Source: Candidatus Daviesbacteria bacterium (GTDB lineage Bacteria; Patescibacteriota; Microgenomatia; Daviesbacterales; UBA10151). Taken from it: a stretch of DNA of 64,000 bases. This document shows, in pieces, positions 1 through 64,000 of the stretch. Made by a program: the position numbers and the translations under genes. Position 1 is the stretch's first letter. The number at the start of each line of letters is the position of its first letter. Below the pieces are notes generated by a model that saw nothing but the letters and a program-made list of their open reading frames with translations, was not told where the DNA came from and did no database searches. The stretch spans positions 258,477 through 322,476 of the forward strand of contig JACOXI010000003.1 of NCBI GenBank assembly GCA_016176335.1, written 5' to 3'.

Positions 1-123
1 GTTGTTGTTGAAGCAGCGGGAATCCATGATATAGTTTCGAAGGCTTTAGGTACTGAAAATAAGGCATCTAATGTTTATGCAACACTTGAGGCATTGAGTA
101 GACTCAAGAAGATAAAACAATGA
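1..123 (+). CDS. rpsE: 30S ribosomal protein S5, C-terminal fragment (partial at window edge)
   Basis: Frame 1 reads ...[34 protein letters not shown], matching the conserved S5 C-terminus. The stop overlaps the rplO ATG (ATGA). No L30 gene lies between S5 and L15. Confidence 0.6.
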   Translation, partial: VVVEAAGIHDIVSKALGTENKASNVYATLEALSRLKKIKQ

Positions 124-554
124 AATTACACGAACTGAATAAAGTGACAACAAAACCAAGAAAACGTATCGGGCGGGGGCTTGGATCGGGTAAGGGTAAA
201 ACCGGCGGCCGAGGAAGCAAAGGGCAAAAGGCAAGAGGAAAAATCCCGGTAGGATTTACAGGCAGTCTTCCTTTATATAGAAAATTGCCTTTAAGGCGCG
301 GAAAAGGTAATCCCAAAATATCTAGGAAAGTTAAAGTTATTAGTATTTCTGCGCTAAATGTTTTTAAATCAAAAAGTGTTGTTGGTGTTGAGGAATTAAT
401 TAAAGAAAAGATTATAAGTCCAAAAGATGCAAAGAAAGGTGTAAAAATTTTAGGCAATGGTGAAATAAATACTGCTTTGACCGTCAAACTTCCGGTAACT
501 AATTCTGCCCAAAAAAAGATAGAAAGTAAGGGCGGAAAGGTGAACAATGTCTGA
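120..554 (+). CDS. rplO: 50S ribosomal protein L15
   Basis: N-terminus [33 protein letters not shown] is the L15 signature. It sits in the conserved S5-L15-SecY context. Confidence 0.9.
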
Positions 555-1860
555 ATCGAAGACAAGCTTTGCCTATATCTTATCCCCCATATTTAATGCC
601 TTTAAAATTCCGGAATTGAGGCGAAAAATACTCATCACTGTTTTAATTGTTATTATTTTTAGAATAGCTGCACATATTCCGGTAGGAGGGGTAGATTTGG
701 TTGCTTTAAAGCAACTTTTTTCATCCAATCAATTCTTGGGACTTTTGGATATTTTTTCCGGCGGAACTTTGGTTAATTTTTCAATTATTTCTTTGGGATT
801 AAATCCGTATATTAATGCTTCAATCGTGATGCAACTTCTAACCATGATTATACCTTCCTTGGAGGCTTTATCAAAAGAAGGAGAAATGGGGAGACAGATG
901 ATTAATCAGTATACAAGATATCTGACAATACCTTTGGCGTTGGTACAGTCAATTGGGATGTTTGCTCTGCTTAAAAATCAAGGCATCATCACCCAAATTA
1001 CACCGGTTCAGATTGCGGCCATTGTTGTGGGGATGACTGCAGGGACTATATTTTTAATGTGGCTTGGAGAGTTGATTACGGAATATGGTATAGGAAACGG
1101 TATATCTCTTCTTATTTTTGCAGGAATTGTTTCAAGAATTCCGGTGGTATTTTCTCAAACAGCTTCTGTTTTTGATCAACTGCAGACTTTAAACGTGTTG
1201 ATTTTTGGAACCTTGGCAATTTTGGTGATTGCTGCGGTCGTATTTATAAATGAAGGAAGAAGACAAATTCAGGTGCATTACGCAAGGAGATTTGTCGGGG
1301 AACGGGAAACAGGCGGAGCCGCCAAAACGTACCTGCCGCTAAGAGTTAATCAGGCAGGAGTTATACCGATTATCTTTGCGGTTTCTTTGGTGTTAGTACC
1401 ATCATTTCTAGGATCATATCTTGCTCAACTCCCCAACCCTCAACTGTCATTTTTGGGCAGGTGGCTTGCAGCAAATTTTAATCCTTCAAGTGTTACTTAC
1501 AACTTAAGTTACTTTTTATTGGTTGTAGGATTTACCTTTTTCTACACTGCCGTTATCTTCAACCCTACCAAAGTTGCTGATGAGATTAAAAAATACGGAG
1601 GATTTATTCCCGGCATCAGGCCCGGTACTCAAACCGCAAGTTTTCTAAATTATATTATGGTAAGGATTACCTTGGCAGGAGCTATATTTTTAGGGTTGAT
1701 CGCCATCCTGCCTTCTGTTGCATCGGTACTCACAGGTATTACTACCCTTATTATAGGGGGAACCGGACTTTTGATTGTTGTTTCAGTAATTATGGATACA
1801 GCAAAACAATTCGAGTCAAAACTTATTGAAAGAAGTTATGAGGTATTTGCAAAAAGGTAA
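547..1860 (+). CDS. secY: preprotein translocase subunit SecY
   Basis: 437-aa polytopic membrane protein with SecY motifs (…[16 protein letters not shown]…, [11 protein letters not shown]). Position after rplO. Confidence 0.95.
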
Positions 1861-1862
1861 TT

Positions 1863-2393
1863 ATGAAAAGAATACTTTTAATTGGGGCACAAGGTTCAGG
1901 TAAATCTACCCAGGCAAAACTTTTGTCGGAATTTTTAGGAGTACCTGTTGTCAGCACCGGAGAAGTATTCAGAAATCTTGCTGCATCTGAAAGCGATGAA
2001 GGCAAAATGATTAAGGCGATTTTAGATGCGGGAAAATTAGTTGACGACAAAATCACCTCGGAAATTGTCAAAAAAAGGCTTGATGAGGATGATTGTCAGA
2101 ACGGTTTTATAATGGATGGTTATCCAAGAAACTTGGAGCAAGTGAATTATTTTGATCCGCAGTTTGACAAGGTTTTTTATTTAAATGTGTCGGATGAAGA
2201 GATTATAAAAAGGTTAAGCGTAAGAGGGAGGGAGGATGATACGCCGGAGCTTATTAAGACCAGGTTGGATATTTATAGCGAGGTTACGGTACCTCTGCTA
2301 AAACACTATCAGAAGCAAGGGGTTTTGGTTGAAATTGATGGTATGGGTCAGGTAGAGAAAATCCACCAAGATTTAAGAAGTAATTTTCTGTAA
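1863..2393 (+). CDS. adk: adenylate kinase
   Basis: P-loop GAQGSGKSTQAKLL and overall Adk length/order (secY-adk-map). Confidence 0.9.
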   Translation: MKRILLIGAQGSGKSTQAKLLSEFLGVPVVSTGEVFRNLAASESDEGKMIKAILDAGKLVDDKITSEIVKKRLDEDDCQNGFIMDGYPRNLEQVNYFDPQFDKVFYLNVSDEEIIKRLSVRGREDDTPELIKTRLDIYSEVTVPLLKHYQKQGVLVEIDGMGQVEKIHQDLRSNFL

Positions 2394-3145
2394 TGGTCAA
2401 GTTAAGAAATCAGTATGAATTAAAGTTGATGAGGGACAGTGGAAAGATTGCAGCAGCTGCTTTAAAAAGAGCAATTGAGGGGGTAAAGGTGGGAGTAAGA
2501 GAAATAGATGTAGATAAAGTTGCAGAAAAAACAATTTATAAATTAGGAGGGGATTTGTCCTATAAAACAGTTCCCAATTATCCTTTTGCAACCTGCATTA
2601 CGGTTAATGATCGGGTGGTACACGGTTTGCCTACAGAAAGGCAATTTGTCAAAGAAGATATCGTCAGTATTGATTTGGCAGTCAAATTCAAAGGTTGGCA
2701 TACTGATTGTGCATGGTCGGTACTTTTGGGGAAAGATCCTAAAAAACAAGTGTTCTTAAAAGTTGGGGAAAAGGCTTTGTGGGATGGTATTGAAAAAGCA
2801 GTTGATGGAAATACAGTGGGAGATATATCGAATGCTATTCAAAGTAGAGTCGAGAGAGCTGGCTTAAGCGTGGTAAGAAGTTTGGTAGGTCATGGGATTG
2901 GAAAAAATCTACATGAGGATCCTGAAATACCCGGGTACGGACCAAAAGGAGCTGGGATAAGGCTTAAATCGGGAATGACCTTGGCAATAGAGGTTATTTA
3001 CACAAATGGAAAGGGAGATGTGGTGTTGGATGAGGATGGTTGGACATTCAAGACAGCGGATGGTTCTTTGGGAGGGCTTTTTGAAATGACAGTAATCGTT
3101 GGAAAAAAAGAGGCTGAAGTTTTAACTGATTGGCGGAAAGTTTAA
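2393..3145 (+). CDS. map: type I methionine aminopeptidase
   Basis: 250 aa with MetAP fold residues (…VVHGLP…, HTDCAWS, GHGIG). Conserved position after adk. Confidence 0.9.
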   Translation: MVKLRNQYELKLMRDSGKIAAAALKRAIEGVKVGVREIDVDKVAEKTIYKLGGDLSYKTVPNYPFATCITVNDRVVHGLPTERQFVKEDIVSIDLAVKFKGWHTDCAWSVLLGKDPKKQVFLKVGEKALWDGIEKAVDGNTVGDISNAIQSRVERAGLSVVRSLVGHGIGKNLHEDPEIPGYGPKGAGIRLKSGMTLAIEVIYTNGKGDVVLDEDGWTFKTADGSLGGLFEMTVIVGKKEAEVLTDWRKV

Positions 3146-3211
3146 TAGAAATTACTATTATGGGTTGTATTACGAGGTTAGTTCTGATAAAATACTTTGA
3201 GCCTGAAAATA

Positions 3212-3451
3212 ATGAAAGATACGCTTGAAGTAGAAGGTAAAATTTTGGAAGTTTTACCGAATACTTTGTTCAGAGTAGAAATTGATAAAAGTACTGACCT
3301 GCCTGAACTTATGGGGAGGGTAATTTTGTGTCATATTTCTGGAAAAATGAGGATGCACTATATCAGGCTTTTGGAAGGAGATCGGGTTAGGATACAGATG
3401 AGTCCGAAGTATGATCTTGACAAAGGAAGGATTACATTTAGATTAAAATGA
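3212..3451 (+). CDS. infA: translation initiation factor IF-1
   Basis: [24 protein letters not shown]…[32 protein letters not shown] is a near-canonical IF-1 sequence. Confidence 0.9.
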
Positions 3452-3564
3452 AAGTACAAGCAAGTATTAAAACAAGATGTAAATTTTGTAAAGTAGTTAA
3501 AAGGGAGGGCATTTTGTATGTCATCTGCCCACGTGACCCAAGACATAAGCAAAGACAAGGGTAA
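3448..3564 (+). CDS. rpmJ: 50S ribosomal protein L36 (38 aa; missed by the >=60-aa ORF track)
   Basis: Hand translation from the ATG overlapping the infA stop (ATGA) gives [38 protein letters not shown]. This is the C-x2-C…C…H zinc-ribbon L36 signature in the canonical infA-rpmJ-rpsM position. Confidence 0.85.
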
Positions 3565-3572
3565 AATAAATT

Positions 3573-3977
3573 ATGGCAAGAATTGCAGGAGTTGATTTAC
3601 CGGAAAATAAAAGAGTGGATATAGGACTTACCTATCTTTATGGGATAGGTCGTTCCAATGTGAGATTGGTTTTAAATGAAACGCGGGTTGATCCTAAAAA
3701 GAAAATTTTGGATTTAACAGAGGGTGAAATTAACAAGATTCAAAAGGCTTTAGAGCAGTTTACAGTGGAGGGAGATTTGCATCAGGAAGTTAACCAAAAT
3801 ATTAAAAGATTGGAAGAGATTGGAAGTTATAGAGGATTGCGACACAGGAAGAATTTGCCAGTGAGAGGACAAAGAACAAGATCTAATGCAAGGACAAAAA
3901 GAGGTAAAAGAAAGACCATTGGCGCAATGAAAAAAATTGATCGAGCAAAGGTGGAAGGACCAAAGACAGATGCCTAA
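3573..3977 (+). CDS. rpsM: 30S ribosomal protein S13
   Basis: MARIAGVDLPENKRVDIGLTYLYGIGRS… is canonical S13. Confidence 0.9.
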   Translation: MARIAGVDLPENKRVDIGLTYLYGIGRSNVRLVLNETRVDPKKKILDLTEGEINKIQKALEQFTVEGDLHQEVNQNIKRLEEIGSYRGLRHRKNLPVRGQRTRSNARTKRGKRKTIGAMKKIDRAKVEGPKTDA

Positions 3978-4362
3978 GAAAATCAAAAAAATTAAAAAAC
4001 AAAAAATAGAGAGAAAGTATAGTAGCGGTAGAGTGTATGTGACAGCTACATTTAACAACACCATAGTTACTTTAACTGATAGTTTGGGAAATACCCTAGC
4101 TTGGGGGACATCCGGCGGAGCTGGATTTAAGGGTGCAAGAAAAGCAACCCCATATGCTGCAATTTCCGCAATGGAAGCGGTTGCTCAAAAAGGCAAAGGT
4201 ATGGGTATATCTTCTGTTGAACTGTATATCAAAGGACCAGGTCCAGGGAGAGATGCCACGATCAAAGCTATCAGAGGTGCCGGGATTAACATCACTATGA
4301 TTGCCGATGTAACACCTATTCCGCACAACGGCCCCAGAGCAAAAAAAAGGAGGAGGGTTTAA
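3970..4362 (+). CDS. rpsK: 30S ribosomal protein S11
   Basis: …GRVYVTATFNNTIVTLTD..GN.LAWGTSG..GFKGARKATPYAA… is canonical S11. Start set at the internal MPKK to avoid overlapping rpsM. Confidence 0.9.
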   Translation: MPKKIKKIKKQKIERKYSSGRVYVTATFNNTIVTLTDSLGNTLAWGTSGGAGFKGARKATPYAAISAMEAVAQKGKGMGISSVELYIKGPGPGRDATIKAIRGAGINITMIADVTPIPHNGPRAKKRRRV

Positions 4363-4365
4363 TCT

Positions 4366-4968
4366 ATGGCAAGATATACGGGCCCCAAAAGGAGATTATC
4401 AAGACGAGAAGGTTTGGCATTGTTTGCAAAGGATGCTAAGTCTTTGGAGCGGAAAGGTGCAGTGCCTCCAGGTCAGCATGGTGCCAAAAGAAGAAGGAGA
4501 ATCTCCGAATATGGTATACAACTTAGAGAAAAACAGAAAGCAAAAAGAATTTATGGCATTTTAGAAAGACAATTTAAAAAATATGTTTTGGAGGCAAATA
4601 AAATTAAGGGTGCAACCGGTCTGTCACTCCTGCAGATTTTAGAAACAAGGTTGGATAACGTAGTTTATAAGTTAGGTCTTTCTAAAAGCAGAGCCGGAGC
4701 AAGACAATTGGTTTCTCATGGTCATATTCAGGTAGATGGTCAAAAAACGGCCATCCCTTCATATAAGGTAAGGACGGGTCAGACTATTGCATTATCCGCC
4801 AAATTATCGGATAATACACAAGTTAAAAAGAGTCTTGAAGGATTAGAAACCTTGCCAGAGTGGCTTGAAAGACAGGCTACAGTAGGCAAGGTTTTAAGAA
4901 AACCTGAGAGGGATGAGATGGAACAGTCAATTGATGAACAACTGATTGTTGAGTATTATTCAAGGTAA
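4366..4968 (+). CDS. rpsD: 30S ribosomal protein S4
   Basis: MARYTGPKRRLSRREG… N-terminus plus the S4 domain. Confidence 0.9.
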   Translation: MARYTGPKRRLSRREGLALFAKDAKSLERKGAVPPGQHGAKRRRRISEYGIQLREKQKAKRIYGILERQFKKYVLEANKIKGATGLSLLQILETRLDNVVYKLGLSKSRAGARQLVSHGHIQVDGQKTAIPSYKVRTGQTIALSAKLSDNTQVKKSLEGLETLPEWLERQATVGKVLRKPERDEMEQSIDEQLIVEYYSR

Positions 4969-4980
4969 TATTAAAAAAAA

Positions 4981-5892
4981 ATGGTTAAATTTCACATAAA
5001 AACAGAAAAAGAAGTAGAAAATTTTGCAAAAATTGTTATTGAACCGTTGGAGGTTGGGTTTGGCCATACTTTGGGTAACAGCCTAAGACGAGTTCTCTTA
5101 ACATCATTGGGCGGTTCGGCTGTAACATCAGTTAAGATAGACGGAGTTTCACATCAATTCTCAACAATAGAGGGAGTGTTGGAAGATGTTATCGAAATAA
5201 TTTTGAATGTTAAAAAAATCCGCCTTCAGGTGGATTCAGAAGATCCGGTTAGATTGTTAATTAAAACATCAGGGAAAAAAGAGATTAAAGCCGGAGATTT
5301 TGAAGTTGCGGGAGCCGCACAGGTAGTGAATCCCGATCAACATATAGCAACTCTGACGGATACAAAATCCAAACTAAATATGGAGATGATTGCAGAAATT
5401 GGAAAAGGGTATTCTTTGGCAGAAGAGCGGAAAAGCAATGAAATAGGAATTATCGCAGTAGATGCATTATTCACCCCTGTTGTAGCAGTAAATTACAATG
5501 TTGAGCCGACAAGGGTTGGAAGAAGAACGGATTTTGACAAATTGGTTTTAGAGGTGACAACAGACGGATCTATTACTCCACAAGATTGCTTAAATGAGGC
5601 TGCAAAAATTTTATCAGATACTTTTAAAAAAATCTATGAGCCGGATATAGAAGAAAAAGTTGAAGAGACAAGTCTCGCAATTTCTGAAGAAGTGTTAAAA
5701 ATGACAATAGAAGAGTTGGATCTTCCTGTGAGAATAACCAATGCTCTAAAAGCTATAGAGATAAATATCTTAGAGGATTTGATAAATATTCCTAAAGCGC
5801 AACTTTTAAAAGCCAAAAATTTGGGTACCAAATCAATTAGTTTAATTTCTGATAAATTAGTTGAGAGGGGGTTGTCTTTGCGTGAGGCATAA
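4981..5892 (+). CDS. rpoA: DNA-directed RNA polymerase alpha subunit
   Basis: N-terminal domain (…FGHTLGNSLRRVLLTSLGGSAVTSVKIDGV.HQFSTIEGV…) and the C-terminal domain. Confidence 0.9.
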   Translation: MVKFHIKTEKEVENFAKIVIEPLEVGFGHTLGNSLRRVLLTSLGGSAVTSVKIDGVSHQFSTIEGVLEDVIEIILNVKKIRLQVDSEDPVRLLIKTSGKKEIKAGDFEVAGAAQVVNPDQHIATLTDTKSKLNMEMIAEIGKGYSLAEERKSNEIGIIAVDALFTPVVAVNYNVEPTRVGRRTDFDKLVLEVTTDGSITPQDCLNEAAKILSDTFKKIYEPDIEEKVEETSLAISEEVLKMTIEELDLPVRITNALKAIEINILEDLINIPKAQLLKAKNLGTKSISLISDKLVERGLSLREA

Positions 5893-6409
5893 TGTATATG
5901 GTAAAAAATTGGGAAGAAATAAAAACGAAAGAACTGCACTTTTTAAAAGTTTAGTGCGCAGTCTTTTTAGTTATGGAACTATTGAGACTTCCGAATCTAA
6001 AGCCAAGGCTGTAAAAGGGTTAGTTGATAAAATTATCAACCTGGCTAAAAACAAAAGCACCCAGCATTTATTGCAATCATATTTAGTAAACAGAGATTTA
6101 CAACAAAGATTAATTAAAGAAATTGCTCCAAAACTTTCTGATAGGATTTCCGGGTATACTACCATGTTGAGAATCGGTACAAGAGCAGGTGACAGATCAA
6201 CAATGGTAAGAGTGAGTCTGATACATAACGAGCAGTTAAAGCCAATAGAGAAAAAAGAATTAAGAATTAAGAATCGAGAATCAAGCGAAAAGATAGTAAG
6301 GACTGAAGTAAAAAAAACTGTTTCCGAGAAGAAAGGTAGAACTGGACAATCTGTTAGAAAAACTCACGTCACAAAGAAGAGGACTTCAAGATTGTCCAAA
6401 ACAAAATGA
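5882..6409 (+). CDS. rplQ: 50S ribosomal protein L17 with a Lys-rich C-terminal extension
   Basis: …RHNVYGKKLGRNKNERTALFKSLVRSLFSYGTIET…TTMLRIGTRAGD… matches L17. The start is probably GTG/TTG near 5876–5882. About 60 extra basic residues at the C-terminus. Confidence 0.8.
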   Translation: MRHNVYGKKLGRNKNERTALFKSLVRSLFSYGTIETSESKAKAVKGLVDKIINLAKNKSTQHLLQSYLVNRDLQQRLIKEIAPKLSDRISGYTTMLRIGTRAGDRSTMVRVSLIHNEQLKPIEKKELRIKNRESSEKIVRTEVKKTVSEKKGRTGQSVRKTHVTKKRTSRLSKTK

Positions 6410-6831
6410 GCACCAGTTCATTATCAGCAAAAAATATACAGAGGAAGTGGCATTTGATAGATGCCAAGGATCAGGTATTGGGAAGGCTGGCTTCTGATGT
6501 TGCAAAAATTTTAATGGGTAAGAATAAACCGATCTTTGTTCCATATTTGGATACGGGTGATTTTGTGGTTGTAACAAATGCTTCACAAGTTAAGGTATCA
6601 GGTAAAAAATCCCAAACCAAAAGATACGTCGGACATTCCGGTTACCCTGGTGGTTTGAGGGTTGAGATATTTGATAAGATGATAAAAAGAAAACCGGAAT
6701 ATGTTATAGAGCATGCAGTTTTGGGAATGCTCCCCAGGAATAAATTAGGTAAACAGATGATAAAAAAATTAAAAGTTTTTGCCGGGGAAGAACACCCATA
6801 CAAACTACGAATAGAGGGAGGATCAAAATAA
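6406..6831 (+). CDS. rplM: 50S ribosomal protein L13
   Basis: …KWHLIDAKDQVLGRLASDVAKILMGKNKPIFVPYLDTGDFVVVTNA… is canonical L13. Confidence 0.9.
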   Translation: MSTSSLSAKNIQRKWHLIDAKDQVLGRLASDVAKILMGKNKPIFVPYLDTGDFVVVTNASQVKVSGKKSQTKRYVGHSGYPGGLRVEIFDKMIKRKPEYVIEHAVLGMLPRNKLGKQMIKKLKVFAGEEHPYKLRIEGGSK

Positions 6832-7247
6832 TGGAAGAAATAGTAAAAGGGAAGGAAAGTAAATTTATTTCATCAGTTGGGAGAAGAAAAGAGGCTGTTG
6901 CCAGAGTTAGATTAATGGAGGGTAATGGTCAAGTTACAGTTAATGGGAAACCTATTGTTGCATATTTTTCAGGTGCGGTTTTCCAAAGACTTTACTCAAA
7001 ACCTTTTGAGATTACAAAAACGCTTGGTAAATACGCAATTTCAGTAAAAGTTGGGGGTGGAGGTAGAGTCTCACAATTAGGAGCTGTTATACACGGGATT
7101 GCAAGGGTTCTTTCCAAAGCGAACCCGCAATTTCGTGTAACATTAAAAAGAGAAGGTTTGTTAACACGCGATGCAAGGGTAAAAGAGAGAAGAAAGTTCG
7201 GTTTAGCTCACAAAGCAAGGGCTAAAAAACAGTCTCCCAAACGATAG
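6831..7247 (+). CDS. rpsI: 30S ribosomal protein S9
   Basis: C-terminus …GGGRVSQLGAVIHGIARVL…TRDARVKERRKFGLAHKARAKKQSPKR is canonical S9. Confidence 0.9.
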   Translation: MEEIVKGKESKFISSVGRRKEAVARVRLMEGNGQVTVNGKPIVAYFSGAVFQRLYSKPFEITKTLGKYAISVKVGGGGRVSQLGAVIHGIARVLSKANPQFRVTLKREGLLTRDARVKERRKFGLAHKARAKKQSPKR

Positions 7248-7373
7248 TTTTTTAGACCGAAGTCCTGGAAGCAGTCACCAAAGAGATAATTTCCTGCCCA
7301 AATTTCTACATGTAATTATTGTAAGGGTTTGTTAAAATACTTTAAGAGTTTAATATAGTAAATAAACAAACTT

Positions 7374-8768
7374 ATGCCGCTTCTTAAAAAAACCATGTTT
7401 CGTGAATATGATCTGCGGGGCCGGGAAGCAGACGACGAGCTTAACGATACTTCAATGTACTATATTGGTCGCGGTTTCGGGGCATATCTTCACAAGCGTA
7501 GCATTAATGAAGCAGTGGTTGGTCATGATGCCAGGGGTACTTCCGAAAGTTTTCACCAAAGTGTCATAAAAGGATTAACTGAAAGTGGTATTAATGTAAT
7601 TGATACCGGGATAATTACCACCCCGATGGGTTACTGGTCTCAATATCATTTAAAAGTTAAGGGGCTGGTTACTGTTACAGCTTCTCATAATCCAGCCGGA
7701 TGGAACGGAGTAAAGCTTGGATCAGATCTGTCATATACACTTCTGACTGATGAATTACAGGAAGTTTATAATATCATTGCAAAAGAGGAATTTGTTGATG
7801 GAAAAGGAACAATTAAAAAAGCAGAGATATTCAAACCCTACAAAGAAGACTTAACTGCAAAGGTTAACATTGTAAAGAAATTCAAAGTTTTAGTAAATAC
7901 CGGCAATGGAACTGCTGGATTATATGTACCGGAAATCTTGAAAGCTGCAGGATGTGAAGTGGTTGACCACTTTACGAATGTGGACCCGACTTATCCAAAT
8001 TACACTCCAAATCCTGATGGAACTGCCATGATGGAAGATACTGCCAAACAAACTATAAAAAATAAATGTGATTTAGGATTTGCTTTTGATGGCGACGGCG
8101 ACAGGTTGGGGTTGGTTGATGAAAAGGGAAATGTGATCTGGCCAGACAGGTATATGATTTTGCTTTCCCGCCTTATTTTATCTAAACGACCTGGGGCCAA
8201 AATTATTTTTGATGTTAAGGTTTCAGAAGCTTTGCCAGAAGATATTAAAGCTCATGGTGGAGTTCCTATTATGTGGAAGACTGGGCATTCTCATATTAAA
8301 GCCAAGATGCATGAGGAAAAAGCAGCTCTGGCAGGAGAAATGAGTGGGCATATTTTCTTTTCAGATGGCTATTATGGTTTTGATGACAGTATGATTGCCG
8401 CCTTAAAACTTTTGGAATATTTAGCTACTCAAAACAAACCATTATCAGAAATTATTGATGATACTCCTTACTACATATCTACCCCGACCATTCAAGTCAA
8501 AACCACTGATGAAGATAAATACGATATAGTGGAGGAGTTAACTGCAGAATTTAAAGCTGAAGGGTATACAGTGATAGATATTAATGGAGCTAGAGTTTAT
8601 ACAGATAAAGGTTGGGGACTGGTGAGGGCTTCTTCCAATACACCAACACTAGTTTTAAGATTTGAAGCTAAAGACGAAAAAGAACTAGAGAGATTAAAAA
8701 AAATGATGAAAGAAAAATTGGATAAATTTGAAAAAGTTAGTAAAGATTGGGATACGAGCGGACACTAA
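7374..8768 (+). CDS. phosphoglucomutase/phosphomannomutase-family alpha-D-phosphohexomutase
   Basis: Active-site serine loop TASHNPAGWNGVK, metal loop FDGDGDRLG and sugar-binding GEMSGH. 464 aa. Confidence 0.8.
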   Translation: MPLLKKTMFREYDLRGREADDELNDTSMYYIGRGFGAYLHKRSINEAVVGHDARGTSESFHQSVIKGLTESGINVIDTGIITTPMGYWSQYHLKVKGLVTVTASHNPAGWNGVKLGSDLSYTLLTDELQEVYNIIAKEEFVDGKGTIKKAEIFKPYKEDLTAKVNIVKKFKVLVNTGNGTAGLYVPEILKAAGCEVVDHFTNVDPTYPNYTPNPDGTAMMEDTAKQTIKNKCDLGFAFDGDGDRLGLVDEKGNVIWPDRYMILLSRLILSKRPGAKIIFDVKVSEALPEDIKAHGGVPIMWKTGHSHIKAKMHEEKAALAGEMSGHIFFSDGYYGFDDSMIAALKLLEYLATQNKPLSEIIDDTPYYISTPTIQVKTTDEDKYDIVEELTAEFKAEGYTVIDINGARVYTDKGWGLVRASSNTPTLVLRFEAKDEKELERLKKMMKEKLDKFEKVSKDWDTSGH

Positions 8769-8816
8769 CAATTAATTTTCCACTTGCCAAAATAGGTAAT
8801 TTGTGGTTTAATAATA

Positions 8817-8936
8817 ATGCATCAAGAGTGCCGCCTAAAAGGCGAGCCGGCAACCGAAAAGTTAACGGTGCCAAAGATGATGTGCCCTGCTACATAAGCG
8901 AGGAAAACTTAATCCTCTCTTATGAGAGGTTTTTTT
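8817..8936 (+). promoter_or_regulatory. SAM riboswitch (SAM-I/SAM-IV clan, SAM-IV-like core) with intrinsic terminator, 5' of metK
   Basis: …GCAUCAAGAGUGCCGCC-uaaaa-GGCGAGCCGGCAACC…CGGUGCCaaagAUGAUGUGC… matches the S-box/SAM-IV conserved strings (AUCAAGAG, GAGUGCC, CCGGCAACC, GGUGCC, P1 closing GAUGAUG). A terminator hairpin CCTCTCttatGAGAGG plus T7 follows at 8914–8936. It lies directly upstream of metK. Confidence 0.55.
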
Positions 8937-8944
8937 AAAAAAAT

Positions 8945-10057
8945 ATGGCAAAAAACAGTACTACTACTTTTACATCAGAATCTGTTTGTGCTGGTCATCC
9001 GGATAAAATTTGTGACCAAATTTCCGATGCCATTTTGGATGAAGTATTAAAACAAGATTCGCATGGTCGAACAGCGATTGAATGTTTGGCCGCCAGTAAT
9101 AGATTAATTATTGCAGGAGAAGTGGGCGCTCGGGCAAAAGTAGATTTTAAAAAAATCGCCCGAGAACAAATAAAAAGACTTGGTTACACAAATAGCAAAT
9201 TTAATTTTTCGGACAAGTCTCCAATAGATGTATACGTACACGAACAATCTCTGGAAATTTCGGTGGGAGTGAAACGTAAAGGTGCCGGGGATCAGGGAAT
9301 GATGTTTGGTTTTGCTTGTAAAGAAACAGCTGTGTTAATGCCTTTGCCGATTATGATTGCACATGTACTAACCAGAAAAATGGATCAGGTTCGGGAAGAA
9401 AATATAGTTGATTATCTTCGCCCGGATGGTAAATCTCAAGTAACGATAGAATATAAAAATGGCAAGCCTGTAAAAATTATACAAGTTGTTATAGCAATAC
9501 CACACAAAGAATCCGTAGCACTAGATTACGTCAAAGATGATGTTTACAGAGTAATAGTGACACCGGTATTGGAAACCTTTGGATTTAAAATGAAAAAGGA
9601 CAAGCTGATTGTGAACGGTACAGGTATTTGGCATAACGGCGGCCCTGCATCAGATTGCGGTTTAACCGGTAGAAAAATTGTGGTTGACACATATGGAGGT
9701 TATGCCAGAGTTGGTGGAGGTTGTTTTTCCGGTAAAGAACCCTCAAAGGTAGATAGGGGTGGTGCATATGCGGCAAGATTCTTGGCCAAAAATGTGGTGG
9801 CACATGGTTTGGCGGAAAAGGCGGAGGTCAGACTGGCTTATTTTATTGGGGCTAAAAAGCCTACCATGGAGGATATAGAAACTTTTGGGACTGCAAAAAA
9901 GTCTCACAAAGTAATCCTTTCTTTTATGAATAAAATTTTAGATACATCTGTTGAAGGAATTTTAAAAGGATTGGATTTGCAAAGACCAATTTATTTACCA
10001 ACTGCCGCGTACGGTCACTTCGGCCGTGAAGAATTCCCCTGGGAAAAAGTAGTCTAA
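8945..10057 (+). CDS. metK: S-adenosylmethionine synthetase
   Basis: GHPDKICDQISDAILD, GAGDQGMMFGFA and the full MetK length. Confidence 0.9.
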   Translation: MAKNSTTTFTSESVCAGHPDKICDQISDAILDEVLKQDSHGRTAIECLAASNRLIIAGEVGARAKVDFKKIAREQIKRLGYTNSKFNFSDKSPIDVYVHEQSLEISVGVKRKGAGDQGMMFGFACKETAVLMPLPIMIAHVLTRKMDQVREENIVDYLRPDGKSQVTIEYKNGKPVKIIQVVIAIPHKESVALDYVKDDVYRVIVTPVLETFGFKMKKDKLIVNGTGIWHNGGPASDCGLTGRKIVVDTYGGYARVGGGCFSGKEPSKVDRGGAYAARFLAKNVVAHGLAEKAEVRLAYFIGAKKPTMEDIETFGTAKKSHKVILSFMNKILDTSVEGILKGLDLQRPIYLPTAAYGHFGREEFPWEKVV

Positions 10058-10323
10058 TATATTTCAAATTGTAAAAAGTTTTTAAGTTTATCTTCAGTTA
10101 TTTCTACTTTTTCTACTTCTGCCATGGATGGGCCAATATAGCACCATTTAACAAATTTATCTAACTTTTCTTCTTCTCCTTCAGCTTCTATGTAAACTGA
10201 TCCATCAGGAATATTTTTGGCAAATCCAACAATACCCAACAAATCTGCTTGCTCTTTTGCTGTTGCTCTGAAAAATATTCCTTGAACTCTGCCGAAAACT
10301 TTAATATTTAAATGTTTTCTCAT
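10054..10323 (-). CDS. acylphosphatase
   Basis: 89 aa with the VxGxVQGVxFR motif (VFGRVQGIFFRATA) and the acylphosphatase-like fold length. Confidence 0.7.
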   Translation of the reverse strand: MRKHLNIKVFGRVQGIFFRATAKEQADLLGIVGFAKNIPDGSVYIEAEGEEEKLDKFVKWCYIGPSMAEVEKVEITEDKLKNFLQFEIY

Positions 10324-10326
10324 AAT

Positions 10327-11115
10327 TTAGGAAAATTCCAGTATCATCGGCAAATGGTCTGATATTTCTACTTCAAGTACTTGAAAATCTGAAACTTTAA
10401 CATTTTTTGAAATAAAAGTATAATCTGCAAATTTTTGAAAGTTAGGTCCTCCATAAAATGGACTTAAATTACTTCTAGTTCTTAAGATTTGGTATTCTTT
10501 TATTAAGTTTCGCATCCCCTGTCCTAAAATCTTCAGACTTTCAGTTTCAGGAAGGAGGTTAAAGTCCCCAACTAAAATTTTTGCCCCTTTTTTATTTTCA
10601 ATGATATTTTTTGCCTTTTTTACCTGCTTTAATCTATTTGGAGCATCTAGTTTATGTGTGAGAGGATAGGGCGTTCCATGATAGTTAAAAACTGAGAATT
10701 GTTTGTTATTAAAAGTAAAAGTTAGATACTGTAAGGGTGTTGAAAGATTGGAAAAATTCTTTTTTAATGTATCAAGTTGCCTGCTTTTATAAATAAAATA
10801 ATCTTTATGTTCGTCAACTCTGATATTATTTTTGATAAATACTGCTAATCCATATTGTAAGTTAAAGTTAACTGGTTCTGTTTGATCATCAATACCAAAA
10901 AGAATTGGAAAATAAAATACTTGATAATCCGGCAATATTTTTTTGATCTCTTTCAATAAATTAGCCCTAATTCCTTGGTATTGTTTGACCTCGGAAGTTG
11001 TATTGTATATTTCCTGCAGGCAAAAAATATCAGTATCTGCAGACGATTGTTTTATAAAATTAATAAGGGGTTCAAAAACCTTCCCACCCCAGGTATTTAG
11101 CGAAATTAGTTTCAT
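10327..11115 (-). CDS. endonuclease/exonuclease/phosphatase (EEP) family protein
   Basis: N-terminal LNTWGG…DIFCLQEI and C-terminal SDHLP catalytic His motif typical of the EEP/DNase I-like fold. Confidence 0.6.
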   Translation of the reverse strand: MKLISLNTWGGKVFEPLINFIKQSSADTDIFCLQEIYNTTSEVKQYQGIRANLLKEIKKILPDYQVFYFPILFGIDDQTEPVNFNLQYGLAVFIKNNIRVDEHKDYFIYKSRQLDTLKKNFSNLSTPLQYLTFTFNNKQFSVFNYHGTPYPLTHKLDAPNRLKQVKKAKNIIENKKGAKILVGDFNLLPETESLKILGQGMRNLIKEYQILRTRSNLSPFYGGPNFQKFADYTFISKNVKVSDFQVLEVEISDHLPMILEFS

Positions 11116-11156
11116 ACATAGAATTATAGAGTATCAGATGGTAAAATTTAAGACTG

Positions 11157-11228
11157 CGGGGATTAGGTCATCGGTAGACCGCTCGGATGGGGTCCGAGAA
11201 GCAGAGAGTTCAATTCTCTCATCCCCGA
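11157..11228 (+). tRNA. tRNA-Pro (anticodon GGG)
   Basis: Hand-folded cloverleaf: acceptor CGGGGAT/ATCCCCG (C1:G72, typical of tRNA-Pro), D-stem GGTC/GACC, anticodon stem CTCGG/CCGAG with loop AT-GGG-GT, T-arm GAGAG-TTCAATT-CTCTC, discriminator A. Confidence 0.8.
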
Positions 11229-11319
11229 CACACCCCTATTTAAATATATGTATCCATACACCCAAACAAATGAAATTTGGGGTATTGTGTAGAAGGTTTT
11301 GTTTTGCTATAACAAATTC

Positions 11320-12384
11320 ATGGCGCAAAATGATGAAGCTAAAAAAGCTGCAATCGCTGCCGCTATGGCACAAATTCAGAAATCCTACGGCACAGGTTCT
11401 ATCATGAGATTGGGTGAAAGAGCGGAGAAACTGACTACCCAGGTCATTCCCACCGGATCAATTGCGCTGGATTTGGCTTTAGGGGTTGGAGGGATACCCA
11501 GGGGGCGTATTATTGAAATTTTTGGCCCGGAGGCAGGTGGAAAAACTACCTTATGCCTTCACATTATAGCGGAGGCGCAAAAGAAGGATGGAGTTGCCGC
11601 ATTTATTGATGCAGAGCACGCCCTGGATCCCCAAAGAGCCCAAAAAATTGGTGTTAATTTGGATGATCTTTTAATATCTCAACCGGATACTGGCGAGCAG
11701 GGGTTGGAAATTGCTGAAAGCTTAATTAGATCAGGTGGAATTGATGTATTGGTAATTGATTCTGTGGCAGCCTTGGTGCCCCGTGCAGAATTGGAGGGCG
11801 AGATGGGAGATGCAGTCATGGGTATGCAGGCAAGGTTAATGTCTCAAGCTTTGCGAAAATTAACCGGCGCTGTTTCCAATACCAACACAATTGTGATTTT
11901 TACCAACCAGTTGAGGCAAAAGATTGGAGTGATGTTTGGAAATCCGGAAACAACTCCTGGAGGATTGGCGCTGAAGTTTTATACGTCAGTTAGACTTGAT
12001 ATTAGAAAAATTGAGAACATTAAAGTGGGAGATACAGTTGTTGGCTCAAGACATAGGGTAAAAGTTGTAAAAAATAAAGTTGCTCCTCCGTTTAGAATTG
12101 CCGAGTTTGATATGGACGAAAACGGTATATCTTACGAAGGTGAGCTTTTGGATATTGGTATAGAGCTTGGGATTTTGACAAAAAGCGGGGCATTTATCAA
12201 AAAAGGTGAAACTATCATAGGTCAGGGCAGGCCTGCTGCTATAGAATACTTAAAGAATGATAAAAAGGAAGCTCAAAACCTGGAAAAAGAAATCAGGGAG
12301 GGATGGGGAGAACAAAAAGAGGGTAAGGAGAAAATTGTAGTAGGACCACAAGAAGAGGCAGTAGGTATAGAACAAGCTGTCTGA
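11320..12384 (+). CDS. recA: recombinase RecA
   Basis: …[30 protein letters not shown]… Walker A, L1/L2 loops and the full RecA length. Start set at MAQNDEAKK. Confidence 0.95.
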
Positions 12385-12385
12385 T

Positions 12386-13063
12386 ATGCCCAGAGTAACT
12401 GCCGTAGAACCTCAAACTCTTCGACTACGCTTGGGGCCTAATCGGAGATTTAATATATTTTTAGATGGAGAATTTGCTTTTGGAGCAGATGAGGATTTGG
12501 TGGTGGAATGGAGATTGATCCCCGGTAAAGTACTTGACACACCCGATGTGGAAAGATTGTTATTTGAGGCAGAGGTAGGGAAACTGATGGAAAGGATGTA
12601 CCGACTTTTTAATATCAGACAAAGAAGCGAAAAAGAGGTTAAAGACTATTTGAGGAATTTGTCTTTTAAAAGGAAAGTTAAAGGTCAAGAGGAAATTTCA
12701 GAAGCAGCTATTGCACTTTTAATTAATAAATTAAAACAAAAGGGTCTTCTGTCTGATGAACAATTTGCTAAAGCTTGGGTGCAGTCACGAAGAAAAACTA
12801 AAAATAAAGGAAAAATCGCACTTAAAGCTGAATTGTATCAAAAAGGAATTAATCGAGATTTAATTGAAGAAGTACTTGAGGAAGAATCCACACCAGAATC
12901 TGAAAAGCAGTTAGCTCAACAAGCCTTAATGAAAAAAATGAAGACTTGGAAAAGCTTACCGTTGTTGAAATTTAAGAAAAAATCCTACGAGTTTTTATTA
13001 AGAAGAGGTTTTGAATATGAAGTTGTTCGGGAAGTTATTGAAAATTATCTTAACAAGAGGTAA
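12386..13063 (+). CDS. recX: recombination regulator RecX
   Basis: Immediately downstream of recA, 225 aa, with a three-repeat helical architecture and RecX-like N-terminus (…LRLRLGPNRRFNIFLDGEFAF…). Confidence 0.75.
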   Translation: MPRVTAVEPQTLRLRLGPNRRFNIFLDGEFAFGADEDLVVEWRLIPGKVLDTPDVERLLFEAEVGKLMERMYRLFNIRQRSEKEVKDYLRNLSFKRKVKGQEEISEAAIALLINKLKQKGLLSDEQFAKAWVQSRRKTKNKGKIALKAELYQKGINRDLIEEVLEEESTPESEKQLAQQALMKKMKTWKSLPLLKFKKKSYEFLLRRGFEYEVVREVIENYLNKR

Positions 13064-13179
13064 AATACTAATACTTGGAGTATAGAGGTAAATTCTGATA
13101 TGGGTACCAAGATTTTTCAAAAACTTGCAAACTTTATCAGCCGATAATTTCGGTTCCTCTGCTATTCTCCCAAAATTGT

Positions 13180-14502
13180 ATGCAAAGATCATTTGGTCCA
13201 ATTACATCAAATCAACAAAGTTCTAATTCTACAGAACTTGCCAAACGAGAGGGAATTTTAGAGGAAAGAGAAAGACAAATATCACAAAAGAGTAAAATTT
13301 TAGATGAAAAGTTAGACCAAGTTGAAAAAACCAGAAAAGACTTGGTAGAAAAGCTGGAAAAAGCCTCCAGGCTATCCAAAGATGAAGCTGGCAAGATATT
13401 ATTGGAACAGGTAGAAAAAGATCTATCTGTTGAGATTTCCAAAAAAATTAAAGAAGCGGAAGAAGAAATAAAGCTGGCATCAGATGAGAAGTCAAAGGAG
13501 ATTTTGGCTGATGCTATGAGGCATGGATTTACAGATGTGATTTCCGAATTTACAACCTCAAGGGTTAATCTTCCTGATGAAGAAGTTAAGGGGCGGATTA
13601 TCGGCAAAGAAGGAAGGAATATCAGAACTTTTGAACAAGCAACCGGGGTAGATGTGATTATGGATGATGAAACTCCCAATAGTTTGATAATTTCATCATT
13701 TGACTCTGTCAGGCGTGAAATTGCCAAAGTTGCTTTAGAGAAACTTTTGGCTGATGGAAGAATTCAACCACAAAGAATTGAGGAGATAGTTGCCAAAACC
13801 AAAGAGGATTTTGAAAAAATTATGTTACAAGCAGGGGAAAAACTTTGTACAGATGCCGGAGTTTATAATTTACCCACTGATTTGGTAAAACTTTTGGGAA
13901 GATTTAAATATAGATTTTCTTTCGGGCAAAATTTGATCCAACATACATTGGAGGAAACAAGAATTGGGGTGGTTTTGGCAAAAGAAATTGGAGCAGATGC
14001 AAACATTGTTCGTTTGGGCTGTTTGCTGCATGATATTGGAAAAGTAGCAACAGAGGGAGATGAGGGGACTCATGTTGAAAAAGGAGTGCAAGTTGCCAAA
14101 AAATTCCAAATGCCGGAGGCAGTTGTCAATTGTATTGCGGAACATCATGAAGATAAACCATTCTCCTCCATTGAGTCGGTGTTGGTCTATATCGCGGACG
14201 CAATATCCGGCGGAAGGCCGGGAGCAAGACACGAAAATGTTGAGGATTATATAAAAAGGATGGGGGATCTGGAAAAAATTGCCACCTCGTATGAAGGGGT
14301 TGATAAAGCTTTTGCACTGCAAGCAGGTCGTGAAGTTAGAGTTATAGTTATGCCGGATAGAATATCCGATGATGAATTACCAAAATTGGTACACGATATA
14401 GCAACAAGAATTTCTCAAGAAGTTATGGTTCCTGGGGCAGTCAAAATTACAGCAATCAGAGAAACCAGAATAACGGAAACTACAATGACGACTCCGCAGT
14501 GA
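13180..14502 (+). CDS. rny: ribonuclease Y (KH + HD domains; N-terminal transmembrane anchor apparently absent)
   Basis: KH motif GRIIGKEGRNIRTFE, HD motif LLHDIGK…HH, C-terminal …VIRETR. Aligns to B. subtilis RNase Y from about residue 80 onward. The upstream in-frame sequence lacks a hydrophobic helix. Confidence 0.85.
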   Translation: MQRSFGPITSNQQSSNSTELAKREGILEERERQISQKSKILDEKLDQVEKTRKDLVEKLEKASRLSKDEAGKILLEQVEKDLSVEISKKIKEAEEEIKLASDEKSKEILADAMRHGFTDVISEFTTSRVNLPDEEVKGRIIGKEGRNIRTFEQATGVDVIMDDETPNSLIISSFDSVRREIAKVALEKLLADGRIQPQRIEEIVAKTKEDFEKIMLQAGEKLCTDAGVYNLPTDLVKLLGRFKYRFSFGQNLIQHTLEETRIGVVLAKEIGADANIVRLGCLLHDIGKVATEGDEGTHVEKGVQVAKKFQMPEAVVNCIAEHHEDKPFSSIESVLVYIADAISGGRPGARHENVEDYIKRMGDLEKIATSYEGVDKAFALQAGREVRVIVMPDRISDDELPKLVHDIATRISQEVMVPGAVKITAIRETRITETTMTTPQ

Positions 14503-14555
14503 TACTTCTTACTTTGGGTCTTTACATAGGGTAAAACTTCTGGTAATTTAGTGTC

Positions 14556-14828
14556 ATGACAAAGAATCAGCTTATAGAAAAAGTTGCTAAAAAAGCCAGT
14601 CTTACTAAAAGGGCAGCAGCAGATGCGGTAAATTCCACATTTAATTTTATTAAAGACGGTTTGGTAAGAGGAGAAAAAGTTGTCATTACCGGATTTGGGA
14701 CTTTTCTTATTAGATCTCGTGCAGCAAGGCGTGGCAGAAATCCTCAAACAGGAGAAACAATCCAAATTCCCAATAAAAAAACTCCGGGATTTACAGCAGG
14801 AAAAACTCTTAAGAGATTAATTAAGTGA
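14556..14828 (+). CDS. hup: DNA-binding protein HU
   Basis: 90 aa. MTKNQLIEKVAKKASLTKRAAADAVNSTFNFI…GFGTF..R.R.AR.GRNPQTGE.I.IP…F..GK.LK is canonical HU. Confidence 0.9.
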   Translation: MTKNQLIEKVAKKASLTKRAAADAVNSTFNFIKDGLVRGEKVVITGFGTFLIRSRAARRGRNPQTGETIQIPNKKTPGFTAGKTLKRLIK

Positions 14829-14984
14829 TATTACCCAGTCTTTAAATTTATTATCAGACTGATAATTTGGTTTAGGTTTTAATGATCCATCAAGAAATCC
14901 CCCAATTCCTCTGGCAGCCAAAATGACTTTTAATTTATCTATGTTGTAACCGCTCATTACTAACATGGATAATATCTTCTCGGC

Positions 14985-15770
14985 CTAATCTTGATTTTGG
15001 AGTACACTGAACACTCTTTGAATGAAATATCCGATATCATAATATTCAACCCCATTTACCATAGCGTGTTCTCCATCAAAAAGTCCAAGTTTATCTCCTT
15101 TTAGAATGATTAGATGCCAGGGAGTAAAGTCTCCATGCCTGGGTCTTTTTTGAAGTCTAGGTATACCATTTTCCACAATTTTCAATAAATCCATCACTTT
15201 GTACCTTTCCCTGATATCTTCCGGAATGTCACCATACCATGATTTCGTTTTCTGTAAGAACCATCTCTGATGTTCAGAGTTTTCTTGATCAGATAGTTGA
15301 TCAATACCTAGTTCTTGAATCAATTCTGAAAATTCAATAACAGAAGGCAGGAGATTTTGAAGAATTGTTGATACCCGTATCCTTTCTGGTCTTTGGGCAA
15401 GTAATTCCCCATCAAATTTATCGGTTATTAAATAGAAAAGCTTATCTTTGTATAGTCCGCAATCTTTGTTTTGAGGCACCCAAAAATTTGAGACAGATCT
15501 TGATACTAATTTATTAAATTGTTCGTTCCATCTATATTCATTTTTTGTGACAGTAGAGATGCCCTCGGTAGTTGCCAGTTTTAAAAATAATACTTTGTTC
15601 CCCTTTTCTAATATACCAAGAATGTGTCTTCCACCCGACCAAAGTTTTTTGATGAGGTATCTTTTTTCAAAAAAGGCCTTTGTCTTACCTAAATCCAATT
15701 TTTTACCCAAACGATAATCTAAAACTCTGCCGTTTACCTTGATTTGGAAGGCTTTGAGATTTTTTCTCAT
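14985..15770 (-). CDS. APH/choline-kinase-like phosphotransferase family protein
   Basis: Catalytic-loop-like HGDFTPWHLII and downstream D-x-E/G pattern resembling the aminoglycoside phosphotransferase/ChoK fold. No other recognisable motifs. Confidence 0.4.
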   Translation of the reverse strand: MRKNLKAFQIKVNGRVLDYRLGKKLDLGKTKAFFEKRYLIKKLWSGGRHILGILEKGNKVLFLKLATTEGISTVTKNEYRWNEQFNKLVSRSVSNFWVPQNKDCGLYKDKLFYLITDKFDGELLAQRPERIRVSTILQNLLPSVIEFSELIQELGIDQLSDQENSEHQRWFLQKTKSWYGDIPEDIRERYKVMDLLKIVENGIPRLQKRPRHGDFTPWHLIILKGDKLGLFDGEHAMVNGVEYYDIGYFIQRVFSVLQNQD

Positions 15771-15843
15771 ATAAATTGATTATATCAAAGGTTTTCTGTA
15801 TTATTGTATGGATACGTGAATCAACTCAAAAGTCAAAACTCAA

Positions 15844-16128
15844 ATGTCAAAACCTAAGATTAACAAGGGTATTCAGATTCCAGATCAAATTTTACGAGAG
15901 TTGTTAACTGTCTCCGAATGGAGAATGTTAAAGAACCGCTTTCAAATAAAGAACCTTTTGGAAGAAGGATTATCCATAAGATCGGTGGCAAGTCAGGTTA
16001 GAGTTGGTACTGATACGGTAGTTAGGGTAGCCAGGATCATTGAAAAAAGTAACTTGAAAATTTTGAAAAAAGTAAAAAAACTGCCATTTAAAACTTCAAC
16101 CCCTTGGATTTTTGGGAAAAGTGAATAA
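15844..16128 (+). CDS. TrpR-like/YerC-YecD family DNA-binding protein
   Basis: …ELLT.SEWRMLKNRFQI…L.EGLS.R.VA..V.VGT.TV.RV is the TrpR/YerC helix-turn-helix signature. The N-terminus is encoded within a heptamer-repeat tract. Confidence 0.55.
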   Translation: MSKPKINKGIQIPDQILRELLTVSEWRMLKNRFQIKNLLEEGLSIRSVASQVRVGTDTVVRVARIIEKSNLKILKKVKKLPFKTSTPWIFGKSE

Positions 16129-16137
16129 GTAGATTTC

Positions 16138-17340
16138 TTAAAAAGGATTTTTTGACATATTTATTAAGAAAAACAATTTGATGAATTCTTTGGGGATGGG
16201 AATGCCAGTTAAAAATGGATAGACTAAAATAAAACTTAAAATCATTAAGCTAAGAAAAATAATAATCATTGGTTGACTCTTTTTTTTGTCTAAACCTAAA
16301 CTTAATTGGTATCCCAATGCCAGAGATAAAAATGGAACTGAAGGACTAAAATAATATATAAACATTAACCTGGGAGAGATAGCCCAAGGTAACCAGAGAA
16401 AGAAAAATCCAGCCAAAACCAGTAATAAACTCTCGGAACGTTTTTTTAGATAATCCCTAACAGTTAACAAAATAGCGATTGTGCCTACCCAAAAAACAAC
16501 AGGATTGCCGAAGGCAAAAATATTGGCAATTTTATCTTTTTGATAGTCTACAAAATACCAAACAGGATAAAGATTAAGCGGCCAGGACCACCAAGAAGAA
16601 GCATAATCATGAGCTGCTTTCAAATGAGTATGATACCACCACTGCTGATTTATAAGTTGCAGAAATTGATTGAGTGTATGACCAGTTAAAAAAAAGGGTA
16701 AATAGATTAGTAAATAGATAACAGGAGGGATAACTAGAAATTTGAATATTTTTATCGGCAGACGGTATTTTATCAGCAGTAAAATAAAAAGACCCAGTAG
16801 ATAAACAGCTGTCCATTTATTCGCCAGCGCCATTCCCAAAAATATTGCAGAAATGCTAAATTTGTTTTTTATGAAAAACACAAAACTTAAAAGACAAAAA
16901 GTAACCAGATAAATATCCAACATGCCGGTTCTTGATTGGACAAAATTTAAGCCATCAATAGAAAAGATCAAGGCTGAAAGTAAAGCTATAGTGTCTTTTT
17001 TGAAAAGTAACACTCCAAGATAATAGACCAGATATACAGATAGCACCCCCATTACTACTCCTGGTAAACGCCAAGCGAGACTGTCAGTATTTTTCAGGAT
17101 AAACATTGACCCGGCCATTATTTCTTGAGCTAGCGGTGGATTGACCCAAGCATAGGCATGACCTTCAGGAGCTTTTGTCCACCATTCCCAAGCTTCCTTA
17201 TTCCCCTTTAGATACTCCTTTGCTGTAAATGGGTAGTACACCTCATCAAAAACATAATTTTTAGGATAATCAATTCTTATAATCCGCAAAAATAGCGAAC
17301 TAACAAGTAATAAAATGAGAAGCAAATTAGTCTTTTTCAT
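16138..17340 (-). CDS. GT39/PMT-like (GT-C fold) membrane glycosyltransferase
   Basis: N-terminal loop YVFDEVYY (the DE motif of PMT/ArnT-type GT-C enzymes) followed by at least 10 predicted TM helices. Confidence 0.55.
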   Translation of the reverse strand: MKKTNLLLILLLVSSLFLRIIRIDYPKNYVFDEVYYPFTAKEYLKGNKEAWEWWTKAPEGHAYAWVNPPLAQEIMAGSMFILKNTDSLAWRLPGVVMGVLSVYLVYYLGVLLFKKDTIALLSALIFSIDGLNFVQSRTGMLDIYLVTFCLLSFVFFIKNKFSISAIFLGMALANKWTAVYLLGLFILLLIKYRLPIKIFKFLVIPPVIYLLIYLPFFLTGHTLNQFLQLINQQWWYHTHLKAAHDYASSWWSWPLNLYPVWYFVDYQKDKIANIFAFGNPVVFWVGTIAILLTVRDYLKKRSESLLLVLAGFFFLWLPWAISPRLMFIYYFSPSVPFLSLALGYQLSLGLDKKKSQPMIIIFLSLMILSFILVYPFLTGIPIPKEFIKLFFLINMSKNPF

Positions 17341-18448
17341 AACACTTTTTTAACTCGTATATTAATCTCAAATAGAGAAAAATAAAATAGATTACTATAA
17401 ATCGAAAAATTATATCCAAAATAAATCTCAATTCATGTGTTAGCCTAAAATAAGAAAACAAAACTGTAGAATTGATTAAGTCAAATGGCCACCAAATGCT
17501 AATAGCAGGAATTTGGAGTAAAGATACAAAAGGCAAAAACCATAGCATGTATTGAGGAGTGTTGACATGGTTTCCTAAAACAGCCGTAAAGATTGTGAGA
17601 TAACAAAGGAGTAAAAAATTTTTATTAGTTAAACTGCTCTTTTTGTAGAAGAACCAACTTATGAACCAGGCGATCAAAAGTAAACTAAAAAGTAGTAAAG
17701 TGCGGTAATGATCAAACCCAAAATAAATTAGATAATAAGATAACGTATTAAAATCATACATTTGAGGATTCTGACTTTGCCAAGTATAAGGAAAAAGCCA
17801 AAATTGAAAATTGTAAAGAGCAAAAGGAAGGTTAATTAGAACTATGGTAGTTATAAAAATTATCAAAGGTAAAATAATAGATTTTTTTCCTAGTTGGTAC
17901 AATATGAATAAAGGTAATAGAAACCCAGGATAAATTTTAACTGTTGTTCCAAGAGCCAGTATTAAAAAGGCCAGTTTTGACTGATTTTTTATCAGTAATA
18001 AAATAGCAAGTAGAGTTAGTAAAGTCGGCAATAAGTCATAGTTAGTAGTTGAAGCAATGAGAAAAGTGGGTGATGCAGTCAGGTAAATAATAAATCTTTT
18101 AGATTTGGAGTTGACAATCGTTGCTAAGCGGTCTAAGCAGACAAAAATTAAAAGTCCTGCCGGTATAAAGATAAAGGCATTTCCCAGAATAAAATTCTGA
18201 TAGGAAAATCCACCCAGAAGCATACTTATAAAATAAGCAAATTTTTGTATCAGTATATAACCTACTGGATACTCAATAGGAAAAAAGAAGCTATGTGCTA
18301 TATATTGACCGTAGTAATGGTAAAAATACCACCAATCCCCCTGATATGTACCTAAAAGATTAACGAACGGCCAAAAATTCAGTCTAATATAGACTGAAAA
18401 TATTAAAACGATTGCAGGGAAGAGCAAATAAAGATTCTTGATGTTCAT
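17327..18448 (-). CDS. polytopic membrane protein, probable GT-C-type glycosyltransferase partner
   Basis: 374 aa, highly hydrophobic and Trp/Tyr-rich. Start set at MNIKNLYLL (ATG at 18446–18448) to avoid overlap with miaA. Abuts the GT39-like gene on the same strand. Confidence 0.45.
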   Translation of the reverse strand: MNIKNLYLLFPAIVLIFSVYIRLNFWPFVNLLGTYQGDWWYFYHYYGQYIAHSFFFPIEYPVGYILIQKFAYFISMLLGGFSYQNFILGNAFIFIPAGLLIFVCLDRLATIVNSKSKRFIIYLTASPTFLIASTTNYDLLPTLLTLLAILLLIKNQSKLAFLILALGTTVKIYPGFLLPLFILYQLGKKSIILPLIIFITTIVLINLPFALYNFQFWLFPYTWQSQNPQMYDFNTLSYYLIYFGFDHYRTLLLFSLLLIAWFISWFFYKKSSLTNKNFLLLCYLTIFTAVLGNHVNTPQYMLWFLPFVSLLQIPAISIWWPFDLINSTVLFSYFRLTHELRFILDIIFRFIVIYFIFLYLRLIYELKKCYEKD

Positions 18449-18473
18449 CTTAGAGTATATAATATTGTACCGT

Positions 18474-19535
18474 ATGAAAAAAATTTTAGTGATTTTGGGT
18501 CCAACTGCAACAAGAAAAACTGACTTGGCTTTATATTTGGCCAAAAAACTTAATGGAGAGTTGGTGGCTTGTGATTCTAGACAAGTATATAAGGGATTAG
18601 ATATTGGCACTGGAAAGTTACCAGCCCCAATGTCAAATCTCAAATGTCCCGTCAAAGACGAGGCTCGCTCGCCTCGCAGCGAAGCAGCGGGCCTCTGGCG
18701 GCAAATGTCAAATGTAGAAAAAAAGAATGGATATTGGAAGATTGATGGGATAAAAATACATATGTATGATGTTGTTTCTCTAAAGATTCAGTTTACTGTG
18801 GCAGATTATGTTAAAGATGCAAATAGGGTAATTAATGATATTGAGAAAAGAGGGAAATTGCCAATTATAGTGGGTGGGACAGGATTGTATGCTAAAGCAT
18901 TAATTGAGGGATTGTCTTCTCTTGAAACACCCGTAAATAAAAAATTAAGGCAGAAATTAAACTTTTTATCTTTAAAACAACTGCAAAAAAAACTGCAAAA
19001 AATTGCATCGGAGAAATGGCAGTCTTTGAATCATTCCGATAAGAATAATCCAAGAAGATTAGTTCGGGCAATTGAGTTAGAAATTAATAAGGGAGATACG
19101 GGAAATCGGGGCAATTGGGGAAATCAGAGATTAGCAAGAGAATTTGATATTTTAAAAATTGGATTAAATGCGTCTAGAGATATATTGTATGAAAAAATTA
19201 ATAAAAGAGTTTATAAGTGGATTGAGGAGGGAATATTAGAAGAAGTTAAAAATTTAAGGAGTAAGGGGATAAGCAAAGATAGGTTTAAAGAATTGGGACT
19301 AGAGTATTCGGTTGCTTTGGAATATTTGGATAAAAAAATTACGCTTGAGGAAATGGTAAATAAGATGCAAACTAAAGTCAGGCAATATGCAAAGAGGCAA
19401 ATTACCTGGTTTAAGAGGGATAAAAATATTTTTTGGTTTGATATATCGGATAAAGATTATCTAATAAAAGTAGAAAACTTCATCACTAAATGGTATCATC
19501 AGTTAAAGATAACAAAATATGCCGCAAAAAATTGA
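18474..19535 (+). CDS. miaA: tRNA dimethylallyltransferase MiaA carrying an in-frame GC-rich palindromic insertion
   Basis: P-loop GPTATRKT, DSRQVYKGLDIGTGK, then about 35 extra residues (…PAPMSNLKCPVKDEARSPRSEAAGLWRQMSNVEKK…) before the conserved …HMYDVV…/…QFTVADYVKDA… block. The rest matches the MiaA family. Confidence 0.85.
   Translation: MKKILVILGPTATRKTDLALYLAKKLNGELVACDSRQVYKGLDIGTGKLPAPMSNLKCPVKDEARSPRSEAAGLWRQMSNVEKKNGYWKIDGIKIHMYDVVSLKIQFTVADYVKDANRVINDIEKRGKLPIIVGGTGLYAKALIEGLSSLETPVNKKLRQKLNFLSLKQLQKKLQKIASEKWQSLNHSDKNNPRRLVRAIELEINKGDTGNRGNWGNQRLAREFDILKIGLNASRDILYEKINKRVYKWIEEGILEEVKNLRSKGISKDRFKELGLEYSVALEYLDKKITLEEMVNKMQTKVRQYAKRQITWFKRDKNIFWFDISDKDYLIKVENFITKWYHQLKITKYAAKN
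18648..18701. repeat. GC-rich palindromic mini-element (copy 1) inserted in-frame in miaA, flanked by direct heptamer repeats
   Basis: CCGTCAAAGACGAGGCTCGCTCGCCTCGCAGCGAAGCAGCGGGCCTCTGGCGG is about 70% GC in an AT-rich gene. It is flanked by AATGTCAAATCTCAAATGT on the left and CAAATGTCAAATGTAG on the right. It shares the GGCTCGCCTCGC / CGTCAAAGACG / GCGAAGC.GCGGGC words with the copies at 22902–22962 and 37600–37629. Confidence 0.6.
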
Positions 19536-20487
19536 TATCTCTTATAAAACAGTAATTTTTATTGCGATCTTCGTTATCACTCTCTGGGCAATTTATTTAA
19601 TACGAGATCTGCTGGTTATTCTATTTGTCTCAATCATTTTTATGTCAGCCTTAAATCCCCTGGTAAGTTTCTTTGTAAAAGCTAAACTACCGAAAGTTTT
19701 GAGTATTGGTATAACCTACCTTATTATAATCGCTGTTGGCGCAGCAGCGTTTGCCGCCATTTTACAACCGCTTATTGAAGAAAGCAGACGGCTGATCTTG
19801 ACTTTGCCGTATCTGTCGGGGCAATTTTTTAACATCGCTAACATAAATGAATCGGTCTTTCAGTCCGAACTAACCAATCTTTCAAAAAACGCATTCACTA
19901 TAACGCTTGCTATATTTGATAATTTATTGGCGATAGTATTTCTTTTGGTGATCACATTCTACATGCTTTTGGAACGCGATAATCTCAAACAGCGGCTGGC
20001 GTCTCTATTTATTGGAAAAGAAGATAGAGTAAAGAGGTTAATCGTCAGAATTGAGGAGAAATTGGGAAGTTGGTTAAGAGGACAACTAGTTTTAACTTTG
20101 ATTATTGGTCTCCTATCTTATATAGGATTAACTATTTTAAATATCCCTTACGCCCTCCCACTAGCTGTTCTGGCAGGAATATTGGAGGTGGTACCTGTAA
20201 TTGGGCCTATTATTTCTGCTATTCCGGCGATACTCATTGCCATCACCGTATCTCCCTTTTTAGGACTGGGTGTTGCGGCAATGTATGTTGTGATTCAACA
20301 ATCGGAAAATCATTTAATTGTTCCTCAAGTTATGAAACGGGCAGTAGGACTGAATCCTTTAATGGTGATTTTGGCAATTGCTATCGGATCGAGACTGCTG
20401 GGTTTCGCAGGAGCATTGCTCGCTGTTCCATTTACGGTTGTATTGCAGATTATAGTTGCGGAAATTATGGAAGATAGAAAAACTTAG
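19519..20487 (+). CDS. AI-2E family transporter (PerM/YhhT, UPF0118)
   Basis: 322 aa, about 8 TM helices, characteristic length and conserved C-terminal GLxGxxLAVP motif. Confidence 0.7.
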   Translation: MPQKIDISYKTVIFIAIFVITLWAIYLIRDLLVILFVSIIFMSALNPLVSFFVKAKLPKVLSIGITYLIIIAVGAAAFAAILQPLIEESRRLILTLPYLSGQFFNIANINESVFQSELTNLSKNAFTITLAIFDNLLAIVFLLVITFYMLLERDNLKQRLASLFIGKEDRVKRLIVRIEEKLGSWLRGQLVLTLIIGLLSYIGLTILNIPYALPLAVLAGILEVVPVIGPIISAIPAILIAITVSPFLGLGVAAMYVVIQQSENHLIVPQVMKRAVGLNPLMVILAIAIGSRLLGFAGALLAVPFTVVLQIIVAEIMEDRKT

Positions 20488-20492
20488 TGCCT

Positions 20493-20877
20493 AGGAAGCT
20501 AGTAAGCCAGATTCTGTTTTCCCGCTTCGACGAATCGAGGCGAGTAGATGATCATTTATCTAGAATGTGATTTTTAATAGTCACATCTTCCCGGTTTTAC
20601 GGGATGCTCCTGACTCCGGTTATTGAACGAGCTACTCAACCGATTCTAGGATTGCAGCAGGGAGGATTATCCCTCTGTACCAGAAGGTACAGAGAACCCG
20701 GTAGCTTGGTCGTTTCATTCGGCGCCACCCGATTCGTCACTGTTACTCTATACTGGGTCTTGCGACCCCCCGCTTGTGCGGGGCACCTTGCTCTATGCTG
20801 TCTGGACTTTCCTGTCGCCCGCAACTGCGTAGCTGTTGGCGACCGATCATCCTTCTTCCTAGGCTTCCATATTTTAC
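20493..20877 (-). ncRNA. rnpB: RNase P RNA, bacterial type A
   Basis: The minus strand reads 5'-GGAAGCCUAGGAAG…GGCGACAGGAAAGUCCAGACAGCAUAGAGCAAGGUGCC…ACAGUGA…CCGAAUGAAACGACC…ACAGAAUCUGGCUUACUAGCUUCC-3'. It contains the universally conserved P4 halves (AGGAAAGUCC…; …ACAGAAnCnGGCUUA), the GNRA/P-loop blocks and P1 pairing between the ends. The 385-nt GC-rich block sits in an AT-rich genome. The ORFs 20604–20903(+) and 20636–20899(-) lying inside it are spurious. Confidence 0.75.
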
Positions 20878-20980
20878 TATATAATGAGTCTAGATTCAAA
20901 TAAGGACCTGCTTCGCACTTACGCTTGTGAATATTTTAGCTCGTGCTCGCAGAACCTGTTAATTTTGTAGAAACAAAATT

Positions 20981-22510
20981 ATGCTCTCAAAAATTTACTC
21001 AGGAGCCAATATTGGGCTGGATGCTGTTACAGTAACTGTAGAAGTTGATGTTTCATCAACAGGATTACCTCATTTTATTATGGTAGGACTGGCTGATAGA
21101 GCTGTGGAAGAAAGTAAAGAACGGGTCAGATCAGCCATAAGAAATAGCAAAGTTGAATTTCCGGATCATAAGATTACTATCAATTTGGCACCGGCAGATT
21201 TACCCAAAGAGGGTCCACATTATGATTTGCCCATTGCGTTAGGGATACTGTTGGCCTCCGGTCAAATTACAAACAGGGCAGGTATAGATTTAAATCAGTC
21301 CTTGGTTGTAGGGGAATTGTCTTTGGATGGGACATTAAGATATACCCGTGGTATTTTACCGATTGCCTTACTTGCCAAATCTTCCGGTTTCCAAAAAATT
21401 ATCGTTCCTTTTGAGAATGCGAAAGAAGCATCTGTGGTTGAGGGGGTTGAGGTTTTAGCTTTTCATTCATTGTCTGAAGTAATGAGAGTTATTTTAGGTC
21501 AGCAAGATTTGACCCCTTTTGTACGAGAAAATCTAAATTTGGGAGAGGATTTAATATTTGAGTATGATTTTTCCCAAATTAAAGGTCAAGAGATGGCAAA
21601 AAGAGCGCTTGAGGTTGCAGCTGCGGGAGGACATAATATTTTACTTAAGGGTCCACCTGGTGCAGGTAAAACTATGTTAGCTCGAGCTTTTCCTTCGATT
21701 TTACCTCCGCTTTCATTTGAGGAAGCAATTGAAGTGACAAAGATTTATTCTATTGCCGGACTTTTGGAATCGGGTAAGTCTTTGGTTACAACAAGACCTT
21801 TTAGATCCCCTCATCATACTGCATCACATGTAGGTTTAATTGGAGGTGGGAACAATATCAGACCGGGAGAGATTTCACTTGCTCACAGAGGAGTGTTATT
21901 TTTGGATGAGCTACCGGAGTTCCCCAGACAAGTATTGGAGGTTTTACGACAGCCAGTGGAGGATCATAAAGTGACTATTTCCCGCTCCTCCGGTTCTCTG
22001 ACCTTTCCTGCTCAATTTATTCTTTTGGCTGCCCAAAACCCCTGTCCTTGCGGGTTTTTGGGAGACTTGAAAAAAAGTTGTACTTGTATGCCGGGTCAGA
22101 TTGCAAAATATCGAAAAAGAATTTCAGGACCTCTTTTGGATCGTATAGATATTTACCTTGAAGTACCTGCGGTTGCAGTTGATAAATTGACAACCGGGGA
22201 AGATGCGGAATCTTCCCATCAGATTAGAGATAGAGTCAACAAGGCGCGACGCACCCAAAAAACAAGATTTGGGGGTAGAATTTTAACAAATTCCGAAATG
22301 ACCAACCAAGATATAAAGCAATTTTGTAGCATCACTTCAGAGGGATTAGAGATCTTGAAGAAGGCGATTTCTTCTTTAAACCTTTCTGCCAGAGGTTATC
22401 ATAGAGTATTAAAGCTCTCAAGGACTATCGCGGATATTTCGAATTCGGATAATATTCAATTGGAGCATATAGCCGAGGCACTGCAGTATAGACTTCGAGA
22501 AGAAATTTGA
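20981..22510 (+). CDS. comM: YifB/ComM family Mg-chelatase-like AAA+ ATPase
   Basis: N-terminal Lon-like domain MLSKIYSGANIGLDAVTVTVEVD…, Walker A GPPGAGKT and the ChlI-type C-terminus. 509 aa. Confidence 0.9.
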   Translation: MLSKIYSGANIGLDAVTVTVEVDVSSTGLPHFIMVGLADRAVEESKERVRSAIRNSKVEFPDHKITINLAPADLPKEGPHYDLPIALGILLASGQITNRAGIDLNQSLVVGELSLDGTLRYTRGILPIALLAKSSGFQKIIVPFENAKEASVVEGVEVLAFHSLSEVMRVILGQQDLTPFVRENLNLGEDLIFEYDFSQIKGQEMAKRALEVAAAGGHNILLKGPPGAGKTMLARAFPSILPPLSFEEAIEVTKIYSIAGLLESGKSLVTTRPFRSPHHTASHVGLIGGGNNIRPGEISLAHRGVLFLDELPEFPRQVLEVLRQPVEDHKVTISRSSGSLTFPAQFILLAAQNPCPCGFLGDLKKSCTCMPGQIAKYRKRISGPLLDRIDIYLEVPAVAVDKLTTGEDAESSHQIRDRVNKARRTQKTRFGGRILTNSEMTNQDIKQFCSITSEGLEILKKAISSLNLSARGYHRVLKLSRTIADISNSDNIQLEHIAEALQYRLREEI

Positions 22511-22524
22511 AATTGACAACAATT

Positions 22525-22562
22525 GAAAAACCACGTTTCAATTTACATGAACGTGGTTTTTC
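22525..22562. terminator. bidirectional intrinsic terminator between comM (+) and the small zinc-ribbon ORF (-)
   Basis: AAAAACCACGTT-tcaatttacatga-AACGTGGTTTTT is a perfect 10-bp stem flanked by A-runs and T-runs. Confidence 0.7.
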
Positions 22563-22594
22563 AAAATGGTGAATTCACCATAAATCGTGTGGGA

Positions 22595-22732
22595 TTAACC
22601 ACCGATTTTAAACATTGAGGTGCTACAAACCGGGCATCTGCCTTTTGAGGCTTTTTTACCATTTTTCATGGTTACCCCTTGGACATCTTCAGCATCTCTT
22701 TTTTGGCGGCATTTGACGCAATACATTTGCAT
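22595..22732 (-). CDS. small zinc-ribbon protein (45 aa; missed by the >=60-aa ORF track)
   Basis: Strong RBS GAAAGGAGGTGAG 8 nt upstream of the ATG. Product MQMYCVKCRQKRDAEDVQGVTMKNGKKASKGRCPVCSTSMFKIGG has CxxC…CxxC. It ends at the convergent terminator. Confidence 0.5.
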   Translation of the reverse strand: MQMYCVKCRQKRDAEDVQGVTMKNGKKASKGRCPVCSTSMFKIGG

Positions 22733-22750
22733 ACTAAAACTCACCTCCTT

Positions 22751-23176
22751 TCAGAATATATTAATATTCAAAACATTATTTTTCATTAGAAAATAAAGGA
22801 TGATTTGTAAACCCAATGCAGTACCTGCAAAGATAGAAATCTTCAGCAGATCTTGACGAAGGTAGGTGGTGTCATCGATAGTGACTTCCACTTTTGTGGT
22901 AGACGGCTCGCCTCGCTGTCGCCCTTGGCGAACCTCGTCAAAGACGGGCGAAGCGGGCAGACTGTAGATGTTAGACTGATCATTCCTGCCATAGAATTGC
23001 TGGCGAAGGATCTTGAGGCGTTTTTCCAAATCTGACTGATGTTTGCTCTGGTGTAGGGCCATGTTAGGTTCAGCTACGCACACTTGAGCCTTAGAGAACA
23101 TACAATTGAGTTCTCGCAGGATCAAATCGATTAGATTTGAGCCTATCACGCACAGTGTACGCTTGTCAAGCACCAA
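22751..23176 (-). CDS. hypothetical C-terminally membrane-anchored protein containing GC-rich element copy 2 (coding status uncertain)
   Basis: 141-codon ORF with a TTG/GTG start and C-terminal hydrophobic helix ISIFAGTALGLQIILYFLM. It carries the in-frame GC-rich repeat at 22902–22962. No recognisable family. Confidence 0.3.
   Translation of the reverse strand: MVLDKRTLCVIGSNLIDLILRELNCMFSKAQVCVAEPNMALHQSKHQSDLEKRLKILRQQFYGRNDQSNIYSLPASPVFDEVRQGRQRGEPSTTKVEVTIDDTTYLRQDLLKISIFAGTALGLQIILYFLMKNNVLNINIF
22902..22962. repeat. GC-rich palindromic mini-element (copy 2, permuted relative to the miaA copy)
   Basis: GACGGCTCGCCTCGCTGTCGCCCTTGGCGAACCTCGTCAAAGACGGGCGAAGCGGGCAGAC. It shares GGCTCGCCTCGC, CGTCAAAGACG and GCGAAGCGGGC with the copy at 18648–18701, in a different order. 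Confidence 0.5.
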
Positions 23177-23240
23177 ATGAACCTAAAACTATCGGATAAA
23201 ATTAGTTAGGTTATTTTTTTCAAATAACAATAGATTGTCA

Positions 23241-23269
23241 TTGACAAATAATCGCAACAAAGTTATATT
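23241..23269 (+). promoter_or_regulatory. sigma-70-type promoter for the 23283 gene
   Basis: TTGACA (23241–23246), a 17-bp spacer, then TATATT (23264–23269), about 14 bp upstream of the ATG region. Confidence 0.45.
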
Positions 23270-23282
23270 AAAAGAGTAACTT

Positions 23283-23747
23283 ATGTATTCGGATTGGGTT
23301 GGTCCCGCCATAGCGGGATTTTTGGCAGTTTGGCTTGGGGTTTTAAGTTTCTTAATTTGGAAACAGGGGAATTTCTTGCAGTCTCTTTTTCCAAAAGATG
23401 GAAAAAGAGATATAAGACGCAAGTTTGAGGAAGTGTTGGAGGCTCTAGAGGAGTTTAAGGAAGAGTCAAAAAAGACCAAAGCAGATTTGGATGAATTGAG
23501 AGAGGAGGGGTTATTGCATATTAGCCGTTTTTGGCTTTTACGATATAACCCGTATGAAGATACAGGCGGGGATCAAAGTTTTACAGTTGCTTTGTTGGAT
23601 ACGAGGGGATCGGGGTTTGTATTGACCAGTTTACACGCAAGATCGCAGACTCGGGTTTTTGCAAAGCCGATTACAGACGGTAAAAGTAGCAAGTATCGTC
23701 TATCAAAAGAAGAAGAAGAGGTTGTAAAGAAAGCAATGAAGAAATGA
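23283..23747 (+). CDS. hypothetical membrane-anchored protein (DUF4446-like)
   Basis: N-terminal TM helix, a coiled/charged linker and a conserved-looking C-terminal block …RYNPYEDTGGDQSFTVALLD.RGSGFVLTSLH.R…SKY.LS.EE. Confidence 0.4.
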   Translation: MYSDWVGPAIAGFLAVWLGVLSFLIWKQGNFLQSLFPKDGKRDIRRKFEEVLEALEEFKEESKKTKADLDELREEGLLHISRFWLLRYNPYEDTGGDQSFTVALLDTRGSGFVLTSLHARSQTRVFAKPITDGKSSKYRLSKEEEEVVKKAMKK

Positions 23748-24928
23748 TGGTAAAAAATCTTTTGCAAACATATCAAAATCTTAATAATATCCAAAGACTG
23801 TTGGTGTTGATAATTTTGGCAACTGTTTTATATGGCAGTTCAACCAGTTTATCTTACTCGTTATTGGGTAAAATAGGTAAAAGTTCTACGTCCCCAGAAG
23901 AATTAACTTCTGCACTCCCAAGCATAACCGGATCAGTGCAAGAAGACCCAAATGAACCAAAAACAGAAACCTGTCCTTTAAATGGACGTTTGCATACCAA
24001 AAAAGCAAAAGATGCTTGGGAGCAAAAAAGACCTTTGGCAGTCATGATTGAAAACCACACGGAAGCAAGGCCGCAATCAGGTTTATCTTCAGCAGATGTA
24101 GTTTATGAGGCTGTGGCAGAAGGAGGGATCACCAGGTTTATGGCTGTATATTATTGTAATCTACCCGATGTTCAAGTTGGTCCTGTCAGATCCGCTAGGA
24201 CCTATTATTTAGATTGGCTTTTAGAATATGATGCCTTGTATGCACATGTGGGAGGAGCGAATACCCCGGGTCCTGCCGATGCTTTAAGTCAGATCATAAA
24301 GTATGATGTTTTAGACTTGAATCAATTCTCCATCGGCTTCCCTGTTTTTTGGAGAGATTATCAAAGATTAGGCCATCCTGTTGCAACAGAACATACTATG
24401 TATTCAACAACCGCAAAACTTTGGGAAGTAGGTGCAAAAAGAGGCTGGAGCGCAGTTGATTCCAAAGGTGTCAGATGGGATAAAAACTTTACACCTTGGA
24501 AGTTTAAAGATGATCAGGGTGGTGGGACTACGACTAATATGACGGTTAATTTCTGGGAAAGCCAGTCAGCATACCAAGTGCAGTGGAGCTATGATAGTGT
24601 CACCAATTCATATAAAAGGAAAAATGGGGAACCTCATACTGACTTAAATAACAATAAACAGCTTGAAGCAAAAGCGATTATTGTGCAATTTGAAAGAGAA
24701 TCTAATGCCAACGATGGGTATCCGGGCAATGTTCATTTGCTATACGGAACTACCGGTACTGGAAAGGCTTTGATTTTCCAAGATGGTAATGTCGTGGAGG
24801 GCAAGTGGATTAAGCAATCCAGAACAGCGAGAAGTAAATATGTTGACTCCAAAGGGAAAGAGGTTGAATTAAATAGGGGTCAAATTTGGATCCAGACTGT
24901 CCCGGAAGGATCGAAAGTAACGTATTAA
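23744..24928 (+). CDS. DUF3048-family secreted/lipoprotein-like protein
   Basis: Signal/TM, then RPLAVMIENHTEARPQSGLSSADVVYEAVAEGGITRFMAVY, resembling the YerB/DUF3048 N-domain. 394 aa. Confidence 0.45.
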   Translation: MMVKNLLQTYQNLNNIQRLLVLIILATVLYGSSTSLSYSLLGKIGKSSTSPEELTSALPSITGSVQEDPNEPKTETCPLNGRLHTKKAKDAWEQKRPLAVMIENHTEARPQSGLSSADVVYEAVAEGGITRFMAVYYCNLPDVQVGPVRSARTYYLDWLLEYDALYAHVGGANTPGPADALSQIIKYDVLDLNQFSIGFPVFWRDYQRLGHPVATEHTMYSTTAKLWEVGAKRGWSAVDSKGVRWDKNFTPWKFKDDQGGGTTTNMTVNFWESQSAYQVQWSYDSVTNSYKRKNGEPHTDLNNNKQLEAKAIIVQFERESNANDGYPGNVHLLYGTTGTGKALIFQDGNVVEGKWIKQSRTARSKYVDSKGKEVELNRGQIWIQTVPEGSKVTY

Positions 24929-24951
24929 CCTTATTGCCTGCCTGAAAGGAG

Positions 24952-25548
24952 GTGGCAATGTTAGAAGAATTATTTGTTTCAAGAGTCCGGGTAAAAATAT
25001 TACAGTTATTTCTATCTGCTCCAACTAATGCTCTTTTTCATGTCCGAGAAATAGTAAGACGTGTGTCAGAAGAAATAAACGCCGTCAGGCGCGAGTTAGC
25101 AAGAATGGAAAAGTTCGGAATGGTTTCTTCTGAATGGAGAGCAAATAGAAGACTTTATGAATTCAGAAGAGATTATCTTTTCTACAAAGAACTACTATCT
25201 TTAGTTGCAAAAACTTCCGGTTTGGGCGGGAATTTAATTAAAAACAAGAACAAACTGGGTAAAATTAAATTTATTTTTGTTTCTACTAAATTTGTAAAAG
25301 GATTACCCGCAGGTAGCGAAGATGTCAATCTTTTGGTTGTAGGCAGTATAGTTTTGCCCGAATTGCAATCAATTATCGCGGATGAACAGGCAAAAAGAGA
25401 AGCAGAAATTAATTACTCTTTTATGGATGAGGCAGAATTTAAATTTAGGGTAAAAAGAAGAGACTCTTTTATTTTAAAGGTTTTGATGCAGCCGAAGATT
25501 ATGCTGATTGGGGATGAGGATGAACTACTAGAGGGAGTAGTTGCATAA
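24952..25548 (+). CDS. winged-helix DNA-binding domain protein
   Basis: N-terminal wHTH-like region (…VREIVRRVSEEINAVRRELARMEKFGMVSS…); the C-terminal domain is unassigned. Confidence 0.35.
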   Translation: MAMLEELFVSRVRVKILQLFLSAPTNALFHVREIVRRVSEEINAVRRELARMEKFGMVSSEWRANRRLYEFRRDYLFYKELLSLVAKTSGLGGNLIKNKNKLGKIKFIFVSTKFVKGLPAGSEDVNLLVVGSIVLPELQSIIADEQAKREAEINYSFMDEAEFKFRVKRRDSFILKVLMQPKIMLIGDEDELLEGVVA

Positions 25549-25556
25549 TATAGAGG

Positions 25557-26852
25557 ATGGCCTCCAGAAAAATTTTATGGTTTATTGTGTTTGTCATCTT
25601 ACTTTCAATTTTCATAGATCTACCGAAATTACCGAATTTTAATATTCTTGGTAAGAGCATGAGGTTTGATTTCCCGCTAAAGTTAGGATTGGATCTTCAG
25701 GGTGGAACCCAACTGGTGTTAGAAGCCCAGATGGACAAAATTGAGCCACAAAATAGAGATAGTGCTCTGGAATCAGCCAAAAATGTTTTGGAAAAAAGAG
25801 TCAATTTATACGGAGTATCTGAAGCGGTAGTGCAATCTTCCAAAATAGGAAATCAAAGAAGAATTCTGATTGAACTGCCGGGATTAAAGGATGCGTCTTC
25901 GGCGGCACAACTGGTTGGTAAAACTGCCCAGCTGGATTTTAGAGAGATGATTGGTACTTCTTCTGAAGCCACTCAATCAGCTGTAGCATTGCTTGATCAT
26001 TTTAGACCAACTGGATTAACCGGAGCAGATTTAAAAAAAGCCCAAGTTACTTTTGGCAGCGATACGAGAGTTCAAGCAGGACCACAGGTGGCAATTGAGT
26101 TTACCTCGGAAGGAGCCCAAAAATTTGCCGAGATCACCAAAAGAAATGTTAATAAACCTCTGGCTATGTTTTTGGATGATATACCAATTAGCTGGCCACC
26201 ACCTGTTGTTCAACAAGAAATTATTGGTGGTTCAGCGGTAATTACCGGGCAATTCACCACTCAAGAAGCTAAAGAATTGGCTATTCAACTTAATGCCGGA
26301 GCATTACCTGTGCCAATCAAGATTTTAGAGCAAAGGTCAATCGGCCCCACATTAGGACAAGAATCTGTGAATAAGAGCTTAGTGGCAGGCATTATAGGGT
26401 TGGTGATAGTGGCCATATACATGGGGGCATATTATGGAGTGTTAGGACTGGTGGCAGATGGTGCTTTGGTTGTCTACACTCTTTTGATTCTGGCAATTTT
26501 TAAAACCGGTCTTTTTATTTTACCTCCTGTTACTCTAACCTTGGCAGGAATTGCCGGATTTGTACTATCAATTGGAATGGCGGTTGATGCAAATATCTTG
26601 ATTTTTGAAAGGATGAAAGAGGAAATCCGCTGGGGTAAAAGTCAAAGGTCGGCTTTGGAATTGGGGTTTACAAGAGCCTGGTCCTCGATTTGGGCCTCCA
26701 ATGTTTCATCTCTTATGACCGCTGCAATTCTTTTCGGAATGGGTACAACTTTAATTAAAGGTTTTGCAATTACTTTGTCAATTGGTGTTTTGGTATCTAT
26801 GTTTACAGCAATTGTAGTGACCAGAACGTTTTTAAGGTTAATCATTCACTGA
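25557..26852 (+). CDS. secD: protein translocase subunit SecD
   Basis: N-terminal TM, periplasmic P1 domain (…LGLDLQGGTQLVLEA…) and a C-terminal 6-TM bundle with SecD/F motifs. Confidence 0.9.
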   Translation: MASRKILWFIVFVILLSIFIDLPKLPNFNILGKSMRFDFPLKLGLDLQGGTQLVLEAQMDKIEPQNRDSALESAKNVLEKRVNLYGVSEAVVQSSKIGNQRRILIELPGLKDASSAAQLVGKTAQLDFREMIGTSSEATQSAVALLDHFRPTGLTGADLKKAQVTFGSDTRVQAGPQVAIEFTSEGAQKFAEITKRNVNKPLAMFLDDIPISWPPPVVQQEIIGGSAVITGQFTTQEAKELAIQLNAGALPVPIKILEQRSIGPTLGQESVNKSLVAGIIGLVIVAIYMGAYYGVLGLVADGALVVYTLLILAIFKTGLFILPPVTLTLAGIAGFVLSIGMAVDANILIFERMKEEIRWGKSQRSALELGFTRAWSSIWASNVSSLMTAAILFGMGTTLIKGFAITLSIGVLVSMFTAIVVTRTFLRLIIH

Positions 26853-26853
26853 T

Positions 26854-27729
26854 ATGAAATTTAAGTCTAAAAAGCCCCATTATGAATATCTTAAGAAAAA
26901 ATTTAAAGCAAGACATAGGAGTCTGCAGGAAAAATTCTGGGATAAACACGGAGAAGCACTCAAGCAAATAGCTTTGGGATCTTTAGGAGGGTTATTACTG
27001 CTTTCTCCTCCAACTAACCTAAGTTTACCTTTTCCAAATCTAACAACAAGTAAAGATGATGCTTTAAAAAGTTTTGACAAGAATGTGTTACTTGCTGCTG
27101 AATTGGAAAAAATAGTTCCGAAAGATATCAGGCCGTTATCAAAAGAGGAAGAGAGGGAAATCACTGGTACTTTGTCAAGAAATTTCGGTCTTGCGGTTTT
27201 GCCGGAACTTGAGGGTGTTAGACTAAACAGAAATTACGGTCTGATTGGAGGAGAGCAACACTTATATAGATACCCGGGTGATAATTTATATGCGCACGCT
27301 GAAAATACAAGTGATTGGGCAAAATATGGTTCCTCGGGTATTGCACCAAGTCTGGGGGCTTGGGGTTATTTTACTCCTTCTAAAGAAGAATTTAGTGAGC
27401 TGGACAAATCAAGAGAAAGATATTATCTTGCTATACAAACCTTTTTAATACCTGGTTTCGCGGAAAATGTTTCAAAGTTTAGGGATTTTTTAAAATTTAG
27501 AAAAATGCTGGTGGTAAATCCAAAGAGCGGACAGGCAGTTGTAGCAATTATCGGTGATGCAGGACCGGCAGAGTGGACAGGGAAACATTTGGGGGGTTCC
27601 CCTGAAGTCATGGATATTTTAGGCTTAGCAGGTGGGATGAGAAAGGGACCGGTATTATACTTTTTTATTAATGACCCCGAGGATAAGATTCCTTTGGGTC
27701 CCATAAAGGTGGTCAACAATGAAGCATAA
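26854..27729 (+). CDS. secreted RlpA-like double-psi beta-barrel (DPBB) domain protein inserted between secD and secF
   Basis: N-terminal TM (ALGSLGGLLLLSPP). C-terminal …KSGQAVVAIIGDAGPAEWTGKHLGGSPEVMDILGL resembles the DPBB core (V.V.DRGP…R.iDLS..A…LG) of RlpA/expansin-like proteins. Confidence 0.4.
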   Translation: MKFKSKKPHYEYLKKKFKARHRSLQEKFWDKHGEALKQIALGSLGGLLLLSPPTNLSLPFPNLTTSKDDALKSFDKNVLLAAELEKIVPKDIRPLSKEEEREITGTLSRNFGLAVLPELEGVRLNRNYGLIGGEQHLYRYPGDNLYAHAENTSDWAKYGSSGIAPSLGAWGYFTPSKEEFSELDKSRERYYLAIQTFLIPGFAENVSKFRDFLKFRKMLVVNPKSGQAVVAIIGDAGPAEWTGKHLGGSPEVMDILGLAGGMRKGPVLYFFINDPEDKIPLGPIKVVNNEA

Positions 27730-28057
27730 CCAAAAGTTTTTTTACAGCCATCTTATAGAGGTGGAGTCAATTATTATAGAGTTGGATAAAATGGATTTAT
27801 CAGTTGATGAGAAACTACATCTTACTCAACTGATTGATTCCAGTTTGCATCATGCTATCTTGGATGCAGTTTTTTCCGAACTTTCCAATCAGGACAAAAG
27901 AGTTTTGGTAAATCACCTTAATGAGGGTGACCATGAAAAGATTTGGAGTTTCTTACAAGGAAAGATAGAAAATGTCGAAGACAAAATAAAAAAAGTGGCA
28001 GATGATTTAAAAAAAGAAATACATAAAGACATGAAGGAGAGTAAGATTAGAAAATGA
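27719..28057 (+). CDS. hypothetical charged helical protein
   Basis: 112 aa, overlaps neighbours by 4–11 nt (operonic). No recognisable motif. Confidence 0.35.
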   Translation: MKHNQKFFYSHLIEVESIIIELDKMDLSVDEKLHLTQLIDSSLHHAILDAVFSELSNQDKRVLVNHLNEGDHEKIWSFLQGKIENVEDKIKKVADDLKKEIHKDMKESKIRK

Positions 28058-28941
28058 TTAACTTGATGAAATTCAAAGTAGCGTATTTTATTTTTTCGTT
28101 ACTAATTATTATACCGGGTTTATATTATTTGATAACTTTCGGACTAAGACTGGGTGTAGATTTTACCGGTGGTGCCCTATTGGAATATAAATTTGAAAAA
28201 ACTATTGATAAAAATGAATTAAGAAAACAGATTGCTTTATCAGGGATAGAAGTAGGACAAATCATCCAATCTTCAGACGAGACCTATATTATAAGAACAA
28301 AACCTCTGGAACAGGAAAAGATTGGTAATTTAAAATCTGCCCTGACAGAAAAATTTGGTAAATTGGAGGAAAAAAGATCGGAATTTGTAGGCCCTGTTAT
28401 AGGATCAGAACTGAAGCAAAAAGCGGCACTGGCTTTACTGTTGGCATCAGTTGTAATTATTGTATATATTGCTTTTTCTTTTCGTAAGGTACCAAGGCCT
28501 GCTTCTTCCTGGAGGTTTGGTGTTGCTGCAATTGTGGCACTATTGCATGATGTCTTGGCGGTAGTAGGAGTATTTGCCATTTTAGGAAAATTTTTAGGAG
28601 TTGAAGTAGATACTCTCTTTGTGACAGCACTTTTGACTATTATTGGTTTTTCAGTTCATGACACAATTGTGGTATTTGATAGAATCAGAGAGAATTTAAT
28701 CAAAAATATTGGAAAGAAATTTGTAGATATTGCTAACCTTTCTGTTGTTCAGACTATTGGCAGGTCATTGAATACCTCACTGACTGTGGTATTTGTACTG
28801 GTGGCACTACTGCTTTTTGGAGGAGAAACAATTAAGTGGTTTGTGGTGGCGCTTCTGGTGGGAATTATTTCTGGAACTTATTCTTCAATTTTCAACGCCA
28901 CAGCGCTTTTAGTATGGTGGGAGGAAAAACTAGGCCATTAA
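28054..28941 (+). CDS. secF: protein translocase subunit SecF
   Basis: 295 aa with the SecF P1 region (…GVDFTGGALLEY.F…) and the 6-TM SecD/F bundle. Confidence 0.9.
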   Translation: MINLMKFKVAYFIFSLLIIIPGLYYLITFGLRLGVDFTGGALLEYKFEKTIDKNELRKQIALSGIEVGQIIQSSDETYIIRTKPLEQEKIGNLKSALTEKFGKLEEKRSEFVGPVIGSELKQKAALALLLASVVIIVYIAFSFRKVPRPASSWRFGVAAIVALLHDVLAVVGVFAILGKFLGVEVDTLFVTALLTIIGFSVHDTIVVFDRIRENLIKNIGKKFVDIANLSVVQTIGRSLNTSLTVVFVLVALLLFGGETIKWFVVALLVGIISGTYSSIFNATALLVWWEEKLGH

Positions 28942-30344
28942 ACCTGCTTAATTTTACTCAAAAGGTATTTGCGATTATTCTTAGATGAGTCTTCTAATAC
29001 TTCCTCAAAAAGTTTTTGCAGGATTTCTCCTACCTTGGGTCCTGGTTTGATATTTAAAGTTTTCATAACATCATTACCGTTTACTTTTAGATCTGCTATG
29101 GAAAATGGTTTTTTTAACACTTCTTTAATCCTTTGTCTAAACTTTTCCATTCTCCAGGATACTGCTTTTTGAGTACCTCCTCCAAGTCTGTCTCCAATCC
29201 GTACTGCCATCATATCTTCAATATTTTCTACTCCAACATTTTTAATAAATCTTCTGATAGCAGAATCTGTTTGGTTTTCATCGACTGTAAATAAATGCCA
29301 CCTGACAAGTTGATATAATTTATCAGTTTGTTTGTTTGATAAATTAAACCTTTTGGCAATTTTTAAAGCAATCTGACCACCAACTGTATCATGGTTATAA
29401 AAAGTTACATTTCCGTCGTTTTGTGTTGCAACTGTATCAGGTTTTCCAACATCATGAAGCAGGGCAGCCAGTCTGACGAGCGGATCTTTTGATGAACATT
29501 CTTTAAGAGTAAGAAGTGAGTGTTCTCCAATATCATAAATCCTGTCATGTTTTGGGCCCTCTTGTTTTATCCCAAAACACCTTTCTAATTCCGGTAATAT
29601 AACCTGTAATATCCCTACTTCCCTAAGTGTTACTATCCCCATGTATGGATTCACACCACCTAGAATTTTGAAAAGTTCATCTCGAATTCTTTCCCAGGCG
29701 ATTTCTCTTAACAGATGGGCGTTTTTTTTGATGGATTCAAGAGTTTTTTCATCTATACCAAATTCTAATTCTGTGGCAAACCGAACAGCTCTGATTAAAC
29801 GAAGAGCATCTTCCTGAAAGCGAGTGTTGGGGTCCCCAACTGCCTTAATTAGCTGATTTTCAAGGTCATCTTGTCCATGGAATGGGTCAATTAGAATAAA
29901 GCTAAATGCTTGATTCTTACTGCTTAATTCTGCGCGAAGCGCCATGGCATTGACAGTAAAATCACGCCGAGCCAAATCCTCCTCAATTTTATTGGTCCAT
30001 GCTACTTTATCAGGATGTCGGTAATCCTTATATGTGCCTTCCTTTCTCATTGTTGTAATCTCATAGATTTCGGCAGTTGTGGTTGGAATACCTACAGTCC
30101 CGAACTTATTATCATAAAAAGGTTCTCCAAAAGTCGAACCTTTTTGCGAGCTTCGCTCTAAAAATCCTTCTTGGAAAAGTTGTAAAATCTCATCAGGCTT
30201 CGCGTCTGTTGTAAAGTCCCAATCGGAAACAATTTTGTCCATTAAAAGATCACGAACCGCCCCTCCAACAATAAAAATTTGGAAATTAACTTTTTGAAAT
30301 TTATCTAATATATTTTTTATATGACTGGGTATTTTATAAGCCAT
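28938..30344 (-). CDS. cca: CCA-adding tRNA nucleotidyltransferase (class II pol-beta head + HD domain)
   Basis: Head motif FIVGGAVRDLLM…DWDF, downstream RRDFTVNAMA, HD motif LLHDVGK. Confidence 0.85.
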   Translation of the reverse strand: MAYKIPSHIKNILDKFQKVNFQIFIVGGAVRDLLMDKIVSDWDFTTDAKPDEILQLFQEGFLERSSQKGSTFGEPFYDNKFGTVGIPTTTAEIYEITTMRKEGTYKDYRHPDKVAWTNKIEEDLARRDFTVNAMALRAELSSKNQAFSFILIDPFHGQDDLENQLIKAVGDPNTRFQEDALRLIRAVRFATELEFGIDEKTLESIKKNAHLLREIAWERIRDELFKILGGVNPYMGIVTLREVGILQVILPELERCFGIKQEGPKHDRIYDIGEHSLLTLKECSSKDPLVRLAALLHDVGKPDTVATQNDGNVTFYNHDTVGGQIALKIAKRFNLSNKQTDKLYQLVRWHLFTVDENQTDSAIRRFIKNVGVENIEDMMAVRIGDRLGGGTQKAVSWRMEKFRQRIKEVLKKPFSIADLKVNGNDVMKTLNIKPGPKVGEILQKLFEEVLEDSSKNNRKYLLSKIKQV

Positions 30345-30378
30345 GAGGTAATTTTACCCTCTTAGTTGGTATGATACA

Positions 30379-31968
30379 ATGCAGCATGATATGAGATGGA
30401 AAGTAGCAGGTAAACAAAGTGCTGGTCTCATCCAACAACTGCTTCTCAATCGTGGGATTAAAACTAATAAAGAAAAACAAGATTTTTTTAACCCGAATCT
30501 AGCCTCGTATAAAAAGGATCTGGATATTCCCGGAATAGAAAAAGCTCAAAAGAGAATATTTGAGGCAATAAAAAATAACGAGTTGATAATAGTATACGGA
30601 GATTATGATGTGGATGGAATTTGTGGGACTGCTATTTTGTATAAAGGGTTAACCTCACTTGGAGTAAAAGTTTTACCCTACATTCCGCATAGAGAAAAAG
30701 AAGGTTATGGATTATCAAGGATAGGTTTGGAATTTGCTAGGGATTCAGGGGCATCGGTTGTAATAACAGTTGATAACGGAATTGTGGCGATAGATCAGGC
30801 AAAATTGGCAAAAAGTTTAGGATTGGATCTTATTATTACCGATCACCATATCCTCGGAAAAGTTAAACCGGATGCATACGGGATAGTACATTCTACAAAC
30901 ATGTGTGGAGCAGCAGTTGCCTGGTGTCTTATCAATTCACTGATTAAAAAAGAGTTGGCCCAAGAACTTTTGCAGTTTGCAGCAATTGCCACTGTTTGTG
31001 ATCTGCTTCCATTAATGGGCTTGGGTAGAGCATTTGTTTTTGAGGGACTAAAGATTTTAAATCGCACAACCAACTTGGGGTTACTTGCTCTTATTAATGA
31101 ATCTGGTATTAGCTTGGGTAATATCGGCTCATATGAGATAGGTTACATTATTGGACCAAGGCTTAATGCCATGGGCAGGTTAGAACATGCCATAGATTCT
31201 TTACGCTTACTTTGTACTAAGGATCCTGCCAAAGCTTCGAAATTGGCCAAACTTTTATCAGAAACAAATGTCACCCGTCAAAAGATGACAATGGCGGCAA
31301 TTGATGAAGCAAAATCATTAGTGGACGAAAAGAAAAAGATTCATATTTTAAGCAGTAAAGATTGGTCTGCCGGTATTATTGGATTGGTGGCAGGCAGGAT
31401 CACTGAACAATATTTCCGTCCAACAATTGCTATTTCTTTGGGAGAGACAGTTTCCAAAGGTTCTGCCCGTTCGGTAGATGGAATAAATATTGTGGAGGTA
31501 ATCAGAAAACACTCTGATATATTAATTGATGTCGGAGGGCATCCTGGTGCAGCTGGTTTTTCCATCTTGAGTAAACATATAGACATTTTTAAAAAGAGAG
31601 TGGAAAGCGAGGAGATAGCCTTGCCAGAGTCAGAGCAGGTTTTAGCAATTGATGCCAAAGTTCAAACAGAACAATTAAACAAAACTTTAGTGCAGGAGTT
31701 GGAAAAATTTGAGCCGTTCGGTTTTGGCAACCCCAGACCAATTTTGGCAACATATGGAATGAGTATTTCTGATATTAGAATTGTAGGGGGAGGAAAGCAT
31801 TTGAAATGTAAAGCGGATGGGATTGATGCCATTGCTTTTGGAATGGGAGAGCAGGTTAATCTTTTAAGATCCGGCCAAATAGTAGACTTGGCATATAACT
31901 TGGAACTTGATACTTATAATAGCAATGATAAGTTACAATTAAAAGTTAAGGATATAAAAATTATTTAG
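30379..31968 (+). CDS. recJ: single-stranded-DNA-specific exonuclease RecJ
   Basis: DHH motifs (…IIVYGDYDVDGICGTAIL…, …ITDHHIL…) and the DHHA1 domain (…GGHPGAAGF…). 529 aa. Confidence 0.9.
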   Translation: MQHDMRWKVAGKQSAGLIQQLLLNRGIKTNKEKQDFFNPNLASYKKDLDIPGIEKAQKRIFEAIKNNELIIVYGDYDVDGICGTAILYKGLTSLGVKVLPYIPHREKEGYGLSRIGLEFARDSGASVVITVDNGIVAIDQAKLAKSLGLDLIITDHHILGKVKPDAYGIVHSTNMCGAAVAWCLINSLIKKELAQELLQFAAIATVCDLLPLMGLGRAFVFEGLKILNRTTNLGLLALINESGISLGNIGSYEIGYIIGPRLNAMGRLEHAIDSLRLLCTKDPAKASKLAKLLSETNVTRQKMTMAAIDEAKSLVDEKKKIHILSSKDWSAGIIGLVAGRITEQYFRPTIAISLGETVSKGSARSVDGINIVEVIRKHSDILIDVGGHPGAAGFSILSKHIDIFKKRVESEEIALPESEQVLAIDAKVQTEQLNKTLVQELEKFEPFGFGNPRPILATYGMSISDIRIVGGGKHLKCKADGIDAIAFGMGEQVNLLRSGQIVDLAYNLELDTYNSNDKLQLKVKDIKII

Positions 31969-32173
31969 AGCCGTTAGTTCGATCTTCCACAGGCTCATAG
32001 GTTCTTGTAGTTGTATTAAAATACCACTCTTCAGAAACACCAGGGCATTCTCTTGGTCCTACTCCATTCCCAAAAATATTAGTACGAAGAGTTGCTTCTG
32101 GTACCAACCTACGGTCAGGTGTATTTTTAGGGCGATGATATGCTTCTAATCCTCCTCTTACTTCTGTTGTCAT
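31961..32173 (-). CDS. hypothetical 70-aa protein (GC-richer island)
   Basis: Excellent RBS AAAGGAGGAGGAATAAA-ATG. Product MTTEVRGGLEAYHRPKNTPDRRLVPEATLRTNIFGNGVGPRECPGVSEEWYFNTTTRTYEPVEDRTNGSK has no recognisable family. It overlaps the recJ 3' end by 8 nt on the opposite strand. Confidence 0.4.
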   Translation of the reverse strand: MTTEVRGGLEAYHRPKNTPDRRLVPEATLRTNIFGNGVGPRECPGVSEEWYFNTTTRTYEPVEDRTNGSK

Positions 32174-32445
32174 TTTATTCCTCCTCCTTTCCGCACTTGT
32201 CTCAATGAAGAGCGAAGTGACTTTACCCCCCTACTGTAGACAGCACTATCAATAACTCCTGCAGCTAATTGGGTTCTAATTCTATGTATTTTTTCTTCAA
32301 TCTCAGCTAGTGGTGAGGATAATACTTGGTAATGTATGGGTGAACCGTGAGGTGACAACAGACGTCTTCGCCTGCCCCTATCAGCTAATCCTATCGCGCT
32401 TTCTGCTGTTGGATCTTGCCACTCTCTAAAATAACGTTCTTTCAT
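32170..32445 (-). CDS. questionable 91-aa ORF, possibly a structured 5' leader of the 70-aa gene
   Basis: No SD within 5–10 nt of its ATG; a hairpin plus U-run ends 12 nt upstream. Its last codons are simply the RBS of the downstream ORF translated (…RKGGGIK*). Arg-rich low-complexity stretch RGRRRRLLSPHGSP. Confidence 0.2.
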   Translation of the reverse strand: MKERYFREWQDPTAESAIGLADRGRRRRLLSPHGSPIHYQVLSSPLAEIEEKIHRIRTQLAAGVIDSAVYSRGVKSLRSSLRQVRKGGGIK

Positions 32446-32507
32446 ATTTTTTCCATTAAAAAACCTCCCGTTTGGGAGGTCTGATTCCTTTCTATTTTAG
32501 GTTAAAT

Positions 32508-32609
32508 TTACCTAAAAAGACCTCCCCAAAAAGTGGCCAAAATGACCACCAAAATAAGGAGGCCTACAATTAACAAATTTTCTCTTGGTAAACTAATCAC
32601 TTTTGACAT
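32508..32609 (-). CDS. putative 33-aa hydrophobic small peptide (leaderless), followed by a hairpin terminator
   Basis: ATG at 32607–32609 (minus strand) with a -10-like TACTAAAT immediately upstream and no SD. Product MSKVISLPRENLLIVGLLILVVILATFWGGLFR. Hairpin CCTCCCaaacGGGAGG plus T6 (32464–32479) follows. Confidence 0.3.
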   Translation of the reverse strand: MSKVISLPRENLLIVGLLILVVILATFWGGLFR

Positions 32610-32734
32610 ATTTAGTATTGTATCTTGTTTAAGTAAACAATGCAAGTGTCCGCAATATTCCCCATAGAAATTCGAGAATAGCGAGAAAAAGTTGCGTTTT
32701 CGTAAACTTTATATTAAGATTGCATCTTATAATA

Positions 32735-34336
32735 ATGTCTGCAGAACAAGATAAATCATTTTTGGTAATCGGCGGAGCTGATGGTATGGGTAACTGGCTT
32801 GTGCGCCGAGTCTTTGGACAGGTATCAGGAATAAATCGTATCACCCTTCTTGATGTTCGTCCTGTTGATCAAATTCCGAATGCTAGATGGTTAAGCGAGT
32901 TTGGCCAACTCCCTAATCCCATAGATGGTATTCAGGTAGATTATTCTGTCAGTCCTGACAGATTAATCCATGGATGGAGACCAATCGCTACAAATTCTAC
33001 TCCTCCAGAAAGTAGGCTTCCGTTATCTGAATATGATATCGTTATGCTGGGAGTACCTGCAGATCAAATATCTACTGCTGTCGCCAATATTTTTCCGCAA
33101 TTGAAAAGATCCGTCTGGATACTTGATATCTGTTCTGTTAAGCAGAAGCCCATAGAAATTATGCATCAACAAGCTCCGGAGGGAGCTTCTATTATTGGTA
33201 CGCACCCACTTTTTGGGCCAGCTGTACCTGATCTTATAGGGCAGAGGATGGTAATGGTTGAGACTCCCTCAACTAATTCTGATCATTTTAATTGGCTGAC
33301 CCAGCTCTATAGAGATCGTGGTGCTCTGATAGTGCAAGCAGCACCTGATGAGCATGACTATTATATGCAATTTGTACAGGGACTTACACACTTTAGCTTC
33401 TTCCTGTTTGGCGAAGTTTTAAGGCGGGCAATGTACAGAGGCTTTAATTTTGATCGTTCGTTTGATTTCATGACACCCCCATATGCAGCTGTTGCAGGGT
33501 TTCTTGGAAGAATAATTTCAGCTAACCCTAGGGTTTATGCCCAAATTCAGGCTGATCCTACCATGTTGCCTATAAGGGATTTGCTAGTTGAGTCAGCCCG
33601 TTCCTTAGTTTCTAGTTTCAGAGATTCTGATGAAACTGGAATTATTTTGGCAATAGAGGGTATAACTGGTCCTTTTCAAGAGCGTGGAGTTGCAAAAGGC
33701 ATTTCTCTTTCTGCATCTTTTGTAGCAGCAAATCAGGCATACTTTCGTTTGCTACAAGAACGTAAAGTTGAGGAGCGATTAACTGTTGTACAGGTAGTAG
33801 ATCCTATAGATACAGGTAGGGAAAGAGTTTATCATGCAGGACGACTAATTGATTTTGATGGTGAATCTTTAGTGCTTAGAGAACGTACCTCCTTCATAGA
33901 TGGTAAGTTAATCATAGTCTATGGTCAAGAATCCCAACGTGGTGCTGAGCGATTATTAAGAAAATTTGGAATGGGATTACCTAAAGGTAAAGAGATTCGT
34001 ATACACCATAAGAGAGCCCGTGTTTTGTCTGATCCAGAGACTGACCTGTGGAGAAGACTTAACCTATTGCATCATGTATCTGATATCCCAGTTATAACGG
34101 AAGTACCGACGCGATTGGAAGGACTTATAAGAAATATCCCTTTGCTCTGCCCAGATGTTGTCTCCTTAGCAACAAGAACAGTAGAAGAAGCTCGTTGGTT
34201 ACAGCGCTATGGATTAACTAATCAAATTTTGCACCTCACAGTTTATGGAGATAGGAATATGGCAGAAGTCCAAGCACAAGTAATCCAATTACTCTCCGTA
34301 TCAGGACTAAAGCTACATCAGGAGGTTAACAGTTAA
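32735..34336 (+). CDS. prephenate/arogenate dehydrogenase (TyrA) domain fused to a ~240-aa C-terminal domain of unknown function
   Basis: N-terminal Rossmann VIGGADGMGNW, catalytic THPLFGP (the HPMFGP-type TyrA motif) and dimerisation region. The C-terminal 240 aa has no recognisable motif. GC about 45% against about 35% genome background. An alternative start lies at 32720. Confidence 0.65.
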   Translation: MSAEQDKSFLVIGGADGMGNWLVRRVFGQVSGINRITLLDVRPVDQIPNARWLSEFGQLPNPIDGIQVDYSVSPDRLIHGWRPIATNSTPPESRLPLSEYDIVMLGVPADQISTAVANIFPQLKRSVWILDICSVKQKPIEIMHQQAPEGASIIGTHPLFGPAVPDLIGQRMVMVETPSTNSDHFNWLTQLYRDRGALIVQAAPDEHDYYMQFVQGLTHFSFFLFGEVLRRAMYRGFNFDRSFDFMTPPYAAVAGFLGRIISANPRVYAQIQADPTMLPIRDLLVESARSLVSSFRDSDETGIILAIEGITGPFQERGVAKGISLSASFVAANQAYFRLLQERKVEERLTVVQVVDPIDTGRERVYHAGRLIDFDGESLVLRERTSFIDGKLIIVYGQESQRGAERLLRKFGMGLPKGKEIRIHHKRARVLSDPETDLWRRLNLLHHVSDIPVITEVPTRLEGLIRNIPLLCPDVVSLATRTVEEARWLQRYGLTNQILHLTVYGDRNMAEVQAQVIQLLSVSGLKLHQEVNS

Positions 34337-34382
34337 TTATCAGCACCAATGCAGATTGATTTTAAATCTCCTTAATCTCTTC

Positions 34383-35468
34383 TTAAGATAATTTTTCAGA
34401 AATGAGTTGGGCTAATGTTGGTGCTTTTCCTAGCCCTAATTTTGCCCTCCTAAGATTAGCGGTTTCAGTATCGAATTTTATTTGATTTAAATTTGCCACA
34501 ATTTCGGCTATTTCAGTTCTACCAGTATAAGGTCTTAAGTTGCTGACATAGACCTGAAGAGCACTAGGGGTTCTTAAATCTTCAATAGTTGGTTCACCTC
34601 CAAAGCGTTCAGCAATTGGAATTCTTTGATAGGGGGCATGGAGGTGCTTTGCAGAAATAACTGTTCCTATCTCTTTATCTCGAGCAGGTTCCCATCCAAT
34701 ACCTTCAACTTCTTTCATAAGTAGTAAATATCTTAACTCTGAAGCAGGCATAAAGTTAATTCTCCGCTCACCGTTTCTTGCAAAAAGTAGCTCCTCTTGG
34801 CTGTACCCCCATGCAGGTGGATGAGTAAGTAGATATATTAGTGGTCGTTGAGGAACATCTAAGAGATGATCAGTGGTACCATTTCTATTATAGCGTTCTG
34901 CAACTTCTGCCAGACTAGAAGCAATAGTTGGATGAGTAATTTGAATATGCTGTACAATTGGTAACAAATGTTCTTCGGTTTCGCAGGTAATTGGGTTTCC
35001 TGCATCAAGAGTTACTCTTACACCACTTAATTCAGGATAATAAGCATCTTTATACGCCTCAATAAATCCCCTGATTTGTTGTGCATTAGCCATCTGGTTA
35101 TCTATATCTCCGCCATTGGCGTACACATTGCTATGACAAGGACTCATAATTCTAAGAGCAGCAAGGTTTACCTGATTAACCTCACGAAGGCGGCGGGACA
35201 AGCTTAATGCTGTACTTACATAACCAACTACTCTCGCAGGCAAATCAGTAGGACGAGTATTGGGCATGACAATCACGATACTCATTTCTACGGACTGCTG
35301 TCCTTCTCTCCAACCGTGGAGAAAATCTGGAGTTCGAATGTCATGTGAGGCAATGAGGGGAGAATTTATTTTTCCGTCTGAAGGATCAGTCAAAAATCTC
35401 CAACCCATTCTAGTTAGTGCCTCATAATACTGATTCGTCCATGGTTGATTGGCATGTCCTCTTTCCAT
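34383..35468 (-). CDS. hypothetical 361-aa protein (GC-richer island)
   Basis: Long ORF with non-host-like codon usage and no family assignable by eye. Ends 2 nt before the aminotransferase gene on the same strand (operonic). Confidence 0.45.
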   Translation of the reverse strand: MERGHANQPWTNQYYEALTRMGWRFLTDPSDGKINSPLIASHDIRTPDFLHGWREGQQSVEMSIVIVMPNTRPTDLPARVVGYVSTALSLSRRLREVNQVNLAALRIMSPCHSNVYANGGDIDNQMANAQQIRGFIEAYKDAYYPELSGVRVTLDAGNPITCETEEHLLPIVQHIQITHPTIASSLAEVAERYNRNGTTDHLLDVPQRPLIYLLTHPPAWGYSQEELLFARNGERRINFMPASELRYLLLMKEVEGIGWEPARDKEIGTVISAKHLHAPYQRIPIAERFGGEPTIEDLRTPSALQVYVSNLRPYTGRTEIAEIVANLNQIKFDTETANLRRAKLGLGKAPTLAQLISEKLS

Positions 35469-35470
35469 GG

Positions 35471-36586
35471 TCAGTTAATCTCCTTTAAAGAAGTTAAAAA
35501 TTTTTTATTTTTTTCTTCATCAGCGATAGTTATTCTTACAAAACCCATATTTTCAATTCCTTTTGACTTTCTAAAATCAGCAGTGAGAATACCCTTTTTT
35601 AAAAGTTCTTCGTATAAGTCTTTCGTTCTATGTTTCAATAAATAAATATTTGTTTTTGTATCTGCTCCTAACTCTAGATTTTTTAATTTAGAAATTTCTC
35701 TAAAAAGATTTTCCCTTAACCTTCTTGTTTCTAAGGTTGTTCTTTGAATGAATGTTTGATCCATAAGAGCAGCCCCAGCAAGATTGATGATTAGTCCAGA
35801 AGTCATCAGCATAGTATCTCGATAATTCTCAATTACTTCTATCATTTTTGAATGAGCTAAGGCATAACCAAAGCGTAAACCCGCTAATCCATAAGCTTTT
35901 GATAGAGTACGAAGAACAATTAGATTTTCATACTTATGAATTAATTTAATGGCAGATTTTTTATGCTTTGGATCGTAAAATTCAAAAAAAGCTTCGTCTA
36001 CAATAACAAGAGATGGCGAATTTTTTACAATTCTTTCGATTTGTTCTTGTTCATAAACTTCTCCAGTCGGATTGTTGGGATTACAGATCCAAATAATACT
36101 GGCGTTATTTTTGTTAGCTGAGTTGCATATCCTGTCAATCAAGATCGAATCAGGCTTAAAACAATTATTTGCAGGTAAGTTTAGATATATTACCCCACCT
36201 TGCATTAATAGTGAAGCTTCAGAAAATCTATAAAACGAGGGTACAACAATAATACTTTTGCTATTTTTATCCACAATCATTCTTGGTAAATAATCAATGA
36301 TTTCATTGCTACTATTGGCAATAGTTACATTATTCATTGAAAGGTTATATAAAGAGGCAATGATTTTTTTGATTTTGCTATTGCTGGGGTCGGTATAATA
36401 GGCTAGAATTTTTTTATCAATAGCCTTTAAGACGGTTTCAATATTGACACTGCCAAGTAGATTCTCTCCTAAATCAAGTCTAAGGTATTTAGAAAGATCA
36501 TCAAACTTTTGATCCTTAGAGAGATATCCAGTGACTCTAATCTTTAAATATTTATTGGTAATTGTATTTAGTTTCATTTTTTTCAT
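35471..36586 (-). CDS. class I/II pyridoxal-phosphate aminotransferase (HisC/aromatic aminotransferase-like)
   Basis: PLP-lysine motif LRTLSKAYGLAGLRFGY, N.NNPTG and DEAF motifs. 371 aa. Confidence 0.75.
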   Translation of the reverse strand: MKKMKLNTITNKYLKIRVTGYLSKDQKFDDLSKYLRLDLGENLLGSVNIETVLKAIDKKILAYYTDPSNSKIKKIIASLYNLSMNNVTIANSSNEIIDYLPRMIVDKNSKSIIVVPSFYRFSEASLLMQGGVIYLNLPANNCFKPDSILIDRICNSANKNNASIIWICNPNNPTGEVYEQEQIERIVKNSPSLVIVDEAFFEFYDPKHKKSAIKLIHKYENLIVLRTLSKAYGLAGLRFGYALAHSKMIEVIENYRDTMLMTSGLIINLAGAALMDQTFIQRTTLETRRLRENLFREISKLKNLELGADTKTNIYLLKHRTKDLYEELLKKGILTADFRKSKGIENMGFVRITIADEEKNKKFLTSLKEIN

Positions 36587-36712
36587 TAAAAAACCTCCGA
36601 CACAAAACGGAGGTTAGTCTATTTAGCTGATTTTTATTTCACAAAAACCAACCTCCGTTTTAAGCGAAGGTAAAGAAAAAGCCAACAGCCTTTCTTTGTA
36701 GTTTTTGCACAG
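36587..36712 (-). promoter_or_regulatory. 5' leader of the aminotransferase gene with mutually exclusive antiterminator/terminator hairpins that sequester the SD
   Basis: Minus-strand transcript: …AACGGAGGTTggttttt…(antiterminator partner)…AACCTCCGttttgtgtCGGAGGTTTTTTA-ATG. The terminator stem CCTCCG/CGGAGG (36594–36613) contains the GGAGG SD 8 nt before the ATG. A -35 TTGACA/-10-like promoter lies at about 36718–36747. Confidence 0.45.
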
Positions 36713-36768
36713 AGAGTACTTTATCATAAGAATTCAAGCCTTGTCAAGTTCTTTCACAAACTGATATT

Positions 36769-38151
36769 ATGCAAGCATATATGGATCGCACATTAATTTT
36801 GGATTGTAAAGAGAAGGTTGGAAAAGAGGTGAAAATTTGTGGATGGGTTGTAACTGGCCGAGATCACGGAAAGCTCGTTTTTCTGGATGTCTTAGACAGA
36901 AGTGGAGTTATTCAAGTATTAGCATCTGGGGCTGACAAAAATGTTCCAGAGCTAAGACCCCAGGATGTAGTTTGTGTTACAGGAACTGTCAATAAAAGAC
37001 CACAAAATCTGGTTAATAAAAATATCCCTACGGGTGAAATAGAAATTTCAGCAGAAACTATTGAGGTTTTATCAAAAGCTCAAGAATTGCCTTTTGATAT
37101 GGGAGGTAAAGATTTGGATTTGCAGTTGCCAACTCTTTTAGATTTCCGATCCTTAACTTTACGTCACCCTAAGCTTAAGTCTATTTTCAAAGTTCAGGCA
37201 AGTCTGCTTGAGGGATTTAGGCAAGCAGCTTTAGATTTAGACTGTACAGAGATTGTAGTACCAACAATTGTGGCAGGAGCAACAGAAGGAGGGGCAGAAG
37301 TTTTTAAGATAGATTATTTCGGCCGTAAAGCCTACCTTTCCCAAAGTCCCCAGCTTTACAAACAAATGTTAGTGCCTGTATATGAGCGGGTCTTTACTAT
37401 TGCTAAGGCTTACCGTGCCGAACCCTCGGTTACCACCAGACATTTAACCGAAAGCACACAACTGGATATTGAAATTGGTTTTATAGAATTTGAAGACTTG
37501 CTGGATTTCCTGGAGGCAGTGGCGGTTAAAATGTTAACTGTTGCGGAGGAACAGTGCGGAGATATTTTATCTGAATTTGGTGTTGAAAAAATTGCTTTTG
37601 GCTCGCCTCGCTCCGCGGGCGGAGCGGGCAAAATTCCCAGACTGACCTTAAGAGAAGCTCAAGAAATAATCTTTAAAGAGTTTGGCAGAGATAATAGGAA
37701 TGAGAAAGATTTGACCCCGCAAGATGAGATAGATTTGTGTCAATGGTCGAAAGATAAACATCAATCGGATTTTGTCACCATCACTCATTTTCCAACTTCG
37801 GCAAAGCCATTTTACACCATGCCTAATCCAAAAAATCCAGAGTATAGTTTAAGTTATGACCTTCTTTTTAGAGGGGTAGAAATTTTAAGTGGTAGTCAGC
37901 GTATTAATGATTATCAGCAATTGCTCGATAGCATAAAAGGTCGGGGTATGAATCCTGATAATTTTCAGTTGTATCTTCAGGCTTTCCAGTATGGTATGCC
38001 CCCGGAGGGAGGATTTTCCTTCGGACTTGAGAGGGTTACGATGCATGTTCTAAATTTATCAAATATTAGGCAAGCCAGTCTTTTTCCAAGGGATATGGAA
38101 AGAGTTGATATCAGATTATCTCAAAACTCAAATCGCAAATCTCAAAACTAA
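36769..38151 (+). CDS. aspS: aspartyl-tRNA synthetase (archaeal/bacterial short type) with an in-frame 30-nt GC palindrome insertion
   Basis: OB-fold N-domain and class II motifs (FRAE…, …GGFSFGLERV…). A 10-aa GSPRSAGGAG insert is encoded by element copy 3. Confidence 0.9.
   Translation: MQAYMDRTLILDCKEKVGKEVKICGWVVTGRDHGKLVFLDVLDRSGVIQVLASGADKNVPELRPQDVVCVTGTVNKRPQNLVNKNIPTGEIEISAETIEVLSKAQELPFDMGGKDLDLQLPTLLDFRSLTLRHPKLKSIFKVQASLLEGFRQAALDLDCTEIVVPTIVAGATEGGAEVFKIDYFGRKAYLSQSPQLYKQMLVPVYERVFTIAKAYRAEPSVTTRHLTESTQLDIEIGFIEFEDLLDFLEAVAVKMLTVAEEQCGDILSEFGVEKIAFGSPRSAGGAGKIPRLTLREAQEIIFKEFGRDNRNEKDLTPQDEIDLCQWSKDKHQSDFVTITHFPTSAKPFYTMPNPKNPEYSLSYDLLFRGVEILSGSQRINDYQQLLDSIKGRGMNPDNFQLYLQAFQYGMPPEGGFSFGLERVTMHVLNLSNIRQASLFPRDMERVDIRLSQNSNRKSQN
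37600..37629. repeat. GC-rich palindromic mini-element (copy 3) in-frame in aspS
   Basis: GGCTCGCCTCGCTCCGCGGGCGGAGCGGGC has a near-perfect palindromic centre GCTCCGCGGGCGGAGC. It shares GGCTCGCCTCGC…GCGGGC with copies 1 and 2 and is flanked by AAAATT on both sides. Confidence 0.55.
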
Positions 38152-38280
38152 AACTTTAAATCTTAAAACTTTTTAAAGATTTTACCTTTAAGATGTAGAT
38201 TTGACCCATTCGGCTTCGTTCAGGGTCATCCTGAGCATTGTCGAAGGATGACATCTAAGATATAAGATTTGAGATTGTTA
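38119..38280. repeat. composite element: heptamer tandem-repeat arrays in inverted orientation flanking a GC-rich palindromic core (38203–38255)
   Basis: Left: TCTCAAA ACTCAAA TCGCAAA TCTCAAA ACTAAAA CTTTAAA TCTTAAA, encoding the aspS C-terminus …SQNSNRKSQN*. Core: GACCCATTCGGCTTCGTTCAGGGTCATCCTGAGCATTGTCGAAGGATGACATC. Right: CTAAGATATAAGATTTGAGATTG, the reverse complement of CAATCTCAAATCTTATATCTTAG. Confidence 0.5.
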
Positions 38281-39204
38281 ATAATGAAATATTATTTTTA
38301 TTCTGCTGGTTTAATTATACTGGCTATTATTTTTGCAACTACTTTACCAATTCTTACCGAGCAAAGTGAAAACACCCTACTTAGTCTACAAATTCCACAG
38401 AATAACTCCGCAGTTGCCGGTATTCAAAAGTACAATATCCCCCCTGTTAGCAAAAATATCCTCCCTCCGGAAATTTCCGCCCGATCTGTTTTAGTGAAAG
38501 ATCTGGGAACAGGAACTATCCTTTATCAAAAGGATGCAAATCTGCCGGTACCTATCGCATCAACCACTAAGATTGCAACAGCCTTGGTTGCCAGCGAATA
38601 TTTTAATCCCAACTCAATTTTAACAGTAAATCTGGGAGCAGAAATAAGCGGTGCAAAAGTAGGTCTTTTAAAGGGGGAAAACTTAAGTTTTAGGTCTCTT
38701 CTTTACGGGATGTTACTTAATTCCGGAAATGATGCGGCTTTCGCAATTGCGGAAAACTACCCCGGCGGAGTATTAGGTTTTGTTTCGGCAATGAACAAAA
38801 AATCAAATGAATTAGGGTTGAAAAGCACACATTTTGAAAATCCTGCCGGGTTTGATGGTCCCAATCATTTCTCATCTGCCTTGGATCTTTCTAAACTGAC
38901 AGAGGAGGCTTTGAAAAATTACCAGTTGGCAAGGATTTTTGCCACCAAAGACACCAGTATTGTATCCTTGGATAAAAAATATGAGCACCAACTCCATAAT
39001 TTAAATAAGCTTTTGGCTGATGTTAAGGGAGTGCTTGGTGTCAAAACCGGTTATACGCAAGCAGCAAAAGAAAATTTAGTCACTTTGGTTGATAGGGATG
39101 GTCACAAAATACTGGTTGTTGTTTTGGGTAGTGATGATAGGTTTGGGGAATCAACTAATTTGATTGAGTGGACTTATGATAACTTCATATGGCCCCAATT
39201 TTAA
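38269..39204 (+). CDS. D-alanyl-D-alanine carboxypeptidase (peptidase S11, PBP5-like)
   Basis: SxxK ASTTKIAT, SxN LNSGNDAA and KTG motif VKTGYT. N-terminal signal/TM. Confidence 0.8.
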   Translation: MRLLIMKYYFYSAGLIILAIIFATTLPILTEQSENTLLSLQIPQNNSAVAGIQKYNIPPVSKNILPPEISARSVLVKDLGTGTILYQKDANLPVPIASTTKIATALVASEYFNPNSILTVNLGAEISGAKVGLLKGENLSFRSLLYGMLLNSGNDAAFAIAENYPGGVLGFVSAMNKKSNELGLKSTHFENPAGFDGPNHFSSALDLSKLTEEALKNYQLARIFATKDTSIVSLDKKYEHQLHNLNKLLADVKGVLGVKTGYTQAAKENLVTLVDRDGHKILVVVLGSDDRFGESTNLIEWTYDNFIWPQF

Positions 39205-40244
39205 GGATTTAAATACTCCGAACTGACGGCAGGAACGTACGCCACAAAATTGGGTCCCTCAAAAACAAAAATCGGTTGCAAATACGGCGAGTAGTTTTGA
39301 GAAAGGTAATATCCAAGATAAACAGAAGTGATGGATACTTGGGGTTTATCAGGTTCCAAAACTACAACTCCTCCCCCTCCTTTTAAATCCTCAAAAGCTT
39401 GTTCGGCAGATTTGGTAAGATACGTTGCAAATGTGGTATTATCCAATACATAATAAGTAAAGTTTGCTGAAAGGTAATTTCCCAAATTGGCAGCCGAACC
39501 TAAAACAGTTGCCTTAACCAAAGCCTCGTTAAAATTGGGGGTAAAAATAGATTTTCCATCGATTGCTTTTGGCCAAATTGACACTTGGGCTGCAATAGCT
39601 TCGGATCTTAAAGTAGTGGAGATAAGTTTTTCACCATCCTTTTTTAAGAGAGTAATTTTAGTGCGACCTTCTCTTAAATCCCCGTTTAGATAACCTAGGG
39701 ATTCTAGAAATCTTTCAAAGTCGGAAAGAAGTTTGTTATCATCATCCAAGTTTTCAGCCCCCGAAATAGTTGCCTCCTTGGTGTAGGAAAAATTACCGGT
39801 ATCCAAATCAACAAGTAAGCTTTTACCATTTTCTTTAAATTTATATTGAGTTTCACTTAAGATTTGTGGGGAGGTAAGTATTGCAAACTTTTTTGCCAAG
39901 TCCTCGCTTCTTTCGGGCGATAAAAGTGTGGCAAAAGACTTCACAATAAAATATACTTTAATAATTTTTTCAAAGCCGGTATCTTGTCCAACCTTCGGTA
40001 ATCCTCCTGTTTTAGTATCCAAAGAATAAGAAAAATTGGAGGAAGATACGGCGGCAGTTGGAAAATCAGGGTAGGGTAGAAAGCCAAATTTTGTATCGGG
40101 TTTTTCTTCAACCCGGGGGATAGTTGACAGATAATAAGCATACCAAATCTTATAACCTATAAAACCCAAAATACCCAAAATTAGCGCTACTGCTGTCAAA
40201 ACAATAATTTGTCTACTTAAAATTGCAGTTTGAGTTAGAGTCAT
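39201..40244 (-). CDS. hypothetical N-terminally anchored extracytoplasmic protein
   Basis: N-terminal TM helix (IIVLTAVALILGILGFIGY) and a 300-aa beta-rich domain. No motif assignable. Confidence 0.4.
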   Translation of the reverse strand: MTLTQTAILSRQIIVLTAVALILGILGFIGYKIWYAYYLSTIPRVEEKPDTKFGFLPYPDFPTAAVSSSNFSYSLDTKTGGLPKVGQDTGFEKIIKVYFIVKSFATLLSPERSEDLAKKFAILTSPQILSETQYKFKENGKSLLVDLDTGNFSYTKEATISGAENLDDDNKLLSDFERFLESLGYLNGDLREGRTKITLLKKDGEKLISTTLRSEAIAAQVSIWPKAIDGKSIFTPNFNEALVKATVLGSAANLGNYLSANFTYYVLDNTTFATYLTKSAEQAFEDLKGGGGVVVLEPDKPQVSITSVYLGYYLSQNYSPYLQPIFVFEGPNFVAYVPAVSSEYLNP

Positions 40245-40301
40245 AGTTTTTGTTGCGAGCCTCTACTGTTATTATACAGGATCGAAAGGTATAATATGTT
40301 T

Positions 40302-41627
40302 ATGAACGTGAGAGTCAGGATTGCCCCATCCCCAACAGGATCACCACATATCGGGACTGTTTGGCAAGCCCTTTTTGATTTTGTTTTTGCCAAAAAAAAA
40401 CATGGCAAATTTATTTTGCGGATTGAAGATACAGACAGGGCAAGATATGTTGCCGAAAGCGAACAGGAAATTGTCGAAACATTTAAATGGTTAGGTTTTG
40501 AGTTTGATGAAGGTCCCAATATTGGGGGGGATTTTGGTCCGTATAGACAATCGGAAAGGCTTGAGATATACGAAAAGTTTGCCAGGGAGTTGGTGAAAAA
40601 GGGTACGGCTTTTGCAGATGAAGGAGCAGTCAGATTTAAGACAAAAAAGACAGGAGTAACCTCTTGGCACGATTTGGTGGGAAGTAAGCTGATAACTTTT
40701 GAAAATTCCACACAGGATGATTTTGTGATTTTAAAATCAGACGGATATCCCACATATAACTTTGCCAATGTTGTGGATGACCATTTAATGGAGATAACCC
40801 ATGTGATCAGAGGGAATGAATTTATCTCATCTACCCCAAAGCATTTGATGATATATGAATCCTTTGGTTGGCAGCCTCCTCAATTTGCCCATCTGCCGGT
40901 TTTGGTTGGGGCCGATCGGAGTAAATTATCTAAAAGACACGGGGCAAAATCCGCACTGGAGTTTAAAAAAGAAGGATACTTGAAAGAGGCGATCCTAAAT
41001 TTTCTGGCTCTTTTAGGGTGGACACACCCGGAAGGCAGGGAAATTTTCACTATAGATGAGATGATAGGTCTTTTTAATTTTAAAGATTTTAACTTGGCAT
41101 CGGCTTTTTTTGATACTACAAAGCTTGACTGGTTGAATGGGGAATATATTAGGAAATCTCAAAACTCAAAACTCAAAAGTCAAATTTTGGAATATTTAAA
41201 AGATATCTCAGGTGGGGCAATCGAGCATCCCACAGAGCAGGAAGTTGAGAAAGTAATACCGCTTATTAAAGAGCGGATTAAGAAATTATCAGATTTTATT
41301 CCTCTGACAGATTTTCTTTGGGAAAAGGCTGAATATGATTTACAAATATTTCAAAAATTAAATATTAAAGATCAAAAAGAAATTCTAACCAAAATTATAG
41401 AAGAGCTGAAAAACATGGAAAGACCTTGGAAGGCAGATATTTTTGAGGCAACCTTTAGGAAACTGGCAGAGGATTTGGGATTATCAGCTGCACAAGTTTT
41501 TCAACTAATCAGAGTGGCAGTGTCAGGCCAATTAGTTACTCCGCCTCTTTTTGAAAGCATCCAGATATTGGGAGAAAATGAGACTGTCAAAAGAGTTAAT
41601 GAAGTTGCAAACATTATAGGTTCGTGA
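40302..41627 (+). CDS. gltX: glutamyl-tRNA synthetase
   Basis: MNVRVRIAPSPTGSPHIGTVWQALFD (HIGH motif) and KLSKR (KMSKS motif). Contains an in-frame heptamer-repeat tract at 41157–41186 encoding …RKSQNSKLKSQI…. Confidence 0.9.
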   Translation: MNVRVRIAPSPTGSPHIGTVWQALFDFVFAKKKHGKFILRIEDTDRARYVAESEQEIVETFKWLGFEFDEGPNIGGDFGPYRQSERLEIYEKFARELVKKGTAFADEGAVRFKTKKTGVTSWHDLVGSKLITFENSTQDDFVILKSDGYPTYNFANVVDDHLMEITHVIRGNEFISSTPKHLMIYESFGWQPPQFAHLPVLVGADRSKLSKRHGAKSALEFKKEGYLKEAILNFLALLGWTHPEGREIFTIDEMIGLFNFKDFNLASAFFDTTKLDWLNGEYIRKSQNSKLKSQILEYLKDISGGAIEHPTEQEVEKVIPLIKERIKKLSDFIPLTDFLWEKAEYDLQIFQKLNIKDQKEILTKIIEELKNMERPWKADIFEATFRKLAEDLGLSAAQVFQLIRVAVSGQLVTPPLFESIQILGENETVKRVNEVANIIGS

Positions 41628-41640
41628 TAATATCGCCACC

Positions 41641-41985
41641 ATGGAGGATCCCAGGTGGCTGCGACTAATAACTATCGGGTTGGTTTTGGCAGCCTTGGCT
41701 GTTGGTTATTTTCTTTTAACAGGCAGGTTATCTCCAAATAGCACAACCAGGACACAAACTCAAGTGAATAAGGCAGTTGAATCCCCAACTCCTAATGCAG
41801 TTCCCGGCGTTACTCCGCCATCTTCTCCCACCCCTACCCCTGCTTCTGCCTATTCCAGAATAGTTGAGCGTACTCAAGATGGAGTAAAGAGTTTGCCTAA
41901 GACTGGTTTTCCGCAGGCTTTGTTAACAGTTATTTCAATTGGGGTAATGATCTCCGGTTTGGGTCTTCGTAAGTTTCCGTATTAA
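41641..41985 (+). CDS. small LPXTG cell-wall-anchor protein
   Basis: N-terminal TM/signal, Pro/Thr/Ser-rich stalk, then the LPKTG sorting motif, hydrophobic segment and basic tail (…SLPKTGFPQALLTVISIGVMISGLGLRKFPY*). Confidence 0.55.
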   Translation: MEDPRWLRLITIGLVLAALAVGYFLLTGRLSPNSTTRTQTQVNKAVESPTPNAVPGVTPPSSPTPTPASAYSRIVERTQDGVKSLPKTGFPQALLTVISIGVMISGLGLRKFPY

Positions 41986-41988
41986 TTC

Positions 41989-42546
41989 TTAATCTGTTTT
42001 TCCGCTTAGGAGAGCATCAATTATATCGTGAGGTAGCGCCGCCGCATTTAGCAGAGCTTTTCTGACTAAACTGCCTGCTTCTGATCCAATTTCATCAGCT
42101 GCTTTAAGAATTCCCATGACAGCACTTTTTGCCAGTTCCCCTGAATCTGCCCCAATATCACCGGCTGCTTGAATAGCTCCCTCAACAGAAGAGATAGCTA
42201 CTCCCCCAATATCTCCACCGACCTTGGAGGTGGTTTTTACAGCTTGTGATGCAGCCTCACCTGCTGCTTCGGTTGCGTTTACTCCAGTATCTTTTGCTCC
42301 ATCCACCACACCTCTGACTAAACCTGTGACTCCATCTGTTAAGGAGGCCCCTGTTCCGGATATAGTTTCCAAACCTTCACCTACAACCTGGTCAATTGTT
42401 TGAAGGCCGGTGCTTGCCACATCTCCTGCTCCAGAAATAAGCTTGACAACGTTTTCCCGAGCTACATTTTGTACAGTTGAGGCCACATCACCTGCACCGG
42501 AGACAACTGAAGAAAGAGCATTTTTAAAATCGTCGGTTACAGACAT
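41989..42546 (-). CDS. hypothetical Ala/Gly/Val/Asp-rich repetitive protein
   Basis: 185 aa of low complexity with internal repeats (…ISGAGDVAST… twice; GxxAxxAxxD periodicity). Family not assignable. Confidence 0.4.
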   Translation of the reverse strand: MSVTDDFKNALSSVVSGAGDVASTVQNVARENVVKLISGAGDVASTGLQTIDQVVGEGLETISGTGASLTDGVTGLVRGVVDGAKDTGVNATEAAGEAASQAVKTTSKVGGDIGGVAISSVEGAIQAAGDIGADSGELAKSAVMGILKAADEIGSEAGSLVRKALLNAAALPHDIIDALLSGKTD

Positions 42547-42633
42547 TAAATTTAGAGTAACATTAGTAATTTATTTAGTCAATACCCCGTATTAGCTATG
42601 GGTATTATAAATTGATATAATCATCCCGCATAT

Positions 42634-42704
42634 TGCGGGATGGTGAAATGGTATCACAACTGGCTCTGAACCAGTTATTCTAGGTTCAAATCCTAGTCCC
42701 GCAG
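42634..42704 (+). tRNA. tRNA-Gln (anticodon CTG)
   Basis: Hand-folded: acceptor TGCGGGA/TCCCGCA (U1:A72, typical of bacterial tRNA-Gln), D-stem GTGA/TCAC, anticodon stem ACTGG/CCAGT with loop CT-CTG-AA, T-arm CTAGG-TTCAAAT-CCTAG, discriminator G. A -10 TATAAT lies 7 nt upstream. Confidence 0.8.
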
Positions 42705-42815
42705 CCCTTCGACTTCGTCCCAATAAATTGGGACTTCGCTCAGGGCTATAGCCTTTTACTTTCATAAAGTAGAAGTCGAAGGCCCTGAGTGAGCGTAGCG
42801 AATCGAAGGGCTATA
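42705..42815. repeat. GC-rich long imperfect palindrome immediately 3' of tRNA-Gln (intergenic GC-repeat family)
   Basis: GCCCTTCGACTTCG…CGCTCAGGGC…GCCCTGAGTGAGCGTAGCGAATCGAAGGGC has arms pairing over about 30 nt. It shares the words CTCAGGG, GTCGAAGG, CCTGAG and GAGCGTAG with the elements at 38203–38255 and 63849–63915. Confidence 0.5.
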
Positions 42816-42823
42816 ATAATATC

Positions 42824-43096
42824 ATGCCCTATGTAGTTTATATTCTTAGAACCTCTTCCAGCACTCTCTATATTGGTCAAACTAATAACCTGGAAAAAAG
42901 ATTAAAAGAACATCAAAGCAAATCCTCAAGATCAGCCAAATATATAAAATACTTTCAGTCTTCTACCTTAGTATATTCAGAAACATACAATTCTAGAACT
43001 GAAGCCATTACAAGAGAATGGCAGTTAAAAAGATGGACAAAAGCAAAAAAAGAAGCGTTGATCAAAGGCGATACAAACTTATTGAAAAAGTTATAA
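42824..43096 (+). CDS. small stand-alone GIY-YIG nuclease (YhbQ/UPF0213-like)
   Basis: MPYVVYILRTSSSTLYIGQTNNLEKRLKEH…YSE.Y.SRTEAITREWQLKRWTKAKK is the GIY-YIG core (YV.YIL…LYIG.T.NL..RL.EH, R…E…K). 90 aa. Confidence 0.7.
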   Translation: MPYVVYILRTSSSTLYIGQTNNLEKRLKEHQSKSSRSAKYIKYFQSSTLVYSETYNSRTEAITREWQLKRWTKAKKEALIKGDTNLLKKL

Positions 43097-43144
43097 AATA
43101 CAGCCAAGACGGGCATCCTAAACAATCGAGGTGTCTTTAATGCT

Positions 43145-44626
43145 ATGCCAAAAATAAAATCATCGGAGCAACAACTATCGCGAGAATCATTAAATGAGTT
43201 AAAACTCCTGATTGAAAAAAAAGGATGGAGTCTCGTACCAATCCATCTCGAGGATGATTTTGGGGCTGACGGGCAAGTAGAACTTTTTGTCCGAAAGAAA
43301 AAAGATTACGAATATAGTCCTTATTCTTTCAAGTTTCAGTTGAAATCGACAACTTCTGGTAAAAATACAGAAGATTTTAGTCTTATTGATTTGAAGACAT
43401 GGTGTCATAGTCCCATTCCTTTCTTTCTGTTTTTTTGGAATAAAGCTGAAAATAAATTTTACTGGATAAACCTACATGAATTTTGTAACAATTTAGAATT
43501 AACCAGCCCAGAAAAATTCGAGCAGACTTATTTAAAAATTAACTTTGAGAACGAGCTAAACGTGGATAGTTTTAACCTTATTGAGATGAACACAAGAAAC
43601 CTTTGCAAAATGGCGGCGAGGGCAATTAATGATAACGTAGGTAAACAAGTTGCCGTTGGGGATCTTGCTAAACAGGGAGAACCAATCATAGCTCTCGGCT
43701 ATTCTTTTAAAAAAGCTGATCTTTCAAAAATGGATATGAGGAAGGCAATTATGATGGGTATTGATTTTAATAATGCTGATCTTTCTCATGCAGATATGAG
43801 ATCAGGTGCATTTATGGGAGCAAATTTTAAAGGCGCTAATTTAGATGGAGCAGATCTTCGAAGTTGTAGTTTTATGGGCGCGTTTCTTGAAAAAGCTAAA
43901 TTAAGAACAGTAAAACTGCAGGGAGCGGCTTTTATGGGAGCGTTTGTGGAGGGAGCAGATTTTTCAGGAGCTGAATGGGATGATATTTCCCTATGGTCAA
44001 TAAGCAAATCCTATGATTTCGAAAAGGCCATATTTGATGAAGGTATTTTAGGTAAAATTGTTAAACTGGGCAAAATAAACAATCTTGCTGTTAATAATTT
44101 ATCTGTTGTAAATAATAAACAAGATATTTCTGTTATAGACAAATGGATTGCAGTTAAAACTGAAAACGAACAGGGCGCTGATTATCGGTCGGTTCCGCTT
44201 GAGGGTAAACCGTTAAATAAAATTACCTTTAGGATTAAACCCATGTCGCCTTTTTGGAGAGCAGGTTTGAAAATTGTTGATCCCAACGGCTCATTCCTAC
44301 CATTAAGAAGCGTGAATAGTATTCTTTTCCATTTGGGATCTACAGTAACTAATAATTTTTTCGGTATTACCGCGTATGTAAATGGTGAATTAGTAGGAGC
44401 TGTTAATAAATCCTTGAAATATGACCCCCTTCAATCAATAATAATTAGTTTCGAGGTTAACCAAAATAACTTCGTTAAGTTTTTTGTGAATGGATCTGTC
44501 GAATTTGAACCGAACGAGAGAATAAACCCTCGTCTATTAAAAAAGGCTTGTCTAGTTGCATGGGGTGATATTAATGACTACAAGGTTGGATTTGATGAGA
44601 TAAAATTTTTACCGAGAGCGGCATAG
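43145..44626 (+). CDS. three-domain protein: DUF4365-like PD-(D/E)xK nuclease N-domain, pentapeptide-repeat tract, C-terminal beta-sandwich domain
   Basis: The N-domain (…WSLVPIHLEDDFGADGQVELFV…FKFQLKSTTSGK…WCHSPIPFFLFFWNKAENKFYWINL) fits the D…E.K / 'QVKST' pattern of DUF4365 restriction-endonuclease-fold domains. Residues 190–280 form about 18 tandem pentapeptides (ADLSKMDMRKAIMMGIDFNNADLSHADMRSGAFMGANFKGANLDGADLRSCSFMGAFLEKAKL…). The C-terminal 200 aa is beta-rich (…FRIKPMSPFWRAGLKIVDPNGSF…GITAYVNGELVGAVN…FFVNGSVEFEPNE…). Confidence 0.6.
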   Translation: MPKIKSSEQQLSRESLNELKLLIEKKGWSLVPIHLEDDFGADGQVELFVRKKKDYEYSPYSFKFQLKSTTSGKNTEDFSLIDLKTWCHSPIPFFLFFWNKAENKFYWINLHEFCNNLELTSPEKFEQTYLKINFENELNVDSFNLIEMNTRNLCKMAARAINDNVGKQVAVGDLAKQGEPIIALGYSFKKADLSKMDMRKAIMMGIDFNNADLSHADMRSGAFMGANFKGANLDGADLRSCSFMGAFLEKAKLRTVKLQGAAFMGAFVEGADFSGAEWDDISLWSISKSYDFEKAIFDEGILGKIVKLGKINNLAVNNLSVVNNKQDISVIDKWIAVKTENEQGADYRSVPLEGKPLNKITFRIKPMSPFWRAGLKIVDPNGSFLPLRSVNSILFHLGSTVTNNFFGITAYVNGELVGAVNKSLKYDPLQSIIISFEVNQNNFVKFFVNGSVEFEPNERINPRLLKKACLVAWGDINDYKVGFDEIKFLPRAA

Positions 44627-44686
44627 AACATAGTAAATGAGTCATAAGGATAGAAGGGTTCGAAACCGATACGTTCAGCTTTTAAA

Positions 44687-44782
44687 ATGATTAAACTTGT
44701 TGCTTTTGATTGGAACGGAACTATTTTTGCAGATACTCATGCAATTTTCGAGAGTGAAATAGGGATTATGCGCAAGATGTAG
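44687..44782 (+). pseudogene. N-terminal remnant (31 codons) of a HAD-superfamily hydrolase gene
   Basis: ATG…MIKLVAFDWNGTIFADTHAIFESEIGIMRKM* carries HAD motif I (FDWNGT) but stops after 31 codons. No continuation in any frame. Confidence 0.45.
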
Positions 44783-44817
44783 TTGAACTATAGGGTGATT
44801 GGTGATATACTACAAAA

Positions 44818-45597
44818 ATGGGAAAAGAAGAAGAACGTATTGCCTATCTCCGACAAACTCCTATGGAGATTGGAACAATTCAAGCACGATATAGAACGGC
44901 GCTTGAAGTTGCACAGAGATTATTAGGAGATAAGACTTCTCTTTGGTTAGATATTGGATCCAATCTTGGATTTGGATTACAGGAGTTATGTCCATCTATA
45001 AACAGAGTGATAGCAGTTGATATAGACCCTGAATATATCCAGCTAGCATCAGAAAGAAATCCTCAGGTAAGAGGAGTAGCAATGGACGGTTGCCAACTTG
45101 GTTTTCCTAATGAGCGTTTTGATTTAGTAAGTTTATTTGAAGTGATTGAGCACACGGGAGAAGTACAGCAAAGAAATTTACTTGCGGAAGCAAACAGAAT
45201 TCTCAAACCTGAAGGGATACTCCTTCTGTCTACCCCAAATAAAGACGCTCATGGTAGAAGACAAATGGGTATTGATCACGAAAGAGAACTAAGACCTCAA
45301 GAACTTAAACAGCTGTTAGCAGAAGGAGGATTTATTATTCAGGATACCTTTGGACAAATATTTTTAAATGGCAGCTTATTTCACGATATACTTCAGAATG
45401 TAAGAGTAAACCCTTTAGCTACTTTTATATATTATCAACTTATTCCGTTTTCTTTAAGAAGGGGTATAAGCGATTTTACTCTTTCTTCTCAAAGTCCATT
45501 ACAGGTAAGAAGCCCCAAACCATACGAGATACCAAGAATAATGTTTGTTGTTTGTCAAAAAAACTTCAACAGTTCGTTTGAAGACTACACTACATAA
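44818..45597 (+). CDS. class I SAM-dependent methyltransferase (Methyltransf_11/23-like)
   Basis: Motif I LDIGSNLGFG, post-I acidic VIAVDID, motif III-like region. GC-richer than neighbours. The 3' end overlaps the ribD stop by about 13 nt (convergent). Confidence 0.65.
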   Translation: MGKEEERIAYLRQTPMEIGTIQARYRTALEVAQRLLGDKTSLWLDIGSNLGFGLQELCPSINRVIAVDIDPEYIQLASERNPQVRGVAMDGCQLGFPNERFDLVSLFEVIEHTGEVQQRNLLAEANRILKPEGILLLSTPNKDAHGRRQMGIDHERELRPQELKQLLAEGGFIIQDTFGQIFLNGSLFHDILQNVRVNPLATFIYYQLIPFSLRRGISDFTLSSQSPLQVRSPKPYEIPRIMFVVCQKNFNSSFEDYTT

Positions 45598-46592
45598 CCT
45601 ATGGTTAAAAGGTTATCATCAAATCTTTTGTATGAAAGATTTTTTAAATGTATGGATTGTGAGATAGTTTGAACTCCTTGTCCAGCTATGGCACTGATGG
45701 CCTTTTTTCCACCAACAAGGATAGGAGCATGAAAGGCATATACTTTATCAACCACTTTGGCATCCACAAAACTTCCCAAAACACTTCCTCCTCCCTCCAC
45801 CAAAATACTGATTATTTCTTTTTCCCTCAAGACTGATAAAAGATCATGGATTTTTTTAGCTTTTATAATTAAGACATTTTGATCCCGCAAAACTTGGGCA
45901 TCATCTGGAATTTGCACTCTTTGGCCCAGGATGATCCGTAGCGGGTCTTTTTTCCCTTTCATCCTCACACCTAAATGGGGATTATCTTTTAAAACTGTAT
46001 TTATTCCCACCAAAACTGCCTGATACTGCCCCCGCAAACTTCTGGCATATTTCCTTGCCTTTTCATTGGTAATCCATTTTGATTCACCGGTTCTGGTGGC
46101 AATTTTACCATCCAAGGAGGCTGCAAATTTTAGGGCAATAAAAGGACGCTTTTTCTCATGAAATGTAAAAAATGCTTCATTTAAGGTTCGTGCCTCACTC
46201 TCTAACACTCCTACTAAAACTTCAATCCCTGCTTTTTGCAATTTAGCTAAGCCAAAACTTCGGACCTTTGGGTTTGGATCCAGTGTCGCACAAACCACTC
46301 TGGTTATTCCCGCTTGGATGATGGTATCAACGCAGGGTGGTGTTTTGCCAAAATGGGAGCAGGGTTCCAGATTAACATATAATGTTGCTCCTTTTGGATT
46401 TTCTTTACACTTTTGCAGTGCCTCAATTTCCGCGTGTGGCAGACCAAATACTTTATGATAACCTTTTCCGATCATCCTGCCGCCCTTTACAATAAGGGCT
46501 CCAACCATAGGATTAGGATATGTCCAGCTCACCCCTTTTTTGGCAAGTTTTAATGTTTCATTAATGAAAAATTCATCTTGGGTATAAGTCAT
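45585..46592 (-). CDS. ribD: bifunctional riboflavin biosynthesis deaminase/reductase RibD
   Basis: CMP/dCMP deaminase zinc motif HAEIEAL…PCSHFGKTPPC and a C-terminal RibD reductase domain. Confidence 0.9.
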   Translation of the reverse strand: MTYTQDEFFINETLKLAKKGVSWTYPNPMVGALIVKGGRMIGKGYHKVFGLPHAEIEALQKCKENPKGATLYVNLEPCSHFGKTPPCVDTIIQAGITRVVCATLDPNPKVRSFGLAKLQKAGIEVLVGVLESEARTLNEAFFTFHEKKRPFIALKFAASLDGKIATRTGESKWITNEKARKYARSLRGQYQAVLVGINTVLKDNPHLGVRMKGKKDPLRIILGQRVQIPDDAQVLRDQNVLIIKAKKIHDLLSVLREKEIISILVEGGGSVLGSFVDAKVVDKVYAFHAPILVGGKKAISAIAGQGVQTISQSIHLKNLSYKRFDDNLLTIGYVV

Positions 46593-46597
46593 GGGAA

Positions 46598-47824
46598 TTA
46601 AACCTCTCTTAGATGGTGAGACAGTTTTTGTTTTTTGGTGGCAAGATATTGTTTATTATTTTTATTAGGTTTTATTTCCAGTGGCACAGTTTGTAAAACA
46701 TCTATACCAAAACTGGAAAGTTGCTGCTCTTTATCCGGATTATTAGTTAAAAGATATATTTTTGAAATACCTAAATCTTTTAACATATCTGCTGCAATTT
46801 TGTAGCCGCGAGCATCAATCGGTAAGCCTAATTTGGTATTTGCTTCAACAGTATCAAGACCCAGATCTTGCAGTGCATAGGCTTTTATCTTATTTGTTAA
46901 TCCAATTCCTCTTCCTTCCTGATTTAGATAGAGAATTACACCCTGCCCCTTTTTTTGAATCAGCTTCATGCTCTGGTGTAGTTGCGCTCCACAATCACAC
47001 CTAAGTGACAGTAGAGTATCACCTGTTAGACATTGAGAGTGTACTCTGGTCAGTATTGGGTTTGTAATTTTGCCTAAAAGCAGTACCACATGCTCACTTT
47101 GATCAGCCAGAGATTTGTAAATGAATAATTTAAATGTGCCATATTTAGTAGGCAAGAGCGAATAGGCTGTTTTTACCAGCTCTTCTTTCTCTTTTGTTTC
47201 TCCCAAGGGGTGTTTTTTAAGATATTTAACCAGTCCCTCAATTGCCACAATTTTAATATGTAATTTTTGGGCCAGTTTTTTAAGATCAGCTAATCTGGCC
47301 ATCCTGCCATCACTTCCTATAATTTCACAAATCACTCCTGCCGGGTTAAAACCCGCAAGTTGAGAAAGATCTACTGCTGCTTCGGTATGACCGGCTCTTT
47401 TTAACACCCCGCCCGTTTTGGCCACCAGACCAAAAACATGACCTGGTTTTATCAAATCTTCCGGTTTTGATCTGGGGTTTGCTAAAATTTTAATGGTCTT
47501 TAGCCGATCAAAAGCAGATATCCCTGTTGAAACATTGTTTTTAGCATTGACTGAAACAGTAAAGTTTACTTTGGTTTTTTCGGTATTTTCCCAAGGTGGA
47601 GCCATCAACGGTAAGTGTAGACGGTGGGCTTGAGATTGGGTAATGGCACAACAAATAAGACCTCCCCCCTGGCGAATCATGGTGATTAGATGCTGAAGTT
47701 TTAGCTGATCAGCCGGTATATAAAAATCAGCCTCATTCTCACGCTTAGGATGATCTACTAAAATTAACATATTGCCTTTTTTAATCTGTTCTAAAGCCAC
47801 AGATATGCTTGAGAAATTACTCAT
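46598..47824 (-). CDS. ribBA: bifunctional 3,4-dihydroxy-2-butanone-4-phosphate synthase / GTP cyclohydrolase II
   Basis: RibB N-domain (…DHPKRENEADF…) and RibA C-domain with the zinc motif CDCGAQL. Confidence 0.9.
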   Translation of the reverse strand: MSNFSSISVALEQIKKGNMLILVDHPKRENEADFYIPADQLKLQHLITMIRQGGGLICCAITQSQAHRLHLPLMAPPWENTEKTKVNFTVSVNAKNNVSTGISAFDRLKTIKILANPRSKPEDLIKPGHVFGLVAKTGGVLKRAGHTEAAVDLSQLAGFNPAGVICEIIGSDGRMARLADLKKLAQKLHIKIVAIEGLVKYLKKHPLGETKEKEELVKTAYSLLPTKYGTFKLFIYKSLADQSEHVVLLLGKITNPILTRVHSQCLTGDTLLSLRCDCGAQLHQSMKLIQKKGQGVILYLNQEGRGIGLTNKIKAYALQDLGLDTVEANTKLGLPIDARGYKIAADMLKDLGISKIYLLTNNPDKEQQLSSFGIDVLQTVPLEIKPNKNNKQYLATKKQKLSHHLREV

Positions 47825-48264
47825 AGTTTTGACATCAGTCTGATCATTTCTAAAGCAGTCAAAGCTGCTTCCACTCCCTTATTTTCTTTTTTACGAGTTG
47901 CCCGCCCTATTGCATCTTTGAGATCATAAACTGCCAATACCTCAAAAATAACAGGAATTTCATATTGTAAGGATACTTCCATACAACCCCTGGCGCACTC
48001 CATCCCAATTTGCTCAAAATGGTAAGTTTTGCCTTTGACTATTGCCCCAAAGGCAATAATGGCGTCATATTTTCTTTTTTTGGCCAAAATTTTAGCCAGT
48101 AAAGGTATTTCTAAAGATCCGGGTACTCTAAAGATGTCTACCTGATCCCTACCTATCCCTTTTTTGGAAAGTGTAGTAAGGCAATTTTTCTGCAAGCTTT
48201 TCGTTACTTCTTCTCTGAAGCTACTACCTACAATGGCGATTTTAATATCTTTAATTTTTTTCAT
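47821..48264 (-). CDS. ribH: 6,7-dimethyl-8-ribityllumazine synthase
   Basis: 147 aa, lumazine synthase fold residues (…IAIVGSSFREEV…, …VPGSLEIP…). Confidence 0.9.
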   Translation of the reverse strand: MKKIKDIKIAIVGSSFREEVTKSLQKNCLTTLSKKGIGRDQVDIFRVPGSLEIPLLAKILAKKRKYDAIIAFGAIVKGKTYHFEQIGMECARGCMEVSLQYEIPVIFEVLAVYDLKDAIGRATRKKENKGVEAALTALEMIRLMSKL

Positions 48265-48847
48265 GTCCTTTTCCTTTTAACAGTTTTCTTGTGTATTTGG
48301 CTAAAATATCTACTTCAAGATTGACAAAACTACCAATTTTGACGGCGTGTAGCATGGTTGCTCTAAAGGTGTAGGGGGTAATTGCCACTGTAAAAGAATC
48401 TTTTTTGGTTTGGACAATTGTTAAAGAAATGCCATTTACCGCCACTGATCCTTTTTCAACTATAAACTTAGAAAGCCTTGCGGGATGCTTAACTAATAAA
48501 ATTTTGCTGTTTTTTTTGTTTTTAATCTCCTTAATAATGCCCACTCCGTCAACATGACCCTGCACAATATGTCCTGATAGAAAGGTATTCATAGTAACCG
48601 GTAATTCTAAGTTAACTAGGGTATTAGGTTGAAGATTGCCTAGCACTGTTGCCTTAAGGGTTTCTGGCATGACATCAGCATAAATAGTGTTGTTTTTAGC
48701 TTTATTGACAGTTAGGCAAACACCATTAATGGCAATACTGGTGCCTTCAGAGATTTGTTTCATAAGCTTTAGCGGAATTGCAAAGACAAACCCTTCTGGT
48801 GTTCGTTTAACAAATGTTCCTAAATGGGTAATGATGCCAGAAAACAT
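48251..48847 (-). CDS. ribE: riboflavin synthase alpha subunit
   Basis: MFSGIITHLGTF… with the duplicated lumazine-binding barrel (…INGVCLTV… / …VNGISLTI…). Confidence 0.9.
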   Translation of the reverse strand: MFSGIITHLGTFVKRTPEGFVFAIPLKLMKQISEGTSIAINGVCLTVNKAKNNTIYADVMPETLKATVLGNLQPNTLVNLELPVTMNTFLSGHIVQGHVDGVGIIKEIKNKKNSKILLVKHPARLSKFIVEKGSVAVNGISLTIVQTKKDSFTVAITPYTFRATMLHAVKIGSFVNLEVDILAKYTRKLLKGKGHEKN

Positions 48848-49075
48848 AAAAAATCCCCTTTCGGGGATACAATAAACACCAATTGGTGTATTTTTCTTTC
48901 TTTCATCCCGACTGTACCCTTCGATACTTCGACTTCGCTCAGTACTCAGGGTTCTTCACTTTGTGAAGAACGGTCGGCTTTGGACTTTCACCAAATCATC
49001 CATATACCGTTTCTGGTATGTGGTCGTGGGCTATACCACCGATTTTGACTTACACAAAACCCCGAAAGAACAGCT
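48848..49075 (-). promoter_or_regulatory. FMN riboswitch (RFN element) with terminator/SD-sequestering expression platform, 5' of the rib operon
   Basis: The minus strand reads …UCUUUCGGGGuuuuGUG.AA.UC…AUCGGUGGUauAGCCCaCGAcc…GGAUgauuugGUGAAAGUCCAAAGCCGACCGU…AAAGU…GAAGGGUACAGUCGGGAUGAAAGAAAG. This matches RFN conserved blocks (CGGGG, ACCGG.GGU, AGCCCGCGA, AAGCCGACAGU.AAAGU, GGAUG.AAGA). It is followed by AUCCCCgaaaGGGGAU plus U6 directly abutting the ribE ATG; the 3' half-stem GGGGA is the likely SD. Confidence 0.7.
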
Positions 49076-49264
49076 ATAGTATAACACAAAAAAATACATT
49101 CGACTATGCTCAGTATTTTTTTTGTGCTGAGTAATATCGAAGCACAAAAAAACTCGCGCAAGGCGAGTTTTCTTGAGAACCTACTTTTCAGTAAGCCAAA
49201 TGTTTATATCAAACAGATCAAGATGGGTCAAGTAGTACAAAATAGATCATGATACAATTAAGAT

Positions 49265-49717
49265 ATGGTATACCTTGGTACTGATCATGCGGGGTTTGAG
49301 TTAAAAGAAAAAATTAAAGGGTTTTTAAAGGAGCAGGGATATGAGACCGAAGATTTTGGTGCACATTCTTTAGATTTGGAGGATGACTACCCTGATTTTA
49401 TATCAAAAGCTGCGGAAGCTGTTTCCAAAAATCCGGAAAGCAAGGCAATAATTTTGGGAGGTTCAGGACAAGGAGAGGCCATAGTTGCTAATAAATATCC
49501 CAATGTTAGAGCTGTTGTATATTACGGGAGAGCGCAGCAGATACCTGCTCTGGCTCGCCAACACAATGATGCCAACATCTTGTCTCTGGGAGCCAGATTT
49601 TTAACCGAGGAAGAAGCATTAGAGGCTGTTGGGTTATTTTTGCAAACTCCATTTACTAAAGAAGCGCGTCATGTCAGAAGAATAGAAAAAATAGAACATA
49701 TAGAGCAAAGTCGTTAA
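49265..49717 (+). CDS. rpiB: ribose-5-phosphate isomerase B
   Basis: MVYLGTDHAGFELKE… and …IILGGSGQGEAIVANK… (RpiB/LacAB family). 150 aa. Confidence 0.85.
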   Translation: MVYLGTDHAGFELKEKIKGFLKEQGYETEDFGAHSLDLEDDYPDFISKAAEAVSKNPESKAIILGGSGQGEAIVANKYPNVRAVVYYGRAQQIPALARQHNDANILSLGARFLTEEEALEAVGLFLQTPFTKEARHVRRIEKIEHIEQSR

Positions 49718-50359
49718 ATGGTACAAATTATTCCGGCCATACTTTCTACCTCAGAGGATGATTACGCAAGAGATGTCTCGCGTTACCAGAAGTCTTCATT
49801 CTTCCAAGAAGGTTGGGTTCATATTGATTTCATGGACAATATTTTTGTTCCAAATAAAAGTATTGAACCGCCAGTAATAGCTAAACACCCGATTAATTTA
49901 CATAAAGAAGCTCACCCCATGGTCTTACATCCTTTGCAATGGGTTGACAGTTTAGTGAAGGTGGGATTTGAGAGGATAATTTTTCATATAGAGGCAGCAG
50001 ATACTAGTGAATGTATAGAGTATATCAAGAGTCAGGGACTTGAGGTAGGACTGGCTATAAATAATAAGACCCCTATGGAGAAACTAACACCTTTCATTGC
50101 TAAAATAGATGTGGTACTAGTGATGTCTATCATCCCGGGTTTTCAGGGACAACCGTTTATTCATGAGTCTTTGGATAAAATCAGAAAATTAAAATCTAAG
50201 GAATGGAAAGTCCGAATCGGGATAGATGGAGCAGTGAAAGATGATAATATTAGGGAGATTGTTGATGCGGGAGTAGATTTTATCACAGTTGGTTCGTATC
50301 TTCTTAAAGGGGATATTGATGAAAATTTAGAAAAGTTATGGGAGGTAATCAATGAATGA
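49718..50359 (+). CDS. rpe: ribulose-phosphate 3-epimerase-like TIM-barrel enzyme
   Basis: HIDFMDNIFVPN (cf. RPE HVDVMDGHFVPN), …HIEA…, C-terminal …GIDGAV…GVDFITVGS. Confidence 0.75.
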   Translation: MVQIIPAILSTSEDDYARDVSRYQKSSFFQEGWVHIDFMDNIFVPNKSIEPPVIAKHPINLHKEAHPMVLHPLQWVDSLVKVGFERIIFHIEAADTSECIEYIKSQGLEVGLAINNKTPMEKLTPFIAKIDVVLVMSIIPGFQGQPFIHESLDKIRKLKSKEWKVRIGIDGAVKDDNIREIVDAGVDFITVGSYLLKGDIDENLEKLWEVINE

Positions 50360-50984
50360 TAATACTTTAAGAAAAGCTAAAAATATTGAGCAGGTGGCAA
50401 TTTTCGGATCATCGCATGCAGCGCTTGACAGCCAACTGGCAAAAGATACATCTGAAGTTTCCAAAAAATTAGCAGAAGCGGGATATATTGTGGTGGATGG
50501 CGGAGGACCGGGGGTTATGAGAGCGGCAACAGAAGGGGCAAAGTCTGTTGGAGGTAAGGTGATAGGGATAGTGTTGGAAGCAGATGAGCACATGCATTAT
50601 GAGGGAAGGGATCCCGAGAATAAATTTGACATAGAGATTAAGGCAAAAAATTTTGTAGAAAGGACAATCGCGCTGATGCGGGAAGGTCAGGTTTATGTGG
50701 TATTTAATGGTGGGACAGGCACCATATCGGAATTTGGCATGGCGTGGGGGTTAGCCAAATTATACTTTGGTCACCATAAACCGCTTATTTTGTACGGTAA
50801 GTTTTGGGAAAATATTATGAATACATTTAAAGAAAATATGCTGATAACAAACGAGGAGAGAGAGGTATATAAAATTGTAGACTCCCCAGAAGGTGTTTTA
50901 GAAGCAATTATTCAGTTTGAAGAAGAATTGGAAAAAGGGGAGCATAAGTATATTCAAACAACCAGAGGTGATTTCACAAATTAG
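50352..50984 (+). CDS. LOG-family (TIGR00730) Rossmann-fold nucleotide-binding protein
   Basis: GGGPGVMRAATEGA…VIGI and …FNGGTGTISEF… motifs characteristic of LOG/YvdD proteins. Confidence 0.7.
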   Translation: MNDNTLRKAKNIEQVAIFGSSHAALDSQLAKDTSEVSKKLAEAGYIVVDGGGPGVMRAATEGAKSVGGKVIGIVLEADEHMHYEGRDPENKFDIEIKAKNFVERTIALMREGQVYVVFNGGTGTISEFGMAWGLAKLYFGHHKPLILYGKFWENIMNTFKENMLITNEEREVYKIVDSPEGVLEAIIQFEEELEKGEHKYIQTTRGDFTN

Positions 50985-51000
50985 TGATACTATTAAAGTT

Positions 51001-51837
51001 ATGACTTTAACTGATACAGATTATCGTAAGTTGGAGGAGAAAGCCAATTTAATCCGCCAGGATATTATTAAAATGCTTTTGGAGGCAGGTTCCGGCCATT
51101 CTGCCGGACCTTTGGGGATGGCAGATATTTTTGCTGCCTTGTATTTTAATATTTTAAAGCATGATCCTGCTAAGCCGGATTGGGAAGATCGGGATAGGCT
51201 AATTTTATCCAATGGACATATTTGTCCGGTACGTTATGCGGCCATGGCTCATGCCGGTTATTTTCCTATTTCCGAACTTAAAACTTTGAGAAAATTAGGG
51301 AGCAGACTTCAAGGACATCCACACAGAGGTGCACTTCCAGGTATTGAAACAACATCAGGTCCCCTAGGATCCGGATTATCACAAGCAATAGGGTTGGCAT
51401 TGGCAGGCAGAATTGATGGGGCAAAATGGAGAGTAATTTGCCTCATGTCAGATGGAGAGCAGGATGAAGGAAATACCTGGGAAGCAGTAATGCTTGCCAG
51501 TAAATACAAACTACACAATATGACTGCCTTAATGGATCGTAACAATATTCAAATTGACGGGTTTACGGAAGATGTAATGCCGCTGGATTCCTTAAAAAAT
51601 AAATACGAAGCTTTTGGTTGGTATGTTTTAGAGATTGACGGCCATAATATGGAGGAAATAATTGATGCTTTCAGTCAGGCCAAAGCAATTTTTGAAAAAC
51701 CGACTTTAATTATTGCCCACACAATTCCAGGGAAAGGTGTTGATTTTATGGAGAATAAATTTGAATGGCATGGAAAACCACCCAATAAAGAAGAAGCAGA
51801 GCTGGCTTTAAAACAGCTACAGAAATCAGGGGAGTAA
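51001..51837 (+). CDS. transketolase, N-terminal (thiamine-diphosphate-binding) subunit
   Basis: …GSGHSAGPLGMADIFAALYF… and the GDGE/N metal motif (…MSDGEQDEGNTWEA…). The split-gene arrangement is completed by the next ORF. Confidence 0.85.
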   Translation: MTLTDTDYRKLEEKANLIRQDIIKMLLEAGSGHSAGPLGMADIFAALYFNILKHDPAKPDWEDRDRLILSNGHICPVRYAAMAHAGYFPISELKTLRKLGSRLQGHPHRGALPGIETTSGPLGSGLSQAIGLALAGRIDGAKWRVICLMSDGEQDEGNTWEAVMLASKYKLHNMTALMDRNNIQIDGFTEDVMPLDSLKNKYEAFGWYVLEIDGHNMEEIIDAFSQAKAIFEKPTLIIAHTIPGKGVDFMENKFEWHGKPPNKEEAELALKQLQKSGE

Positions 51838-51841
51838 AATT

Positions 51842-52831
51842 ATGATAAATAGAAAAATGAATTTAAACAGTAAACTTTTTGATGATGGTGTAGAGCAAAT
51901 TCCCAGCCGCAATGGTTTTGGAGAAGGGTTAGTTTTGGCAGCAGAAGAGAATGAACAGGTGGTCGGACTGTGTGCAGATCTGACTGAATCTACCAGAATG
52001 CAAGCATTTGCCGAAAAATTCCCGCAAAGATTTATAGAAGTTGGTGTAGCTGAACAAAATTTGGCAACTGTGGCAGCAGGAATGGCTCTTGGAGGGAAGA
52101 TTCCTTTCATCGCATCTTATGCAACTTTCTCCCCAGGTAGAAATTGGGAACAAATCAGAACAACTATTTGCTATAACGATGTGCCAGTTAAAATTATCGG
52201 TTCTCATGCCGGAGTTTCTGTTGGACCGGACGGAGCAACACATCAAGCCTTAGAGGATATAGCTATGATGCGTGTATCACCAAATGTGGTGGTAGTTTCT
52301 CCAGCAGATTCAATTGAAGCTAGAAAAGCCACTTTAGCAATTGCCCGCCTCAATAAACCTTGTTATTTGAGACTCTCCAGAGACAAAGTTCCTGTTATCA
52401 CCACCAATACTACCCCTTTTGAAATAGGAAAAGCAGAGGTTTTCTATGAAGGAAAGGATGCTACGATTGTTGCAACAGGACAGATGGTATATAGAGCCTT
52501 AATGGCAGCAAAAGAGTTGGAATCGAGTAAAATTTCTGTTCGAGTAATAAATTGTCACACGATAAAACCAATAGACCAAGAAACTATTTTAAAAGCTGCA
52601 AAAGAAACAGGGGCAATAGTTAGTGCGGAAGAGCATCAAGTTACAGGAGGATTGGGCGGGGCGGTGGCTGAAGTTTTGTCCCAAAATTACCCTGTACCTT
52701 TACAGATAGTTGGTATTGAGGACAGATTTGGTGAATCAGGTGCACCGAATGAACTTATGGAAAAATTCGGATTGACAAAGAATGCAATTATAAAAGCTAT
52801 AATGCAAGTTTTAAGAATGAAAGGAAAATGA
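51842..52831 (+). CDS. transketolase, C-terminal (pyrimidine-binding + C-terminal domain) subunit
   Basis: …IEVGVAEQNLATVAAGMAL… and …IGSHAGVSVGPDGATHQALEDIA… are transketolase Pyr-domain signatures. Confidence 0.85.
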   Translation: MINRKMNLNSKLFDDGVEQIPSRNGFGEGLVLAAEENEQVVGLCADLTESTRMQAFAEKFPQRFIEVGVAEQNLATVAAGMALGGKIPFIASYATFSPGRNWEQIRTTICYNDVPVKIIGSHAGVSVGPDGATHQALEDIAMMRVSPNVVVVSPADSIEARKATLAIARLNKPCYLRLSRDKVPVITTNTTPFEIGKAEVFYEGKDATIVATGQMVYRALMAAKELESSKISVRVINCHTIKPIDQETILKAAKETGAIVSAEEHQVTGGLGGAVAEVLSQNYPVPLQIVGIEDRFGESGAPNELMEKFGLTKNAIIKAIMQVLRMKGK

Positions 52832-52916
52832 AGATGTGTGAGACTTGCGGGCAAGCTTTTTCCTCATTGGTGGCGGGGGTAATATCGCTTATCTCTTTTA
52901 TCCTTTTTCCCCTACT

Positions 52917-53585
52917 TCAGCTTTTTTTTGCCTCAATTAGATTACTTTTGAGTAAGGTTGGTAGGATCATGGTAACAATTCGTACTATTACAACAAAGGC
53001 AGCAAAACCGAAAGTTATCTGGCCAACCACCCTTTTGATTACTAAAACTCCATTGACAGATTCAACTAAATAAAAGTGTAAAACTGCCAAAATTAATGCC
53101 AGATATGCTGTTGACTGGACAATTTTCCAAATCTTAGGGCTTAAAGAATTTAAAGCCAGCTTGTTAGAGGTTAAGGTGACTGCCGAAAGTATTAATAAAG
53201 AAGCCAGACCAGCCAGCAAGCCAAGGTATTTGGGACTGGCCGGGTTAAATAATTTGGCTAGATTGTAATTAACATAGAAAATATAAATTAAAATAGCATG
53301 GGATAGGGCAACAAAAAAGCTCAATATTCCCCAAAATTTCCGGTGGGCTTTTAAAACATCCAAGGTAGGGAAAAACCTGCAGGCAGGGCCAATCAGTAAA
53401 GTTAGGGATAGCAGGGCAACAGACATTAGGCCGGTGGTTTTAACCATTTCTTGAGGGGAAACTTTGCCAAAATTGTAAAACTGAAAATACAGCCAGAAAA
53501 GGATGAGCGGTACCCCAAAATCAATTAATCTTTGGGTTATATTTTTATCTTCAGAGTAATGATAAGGATGGACTTTATTTTTCAT
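52917..53585 (-). CDS. ferric-reductase-like (YedZ/MsrQ-type) haem-binding membrane protein
   Basis: 6-TM protein with spaced His in TM helices (…AHRKFWGILSFFVALSHAIL…, …LILAVLHFYL…). The overlapping +strand ORF 52828–53073 is probably spurious. Confidence 0.4.
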   Translation of the reverse strand: MKNKVHPYHYSEDKNITQRLIDFGVPLILFWLYFQFYNFGKVSPQEMVKTTGLMSVALLSLTLLIGPACRFFPTLDVLKAHRKFWGILSFFVALSHAILIYIFYVNYNLAKLFNPASPKYLGLLAGLASLLILSAVTLTSNKLALNSLSPKIWKIVQSTAYLALILAVLHFYLVESVNGVLVIKRVVGQITFGFAAFVVIVRIVTMILPTLLKSNLIEAKKS

Positions 53586-53664
53586 TGACTAAATGGTGTG
53601 TATTAAAGATTATACCACATGAGATCTTGACATATCCCCTATGGGGGGATATAGTATATGGATT

Positions 53665-53937
53665 ATGTACAGACCTAAAGATACACAGGAAAGAATTCTG
53701 CATAGACTAAGGATCGCCAGGGGGCATCTTGATAAAGTGATCAAGATGATTGAGAATGGGGACTACTGCATTGATATTATCCACCAATCCCAGGCTGTTC
53801 AAAGTGCTCTGCGAGAAGCTGACTCCTTAACTTTAGAAAACCACTTGAAAACCTGTGTGGTTGATCATATTAAAAAGGGCGAGACAGAGACTTCTATCAA
53901 AGAAATAATGTATGTTTTTAAGAAGAATAAGCAATAA
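53665..53937 (+). CDS. csoR: CsoR/RcnR-family metal-sensing transcriptional repressor
   Basis: …ILHRLRIARGHLDKVIKMIENGDYCIDIIHQSQAVQSAL…H…C… is the CsoR W-X-Y-Z fingerprint (Cys/His/Cys) in a 4-helix bundle of about 90 aa. Confidence 0.7.
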   Translation: MYRPKDTQERILHRLRIARGHLDKVIKMIENGDYCIDIIHQSQAVQSALREADSLTLENHLKTCVVDHIKKGETETSIKEIMYVFKKNKQ

Positions 53938-53938
53938 G

Positions 53939-54436
53939 ATGAATGACAAAAAAATTATTATTGGCTTTGTAGTCTTAACGCTCTTAATACTGGGAGGTGG
54001 AGTTTATATTTTAAGTGTTACCACTGCTAATCCTGCTGTGGTTAATCTTGCCCAAAATGCCAAAGTGTCTGTTGATCAAAAAACTCATGATTGGGGAAAT
54101 ATCCCTTATAGCGGAGGTAATGTCAGCAAAACTTTTACTATTAAAAATACAGGAACTGATTCCTTAAAGCTGACTAACATAAAAACTTCATGTGCTTGTA
54201 CTTATGCTCAAGTAATCATCGATGGGAAGACAAGTCCTAATTTTGGTATGCACACCACTTCTTCCTGGGTGGGAGAGGTGGCTCTAGGTAAAGAAGCCAA
54301 CTTAACGGTCGTTTTTGATCCGGCTTTCCATGGTCCGTCAGGTGTGGGAGCTATTGAACGGTTGGTGTCGGTTGAAACAAATGATATTCAAAATCCTAAA
54401 TTAGAATTTTCCTTAAAAGGGGTAGTAGTGAAATAA
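53939..54436 (+). CDS. DUF1573-domain protein (N-terminal TM + beta-sandwich)
   Basis: …HDWGNIPYSGGNVSKTFTIKNTGTDSLKLTNIKTSCACTYAQV… matches the DUF1573 pattern (DFG.I…F.F.N.G…L.I..V..SCGCT). Confidence 0.55.
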   Translation: MNDKKIIIGFVVLTLLILGGGVYILSVTTANPAVVNLAQNAKVSVDQKTHDWGNIPYSGGNVSKTFTIKNTGTDSLKLTNIKTSCACTYAQVIIDGKTSPNFGMHTTSSWVGEVALGKEANLTVVFDPAFHGPSGVGAIERLVSVETNDIQNPKLEFSLKGVVVK

Positions 54437-54449
54437 TTCAAAATTCAAA

Positions 54450-55397
54450 ATGCAAAATTCAAAATTACAATTAAAAATTCAAAAATTTTTATCTAAAGCA
54501 GTGCCGCTTTGGATGGTGCTTTTGATTGTTTTAAATTCCACCCTAATCATGGGTATTATCCAGTACTATTTGATGAAGCAGGAATTGGATAAAAATATCC
54601 GGCAGCTTGCAAAAACCACTCAAACTCCCCAGCAACTGGCGCAAATTTTAAAACAGGAGGTTGTGCCTCAAAAAGGTTATGTGACCTCTTTAAAATGGAA
54701 AGATTTAGGCAAAAGATTAGTGGAGACAGGGGCTATTGATAAGAAAAAATATGAGGAAATCTTTACTCAAAATGTGGATGGAGGGGATCATATGAAATAT
54801 ATGGATGGAAATTGGGAGGAGAATATTGCTATTAACGAGCAAAATGCCCGTTTTATGGTTAATACTTTTTGGGCTTTGGGGTTGGTTAATAAGAGTAAGG
54901 TTTTAGATGAAGGGCCAATGAGGGGAGAGGGTATTGAAACCGGAAACATGGCTTCAACCGCAGGTTGGACTTTGGGTAGTAAACCTGCCATGGAGCTTTA
55001 TTCTTCAAGTCCAACAATTCCTTTAACTGCCGAGCAGCAAGAACTGGTTAAAAAGATTGCCCAAAATGTTTTTCGTCCTTGCTGCGGTAACTCAACTTAT
55101 TTTCCGGACTGCAACCATGGTATGGCTGCCTTAGGATATATTGAGTGGGCAATCTATAATGGATTATCTGAAGACCAAATTTATAAAGATCTTTTAGCCT
55201 TTAATTCTTTCTGGTTTCCGCAAAATTATGTAGAGATGGCAGTTTATTTTGATAAGCAAAATATCAAATGGAAAGATTTAGACCCAAAATTGGCACTCTC
55301 TGCCTCTTATTCTTCGGCGCAAGGTGTGCAGCGTATAAAACAAGCCATACAATCTGTTCCCGGGGTTTCCGGAAGCGGCGGAGGTTGTGGTGTATAA
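54450..55397 (+). CDS. Cys-rich 'CCxNS…DCNHG' family protein, paralog A (metal island)
   Basis: N-terminal TM, then …LTAEQQELVKKIAQNVFRPCCGNSTYFPDCNHGMAALG…AFNSFWFPQNY…GSGGGCGV*. Clear paralog of the C-terminal 300 aa of ORF 59878–61326 (FRPCCNNSTFFQDCNHG…AFNSFWFPQNY…GGAGCGV*). The 5' end is encoded by a heptamer-repeat tract. Confidence 0.5.
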   Translation: MQNSKLQLKIQKFLSKAVPLWMVLLIVLNSTLIMGIIQYYLMKQELDKNIRQLAKTTQTPQQLAQILKQEVVPQKGYVTSLKWKDLGKRLVETGAIDKKKYEEIFTQNVDGGDHMKYMDGNWEENIAINEQNARFMVNTFWALGLVNKSKVLDEGPMRGEGIETGNMASTAGWTLGSKPAMELYSSSPTIPLTAEQQELVKKIAQNVFRPCCGNSTYFPDCNHGMAALGYIEWAIYNGLSEDQIYKDLLAFNSFWFPQNYVEMAVYFDKQNIKWKDLDPKLALSASYSSAQGVQRIKQAIQSVPGVSGSGGGCGV

Positions 55398-56234
55398 ATG
55401 GAAAGTGTATTTTTTCAAACATCACTGGTAGCAGCTTTTGTGGCGGGAATGGTGGCTCTGTTTGCTCCATGTTGTATTACATTTCTTCTTCCGGCATATT
55501 TAGGATCTGTTTTTAAAGAAAAAGAAAAGATAGTTTTAATGACTTTAGTTTTCGGGGCGGGAATTTTTGTAACTTTGATGCCGGCAGTTTTAGGGGTGGC
55601 GCTAATTTCCAAAATGCTTTTTAGATACCATGATGCAATTTATATTACAGGCGGCTTGCTGATGCTTTTTGTGGCAGCAGTTACCTTTTTAGGCTTAAAA
55701 TTACCAATGCCCTCATTACCAAATGCAAAGATTGGCAGGAGAGCAGACATATTATCAATTTTTACTCTGGGTATTTTCTCCGGTATCACATCTGCCTGTT
55801 GCGCACCGGTTTTGATTGGAATTATGACTTTGACTTTTCTTTCTCCCAGCTTTTTCGGAGCGCTTTTGGTGGGTGGGACTTATGTATTGGGGATGGTAGT
55901 ACCGCTTCTTATGATGGCGGTTTTTTTGTCGGACAAGATGCCCAAAATGGTCTTTTTAAGAAGGCCGGTTACCAGCATTAACCTTTTCGGCAGAACTTAT
56001 ATGGTGGCATTGAGTAATCTGATTGCCTCGGTGATATTTTTCGCAACAGGCATCCTGGCTTTGGGGCTGACTTTGACAGGGAAATTGTCTTCTCAAGATA
56101 TGGACATATTCACCAAAACCATAACAGGAGTATTAAATAACGTGAATAATGTTTTTGGCAGCAATATTTTTGTAAATATTTTATTCGTCGTGGTCTTGGC
56201 ATTCCTTATTTATAAAGTTTCGAAAAAGCTTTAG
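55398..56234 (+). CDS. DsbD/CcdA-superfamily-like membrane protein with paired-Cys motifs (MerT-like)
   Basis: 8-TM protein with …FAPCCITFLLPAYLG… in TM1 and …SACCAPVLIG… in a later TM. Start codon abuts the paralog-A stop (translationally coupled). Confidence 0.5.
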   Translation: MESVFFQTSLVAAFVAGMVALFAPCCITFLLPAYLGSVFKEKEKIVLMTLVFGAGIFVTLMPAVLGVALISKMLFRYHDAIYITGGLLMLFVAAVTFLGLKLPMPSLPNAKIGRRADILSIFTLGIFSGITSACCAPVLIGIMTLTFLSPSFFGALLVGGTYVLGMVVPLLMMAVFLSDKMPKMVFLRRPVTSINLFGRTYMVALSNLIASVIFFATGILALGLTLTGKLSSQDMDIFTKTITGVLNNVNNVFGSNIFVNILFVVVLAFLIYKVSKKL

Positions 56235-56259
56235 ACTGGATTTAAGGAGGTGATTTTAA

Positions 56260-56397
56260 ATGATGGGTTATGGAAATTGGGGGTATGGCATGATGAGTTC
56301 CGGATTTGGAGTTTTGGCAACCGTTTTCTGGTTGGTTATTTTCATTGACCTTATTCTTATAGGTATTTGGCTTTGGAAACAGATTCAAAAGAAGTAA
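56260..56397 (+). CDS. small membrane protein (45 aa; missed by the ORF track)
   Basis: RBS AAGGAGGTGA 9 nt upstream. Product MMGYGNWGYGMMSSGFGVLATVFWLVIFIDLILIGIWLWKQIQKK. Confidence 0.4.
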   Translation: MMGYGNWGYGMMSSGFGVLATVFWLVIFIDLILIGIWLWKQIQKK

Positions 56398-56401
56398 GGA
56401 G

Positions 56402-56674
56402 GTGAGAAAAATGTTAAATGCAAAAGCTTTTGCCAATGCGGCATCAGCCGTGATGGGAATTTGGGTGGTAGTTTGTGCATTAGTTTCATATATTGCACCG
56501 GACCTTTTGTTTACTATAGCCCAATCCTGGATGCATACCATTAATTTGGAGGTAGCCAAAACTACTTTCAGTCCGAATTTGGGATTATTACTTTTGGGGC
56601 TGGTAAGCGCAACAGGTCTAACCTGGATAACAACCTATGGCACCATCAGTTTATACAATAAGTGGGTAAGATGA
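56402..56674 (+). CDS. small 2-TM membrane protein
   Basis: RBS AAGGAGGTGAG 8 nt upstream; 90 aa hydrophobic. The ORF ends overlapping the copB start. Confidence 0.4.
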   Translation: MRKMLNAKAFANAASAVMGIWVVVCALVSYIAPDLLFTIAQSWMHTINLEVAKTTFSPNLGLLLLGLVSATGLTWITTYGTISLYNKWVR

Positions 56675-58905
56675 TTGAAAAAAATATGTATATTTGTCCA
56701 ATGCATCCTGATGTTATATCCGAAAGAGCAGGTAAATGTCCCAAGTGTGGTGGCATGGATTTAGTGGAGAAGAAAGAGGAACATGGTATAAGTCACGATA
56801 TGCACGAAGTTGATCAGCCCCAAAGAGCCGGTATGTATTACAGCTGTCCTATGGATCCGGAGGTGATTTCCAAAAAGCCTGGTAATTGTCCCAAATGCGG
56901 CATGGAGCTTATGCCAATAACAAAAGAACATGGGGGTTTGGATCATGCAAATATGGAAGAGGGTTTCAAGCGAAGATTTTTTGTCACCTTACCTCTGGTA
57001 TTTATTATTGTAGTGCTTGCCCCAAAGATTCAGGAATGGTTCAGGTTTAGCCTCACATTCCCGGGAATGGAAATTGTGACCTTTGCCTTAACCTCGGTAA
57101 TAGTTTTCTACTCTGGTTTGCCTTTTTATCAGATGGCCCTTGGTGAAATTAAAGCCAAAAAGTACGGCATGATGACTTTGGTTTCATTGGCTGTTTTATC
57201 AGGGTATTTTTTCTCTGTTGCCGCAACTTTCCTTTTTCCGGGAGAAAATCTTTACTGGGAAATTGCCACATTGGTTTTGGCATTTTTGCTGGGTCACTGG
57301 ATAGAAATGAGAGCTGTTCGGGGCGCAACAGGGGCACTGGCTGAATTGGCCAGACTTATTCCTCCCACGGCCCATAAGATAGTGATAAGTGGCAAGAGAA
57401 AAGTAATTAGTGATGTGGGAACAGGACAATTAAAAAAGGGCGATCTGATTCTGGTTCGTCCAGGAGAAAAAATGCCCATTGATGGGGTGGTTTGGGAAGG
57501 AGAATCTGCTGTAAATGAGTCAATGGTGACAGGAGAGTCTGTTCCTGTAGAAAAGAAAAAAGGGTCAGAAGTGATAGGCGGGACGATCAACAGTGACGGT
57601 TCTCTGACAGTTAAGGTCACAAAAACCGGGGAGGAAACAGCCATCTCCCAGATGATGGAGCTGATTCGGCAGGCACAAGAGAGTAAACCTGATGTACAAA
57701 AAATGGCTGATCAAGCAGCCAGCTGGTTAACATTTACTGCCCTGACAGTAGGTATAGGCACCTTTTTGTTTTGGTTTTTTGGATCAAACCAGGGGGCTAT
57801 TTTTGCCGGAACTTTGGCGATTTCCGTAATTGTTATTGCCTGTCCTCATGCTCTGGGTCTGGCTATCCCGACTGTCACCACTATCACTACGGCTTTGGCT
57901 GCCAAAAACGGAATTTTAATCAAAGACATGAGGGCTTTGGAGATTGCCAGAAAACTTAACTGGGTGGTTTTGGATAAAACAGGAACGTTAACAGAGGGGA
58001 AATTTGGAGTGTCTGATGTGGCAACATTTGGGAAAATATCGTCTGTGGAGATTATTAACTTGGCAACTGCTTTGGAGTTTCATTCTCAACATCCGATTGC
58101 CCAGGGTATTGTGGAGGAGGCCAAAAAAAGGAGAATGAATATACAACCTGCCAAAAATTTTAAATCTATTCCCGGCAAAGGAGCAGAAGGTTTGGTAGAT
58201 GGAAAAAAAGTGGTAGTGGGGAATCAGGCACTGATGGAAGATTTAAGAATTAAGAATATAGAATCAAGAATTAAGGGATTTAAACAGGAAGGGAAAACTT
58301 TTATTTTTGTGGCCATAAATAACAGATTAGTTGGGGCAATTGGGCTGGAAGATGTCATAAGGCCACAGTCAAAAGAAGCAATAGATGCTTTTAGGGAAAT
58401 GGGCATTAAAACAGCCATGCTGACCGGTGATCATGAAACTGTTGCAAAAATGGTGGCTGAAAGATTGGGTATAGATACTTTTTTTGCCCAGGTTCTACCC
58501 GGGGATAAGGTTAGCAAAATCAAGCAGTTGCAAGAAGGGGGCAATGTGGTGGCGATGGTGGGGGATGGGATTAATGATGCGGCCTCTTTAACCCAGGCTC
58601 ATATTGGTATTGCCATTGGGGCAGGCACGGGAGTGGCCATTGAGTCTGCAGAAATAGTGCTGATGAAAAATGACCCCAGGGATGTAGTTAAAGCTATAAA
58701 ACTTTCTCAAAAAACCAACATTAAGATGGTGCAAAATCTTGCTTGGGCAGCAGGTTACAATATCATTACCATCCCCATGGCAGCCGGTATTTTTTATAAC
58801 CTGGGAATTCTGCTGCGCCCTGAATGGGCAGCGCTTTTGATGAGTGCCTCATCTGTGATCGTGGTTTTCAATGCCTTGCTTTTAAAAAAGGAACGTCTTG
58901 ACTGA
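56662..58905 (+). CDS. copB: P1B-type heavy-metal-translocating ATPase, CPH subtype (CopB-like) with two N-terminal Cys4 metal-binding mini-domains
   Basis: Two repeats YICPMHPDVISERAGKCPKCGGMDL / YYSCPMDPEVISKKPGNCPKCGMEL. TM6 motif CPH (…IACPHALGLAIP…), DKTGTLT, GDGINDAA, HP. 747 aa. Confidence 0.9.
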   Translation: MGKMIEKNMYICPMHPDVISERAGKCPKCGGMDLVEKKEEHGISHDMHEVDQPQRAGMYYSCPMDPEVISKKPGNCPKCGMELMPITKEHGGLDHANMEEGFKRRFFVTLPLVFIIVVLAPKIQEWFRFSLTFPGMEIVTFALTSVIVFYSGLPFYQMALGEIKAKKYGMMTLVSLAVLSGYFFSVAATFLFPGENLYWEIATLVLAFLLGHWIEMRAVRGATGALAELARLIPPTAHKIVISGKRKVISDVGTGQLKKGDLILVRPGEKMPIDGVVWEGESAVNESMVTGESVPVEKKKGSEVIGGTINSDGSLTVKVTKTGEETAISQMMELIRQAQESKPDVQKMADQAASWLTFTALTVGIGTFLFWFFGSNQGAIFAGTLAISVIVIACPHALGLAIPTVTTITTALAAKNGILIKDMRALEIARKLNWVVLDKTGTLTEGKFGVSDVATFGKISSVEIINLATALEFHSQHPIAQGIVEEAKKRRMNIQPAKNFKSIPGKGAEGLVDGKKVVVGNQALMEDLRIKNIESRIKGFKQEGKTFIFVAINNRLVGAIGLEDVIRPQSKEAIDAFREMGIKTAMLTGDHETVAKMVAERLGIDTFFAQVLPGDKVSKIKQLQEGGNVVAMVGDGINDAASLTQAHIGIAIGAGTGVAIESAEIVLMKNDPRDVVKAIKLSQKTNIKMVQNLAWAAGYNIITIPMAAGIFYNLGILLRPEWAALLMSASSVIVVFNALLLKKERLD

Positions 58906-58950
58906 AGATCATTGACAAAAGTAAAATAAATTCCTATCATTTGTATAGAT

Positions 58951-59274
58951 ATGCAAATGAAGAAAAAAGAAACTCTCCAAAATGAACTTCAAGATAACGC
59001 CAAAATTGAGGCGTGTGCTGAAAAATTTGGCACTACAGGCGACCGAACCCGAATGAGGATTTGCTACCTTCTTTGTCACCATCCAGAGTTAACAGTTTCT
59101 GAAATAGCTGAAATTATTAGTTCTCCAATCTCGACTGTGTCTCACAGCCTAAAGAAGCTAAAAGAAATACAGGTAGTTGACCACCGAAGACAAGCAAAGC
59201 AAGTTTTATATTCTTTAAGTAAAAACAAATTTGTTTCAGTCATTAAAAGTCAATTATTAGGAAACAATGAATAA
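58951..59274 (+). CDS. ArsR/SmtB-family metalloregulator
   Basis: wHTH …RMRICYLLCHHPELTVSEIAEIISSPISTVSHSLKKLKEIQVVDHRRQAKQVLYSL… with Cys/His in the alpha3 region. Confidence 0.7.
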   Translation: MQMKKKETLQNELQDNAKIEACAEKFGTTGDRTRMRICYLLCHHPELTVSEIAEIISSPISTVSHSLKKLKEIQVVDHRRQAKQVLYSLSKNKFVSVIKSQLLGNNE

Positions 59275-59875
59275 AAAGATACTTGTATTAGCACTAATTA
59301 TAACGGCCTTTGTTGCAGGTTATTTTTATTTTTTCTCATCCAAGCCGCTATTTAATTTTTCTCCCAAGGAGTTTCAACAGGAAACAAAAGGGTTGGTTAA
59401 CGAAGCATTAGCTGTAAAATTTGATTACCTTTCCAAGAATGGTAATTCTTCTTGTTCGGGAGCATTCCGAGACTCTATCGCTTCAATGCCAGACAATGCT
59501 CGTTTACAAGGTTCTTGCTGCAGCCCCATGAGTATGCACCGCTACAGCGAGCAAGTTGAAGGGCTAAAAAAGTATCAACAAATCTTGGAAATCCCTCCTG
59601 ATCCTTATGATATTGAGGCAAAGCTGGCTAAAAAGTTAATGGCAGATTATGACAATATTCAGTTAACTGCAGAAGAACAGAAAGCTTACGATTTTGCCAT
59701 GCAAAATTCTGATGAGAAAGGCCCTTGTTGCTGTAAGTGCTGGAGATGGAATGTTTACGGAGGATTAGGAAAGTATTTGATTAAGAATTACAAATTTACT
59801 GGACAGCAGGTTACCCAAGTGTGGAATTTATCTGATGGATGCGGTGGTGATAATGACCATCATCACAGTTCATAA
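59267..59875 (+). CDS. secreted Cys/His-rich putative metal-binding protein
   Basis: N-terminal TM/signal; clusters …GNSSCSGAF…, …GSCCSPMSMH…, …GPCCCKCWRW…, C-terminal …DGCGGDNDHHHSS*. Confidence 0.45.
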   Translation: MNKKILVLALIITAFVAGYFYFFSSKPLFNFSPKEFQQETKGLVNEALAVKFDYLSKNGNSSCSGAFRDSIASMPDNARLQGSCCSPMSMHRYSEQVEGLKKYQQILEIPPDPYDIEAKLAKKLMADYDNIQLTAEEQKAYDFAMQNSDEKGPCCCKCWRWNVYGGLGKYLIKNYKFTGQQVTQVWNLSDGCGGDNDHHHSS

Positions 59876-59877
59876 GT

Positions 59878-61326
59878 ATGAAGAAACGAGCAATTAAAAA
59901 ACTTAAAACTAAATTTCTTACAGCAGCGTTCTATGGCTCCATCGGCTTAACAGCCTCACTTGCTCTATTTCTTGTCTTTTATTGGAGTTTGAGCCTAAAT
60001 TCAAGTATTTACAGCCTTATCAACAATACGAAAGGCGAACCTATTTATCTTTGGGTCTATGTGTTTCTTACTTTCGGCACCATTTTCTTGTTTGGTGTTA
60101 ACGCTGTACTTTTTGTTTATCGGTGGAGGAAGTTCGGGCCTCCTAGACTTAAAGGTCAAGGCGGAAGCGGTTTGGGAGCTTTGGTAGGAGTGGCGGCTTC
60201 AGCTTGTCCGGTCTGCGGTTCTGTTCTTTTATCTGCCATTGGTATTGCCGGAGGATTGGCAGTTTTCCCGCTTCAAGGTTTGGAACTGAAAGCGCTCTCT
60301 TTTGGACTAATGGCGCTCCCTGTTTGGTTAACAACCAGAGAGTTAAAATCTTTAAGTTGCGGTGATGAAACTTGCCCGACTCCTCGTCCTACTTGGTTTC
60401 AGGCAAAAGACAAGCCTTATCTTATAGCCTCTTTAGCATTAGTTACTGTTTTGATACTTATTGGCTGGAATATGCTCAAATCAGACCCGATAGTTTATGG
60501 TTTTTTCAATAAACCAGAGGCAACAAAGGTTTCTTCAACAATCAATCCATTGTATGACGAAGTAGTGGCTAAAGTTTTGCCCTCCCAAGGTTTTCAAAGC
60601 AAAATTTTCTTAGGAGATAGCTTCTTAAAATTGGTACAAAATGGTGTTATTGACCAGAGTAAGTTTGAAGCAATTTATCAAGAACGCGGAGGATTGTCAG
60701 CCCAGTTTAAAGAAGTCTTAAGTGAGCCTTCATACAAACCAATTCTTCTCACCCGCGAAAATGCCAACATCTACGTCAATCTTCTCTGGGCATTAGGACT
60801 TTCCAACTATATGTCAACAAATAAAGATAGCCCTGTTAACGGCAAATCTCTTTTTAACTTTGCTTCAACTGGAGGCTGGAATATAGGGAAGGAAGAAAAT
60901 GGGGGAGCGTACTTCAATAAATTCAGAATAGTTAGGCTGACACCCGAGCAAGAGGCTCTAGTCACTCAAATTGCCAAAGCAACCTTCCGTCCCTGTTGCA
61001 ATAACTCTACCTTTTTCCAAGATTGTAACCATGGTTCTGCTCTTTTAGGGCTTCTCCAACTCGGAGCTTCACAAGGACTCACTGAAGATGAGTTGTACAA
61101 AGAGGCTCTCGCTTTCAATTCCTTTTGGTTCCCGCAAAATTATATTCAAACAGCCTTATATTTTAAGGTAGTTAAAAACACAGATTGGGACAAAGTTGAC
61201 CCAAAAGTAGCGTTGGGAGCTAATTACTCAACTGGCAATGGATGGAGCAAGAATGTGCAAACAGAGATTGCTAAAATACCAAACCTTATCCCCCAAACAA
61301 ACGGTGGAGCAGGATGTGGGGTATAA
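59878..61326 (+). CDS. fusion of a 4-TM CxxC membrane domain with a Cys-rich 'CCxNS…DCNHG' domain, paralog B
   Basis: N-terminal 180 aa with TM helices and …ASACPVCGSVLLSA…. The C-terminal 300 aa is paralogous to ORF 54450–55397. Confidence 0.5.
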   Translation: MKKRAIKKLKTKFLTAAFYGSIGLTASLALFLVFYWSLSLNSSIYSLINNTKGEPIYLWVYVFLTFGTIFLFGVNAVLFVYRWRKFGPPRLKGQGGSGLGALVGVAASACPVCGSVLLSAIGIAGGLAVFPLQGLELKALSFGLMALPVWLTTRELKSLSCGDETCPTPRPTWFQAKDKPYLIASLALVTVLILIGWNMLKSDPIVYGFFNKPEATKVSSTINPLYDEVVAKVLPSQGFQSKIFLGDSFLKLVQNGVIDQSKFEAIYQERGGLSAQFKEVLSEPSYKPILLTRENANIYVNLLWALGLSNYMSTNKDSPVNGKSLFNFASTGGWNIGKEENGGAYFNKFRIVRLTPEQEALVTQIAKATFRPCCNNSTFFQDCNHGSALLGLLQLGASQGLTEDELYKEALAFNSFWFPQNYIQTALYFKVVKNTDWDKVDPKVALGANYSTGNGWSKNVQTEIAKIPNLIPQTNGGAGCGV

Positions 61327-61372
61327 ATACTAAAGGAGGTGATAAATTATGTGTCCAGATTGCAACTAGATT

Positions 61373-62809
61373 ATGAGTGCAAATATGTTTGATTTAATTA
61401 TTATTGGTGGTGGAGCAGGCGCTTTTGCTGCTGCCATTAAGGCTAATGAACTCGGAGCAAAAACTTTATTAGTTAACAAAGGACTGCCTCTTGGTGGGAC
61501 CTGTGTTAATGTTGGTTGTGTTCCATCTAAAACTCTCCTTTGGGCCGGCGAGGTGATGCATCTTGCCAGAAACCACAAGATTCCGGGAATAGATATAGAG
61601 GTTAAAAGGTTTGATTTTGCCCAAATTGTCCAACACGAGCTTGATTTAGTAGAAAAGTTAAGAGCTGAAAAATATGAAAAAATTTTAAATGGTTTAGAGA
61701 GTGTTACTTATCTAGAAGGACAAGCGACTTTTGTTTCTCCTTATGAGATCGAAGTTAATCCTTCGACAGAGCTCAGGACAGGTGGTCAAAAGTATCAGGC
61801 TAAGAAATTCATTATCGCTGCTGGATCAACTGCAACAGTACCACCAATTGATGGGATTAAGGAAGTAGGATACTTAACTCACATTGAGGCTCTACAGATT
61901 AAACAGCAACCAAAGAAACTAATCGTAGTAGGTGCTGGTCCTTTAGGACTGGAGTTTGCCCAAATGTTTGCCAGGTTTGGTACTAAAGTAACAATATTAC
62001 ATAGAGGACAATCCATTTTCCGTGGTGAAGAAGAATTAACAACTAGACTTGCTGAAATACTCACTGAAGAAGGAATAACTATTAAAACTAATGTCCAAAT
62101 AAAAAGTGTCAGAAAAGATGGAGAGAAAAAGGTTTTAGTATACAAAGAAGCAGACTTGTCCGCCGAAGCCTTGGTAAAGGCGGATGAAATACTACTAGCT
62201 GCAGGTAAAACTCCCAATACCCAAGGAATGGGTCTTGATAAAGCTGAAGTTGGGATGGATGAGAAACAAACGATTAAAGTCAACTCCTACTTTCAAACTT
62301 CTCAATCGCATATTTATGCTATAGGTGATGTGACGGATAGCCCGCTAAGACTTGAGCCAACTGCAGGGAGGGAGGGTACACTAGCTTCAGAAAACGCCTT
62401 AAATAATGCCAAAAATAACATTGACTATAATACTGTGCCCTGGACTATCTTCACTGATCCGCAACTTGCAGGAGTAGGACTTACAGAAGAGCAGGAGATG
62501 GAGCAAATAGGAAGATGTTTATGTCGGACTGTTTCTTTTGCCAACGTACCTAAAGCCATAATAATGAATCGTACGGAAGGTTTAATCAAGATGGTTGTCC
62601 ACCCGGATACAAAAGTGATCCTGGGCGTTCATATACTGGCTCCAAATGCAGGAGAGTTAATTGCTCAAGCAATGGTACTTGTCAAGAACAAAAATACCAT
62701 TGATGATGTTATCAATTCTTTACCAATGTTTCCAACTCTTTCAGAAAGTATAAAAACCGTTGCGTTGTCTTTTACTAGAGATATAAGTAAACTAAGTTGT
62801 TGTATATAA
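61373..62809 (+). CDS. merA: mercuric reductase-like flavoprotein disulfide oxidoreductase (no N-terminal HMA domain)
   Basis: FAD motif IIGGGAGAFAAA, redox-active GGTCVNVGCVPSK, NAD motif and a C-terminal vicinal Cys pair …KLSCCI* (MerA ends …KQLSCCAG). Confidence 0.7.
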   Translation: MSANMFDLIIIGGGAGAFAAAIKANELGAKTLLVNKGLPLGGTCVNVGCVPSKTLLWAGEVMHLARNHKIPGIDIEVKRFDFAQIVQHELDLVEKLRAEKYEKILNGLESVTYLEGQATFVSPYEIEVNPSTELRTGGQKYQAKKFIIAAGSTATVPPIDGIKEVGYLTHIEALQIKQQPKKLIVVGAGPLGLEFAQMFARFGTKVTILHRGQSIFRGEEELTTRLAEILTEEGITIKTNVQIKSVRKDGEKKVLVYKEADLSAEALVKADEILLAAGKTPNTQGMGLDKAEVGMDEKQTIKVNSYFQTSQSHIYAIGDVTDSPLRLEPTAGREGTLASENALNNAKNNIDYNTVPWTIFTDPQLAGVGLTEEQEMEQIGRCLCRTVSFANVPKAIIMNRTEGLIKMVVHPDTKVILGVHILAPNAGELIAQAMVLVKNKNTIDDVINSLPMFPTLSESIKTVALSFTRDISKLSCCI

Positions 62810-62810
62810 A

Positions 62811-63848
62811 ATGGATCTTTGGTTAATTTTCCTGACCGGTTTAACTGTAGGGGGGTTGACCTGTATGGTAGTACAGGGGGGGCTTTTGGCCGGGGTTTTG
62901 GCGGCAAAAGAAGAAGAGGATTTTACAGAAGGCAGTCAAAGAAAACACAACGTACTACCGGTTTTGGCATTTTTGATAGCTAAACTTATTGCGTATGTAA
63001 CTTTAGGTTTTATACTGGGTACTTTTGGTTCAACGCTGGCCATTTCCGATAATACCCGGATTGTCATGCAACTTATTGCAGGGGCGTATATGATAGCCAT
63101 AGCTTTGGATCTTTTGAATGTTCACCCGATTTTTAGATATGTTGTGATCCAGCCTCCTAAATTTTTAACCAGAATGATTAAGGATACCTCGAAAAGCCGC
63201 GATTTATTTGCCCCGGCAATTTTAGGATTTTTGACTGTTTTTATCCCCTGCGGTACTACTTTGGCCATGGAAGTTTTTGCCATATCTTCCGGCAGCGCAA
63301 TTTGGGGGGCTTTGATTATGGGTACATTTACTTTGGGAACCTCACCTTTGTTTTTGGGATTGGGGTTTATTACAACTGTGTTGGGTGATACTTTCAGGAC
63401 GCGATTTTTCAAGTTGGCCGGGGTTTTGGTTGCGTACCTTGGGATCACTACCTTCAATGGAGCGCTGGTTTTGGCTGGATCGCCAATTACTTTGCAAACA
63501 ATCAGAGATATGATCCCCATTCAAATTGATCTTTCCGGTGGAGCGCAGGCAGCTTCAGATTCTAATGTGCAAGTTTTGGCAGGAGTACAAACTGCAAACA
63601 TTTTGGTTTACCCGACAGGTTATAGCCCAAACTACATACAGATTAGATCAGGAATTCCCGTGAGGTTTAATTTGGCTACAACCGGGGGTTTTGGTTGTAC
63701 ATCCCAGTTTCGGATTCCCCAACTTGGGCTTAGCAAAAATTTAACTCAAAATAGTATAACTTCTGTAGAGTTTACGCCGCAGACTAAAGGTAAGATTGTC
63801 TGGACTTGCTCAATGGGTATGTATTCGGGAATAATGAAGGTGATATGA
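62811..63848 (+). CDS. DsbD_2-like 6-TM domain fused to a C-terminal cupredoxin-like Cys/Met domain
   Basis: TM1 …GGLTCMVVQGG… and TM4 …VFIPCGTTLAM…, each with a single Cys. C-terminal 100 aa …GGFGCTSQF…VWTCSMGMYSGIMKV* resembles cupredoxin/TRASH-like metal sites. Confidence 0.45.
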   Translation: MDLWLIFLTGLTVGGLTCMVVQGGLLAGVLAAKEEEDFTEGSQRKHNVLPVLAFLIAKLIAYVTLGFILGTFGSTLAISDNTRIVMQLIAGAYMIAIALDLLNVHPIFRYVVIQPPKFLTRMIKDTSKSRDLFAPAILGFLTVFIPCGTTLAMEVFAISSGSAIWGALIMGTFTLGTSPLFLGLGFITTVLGDTFRTRFFKLAGVLVAYLGITTFNGALVLAGSPITLQTIRDMIPIQIDLSGGAQAASDSNVQVLAGVQTANILVYPTGYSPNYIQIRSGIPVRFNLATTGGFGCTSQFRIPQLGLSKNLTQNSITSVEFTPQTKGKIVWTCSMGMYSGIMKVI

Positions 63849-63915
63849 GCGAAGCGAGTATCATCCCTTCGGGTCTGAGCCTCAGGGTCGAAGACCTGAG
63901 CGTAGTCGAAGGATC
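63849..63915. repeat. GC-rich nested-palindrome repeat (intergenic GC-repeat family)
   Basis: GAGCGAAGCGAGTATCATCCCTTCGGGTCTGAGCCTCAGGGTCGAAGACCTGAGCGTAGTCGAAGGATC. Its core TCAGGGTC-n-CCTGAGC-RTWGTCGAAGGAT is shared with 38203–38255; the words are shared with 42705–42815. Confidence 0.5.
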
Positions 63916-63921
63916 TATTTG

Positions 63922-64000
63922 ATGGTTAAGAAGAAATTAAAAATTCAGGATATACACTGTTCGTCTTGTTCTCTGGTAATTGATATGGATTTGGAGGATT
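63922..64000 (+). CDS. heavy-metal-associated (HMA) domain protein, 5' fragment (runs off the window)
   Basis: MVKKKLKIQDIHCSSCSLVIDMDLED… contains the M.C..C HMA fold start. Confidence 0.5.
   Translation, partial: MVKKKLKIQDIHCSSCSLVIDMDLED

Follow-up and report, generated by a model that had tools for sequence, protein, structure and literature searches.

What is the GC-rich palindrome that lies in frame within the aspartyl-tRNA synthetase (AspRS) gene of this Daviesbacteria genome, a part of the enzyme or a copy of a repeat that happens to be translated with it? The features considered are listed in Table 1; the window denotes the whole 64-kb stretch of DNA that was analyzed (38% GC). The element, GGCTCGCCTCGCTCCGCGGGCGGAGCGGGC, is present exactly as described in the earlier note, in frame within the host open reading frame. 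It is the sole stretch of at least 24 nt with a GC content of 80% or more in the window, where no other match with up to three mismatches was found; 100 shuffles gave no match. The host gene is intact, its product being 100% identical to an NCBI Daviesbacteria AspRS and matching the structure 1N9W with E=3.5e-93.

Table 1. Coordinates of the AspRS gene, its palindromic element, and the related copies in the window
Feature	Coordinates	Strand	Sequence or product	Evidence
Host gene, intact	36769..38151	+	non-discriminating (archaeal-type) aspartyl-tRNA synthetase	ORF, NCBI match, structure match
GC-rich palindromic element, copy in AspRS	37600..37629	+	30-nt family unit, GGCTCGCCTCGC-TCCGCGG-GCGGAGCGGGC	
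Core hairpin	37609..37626	.	perfect inverted repeat CGCTCCGC / GCGGAGCG, 2-nt spacer	inverted-repeat search, folds
Related copy in miaA, 54 nt, in frame	18648..18701	+	encodes PVKDEARSPRSEAAGLWR; core CGCTCGCCTCGC...GCGAAGCAGCGGGC at 18666-18692	arm search, fold
Related copy, 54 nt	22905..22958	+	GGCTCGCCTCGC...GGGCGAAGCGGGC; - strand reading PASPVFDEVRQGRQRGEP	arm search, fold

The palindrome, called near-perfect in the earlier note, is indeed perfect in its core (8+2+8, with GG as the spacer), but the term is overstated for the outer arms GCTCGC and GCGGGC, which are imperfect. The RNA fold of the element has an energy of -19.2 kcal/mol (z -2.0) on the + strand and -21.2 kcal/mol (z -4.1) on the - strand. 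No 40-nt hairpin on the + strand of the window is more stable than those of the AspRS and miaA copies, and that of miaA is the most stable in the window. The AspRS element was not called as an intrinsic terminator by a consensus scan, and its hairpin is followed by AAAATT, with no T-run. Rfam gave no match at the elements in the window at the gathering threshold, no element match at E<=5 over positions 18500-23100, which span two of the three window copies, and no element match in 18 element-bearing tiles. A second palindrome, the 18-nt CTGCCTGCCGGCAGGCAG, is present in some AspRS genes and absent from the window.

The insert corresponds to AspRS residues 277-286, and the peptide across it contains IAFGSPRSAGGAGKIPR. 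The decapeptide GSPRSAGGAG does sit between ...EKIAF and KIPRL..., but the net gain is nine codons (27 nt) and not exactly ten, as had been proposed, because 104 of the 120 orthologues read F-G-K-I at the site. Among the carriers the first GGC is invariant and the last glycine codon is GGC, GGA, or GGT; therefore the host glycine codon is probably the 3' one, and the inserted DNA proper probably covers 37600-37626 (27 nt), followed by the host codon at 37627-37629. Alignments to 1N9W and 3NEL are gapped at the insert, which lies in the loop that connects helix 241-269 to strand 291-293; matches to bacterial-type AspRS end upstream of it, at query residues 252-265. An AlphaFold model of low confidence (34-sequence alignment, pLDDT 63, below 50 at residues 281-286) served only to place the insert in coil. 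To judge from the reading frame and the intactness of the gene, the insert would be translated as nine extra loop residues.

All three copies in the window are intragenic. Their density is modest, at three per 64 kb as against 0-1 per 20 kb in relatives. In the alignment of MiaA orthologues, the miaA copy is an insert in the hypervariable loop after GTGKxP. The third copy (-33.4 kcal/mol, z -3.5) is inside the gene of the hypothetical protein MBI2018400.1 (about 22751-23101, - strand), which belongs to a small conserved family of membrane proteins; the copy occupies the variable linker, and most homologues have none. The 5' 12-mer, earlier said to be common to the AspRS and miaA copies, was found as an exact GGCTCGCCTCGC in this third copy instead, the miaA copy (18666) matching at 11 of 12 positions. 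The three 12-mer matches at up to two mismatches are, by themselves, within chance (7 of 100 shuffles); the copies stand out beyond chance because of their paired arms, their hairpins, and the copies found elsewhere.

Among 120 AspRS orthologues, the insert was found in 16, always at the same codon boundary and in the same orientation, and was absent from the remaining 104. At the DNA level, the empty site reads GCT TTC GGT AAA ATT, and the filled sites are longer by 18, 21, 27, or 48 nt at the identical position. The carriers are scattered on the tree (Fitch minimum of 15 changes), and for 14 of the 16 the nearest relative without the insert is closer than the nearest relative with it. This reconstruction shows recurrent presence and absence at a single AspRS site, with at least 15 gain or loss events. 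Since all 16 copies share one orientation, an old insertion followed by many precise losses, or an exchange of alleles, would fit at least as well as repeated transposition.

Between AspRS genes the element is identical at 27-30 of 30 positions and at 9-10 of 10 third codon positions, whereas the third positions of the genes are 46-55% identical in all pairs except that of the window and L001 (68%). The L001 element has two C>T changes, both of which retain G.U pairs in the sense strand. The peptide ends GSPR and AG are conserved among the carriers, and the 51-nt variant of the AspRS element is closely matched by a copy at another locus, in a genome of Curtissbacteria. On these comparisons the insert is conserved at the DNA, not the protein, level. 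The pattern that the earlier note had named as speaking against a repeat, a 10-aa segment conserved in the AspRS of taxa without a dispersed element, was not found: the segment is patchy and the element dispersed.

The family is far wider than this genome, extending over many CPR lineages and Bacteroidota. An exact-pattern scan of GTDB genomes matched at least 119 tiles; among the matches listed, 55 tiles are CPR-labelled and come from many lineages, at least one genuine Bacteroidota MAG carries the element, and several MAGs have 2-5 tiles each. For instance, another Daviesbacteria MAG (L056) has the identical 30-nt unit in a gene other than AspRS, and two DnaJ genes only 32% identical to each other carry the same 33-mer in their G/F regions. 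The family units are 21-54 nt long, with discrete length classes of 24, 30, and 33 nt among the matches listed, and have the arms GGCTCGCCTCGC / GCGRAGCGGGC and a variable center. The arms are made of short direct repeats, (YTCGC)n and (GCGAR)n, permitting register shifts, and arm segments are duplicated in L061, L076, and the miaA copy. Head-to-tail units overlap by GGC, matching the GGY overlap in AspRS, and a subset of copies is nested in an outer palindrome, CCTGCCTCGCC...AGGCGGG.

Lengths divisible by three (3n) were observed in 84 of the 95 low-GC copies among the matches listed, including 52 of 57 in CPR-labelled tiles. Copies were considered clearly coding when the frame is open for at least 80 codons on each side, as it is for AspRS, MiaA, and 29 other copies; all of these 29, and 42 of the 50 located elsewhere, have 3n lengths (again among the matches listed). 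Every one of the six frame/orientation classes is represented among the same 29 copies, and this speaks against a function in the protein or in the mRNA sense strand. The main variants are free of stop codons in all frames, except for the commonest 33-mer, whose frame +0 has a TGA. Copies are also found in linkers, in hypothetical genes, and between genes; thus the targeting of essential genes, emphasized earlier, is not special. The central proposal of the earlier note, a mobile or recombinogenic palindromic repeat family and not a coincidence, is supported by the majority of orthologues without an insert and the scatter of the carriers, by the recurrence of the arms, either way round and in several frames, in dozens of unrelated genes, by the high identity of the element as against about 50% at gene third positions, and by the 3n lengths. 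These matches show the AspRS segment to belong, by its sequence, to a dispersed repeat family. The literature yielded nothing relevant on the arm sequences, the encoded peptides, or CPR palindromes, MITEs, or RAYTs, and the family is apparently undescribed so far.

We consider it likely that the AspRS segment is a selfish or recombinogenic dispersed GC-rich palindromic repeat, translated as a tolerated loop. Such a repeat, non-coding by origin, would have entered AspRS at the DNA level, at the boundary between a Phe and a Gly codon (TTY/GGY AAA), and would be read as nine extra Gly/Ser/Pro/Arg/Ala residues in an insertion-tolerant surface loop, leaving the enzyme intact. Since the common forms have 3n lengths and all, or almost all, of their six frames are stop-free, a copy that lands in a gene would lengthen a loop instead of knocking the gene out, and the family could therefore persist in gene-dense CPR genomes, in the manner of the Rickettsia palindromic elements (RPEs) and of the GC clusters in yeast mitochondrial var1. 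Two routes of spread seem likeliest: an insertion based on a hairpin or ssDNA and catalyzed in trans, with an IS200/RAYT-like Y1 transposase as the obvious candidate, or a conversion of one copy or allele by another. Copies could be lost when the hairpin promotes slippage from one flanking GGC/GGY repeat to the other. That the arms are nearly identical in different phyla implies either horizontal spread or a shared trans-acting machinery. A bolder generalization, which we put forward tentatively and regard as doubtful, is that cross-phylum, ultra-short (21-33 nt net), codon-phased mobile hairpins, stop-free in six frames, colonize CPR genes (aminoacyl-tRNA synthetases, MiaA, DnaJ) with site- and orientation-specific insertion and excision at codon boundaries, by homing-like gene conversion or a novel ssDNA-hairpin transposition, and drive loop and linker evolution in general.

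The conserved synonymous positions of the element and its exceptionally stable local folding could also reflect a host-beneficial cis-acting structure, such as a REP-like protein-binding or supercoiling site, an mRNA stabilizer, an RNase target, or a translational pause, whose copies were spread by recombination. The retained G.U pairs in the sense strand of L001 and the recurrence of the same arms across phyla agree with it. We nevertheless find this explanation unlikely, as copies are found either way round and in every frame, within genes as well as between them, and in unrelated proteins at positions that do not correspond; most AspRS orthologues do without the insert, its presence or absence changes at the level of tips, and there is no T-run or terminator signature and no Rfam family match.

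Less probable still is a palindrome generated locally, by slippage or by a switch of template during replication of a GC-rich seed, with the similar sequences elsewhere being convergent. The nested series of +18, +21, +27, and +48 nt at one site, the register shifts allowed by the arm repeats together with the duplicated arm segments, and the variable length of the flanking direct words would all be expected under such a process. But identical 24-33-nt sequences are found in unrelated genes of different phyla, where convergence is impossible, and the long AspRS variant has its twin at another locus in another genus. The many non-orthologous identical copies thus make a pure in situ origin untenable, while slippage may remodel existing copies.

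An adaptive insertion, in which an ancestral AspRS gained the GSPR...AG loop for a function such as tRNA or transamidosome contact and the GC-richness is incidental, is very improbable. The segment is in frame in an intact essential enzyme, has conserved ends, and lies at the place of the extra domain in bacterial-type AspRS; however, it is found in only 16 scattered orthologues of 120, its nucleotides are conserved down to the third codon positions, its codons are GC-rich in a genome of 38% GC, and copies of this DNA elsewhere are read in different frames and on the opposite strand. Short GC-rich palindromes can be produced by amplification, but the insertion and its variants recur in independent NCBI, ENA, JGI, and Logan assemblies with intact frames and syntenic flanks, which practically discounts a chimeric hairpin, an adapter, or another artefact of assembly or sequencing.

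The dispersed repeat resembles several known systems in part. MITEs are non-autonomous elements with terminal inverted repeats and are usually 50-500 bp long. The CPR units share both traits with them but are much shorter and lack a target-site duplication of fixed length, and clustering of the 771 ORFs next to copies (among the matches listed) revealed no parent IS with such ends. REPs and REPINs are likewise imperfect palindromes, of 20-40 nt, multi-copy and at times clustered or tandem, and the family is similar to them in being short, imperfectly palindromic, and repeated within a genome. The REPIN/RAYT concept is outlined in PMC3337134; Y1_Tnp genes are present in the same genomes, and the repeats on both sides of one of them contain the element but belong to another local repeat family. 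REPs, however, are extragenic, usually species-specific, and tagged by GTAG or CGTC at one end (PMC3733652), whereas among the matches listed 29 of 88 copies are clearly intragenic, and the tag or its complement is within 8 nt of an end in only 3-4 of 87 copies. No RAYT flanked by the element was found in a CPR genome, as judged from the two CPR-labelled Y1_Tnp tiles (L042 and L083) among the matches listed.

As with the RPEs, the palindromic repeats reside in frame in genes that are unrelated to one another and often essential, the genome being small and rich in AT; the extra peptide segments are compatible with protein function, and no transposase is known for either (PMC10969869). But RPEs are about 100-150 bp long, are confined to Rickettsia, and have a conserved peptide as their product; the CPR units, compared with them by description, have 21-54 nt, are read either way round and in several frames with no peptide conserved in one frame, and occur with nearly identical arms in many CPR lineages and Bacteroidota. 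The GC clusters of yeast mitochondria, for instance in var1, are short palindromes with polymorphic in-frame insertions in a coding gene and short terminal direct repeats; they merge or nest into new clusters, and their presence/absence polymorphism is spread by gene conversion (PMC8811140). Here too, GC-rich palindromes reside in an AT-rich genome, with GGC/GGY terminal repeats, nested or composite copies, and tip-level polymorphism. The resemblance is functional and not one of membership: the GC clusters are organellar, mostly intergenic, of unrelated sequence families, and have terminal repeats AG/TAG, and only for them is there genetic proof of unidirectional conversion.

CPR (Patescibacteria) genomes are tiny, gene-dense, and usually described as poor in mobile DNA. 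If our reading is true, persistence through translatability would alter this picture and explain many of the odd Gly/Ser/Pro/Arg/Ala-rich "low-complexity" inserts in CPR proteins, with consequences for orthologue alignment, structure prediction, and MAG annotation; being naturally so polymorphic, the element could also serve to trace recombination between populations. Thousands of filled and empty sites in metagenomes, such as the Phe/Gly site of AspRS with its at least 15 state changes, would make the movement of in-frame palindromic elements such as RPEs tractable by comparative and population genomics.

As for the agents of movement, Y1_Tnp genes were found in 5 of about 88 low-GC tiles among the matches listed, and none in the window. 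The Bacteroidota gene (L065/L128) lies between 69-nt repeats in which the element is included but which belong to another local repeat family, and its metagenome relatives are flanked by other palindromes; other repeats flank each of the remaining four, in L042, L083, L036 (labelled Gammaproteobacteria), and L089 (labelled Bdellovibrionales). Y1_Tnp was thus rejected as a proven cognate transposase. A phage vector was rejected as well, given no BLAST match in 50,697 phage genomes and only three pattern matches in IMG/VR, all on contigs of 54-62% GC. Insertion at the apex of pre-existing palindromes was also discarded: the complementarity of the flanks is marginal (3.9 versus a null of 3.6 of 8) and is due to the subset nested in the outer palindrome. 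In place of a target-site duplication of fixed length, enriched direct words of 3-11 nt, often non-adjacent, flank the copies. No clear target consensus emerged, the GCC before and the AGG after the copies stemming from composite units, and AAA directly after the copy was observed 10 times compared with 4.1 expected.

In the window, the GC-rich palindromic element lies in frame, as the earlier note had it, within an open reading frame that, judged from its sequence, we identify as a non-discriminating, archaeal-type aspartyl-tRNA synthetase (AspRS) of a Candidatus Daviesbacteria MAG. Its product has the same sequence (100% identity) as an NCBI protein encoded on a contig of 456,706 bp, and its match to Thermus AspRS2 (1N9W) spans the full length (E=3.5e-93). 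The 30-mer occurs once in the window at up to three mismatches and in none of 100 shuffles; it is the sole stretch of at least 24 nt with a GC content of 80% or more in a window of 38.4% GC. Its codons are GC-rich in an AT-rich genome. It had been described as a near-perfect palindrome; one part of it is indeed a perfect inverted repeat, but the palindrome is only partial. The predicted folding energy is -19.2 kcal/mol on the plus strand (z -2.0) and -21.2 kcal/mol on the minus strand (z -4.1). Among all 40-nt windows of the plus strand, the top two hairpins of the 64 kb are the miaA copy and the AspRS element (-22.9 and -20.0 kcal/mol, respectively, vs a mean of -4.4 ± 3.0).

Coordinates of features in the window and, where an L number is given, in loci of other genomes
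Feature	Position	Strand	Remarks
SAM-I/IV riboswitch	8814-8920	+	42.3 bits vs 41.1 cut-off
tRNA	11157-11228	+	
Direct repeats around miaA insert	18630-18716		ATGTCAAAT...AAATGTCAAATG
miaA insert, 54 nt, in frame	18648-18701		PVKDEARSPRSEAAGLWR; core is the 12-mer match at 18666
RNase P RNA, bacterial class A	20487-20861	-	98.7 bits, E=4e-30
Related copy, 54 nt	22905-22958		ends in GGGCGAAGCGGGC; exact 12-mer at 22905
AspRS ORF	36769..38151		element in frame
Element copy, 30 nt	37600-37629	+	GGCTCGCCTCGCTCCGCGGGCGGAGCGGGC
Perfect inverted repeat, 8+2+8	37609-37626		within element
tRNA	42634-42704	+	
FMN riboswitch	48891-49073	-	
Second palindrome	L007:1058-1140		AspRS of a related MAG
Head-to-tail array	L070:1377-1446		three units (27+24+24 nt)
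DnaJ copies	L108:about 4970-5010; L114		
Repeats bracketing Y1 genes	L042:95-145 and 815-865		
Repeats bracketing Y1 genes	L083:341-377 and 1013-1049		
Repeats bracketing Y1 genes	L036, L089		contig starts

The 5' 12-mer had been reported as shared with the miaA copy. The agreement there is 11 of 12 positions, and the exact partner is instead a second related copy. On the minus strand this copy reads PASPVFDEVRQGRQRGEP within MBI2018400.1, annotated as a hypothetical protein; it occupies a variable linker there, and most members of this small conserved membrane-protein family lack it. The miaA insert belongs to a hypervariable loop that follows the GTGKxP motif and was not found in any other of 119 MiaA homologues, several of which have other GC-rich-looking inserts in the same loop. 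This loop is extremely length-variable in Daviesbacteria (proteins of 307-370 aa), and the short direct repeats that bracket the insert code for two copies of an MSN(L/V)K motif.

The query AspRS was aligned with 120 close homologues of 71-100% identity, among them the window's own protein (P0001). Their usual state at the site is ...EKIAF-G-KIPRL..., so the window has gained nine codons net, not the ten claimed for the insert. Extra residues at exactly the same point occur in only 16 of the 120 distinct proteins, with conserved ends and a variable middle (GSPRSAGGAG, GSPRFVGGAG, GSPREAG, GSPRGEAG, GSPRSAGEAG, GSPRFAGEAG, GLPRPESGAG, GSPHSTDGAG, GSPRSAPASTKVAGGAG). The empty site of one relative (L002) reads GCT TTC GGT AAA ATT, and filled sites show net additions of 18 nt (L008, GGCTCGCCTCGCGAAGCGGGC), 21 nt (L006, ...CGCGGCGAAGCGGGT), 27 nt (the window, L001, and L005, with the 30-mer and close variants), and 48 nt (L007, the 27-nt form into which a GC-rich piece of 21 nt is nested). 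In filled sites the first GGC is invariant and the last Gly codon is GGC, GGA, or GGT, like an ordinary synonymous site, from which we infer that of these two the 3' codon is probably the host Gly, which would make 37600-37626 the inserted DNA. In alignment to solved structures, 1N9W has a gap opposite the insert (residues 277-286), with ...PSF before it and P-QDIPRL after it; matches to bacterial-type enzymes end upstream, at query residues 252-265. A low-confidence AlphaFold model (pLDDT 63) would place the insert in a coil that follows helix 241-269 and precedes strand 291-293, with pLDDT below 50 at residues 281-286.

Some AspRS genes, including those of P0029 and P0113, contain a second in-frame palindrome, CTGCCTGCCGGCAGGCAG(GTC), encoding LPAGRQ(V), two codons 3' of the main insert; the LPAGRQ peptide recurs in another MiaA (P0135). 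Since this palindrome, absent from the 64-kb window, matches the outer arms flanking many main-element copies, it may be an "empty" outer palindrome.

The AspRS insert is conserved as DNA. Among six insert-bearing genes, nucleotide identity is 70-77% over the whole gene (83% for the window and L001) and 27-30 of 30 positions within the 30-nt forms; at third codon positions, the values are 46-55% (68% for the window and L001) and 9-10 of 10. Carriers are dispersed over a neighbor-joining tree built with the insert masked: for 14 of the 16, the closest insert-less relative is nearer than the closest carrier. For instance, P0003 is 91% identical to the insert-less P0070 and only 82% to its nearest fellow carrier. 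Fitch parsimony gives at least 15 state changes, and the site is highly polymorphic. Given nucleotide-level conservation and scattered carriers, the pattern cannot come from selection on the protein to keep an ancestral loop: the insert must either have been acquired recently or more than once, or have been renewed through gene conversion in combination with precise loss. In all 16 carriers orientation and frame are identical. Copies may have spread by allele conversion and may have been lost by hairpin-promoted precise deletion between short direct repeats; the uniform orientation and the shared GGC/GGY ends fit these two processes as well as they would fit a RAYT-like enzyme acting in trans.

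The proposal of a mobile or recombinogenic repeat family is supported and generalized. One exact-pattern scan of ~185,000 species-representative genomes (GGCTCGCCTCGC-N(1-31)-GCGRAGCGGG) returned at least 119 tiles (genome pieces of up to 8 kb). Among the matches listed, ~25 are in genomes of at least 58% GC, roughly the chance expectation there, and the remainder are low-GC. CPR-labelled tiles number 55 among these matches and cover Daviesbacteria, Roizmanbacteria, Levybacteria, Curtissbacteria, Gottesmanbacteria, Woesebacteria, Moranbacteria, Kuenenbacteria, Falkowbacteria, Nealsonbacteria, Giovannonibacteria, Yanofskybacteria, Wildermuthbacteria, Kerfeldbacteria, Berkelbacteria, and Saccharibacteria; 13 are labelled Gammaproteobacteria, 8 Bacteroidota, and the remaining labels include Elusimicrobia, Omnitrophota, and Planctomycetota. 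The "uncultured Gammaproteobacteria" are low-GC MAGs from binchicken/SRP co-assemblies (L018, L022, L030, L036, L041, L051, L069, L090, L093, L108, L112, L118, L127), whose labels may be wrong: L069 encodes a DUF2298 membrane protein (by Pfam) and L022 a VanW-like ORF (judged by eye), both of which we take to be CPR-typical, and the DnaK of L108 shares 64% identity with its counterpart in a Microgenomates MAG (L124). One Lentimicrobiaceae MAG accounts for five of the listed tiles, one encoding a T9SS sorting-domain protein (Por_Secre_tail, E=5e-15); therefore at least one host is genuinely non-CPR. The element is thus not confined to CPR, where many lineages carry it, but extends to one or more further phyla.

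Copies fall into discrete length classes of 24 nt (GGCTCGCCTCGC-[T/G]-GCGAAGCGGGC), 30 nt (...CGC-TTCGCGG-GCGAAGCGGGC), 33 nt (...CGC-TGAAGCTNNG-GCGAAGCGGGC), and, more rarely, 42-54 nt. The window's 30-nt variant recurs, identical, in another Daviesbacteria MAG (L056), where it sits in a different gene, and a near twin of the 51-nt form in the AspRS of L007 occurs in a Curtissbacteria genome (L083), at an unrelated locus. An outer palindrome, CCTGCCTCGCC...AGGCGGG, encloses some of the copies, and others are nested in GTCATTCCCGCGAA...CGGGAATCCAG, a widespread repeat seen in the flanks at L078, L089, L041, and L091. Judged from the peptides, the MiaA-loop inserts of P0153 and P0155 (VIPAK...AGIH / IPKQVR-type) are presumably translations of a repeat of the latter type. 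The nesting and these inserts suggest that several palindromic repeat families co-colonize these genomes. Head-to-tail arrays with the terminal GGC in common also occur (L070); the three overlapping units of L070 lie in a Saccharibacteria ORF that spans 483 aa from stop to stop; they are close to the 5' end of this frame (codons 9-17) and would read SPLRSEASPLRSEASPLR.

Coding sequences tolerate the element owing to its phase and stop-free design. The earlier note had proposed a test for in-frame bias: among the matches listed, length is a multiple of three in 84 of 95 low-GC copies and in all 29 whose reading frame stays open for 80 codons or more on each side. Because it is also frequent outside clear coding sequence (42/50 of those listed), this length characterizes the main variants of the family as such and is not solely the outcome of filtering after insertion; by label, it holds for 52/57 copies in CPR tiles vs 4/9 in Bacteroidota tiles among the same matches. 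The 24- and 30-nt forms contain no stop codon in six frames. The commonest 33-mer has one, TGA in frame +0, and copies read in that frame carry TGG, TTA, TAT, or similar codons in its place. Listed intragenic copies occur in both orientations (16 plus, 13 minus) and all frames; the resulting peptides are GSPR..GEAG, RLASL..RSG, ARLA..AKRA, PAS(P/Q)..RGEP, ARFA..ARRA, and PLR..SEAS. Host genes include DnaJ and, putatively from N-terminal sequence alone, two class I aaRS-like proteins of one MAG. An identical 33-mer is found, in the same orientation and frame, in the G/F-rich region of two DnaJ genes of 32% identity, making this linker a candidate second recurrent insertion site.

Confidence is high for a dispersed repeat at the DNA level that proteins tolerate as an inserted loop, and low for any one mobilization mechanism. 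A RAYT-like enzyme acting in trans is only a candidate mobilizer. IS200-like Y1 transposase genes (PF01797) are present in 5 of ~88 low-GC tiles among the matches listed, and none was found in the 64-kb window. In a Bacteroidota MAG, the Y1 gene is flanked by two 69-nt repeats containing the element; these form their own local repeat family, and relatives of that Y1 gene carry other palindromes. In the other four tiles (two labelled CPR, one Gammaproteobacteria, one Bdellovibrionales) the repeats next to the Y1 genes are different ones, each gene lying between its own pair of hairpin-containing direct repeats (e.g., ACACCCCAAGGGTGT), a RAYT-like arrangement. Two of these four genes are at contig ends, as expected if repeats break assemblies. 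REP-type GTAG/CGTC tags are absent from the element copies, and their flanks show no clear target consensus. Direct words of at least 6 nt are common to both flanks of 13 copies vs 3.4 expected; as these vary in length and position, they do not amount to a classical target-site duplication.

Functionally, the nearest known systems are the Rickettsia palindromic elements, in-frame palindromic repeats in unrelated genes (PMC10969869), and the yeast mitochondrial GC clusters, polymorphic in-frame insertions in var1 with short terminal repeats, merging, and shuffling (PMC8811140). REPs are similar in size, but the element lacks the extragenic location and the end tag that, together with a flanked RAYT, define them (PMC3733652, PMC3337134). 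We classify it as an RPE-like or GC-cluster-like in-frame palindromic repeat, REP-sized and codon-phased. No Rfam family matches it, and a literature search found neither the arm sequences in a relevant context nor a paper linking CPR with such repeats. Phage collections gave no BLAST matches and three pattern matches, all in GC-rich viral contigs.

Among other features of the window, the RNase P RNA was missed at the default threshold because its score is just below the Rfam gathering score of 100; two ORFs of 87-99 aa listed at its position are spurious.

Follow-up and report, generated by a model that had tools for sequence, protein, structure and literature searches.

The stretch of about 160 bases that leads from the 3' end of aspS to an S11 peptidase gene in a Candidatus Daviesbacteria (CPR) genome is probably a composite, formed at a mutational hot spot where two kinds of repeat, each independent of the other, have met, rather than one mobile element. 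One kind comprises A/T-rich heptamer arrays, direct and inverted, which form the arms of the stretch, and the other a GC-rich hairpin of REP/REPIN-like build, which forms its core. Arms and core are regarded as separable repeat classes because arms occur without the core and cores occur without arms. The analysis covered a segment of 64,000 nucleotides (64 kb) around the stretch, called the window below, together with related loci.

Organization of the aspS-peptidase junction

The bases quoted in the original prediction agreed with a direct reading of the sequence. The features of the junction, numbered from the first letter of the window, are the following:

36769-38151, plus strand: aspS, encoding a non-discriminating archaeal-type aspartyl-tRNA synthetase (AspRS) of 460 amino acids (open reading frame and translation, homolog names)
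38118-38170, plus strand: left heptamer array (A+), about 7.5 copies of ATCTCAA/AACTCAA-type units, direct-repeat family D1, GC 25%
38172-38204, minus strand: adjacent inverted heptamer array (A-), TTTAAAG ATTTTAC CTTTAAG ATGTAGA TTTGA, inverted repeats I3, I6 and I9
38128-38204, plus strand: AT-rich hairpin of A+ with A-, 26 bp in three helices (minimum-free-energy fold)
38203-38227, minus strand: putative REP-like unit, degenerate and reversed, reading GACCC-ATTCGGCTTCGTTCAG-GGGTC (direct read)
38225-38252, plus strand: REP-like GA-hairpin unit, GTCATCC-CTGAG-CATTGT-CGAAG-GGATGAC, the shared C and G being written twice
38253-38279, minus strand: right heptamer array, CTAAGAT ATAAGAT TTGAGAT, inverted repeats I1, I2, I4 and I5, 74-79% complementary
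38114-38279, plus strand: whole predicted three-way-junction fold (RNA fold, helix list)
38284-39204, plus strand: downstream S11 (D-Ala-D-Ala carboxypeptidase-like) peptidase gene (open reading frame)

The true start of the peptidase is the ATG at 38284 (MKYYFYSAG...), as its orthologs begin with M(K/R)YY(F/L)YSAG and carry PF00768, and the right array ends 5 nt before this codon. The composite unit measures 162 bp and the spacer between the two genes 132 nt. No open reading frame was found past the aspS stop and the stretch is strongly structured, in keeping with its earlier description as lacking coding capacity. An exact-protein look-up recovered the same sequence up to 38221 from an independent assembly, a Logan contig of 1.6 kb from run SRR4343435 that terminates within the GC core. 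The contig break at 38221 was considered as a sign of a repeat and dropped, its last k-mer being unique; strain polymorphism or low coverage may account for it.

Heptamer arrays and their pairing

TRF analysis of 38118-38170 gave period 7 (score 44, 5.3 copies) and period 21 (score 64, 2.5 copies), and the array reads in register as ATCTCAA AACTCAA ATCGCAA ATCTCAA AACTAAA ACTTTAA ATCTTAA. The arrays have a GC content of 22-25%, the core of 54% and the window of 38%. The left and right arms had been described as inverted relative to each other, and the units at 38255-38275 are indeed reverse complements of left-hand units, but the outer arms pair weakly and the left array pairs mainly with A-, which adjoins it directly. 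The reverse-complement alignment of A+ with A- scored 29, a value reached in 5 of 2000 shuffles (p ~0.0025). Alignment of the outer arms extended over 17 nt only, with 14 matches and about 10 bp shared, and its score was reached by 106 of 2000 mononucleotide shuffles, 252 of 2000 dinucleotide shuffles and 93 of 1678 other 38-mers of the window; the outer-arm match alone is weak evidence (p ~0.05-0.13).

Heptamers are the dominant tandem repeats in the Daviesbacteria window and related loci. Across these 1.5 Mb, TRF at a score of at least 40 returned 68 arrays of period 7, one of period 8, nine of period 9, 35 of period 14 and 14 of period 21, the median length of the heptamer arrays being 32 nt. 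Many arrays lie within coding regions or across stop or start codons, and the heptamer consensus at one gltX site differs between lineages. In the window itself at least six other heptamer tracts have no GC core.

At the aspS junction the left array codes for the last 11 codons of the gene and crosses the stop codon at 38149-51, so that the last 10 residues of AspRS, SQNSNRKSQN, are array-encoded. Homologs of this AspRS are named aspartate--tRNA(Asn) ligase and come from Candidatus Daviesbacteria. Ortholog proteins end in ...RVDIRL(K/NK/SK), and the structural homolog PDB 1n9w aligns to residues 7-446 only; because of these ends and the stop of the alignment at residue 446, SQNSNRKSQN is read as a repeat-encoded tail. 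The claim that the element defines the C-terminus of AspRS was thereby borne out. Heptamer-coded tails recur among orthologs, with SQSSKVKSQK and TQNSKLKTQK as examples.

Heptameric simple sequence repeats (SSRs) are known from the cyanobacterial STRR of Calothrix and Nostoc and from the GGGAATC repeats of Xanthomonas, where they typically count about four units, form inverted pairs able to fold into stem-loops, lie near gene ends and vary fast (PMC4692102). Period 7 is over-represented among SSRs, and polymerase slippage has been proposed as the cause (PMC4692102). The window arrays resemble these repeats in their head-to-tail 7-nt units, their typical length of about four copies, their period-7 excess, their inverted pairs with stem-loop potential, their nearness to gene ends and the variation of copy number and sequence between relatives. 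They differ in residing in a CPR host, in having expanded what was probably an overlap of two genes to a foldback spacer of 132 nt, and in their A/T-rich (TCAAA-type) units, whereas the published units are G-rich; the window heptamers have no G-quadruplex potential because of this composition.

The GC-hairpin family

The core had been given as a GC-rich hairpin of 53 bp; it is GC-rich and forms a hairpin, but its length is 48 nt (38205-52). The broader segment 38203-38252 can be read as a head-to-head doublet of two units belonging to a family in which the tandem G.A core, CTGAG...CGAAG, is constant, while the loop varies and the stem covaries. The motif CTGAGCGAAGTCGAAG occurred in 124 distinct instances on IMG/VR contigs of 38-73% GC. 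Flanking pairs were formed in 113-114 of these 124, with 54-65 double changes, and the covariation score was 0.40 as against 0.15 in shuffles (none of 500 as high) and at most 0.16 in slid controls. A covariance model of the family, R1, matched 38223-38254 with 20.7 bits (E 0.002). Compared with the constant core CTGAGCGAAGTCGAAG, the reverse complement of the degenerate unit at 38203-38227 agrees in 13 positions out of 16, and the unit was not recovered by R1 at E<=10, so that it is placed in the family as a candidate member on grounds of sequence resemblance.

At least seven family sites occur in the window; heptamers adjoin only the one at the aspS junction, and at least six others have none. 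Doublets lie at 38203-52, 42704-816 and 49090-150. The sites away from the junction include the following:

42704-42746, minus strand, and 42777-42816, plus strand: two family units of opposite orientation just 3' of a tRNA (R1 matches), one carrying a nested AT hairpin within the loop, the other a nested partial unit; no heptamers adjoin
48919-48960, minus strand: GC-hairpin copy in an FMN riboswitch (R1 match of 31.8 bits, E 2e-6; Rfam FMN alignment)
49090-49150, unstranded: head-to-head family doublet with A/T-run flanks and no adjoining heptamers (R1 match at 49119-49150; regex match)
61753-61784, minus strand: family unit within the open reading frame 61373-62809, in frame as NPSTELRTG (R1 match of 18 bits)
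63850-63915, plus strand: cluster of overlapping family units without adjoining heptamers, between the stop of the open reading frame 62811-63848 and the next start codon

The riboswitch copy is a perfect CTGAGCGAAGTCGAAG unit nested in a second unit, placed in a 59-nt insertion of the P6 loop and free of adjoining heptamers; the same loop is empty in lineage L051, holds a single unit in L053 and is nested in the window. In relatives the family occurs at about 1 per 50-60 kb, with several copies within genes. Counts obtained by regular expression are lower bounds, as missed copies were later found by the covariance model. In-frame copies were found in RecJ, GluRS, the AspRS tail and an oxidoreductase. 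Away from the junction, family units sit inside genes in frame, between genes, and in the loops of hairpins. Loops seen to hold inserted units include the apex of a heptamer foldback, the P6 loop of the FMN riboswitch and the loops of other copies of the hairpin family.

Rfam 15 gave no relevant match in the window at the gathering threshold or in 38000-38400 at E<=10, where the best local hits were miRNA and greA noise (E>1), and seven contigs rich in the family likewise had no Rfam matches. Literature searches with the core sequence, spelled as DNA or as RNA, brought up nothing relevant, and neither CPR palindromes nor heptamers led to any specific publication. A phage search with a doublet from a viral contig (L002) returned one short match, to an unannotated record. 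The single plasmid BLAST match, a short one in a Sphingobium IS1182 transposase gene, was set aside as a coincidence, since the matching letters merely encode HPSTMLK, part of the conserved N-terminal domain of that protein. A hammerhead-like reading of CUGAG...CGAAG was rejected on the absence of G8/A9 of the hammerhead core, and a K-turn reading on the absence of a 3-nt bulge.

The family resembles REP and REPIN sequences in that its core unit is an imperfect palindrome of 25-30 nt with a covarying stem. As to abundance, at least seven sites lie in 64 kb, often as inverted doublets, but the density in relatives is much lower and several copies are genic. The RAYT-associated REP of Coxiella burnetii, GTAGGTTGGGCTGAGCTTGCGAAGCCCAAC, has the loop CTGAGC-N3-CGAAG (PMC2817692), which is common to the GC-core family. 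The 5' tetranucleotide GTAG/GTGG of REPs, carried as GTAG by the Coxiella REP with this loop, is in contrast missing from the family, whose flanks are GTCAT, GTTCG, CTCAT or CGGT and, at the aspS junction, GGGTCAT. Copy number is also low compared with REPs, units sit in frame in genes or nested in hairpins, and the host contigs range from 38% to 73% GC. At the family level the units recall the Rickettsia palindromic elements (RPE) (PMC10969869), palindromic repeats in frame in unrelated housekeeping genes that are not destroyed by them. RPE are, however, Rickettsia-specific and about 100-150 bp long, whereas the GC units measure 25-30 bp (8-12 codons) and share no sequence similarity with them, and the copy at the aspS junction is intergenic and in a CPR bacterium. 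The loop seen most often in the family, GAGCGAAG(T)C, includes or comes close to d(GCGAAGC), which as DNA makes a mini-hairpin of unusual stability, has a sheared G.A pair and is found at phage single-stranded DNA origins (PMC13037366); the junction copy departs from it in having the loop CATTGT instead of GCGAAG.

The junction in other lineages

About 36 orthologous aspS-peptidase junctions were compared. The commonest state is a 4-nt ATGA overlap; ATGA, GTGA or TAATG overlaps were found in at least 12 lineages, and roughly a dozen others have gaps of 0-25 nt. Few lineages have a long spacer: 132 nt in the window, 141 in L048, 116 in L034, about 115 in L088, 108 in L044 and 78 in L040. Several lineages have filled the junction independently with inverted heptamer arrays of differing sequence. 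The closest relative, L034 (87% amino acid identity), carries TTTACAA/TTGTAAA arrays without a core, L040 and L048 carry TTTCTAA/TTAGAAA arrays, and L088 has TCAAAT-type units; inverted arrays also occur at an unrelated intergenic site in L077. A GC hairpin accompanies the arrays in L048, at the junction, and in L087, near the aspS end, and the junction of L044 is filled with GC units only. The architecture is thus not unique to the window locus; uniqueness would have counted against the original prediction.

The spacers of L034, L040 and L048 fold into whole-spacer hairpins with z values of -3.7, -2.2 and -2.4, respectively, and a fold of -39.1 kcal/mol was obtained for that of L088. Between the sister loci L040 and L048 the differences are one 9-mer, one 7-mer and a core-bearing indel of 45 nt at the hairpin apex, at which no clear target duplication was seen. 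The triplicated (TTGACCTAA)3 of L048 is a duplicate of the aspS terminus, TTAAGTAAATA is duplicated in L050, and L059 carries an (AAAAGTA)n array. Judged from their sequences, the arrays appear to grow out of the local aspS 3' end.

A comparison of empty and filled sites among strains had been proposed. Filled and unfilled states were seen among more distant lineages, but neither an exact-protein look-up nor a metagenome scan with the aspS 3' end turned up a near strain that carries this spacer; the scan returned one other lineage only, with a compact TAATG junction. For this reason the order of events is inferred from the more distant lineages.

Probable origin of the spacer

In the lineage of the window, the 4-nt ATGA overlap or the gap of less than 20 nt that is normal between aspS and the S11 peptidase gene in Daviesbacteria would have expanded to 132 nt. 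An A-rich heptamer at the native aspS 3' end (...TTA TCT CAA AA...) was presumably duplicated in tandem, possibly by polymerase slippage, which would have shifted the stop codon downstream and given AspRS its low-complexity tail of 10 residues. Inverted copies of the array would then have arisen, perhaps by intrastrand template switching or snap-back synthesis, and therefore the whole spacer would have become a foldback. Slippage and template switching are both deduced from their products. A head-to-head doublet of the REP/REPIN-like GC hairpin appears to have been inserted separately. In the mRNA the result would be a three-way junction, the closing helix of which would tie the last aspS codons to the 15 nt before the peptidase ATG.

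Four lineages (the window, L048, L044 and L087) have GC units at this one junction, so arms and core could be not fully independent; a foldback may, for example, attract the hairpin repeat. A farther-reaching proposal, which is put forward tentatively and seems rather doubtful, is that the GC core is a widely spread and previously undescribed self-propagating hairpin module, present in CPR bacteria and in viral or metagenomic contigs, that prefers existing hairpin loops, also enters essential genes in frame, and uses the heptamer foldbacks of Microgenomates as landing pads. If true, the module and the foldbacks together would create new intergenic space and protein tails in streamlined genomes.

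Predicted fold and alternative explanations

The whole stretch folds as RNA at -43.7 kcal/mol (z -4.19; none of 200 shuffles as good; z -4.45 in a separate run), and with DNA parameters at z -2.5. The predicted three-way junction consists of a closing helix (38114-24/38269-79), the AT hairpin (38128-38204) and a GC hairpin (38206-38247). For the GC core two pairings are predicted, one a hairpin of 15 bp and the other the stem GTCATCCT/AGGATGAC of 8 bp, which corresponds to inverted repeat I16 (38225-32/38245-52, 100% complementary). The closing helix joins the aspS 3' end to the region from -15 to -5 relative to the peptidase ATG. Shine-Dalgarno use is sparse in the source genome. Most likely, by reasoning from the predicted fold, the structure would keep the aspS stop near the peptidase start, and a terminating ribosome would melt the helix, so that translational coupling would be preserved. 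Protection of the aspS 3' end is a further possible role, or the structure could equally be near-neutral.

It is possible, although improbable, that the stretch is a selected cis-regulatory RNA, acting as a terminator or attenuator, as a hairpin for RNase processing or stabilization, or as a gate of translation, with the repeats as raw material. The strength of the fold (z -4.2 to -4.45) and the position of the closing helix over -15 to -5 of the peptidase ATG are consistent with such a role, as are the repeated origin of hairpin-forming spacers at this one junction and the fact that the hairpins span essentially all of the stop-to-start distance in every long-spacer lineage. Against it, most lineages are spacer-free and keep the ATGA overlap, Rfam offers no match, and an inverted duplication yields a hairpin automatically, whether selected or not. 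The sequence and length of the spacer are not conserved among lineages, and because of this there is no covariation evidence for the spacer structure. The suggestion that the core might serve as the aspS terminator did not hold: a consensus scan of 38152-38283 found no terminator-like site, and the GC stem is followed by ATCTAAGATATAAG, with no T-run of the kind that marks an intrinsic terminator.

That the stretch is a single MITE, a non-autonomous transposon with heptamer arrays as terminal inverted repeats and the GC hairpin as cargo, moved by a transposase in trans, is very unlikely, and this part of the original prediction was not supported. The outline does fit: its 162 bp fall within the range of about 50-500 bp given for such elements, it has no open reading frame beyond the aspS tail, its ends are inverted and its interior is structured (for MITE definitions, see PMC10969869). 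L048 shows a similar layout of arms plus core at its orthologous site, and L087 shows one close to the end of aspS. The match of the outer arms is, however, limited to 14 of 17 nt, at the p values given above, no direct repeat flanks 38114-38279 and no target-site duplication is present at 38114-38118/38276-38283, and no second composite copy was met in the 64-kb window or the 1.5 Mb of related loci. The arm sequence is lineage-specific and held in common with the local aspS 3' end. Arms stand without a core in L034, L040, L088 and L077, and cores without arms in L044 and at six or more window sites. Sister loci, finally, differ by copy-number steps of 7 or 9 nt and by the separate 45-nt indel. 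Bacterial MITEs such as Correia, ERIC, Chunjie and QMITE are likewise small and non-coding, with inverted ends, a folded transcript and a position at gene 3' ends, but they also have terminal inverted repeats of conserved sequence, duplicated target sites and several homologous copies, whereas the stretch showed weakly matching outer arms, no target-site duplication and a single copy in the loci covered. Foldback (FB) transposons of Drosophila have long inverted arms of short tandem repeats around a central loop, and are eukaryotic, kilobase-scale and multicopy elements. The window arms are similarly built of inverted short tandem repeats, but they appear to derive from local sequence, and no sign of transposition was seen.

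The outer-arm match, which is within the reach of chance, and the one independent contig that breaks within the core would allow the stretch to be either an accident of AT-rich, low-complexity sequence or an artefact of assembly. Such a reading is scarcely credible in view of the inner array pairing (p ~0.0025), the fold (z -4.2, 0 of 200 shuffles as good), the core match to a covariance model built from unrelated contigs, the presence of the sequence up to 38221 in the independent Logan assembly and comparable structures in at least six independently assembled relatives.

Implications for CPR genomes

CPR genomes are small and tightly packed, and little is known about how non-coding sequence is gained in them. 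At the locus described here a gene overlap has given way to a structured 132-nt spacer and an essential enzyme has gained a new tail, and two ordinary-looking processes would lie behind the spacer, namely slippage of heptamers, accompanied by inverted duplication, and the arrival of a REP-like hairpin by insertion. The hairpin family, absent from Rfam, has a strikingly constant 5+5-nt G.A core and either tolerates or targets coding regions and structured RNAs. If a RAYT-like enzyme mobilises it in CPR bacteria or their phages, the host range of such systems would be extended. In annotating such genomes, GC cores and heptamer tracts are best treated as separate repeat classes, and low-complexity C-terminal tails such as SQNSKLK as repeat-derived.

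The aspS-peptidase junction and its predicted fold

In this Candidatus Daviesbacteria genome (Microgenomates, CPR), the aspS gene (ORF 36769-38151) encodes a non-discriminating archaeal-type AspRS of 460 aa, whose best database match, on a contig named for that group, is 100% identical. The downstream gene encodes an S11 peptidase; its true start is ATG 38284 because orthologs begin M(K/R)YY(F/L)YSAG, which leaves an intergenic spacer of 132 nt after the aspS stop at 38149-51. In an independent Logan contig whose aspS is identical (L001, 1620-1635 = window 38206-38221), the sequence terminates within the GC core, which could reflect strain polymorphism, low coverage or hairpin assembly trouble.

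The original prediction described a MITE-like composite at this junction, with inverted heptamer arms bracketing a palindromic GC core. The bases it quoted are found in the window as given, and its right tract (CTAAGAT ATAAGAT TTGAGAT) is the reverse complement of the left-hand unit type. The left array, detected by TRF with period 7/21 at 38118-38170, reads in register ATCTCAA AACTCAA ATCGCAA ATCTCAA AACTAAA ACTTTAA ATCTTAA and encodes the last 11 aspS codons and the stop. The middle segment (38205-38252) has 54% GC and the heptamer arrays 22-25%. Two alternative pairings of the core were found, a perfect 8-bp stem (GTCATCCT/AGGATGAC) and a longer 15-bp hairpin (TTCGGC..GTTCAGG/CCTGAGC..GTCGAA).

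The whole region folds as RNA at -43.7 kcal/mol (z -4.19; equalled by 0 of 200 shuffles), and with DNA parameters at z -2.5. The outer arms have the inverted orientation claimed for them, but they match over just 17 nt with 14 identities, a score reached by 5-13% of shuffles and by 5.5% of other window 38-mers. The main partner of the left array is a second inverted array adjoining it at 38172-38204 (alignment score 29, reached by 5 of 2000 shuffles). This inner pairing and the weak outer match lead to a predicted three-way junction instead of a core between two arms. The first observation is mostly correct in its sequence and partly mistaken in its anatomy.

Elements of the predicted fold
38114-24 with 38269-79, closing helix
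38128-38204, AT hairpin
38206-38247, GC hairpin

The element was also said to define the AspRS C-terminus, and this holds. Daviesbacteria orthologs end in ...FPRDMERVDIRL followed by K, NK, SK or similar, and the T. thermophilus structure 1n9w aligns only up to residue 446, so the final SQNSNRKSQN is a repeat-encoded extension. Some orthologs carry similar tails (SQSSKVKSQK, TQSSKQKS, TQNSKLKTQK), underlain by (AGTCAAA)n or (ACTCAAA)n DNA.

Elsewhere in aspS, a perfect GC-rich hairpin at 37609-37626 (CGCTCCGCGGGCGGAGCG) encodes GSPRSAGGAGK, a segment absent from many AspRS orthologs and from PDB 1n9w, while other orthologs have variant forms, GSPREAGK and GSPRSAPASTKVAGGAGKILPAGRQV among them. 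The segment resembles an in-frame palindromic insertion of a second kind. Several AspRS orthologs (P0016, P0030, P0042, P0043, P0056, P0061, P0065, P0071 and P0089) have an N-terminal anticodon-binding domain with GC-rich-looking insertions, such as VHLEGVKAHLRGE and VHLGGV...RGD, that are missing from the window protein.

Comparison across lineages

Junctions were gathered from about 36 lineages. In the commonest form, seen in at least 12, the two genes overlap by 4 nt (ATGA/GTGA) or by 1 nt (TAATG); another dozen have gaps of 0-25 nt, several being visible tandem duplications of the aspS terminus (TTAAGTAAATA twice in locus L050, (AAAAGTA)3 in L059). The few long spacers all differ from one another.

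Long spacers and related tails in other lineages
L034 (closest relative, 87% aa identity), 116 nt, inverted TTTACAA/TTGTAAA arrays without GC core
L040, 78 nt, inverted TTTCTAA/TTAGAAA arrays without core
L048 (sister of L040), 141 nt, L040-type arms and a degenerate core-like segment (GTCATCAGGATTTAAGATCCGAAGGATCGC) at the hairpin apex
L088 (58% identity), about 115 nt, inverted TCAAAT-type arrays
L044, 108 nt, GC hairpin units only, without heptamers
L087 (Levybacteria), tail rather than spacer, in-frame GC unit in the aspS tail, then (AAGAATW)4.4 array and inverted copy

Whole-spacer hairpins fold with z of -3.7 in L034, -2.4 in L048 and -2.2 in L040. Between L048 and L040 the differences are a 9-mer, a heptamer and, separately, a 45-nt indel bearing the core-like segment, a pattern of stepwise array change and independent core insertion. 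The arms, which are lineage-specific, have sequence in common with the gene end beside them; some come with a core and some without. The described architecture is not unique to this locus, since inverted heptamer arrays occur at these other junctions and, in L077, as a hairpin at an unrelated intergenic site, so the uniqueness that would have counted against the prediction does not apply.

Heptamer arrays

In a tandem-repeat census of 1.5 Mb (the window and related loci; TRF score at least 40), period 7 dominated, with 68 arrays; periods 8 and 9 gave 1 and 9, and enrichment was also seen at the multiples 14 and 21. Median array length was 32 nt (interquartile range 31-34). Many bacteria have an excess of heptameric SSRs, most of which run to about four units and some of which form inverted pairs with stem-loop potential; they vary fast between relatives, and polymerase slippage is their suggested cause (PMC4692102). 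The census results match these descriptions. No GC core lies beside the other window heptamer tracts (6255, 15823, 41154, 54429 and 58238).

Heptamer arrays elsewhere in the window
6255-6285, AAGAATT-type units within ORF 5861-6409
15823-15853, crossing the start codon of the ORF starting at 15844
54429-54487, crossing the start codon of the ORF starting at 54450
58238-58275, AAGAATT-type units within the P-type ATPase ORF 56662-58905

In coding-region arrays, point differences avoid the in-frame TAA expected of a perfect array. The array at 41154-41184 in gltX (40296-41627) encodes KSQNSKLKSQ, replacing 10 GluRS codons (MSNEELEKRL in relatives) with length unchanged. At least 10 other Microgenomates lineages have perfect 4.4-copy arrays at this position, built of differing heptamers (AAATCTC, AAAACTC, AAATTTC, AAAATTC, AATTACC), and these lineages have a distinctive motif, ILEYLKDxSGGA, in common farther downstream. 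The peptide differs from one to another but the repeat structure persists, a pattern resembling concerted evolution of the DNA itself.

The GC-hairpin family

The right-hand unit of the GC core (GTCATCC-TGAGCATTGTCGAAG-GATGAC) belongs to a family first found by pattern in 32 IMG/VR contigs and then recovered, with the stem unconstrained, from more than 120 contigs bearing CTGAGCGAAGTCGAAG. In a set of 124 distinct instances (contig GC 38-73%), the two positions next to the constant 16-mer are paired in 113-114, and double substitutions number 54-65; the covariation score was 0.40 against 0.15 in shuffles (0 of 500 as high) and at most 0.16 in slid controls. The constant part may itself form a helix (C-G, U-A, G.A, A.G, G-C) that encloses a variable loop of 5-6 nt. 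The viral instances were used to build a covariance model, which matches the unit after aspS (20.7 bits, E 0.002) and several other window sites. The left half of the core (38203-38227), undetected by this model, resembles a degenerate unit facing the other way, with 13 of the 16 constant positions in agreement; if so, the core would be a head-to-head doublet.

Other GC-unit sites in the window
42704-42816, two units in opposite orientation, immediately 3' of the tRNA at 42634-42704
48891-49073, minus strand, FMN riboswitch (80.2 bits, still above the Rfam threshold)
49090-49150, head-to-head doublet bracketed by A and T runs (TTTTTGTG...CACAAAAAAAATA...TATTTTTTT)
61753-61784, minus strand, unit in frame as NPSTELRTG in a pyridine-nucleotide-disulfide-oxidoreductase-like ORF (61373-62809)
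63846-63920, overlapping cluster (units 63850-63915) from the stop of ORF 62811-63848, filling the gap to the next start

No heptamers adjoin any of these five sites. In the riboswitch, the P6 hairpin loop holds a 59-nt insertion comprising a small AT hairpin and one GC unit nested in another, the nested unit being perfect; P6 is bare in L051 (CGT|ACAGTCGG), has one unit in L053 and the nested pair in the window, a series running from empty to filled. Beside the tRNA, one unit has an AT hairpin (GTCCCAATAAATTGGGAC) nested in its loop, with CGAAG repeated on either side, and the second has a nested partial unit. The doublet at 49090-49150 resembles a bidirectional terminator and is situated upstream of the riboswitch promoter region.

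Relatives also carry in-frame GC units in GluRS and another enzyme. Their RecJ likewise has in-frame units (L037 3173-3190, L056 6435-6452, L036/L099 about 8330-8360), with variants HSERSEES and DPELVEG at one site in two lineages and a third unit at another site, which suggests insertion hot spots. The 36-kb IMG/VR viral contig 3300038435_000085 (L143, L155, L168) bears at least 16 copies, all on one strand, many of them preceded by TCGGT and located between genes; genes in its first 5 kb lie on the opposite strand.

No Rfam family matches the repeat, and a literature search by the literal core sequence found nothing. The family is best filed beside REP/REPIN because a Coxiella burnetii REP (GTAGGTTGGGCTGAGCTTGCGAAGCCCAAC), tabulated among RAYT-associated REPs, shares its CTGAGC-N3-CGAAG loop, although with a different closing stem (PMC2817692). 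The family lacks the 5' GTAG of REP/REPIN. In-frame copies recall Rickettsia palindromic elements but are far shorter. The common loop is similar to d(GCGAAGC), a mini-hairpin of very high stability; the unit after aspS has a different loop.

Probable origin and possible consequence

The analysis shows a compact ancestral-type junction, local stepwise arrays, separable arms and core, and a strong predicted fold. Heptamer slippage would have nucleated on the native ...TCTCAAAA end of aspS, template switching would have produced the inverted duplication of the array, and the REP-like doublet would have been inserted later, after the split from the L034 lineage.

In the mRNA, the final codons of aspS are predicted to be tied by the closing helix to the stretch from -15 to -5 relative to the peptidase ATG. 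A terminating ribosome would open this helix next to the downstream start, so that coupling once given by the ATGA overlap may be retained through it; the aspS message possibly gains some 3' protection as well. Retained coupling is judged the most likely consequence but is speculative. Shine-Dalgarno motifs are sparse in this genome, the junction has no terminator signature that would fit a role of the core as aspS terminator, and most lineages do without any spacer. That the spacer is a near-neutral by-product is a real possibility. The MITE reading is not supported: there are no convincing conserved terminal repeats, no target duplication and no second copy in the window or in 1.5 Mb of related loci, and the components occur independently.

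The locus is a combination of heptameric SSR foldbacks and a REP-like hairpin, known kinds of repeat in an unusual host and context, and the hairpin family itself is a more interesting lead than this locus.

What the first reader, a model, noticed from the sequence alone, without database searches (positions are those of the whole stretch)
41157..41186. Dispersed heptanucleotide tandem repeat (consensus AAnTCAA / TCAAAAn) occurring in-frame in essential genes and at gene 5' ends
Period-7 tracts occur at several loci:
- 15821–15858 (AACTCAA AAGTCAA AACTCAA ATGTCAA AACC, spanning the start of the TrpR-like gene);
- 18629–18647 and 18702–18716 (flanking the miaA GC element);
- 38119–38178 (aspS 3' end, …SQNSNRKSQN*);
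- 41157–41186 (ATCTCAA AACTCAA AACTCAA AAGTCAA, giving …RKSQNSKLKSQI… inside GluRS);
- 54434–54486 (AATTCAA ×5, spanning the start of Cys-rich paralog A).
A 7-nt period cannot be codon-driven, yet the tracts preserve the reading frame. They co-localise with the GC-rich palindromic elements, looking like their terminal arrays or target sites. Such tracts could also mediate slipped-strand variation.
Basis: seen in the sequence. Interest (0 to 1): 0.6.

Follow-up and report, generated by a model that had tools for sequence, protein, structure and literature searches.

The report
Seven-base repeat arrays inside CPR genes
This Candidatus Daviesbacteria genome carries many short tandem arrays of a 7-base unit, written in frame into essential genes and across gene boundaries; they evolve as DNA repeats, not as protein motifs, and resemble the unexplained 7-base 'STRR' repeats of filamentous cyanobacteria.

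Summary
Period 7 is the only enriched repeat period: 6 tracts against 0.15 in dinucleotide shuffles, and 4 in-ORF tracts against 0.13 to 0.43 in codon shuffles.

The window is Candidatus Daviesbacteria (CPR). There are two unit families, AAnTCAA and AAGAATT.

At orthologous sites in GluRS, the aspS 3' end, the ATPase and MiaA, period 7 persists down to 59% protein identity. The unit sequence and the encoded peptide change (KSQNSKLKSQ versus KLPITNFQFQ). AAGAATT arrays carry a point 'patch' exactly where an in-frame TAA would fall.

In near-identical Gribaldobacteria strains an AlaRS array differs by exactly 3 units (21 nt), or by a change of unit.

In miaA the 54-nt GC element sits inside an array. 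A relative has that array uninterrupted with the same five units. The array is therefore the insertion site, not a terminal array or a target duplication.

Best reading: these are STRR-like DNA repeats kept alive by slippage or conversion and filtered by selection for open reading frames. Why the period is 7 remains unknown.

I found no description of this in CPR. I rate it a new variant of a known kind.

The parts
41154..41184 (+). Heptamer array AAATCTC AAAACTC AAAACTC AAAAGTC AAA inside gltX (GluRS). It encodes K287-I297 (KSQNSKLKSQI), between the catalytic and anticodon-binding Pfam domains.
   Evidence: Orthologues keep period 7 with other units. The segment aligns without a gap to RIDLEDLKREF of T. 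maritima GluRS, chain 3akz_B.
41353..41378 (+). Weaker second period-7 tract in gltX (AAAAATT-like).
   Evidence: TRF. Orthologous positions in L001 (GATTAAA) and L002 (AAGTTAA) are also period 7.
15823..15853 (+). Array AACTCAA AAGTCAA AACTCAA ATGTCAA AA, spanning the 5' leader and the ATG of the TrpR-like gene (15844-16128).
   Evidence: It is 25/27 identical to the GluRS array.
18629..18648 (+). Left part of the miaA array (AATGTCA AATCTCA AATGTC).
18649..18702 (+). 54-nt GC-rich hairpin element (18 codons) inserted inside unit 3 of the miaA array.
   Evidence: The empty-site allele is in L330.
18703..18717 (+). Right part of the miaA array (A AATGTCA AATGTAG).
38118..38170 (+). Array at the 3' end of aspS. 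It encodes the C-terminal tail SQNSNRKSQN*, runs past the stop codon, and forms the left arm of a composite hairpin.
   Evidence: Arrays with other units lie at the same site in L001 (AAGTAAA) and L082 (TTCAAAT).
38222..38252 (+). Hairpin core GGGTCATCCTGAGCATTGTCGAAGGATGAC between the arrays downstream of aspS.
   Evidence: Direct reading and fold.
38256..38276 (-). Inverted heptamer tract (AATCTCAAATCTTATATCTTA on the minus strand). It pairs with the aspS array in the predicted fold.
   Evidence: The fold of 38112-38285 gives -43.7 kcal/mol, z = -4.9.
54435..54484 (+). Array (AATTCAA x about 7) spanning the 13-nt intergenic gap and the first codons (MQNSKLQLKIQKF) of the Cys-rich membrane protein gene.
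6255..6285 (+). AAGAATT-family array in the C-terminal extension of rplQ (L17), peptide ELRIKNRES. The in-frame TAA position reads CGA.
58238..58275 (+). AAGAATT-family array in the P-type ATPase, peptide DLRIKNIESRIK. The in-frame TAA position reads ATA.
   Evidence: Orthologues L328 and L329 keep the array with different patches.

Best explanation
The tracts are short arrays (3-7 units) of heptanucleotide tandem repeats. They are a CPR counterpart of the 7-bp STRR arrays of filamentous cyanobacteria, and they exist and evolve at the DNA level.

Shown:
- They occupy a limited set of mutation-tolerant sites. These are inter-domain or surface segments, protein termini and gene boundaries.
- At such a site the 7-nt period persists over deep divergence, while the unit sequence and the encoded peptide turn over in concert.
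- Near-identical strains differ by whole arrays or by exactly 3 units (21 nt, 7 codons).
- Units that would give an in-frame stop carry a point 'patch' at exactly that junction.
- Small GC-rich hairpin elements insert into arrays without duplicating a unit.

Inferred:
- Arrays renew and homogenise themselves by replication slippage or misaligned templated repair, and by conversion between arrays of the same family at different loci.
- Purifying selection on the host gene lets through only frame-preserving, stop-free versions of tolerable length.
- No benefit to the cell is needed for their persistence. In intergenic DNA, inverted arrays build long hairpins that may have been co-opted as terminators or transcript stabilisers.

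Not explained: what sets the period at 7 and what seeds new arrays. The same question is open for cyanobacterial STRRs.
For: Period-7-only excess, not explained by codons or by the protein sequence.

GluRS site: the window, L084, L001, L002 and L003 all carry AAAnnTC-type arrays. L003 is only 59% identical in protein yet has a perfect (AAATCTC)x4.5. L082 has AATTACC AATTACC AATTTCC AATTTCA, giving KLPITNFQFQI at the same 10 codons.

The aspS 3' end carries CTCAAAA, AAGTAAA or TTCAAAT arrays in three genomes.

ATPase site: the AAGAATT array is kept in L328 and L329. The obligatory in-frame TAA is replaced by ATA, TAT or a CAA-type change, and by CGA in L17.

The MiaA loop carries three different unit families in four genomes.

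Gribaldobacteria AlaRS, with flanks >99.4% identical, has three alleles: 4.7 units, 1.7 units (minus 21 nt), and a different unit AAAGCGC.

Within the window, units are more alike than A-rich random 7-mers (13 of 36 pairs within 1 mismatch, against 3.8; P about 0.0025). The L17 and ATPase arrays share 24 of 26 positions, including a non-required T>C variant.

The MiaA empty-site comparison shows a 54-nt insertion into a 5-unit array with no added unit.

Tract density, with the GluRS gene excluded, is 62-100 per Mb in CPR loci against 12.7 per Mb in 1.26 Mb of non-CPR loci.

Contigs found through one array carry many other period-7 arrays with unrelated units: 300 at period 7 against 99 for six other periods together.
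Against: - Nothing here explains the number 7. Slippage alone should not favour one period.
- Persistence of arrays at the same sites down to 59% protein identity, and recurrence of GTCAAAA-type arrays in several CPR phyla, could instead reflect selection for a DNA- or RNA-level function.
- In GluRS and the ATPase the array replaces an equally long ordinary segment rather than adding length. Simple expansion does not predict this.
- The change of all units at once in the AlaRS population (3 of 7 positions, with flanks about 0.5% diverged) is too fast for point mutation plus slippage. It needs conversion from elsewhere or recombination with an older allele, and neither was shown.
- Only 64 kb of this genome was available.
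Confidence: 0.55

Rival explanations
1. The arrays are selected cis-elements. They would be binding sites for a nucleoid, regulatory or RNA-binding factor that reads a 7-nt (21 bp = two helical turns) periodicity, or arms of functional hairpins such as terminators or mRNA stabilisers. Coding sequences would have been moulded around them.
For: - Period 7 is kept at orthologous sites over deep divergence.
- Inverted arrays downstream of aspS fold far better than shuffles: z = -4.9 in the window and z = -2.9 in L082.
- In cyanobacteria, 7-bp STRR hairpins have been suggested to affect transcript stability or translational coupling (PMC2670836).
- Similar units recur in distant CPR phyla.
Against: - Unit sequence is not conserved at a site: three families occupy the MiaA loop. 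About 100 different canonical units are seen among 130 arrays.
- Close strains carry or lack an array, or differ in the array's unit: GluRS A/B alleles at 95-100% flank identity and the AlaRS alleles.
- Host genes are unrelated in function.
- No Rfam family overlaps any tract.
Confidence: 0.2
2. The arrays are by-products of the GC-rich hairpin mobile elements. They would be terminal arrays, 7-bp target-site duplications, or excision footprints that later expand.
For: - The miaA GC element is flanked by AAATGTC on both sides.
- L332 has a ~30-nt GC hairpin inside an AAATTCG array.
- A hairpin core lies between inverted arrays downstream of aspS.
- GC elements are actively mobile in a CPR population (90-nt and 46-nt presence/absence).
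- From memory, not checked here: Elhai et al. 2008 reported small dispersed repeats nested in heptamer arrays in Nostoc.
Against: - L330 has the same five units uninterrupted, so the insertion added 54 nt and no unit. There is therefore no 7-bp duplication.
- Element lengths of 54 and 90 nt are exact multiples of 3. Adding 7 nt would break the frame.
- Two of the three GGCTCGCCTCGC copies in the window have no clear array.
- Most arrays have no element.
Confidence: 0.1
3. The arrays are contingency loci. Slipped-strand gain or loss of single units would switch genes ON and OFF, as in NeuO of E. coli K1 or the hmw promoters of H. influenzae.
For: - Array copy number does vary between near-identical strains.
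- Two arrays overlap start codons of non-essential genes, the TrpR-like gene and the Cys-rich membrane protein gene.
- Heptanucleotide SSRs do this elsewhere (PMC13001214, PMC2651432).
Against: - Most hosts are single-copy housekeeping genes: GluRS, AspRS, L17 and MiaA here, and LigA and AlaRS in other CPR.
- Arrays are short, 3-5 units.
- Only frame-preserving variants were seen.
- No frameshifted allele was found.
Confidence: 0.07
4. Chance, low-complexity A-rich sequence, or codon and peptide repeats.
For: The genome is A-rich on the coding strand. Some weak tracts, such as 217-243 in L15 and 3979-4007, are probably just Lys/Gly-rich coding sequence.
Against: Dinucleotide, codon-order and synonymous-codon shuffles all fall far short of the observed count. 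Period 7 is conserved while the peptides change.
Confidence: 0.01

Closest known systems
STRR (short tandemly repeated repetitive) sequences of filamentous or heterocystous cyanobacteria (Mazel et al. 1990, from memory; described in PMC2670836)
   Same: - 7-bp units in short tandem arrays.
- Many arrays per genome, with several unit families.
- Frequent inverted pairs that form hairpins between genes.
- Function and origin unknown.
- A Trichodesmium/Okeania contig found by my pattern scan shows the same picture (L164).
   Different: - The host is a CPR bacterium.
- Units are A-rich (AAnTCAA, AAGAATT), not CCCCAGT, TTGGTCA or CAACAGT.
- Most arrays here lie in frame inside protein-coding genes, including essential ones, because the genome has almost no intergenic space.
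NeuO heptanucleotide VNTR of E. coli K1 (5'-AAGACTC-3' in the 5' coding region; PMC13001214)
   Same: A 7-nt unit inside an ORF. Three units make 7 codons. The protein is full-length only when the copy number keeps the frame. The unit differs from AAAACTC by one base.
   Different: NeuO has 3-53 units, varies by single units, and works as an ON/OFF switch of one accessory phage gene. Here the arrays have 3-7 units, lie at many loci in housekeeping genes, and showed only in-frame variants.
Heptanucleotide SSRs of Haemophilus influenzae (hmw1A/hmw2A promoters and the TonB-dependent receptor; PMC2651432)
   Same: 7-nt tandem repeats that change in number by slippage.
   Different: There are few loci, with long tracts, in promoters or surface-protein genes, and a documented role in phase variation.
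Small dispersed repeats (SDR) nested in tandem heptamer repeats of Nostoc punctiforme (Elhai et al. 2008, Genome Res 18:1484; recalled from memory. The paper is not held in the library)
   Same: Very small hairpin-forming mobile elements are found inserted inside heptamer arrays. This matches the 54-nt element in the miaA array and the ~30-nt element in L332.
   Different: The organisms and element sequences differ. Here the insertions are in frame in proteins.
Rickettsia palindromic elements (RPE; Ogata et al. 2000, from memory)
   Same: Selfish repeats tolerated in frame within essential protein-coding genes at structurally permissive sites.
   Different: RPEs are 100-150-bp palindromic elements, not 7-nt tandem arrays. 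They resemble the GC elements here more than the heptamer tracts.

Membership tests
STRR-type heptanucleotide arrays | Tandem arrays with a 7-nt unit | tested here: met
   TRF and my own period scan: 6 tracts against 0.15 expected, and no comparable excess at any other period except 14, which is twice 7.
STRR-type heptanucleotide arrays | Many dispersed arrays per genome belonging to several unit families | tested here: met
   About 10 arrays in 64 kb and two main families. Related CPR contigs carry 4-11 arrays per 6-10 kb. Only 64 kb of this genome was seen.
STRR-type heptanucleotide arrays | Inverted pairs of arrays forming hairpins in intergenic DNA | tested here: met
   aspS downstream region in the window (z = -4.9) and in L082 (z = -2.9). 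Several inverted pairs also occur in scan hits L121, L128 and L153.
STRR-type heptanucleotide arrays | Predominantly non-coding location | tested here: not met
   Most arrays in the window lie inside or across ORFs: GluRS, AspRS, L17, ATPase, MiaA and the Cys-rich protein.
STRR-type heptanucleotide arrays | Occurrence in filamentous or heterocystous cyanobacteria, with consensus units STRR1-3 | tested here: not met
   The window is Candidatus Daviesbacteria. Units are AAnTCAA and AAGAATT.
Phase-variable contingency SSR (NeuO / hmw type) | Copy number varies by single units between close strains, giving ON and OFF states | tested here: not met
   GluRS tract length is constant in 42 orthologues. 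AlaRS alleles differ by 21 nt or by in-frame replacement. The LigA array is invariant. No population data exist for this species itself.
Phase-variable contingency SSR (NeuO / hmw type) | Located in accessory, surface or host-interaction genes | tested here: not met
   Hosts are mainly housekeeping genes. Two arrays overlap starts of non-essential genes.
Terminal arrays or target-site duplications of a mobile element | Insertion adds one repeat unit (TSD), and arrays flank every element copy | tested here: not met
   L330 carries 5 uninterrupted units. The window carries the same 5 units plus 54 nt. Two of three element copies lack arrays.
Codon or amino-acid repeat (protein-level low complexity) | Periodicity explained by the peptide and codon usage | tested here: not met
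   The synonymous-codon shuffle gives 0.43 tracts against 4 observed. The peptide changes while the period is kept.

The most novel reading that the evidence does not exclude
CPR bacteria, filamentous cyanobacteria and some other lineages may share a dedicated machinery that generates and renews 7-nt tandem arrays regardless of their sequence. Its nature is unidentified; it could be a repair, replication or recombination activity with a 7-nt register. Such a machinery would turn permissive loops of essential proteins into fast-evolving cassettes and landing pads for hairpin elements that insert without target duplication. That would be a two-tier selfish-DNA system living inside housekeeping genes.
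Probability: 0.2. Interest if true: 0.85.

Novelty: new variant of a known kind. Interest (0 to 1): 0.62.

Why it matters
- Heptanucleotide arrays have been known in cyanobacteria for decades without an explanation. Finding the same phenomenon at high density in ultra-small CPR genomes gives it a second, independent and much simpler setting. In these genomes it is forced into coding sequence and leaves readable marks of selection: stop-codon patches, steps of 3 units, and constant tract length.
- It identifies the fastest-evolving sites in otherwise conserved CPR proteins.
- It explains odd low-complexity peptides (SQNSKLK, LRIKN, KVKSQKS) in CPR aminoacyl-tRNA synthetases, ligase and ribosomal proteins.
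- It shows where small GC-rich mobile elements land.
- It offers strain-typing markers.
- It warns that frameshift 'pseudogenes' and assembly breaks in CPR MAGs may arise at these arrays.

Tried and rejected
It returned only four Daviesbacteria-like loci among 80. The rest served as a non-CPR control.
- Literature searches for heptanucleotide repeats in CPR or Patescibacteria found nothing. Elhai et al. 2008 is not held in the library.
- Rfam found no family at any tract. It found only two tRNAs, an FMN riboswitch and a SAM-I/IV riboswitch.
- The simple terminator scan did not flag the array hairpins.
- I looked for a shared core, such as GTCA, among units of 130 + 131 arrays. The units are highly diverse, with only a general A-richness and a TCAA/TGAA bias.
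- I tested whether the rest of the GluRS type-B block is dispersed in the window. Only the array part matches elsewhere.
- I checked whether the GluRS tract is an insertion. It is not: it aligns without a gap to ordinary GluRS.
- I considered a 7-bp target duplication as the origin of the arrays. The MiaA empty site rejects it.
- The LigA and FtsH clusters showed no array polymorphism.
They cannot give frequencies.
Full report
WHAT IS THERE. The window comes from a Candidatus Daviesbacteria (CPR/Microgenomates) contig. Its GluRS is 100% identical to an NCBI protein on a 456,706-bp contig. Tandem Repeats Finder reports period-7 arrays at 15823-15853, 38118-38170, 41154-41184 and 54435-54484.

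IS IT MORE THAN CHANCE. Yes.
- A scan of periods 4-15 finds 6 tracts at period 7, against 0.15 in dinucleotide-preserving shuffles. No other period shows a comparable excess except 14, which is twice 7.
- The motif TCAAAANTCAAAANTCAAA with up to 2 mismatches occurs 7 times at 4 loci, all on the + strand, against 0.16 expected.
- Shuffling codon order within genes gives 0.13 in-ORF tracts, against 4 observed.
- Shuffling synonymous codons while keeping every protein sequence gives 0.43, with a maximum of 2.
The periodicity therefore belongs to the DNA, not to the peptides. Units at different loci are also more alike than expected. Thirteen of 36 pairs are within one mismatch, against 3.8 for A-rich random 7-mers (P about 0.0025). 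The L17 and ATPase arrays agree at 24 of 26 positions.

WHERE THE ARRAYS SIT. They lie in permissive places.
- In GluRS the array encodes residues 287-297, between the catalytic (to residue 279) and anticodon-binding (from residue 301) Pfam matches.
- It aligns without a gap to the ordinary segment RIDLEDLKREF of T. maritima GluRS. It replaces normal sequence rather than adding to it.
- In AspRS the array forms a short C-terminal tail and runs past the stop codon.
- In L17 it lies in the C-terminal extension.
- In the Cys-rich membrane protein it covers the 13-nt intergenic gap and the N-terminal tail.
- Upstream of the TrpR-like gene it covers the leader and the ATG.

THE KEY COMPARATIVE RESULT. 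At orthologous sites the period is conserved while the unit and the peptide are not.
- GluRS DNA from seven genomes: the window has AAATCTC AAAACTC AAAACTC AAAAGTC. L084 (87% protein identity) and L001 have close variants. L002 (60%) has AAAAGTC AAAATTC AAAACTC AAAACTC. L003 (59%) has a perfect (AAATCTC)x4.5. L082 has AATTACC AATTACC AATTTCC AATTTCA, which encodes KLPITNFQFQI in place of KSQNSKLKSQI. Tract length is constant at 10 codons across 42 orthologues.
- The aspS 3' end carries CTCAAAA, AAGTAAA or TTCAAAT arrays in three genomes.
- The ATPase site keeps an AAGAATT array in L328 and L329.
- The MiaA loop carries AATGTCA/AATCTCA (window, L330), AAGAATT (L331) or AAATTCG (L332).

MARKS OF SELECTION. 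A perfect (AAGAATT)n necessarily places TAA in every reading frame once per three units. At exactly that junction the L17 array reads CGA and the window's ATPase array reads ATA. L329 reads TAT, L328 has a CAA-type change, and L331 (MiaA) reads CAA. The repeat is therefore primary, and the open reading frame is rescued by different point changes in different lineages. Sense-strand orientation follows the same logic: the complement of TCAAAAN contains TGA.

POPULATION-LEVEL DYNAMICS.
- A Gribaldobacteria AlaRS gene was found through the pattern scan. It exists in strains whose flanking 4.6 kb are >99.4% identical.
- One allele has (AAAGTCA)x4 + AAAGT. One lacks exactly three units (21 nt, 7 codons). 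A third has a different unit, AAAACGC AAAGCGC AAAGCGA AGT.
- The same strains also differ by presence or absence of a 90-nt GC-rich element in frame in a gene, and of a 46-nt hairpin element.
- In Daviesbacteria, L084 and L081 are 95-100% identical across gltX except for a block of about 130 nt. That block begins at the first base of the array. One strain has the array allele and the other an ordinary MSDERLTVAL allele 21 nt shorter. The two allele types are interleaved across a tree built from the rest of the protein.

RELATION TO THE GC-RICH ELEMENTS. L330 has an uninterrupted miaA array: ATGTCAA ATCTCAA ATCTCAA ATGTCAA ATGTACA. The window has the same five units with exactly 54 nt (18 codons) inserted inside unit 3. 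No unit was added, so there is no 7-bp target duplication. The array is the landing site, not a terminal array of the element. L332 shows a ~30-nt GC hairpin inside an AAATTCG array. Protein alignments show the MiaA loop to be a hotspot for both arrays and REP-like hairpin insertions. Of the three GGCTCGCCTCGC elements in the window, only the miaA copy lies in a clear array. Downstream of aspS, a different hairpin core lies between inverted arrays. The whole region folds at -43.7 kcal/mol with z = -4.9. L082 has inverted arrays without a core, z = -2.9.

HOW WIDESPREAD.
- With the GluRS gene itself excluded, period-7 tracts occur at 62 per Mb in Daviesbacteria-like loci and 100 per Mb in four other CPR loci.
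- In 1.26 Mb of non-CPR loci the figure is 12.7 per Mb, and there periods 6, 9 and 12 dominate.
- Contigs recovered by a TCAAANN x4 scan carry many further period-7 arrays with unrelated units: 300 at period 7 against 99 for six other periods together.
- Named examples are Paceibacterota, Woese/Roizmanbacteria, Gribaldobacteria and Azambacteria. Others are Trichodesmium/Okeania, Prevotellaceae, Capnocytophaga and Leyella.
- In CPR the arrays sit in frame in LigA, AlaRS and other genes, for example QVKSQKSKVKSN.
- Units are very diverse overall. The period is the shared property, not the sequence.

MECHANISM. I commit to the following reading, with about 0.55 confidence. The arrays are STRR-like DNA repeats. 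They persist at permissive sites because slippage or misaligned templated repair, and conversion between arrays of the same family, keep renewing them. Selection on the host gene admits only in-frame, stop-free versions of tolerable length.
- Shown: non-codon periodicity, site persistence with unit turnover, 21-nt steps, stop patches, and element insertion without duplication.
- Inferred: slippage or conversion as the engine, and neutrality for the cell.
- Unknown: why the period is 7, and how an array comes to replace an equally long ordinary segment.
Rivals are a selected cis-element (0.2), by-products of the GC elements (0.1), phase variation (0.07) and chance (0.01).

COMPARISON WITH WHAT IS KNOWN. 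The closest kind is the cyanobacterial STRR. These are 7-bp repeats that form hairpins, have no known function, and are suggested to affect transcript stability or translational coupling (PMC2670836). The window meets the defining features of unit length, dispersal, multiple families and hairpin pairs. It does not meet the taxonomic, consensus-unit or non-coding features. NeuO of E. coli K1 is the closest coding analogue: AAGACTC repeats, with full-length protein only when the copy number is divisible by 3 (PMC13001214). NeuO is, however, a long, single-locus ON/OFF switch. I found no description of heptanucleotide arrays in CPR in the searchable library, so I rate this a new variant of a known kind.

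LIMITS.
- Only 64 kb of the source genome was available.
- The polymorphism evidence comes from another CPR phylum.
- Taxonomy of the metagenome contigs rests on names of clustered proteins.
- Statements about Mazel 1990, Elhai 2008 and Ogata 2000 are from memory.

Noticed in passing
window 41154-41275; L084 and L081: gltX exists as two sharply bounded alleles. Type B has the heptamer array plus KDISGGA. Type A has an ordinary MSDEELTKRL segment and is 21 nt shorter. Two strains that are 95-100% identical elsewhere differ only in this block of about 130 nt. The two types are interleaved across the Daviesbacteria GluRS tree, which suggests a recombining cassette or an old dimorphism.
   Followed up: partly
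window 18649-18702, 22895-22960, 37597-37634; L003 7448: GC-rich elements sharing GGCTCGCCTCGC...GCGGGC are inserted in frame in miaA, in a minus-strand ORF, and in aspS. The 30-nt aspS copy is identical in L003, whose GluRS is only 59% identical. That is unexpectedly high DNA conservation.
   Followed up: partly
L090 versus L324-L327 (Gribaldobacteria): Near-identical strains differ by a 90-nt GC-rich element present or absent in frame in a PF04308 (RNaseH_like) gene, and by a 46-nt hairpin element in an intergenic array-like region. This indicates currently mobile mini-elements without obvious target duplication.
   Followed up: no
MiaA homologues P0349-P0399, loop after DIGTGK: This loop is hypervariable in length (0 to about 40 residues). 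It carries translated REP-like palindromes (for example ILRFAQNDI, RHPELDSGS, VIPAK...GMT) in several Daviesbacteria. P0391 and P0397 carry a duplication of the DIGTGK motif.
   Followed up: no
L154, L103, L089; L029 17063-17306: Dense period-7 arrays also occur in Prevotellaceae, Capnocytophaga and Leyella contigs. A Clostridiales MAG carries a 244-nt ACTGACC/ACTAACC array. The period-7 preference is therefore not confined to CPR and cyanobacteria.
   Followed up: partly
Viral-contig loci L205-L323: IMG/VR contigs that match TCAAANN x4 contain 131 further period-7 arrays with other units. Phage or misclassified contigs therefore carry the same kind of repeat.
   Followed up: no
window 48891-49073 (-) and 8814-8920 (+): An FMN riboswitch lies upstream of the riboflavin genes. 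A SAM-I/IV riboswitch scores just above its gathering threshold (42.3 against 41.1 bits).
   Followed up: no
window 217-243 and 3975-4007: TRF also reports period-7-like tracts here (GCAAAAG; AAAATCAA). They lie in Gly/Lys-rich ribosomal-protein coding sequence and look protein-driven, so they probably do not belong to the array family.
   Followed up: partly
L329 21076-21555: A free-standing LAGLIDADG homing-endonuclease ORF lies in a Daviesbacteria-like contig near the ATPase locus.
   Followed up: no
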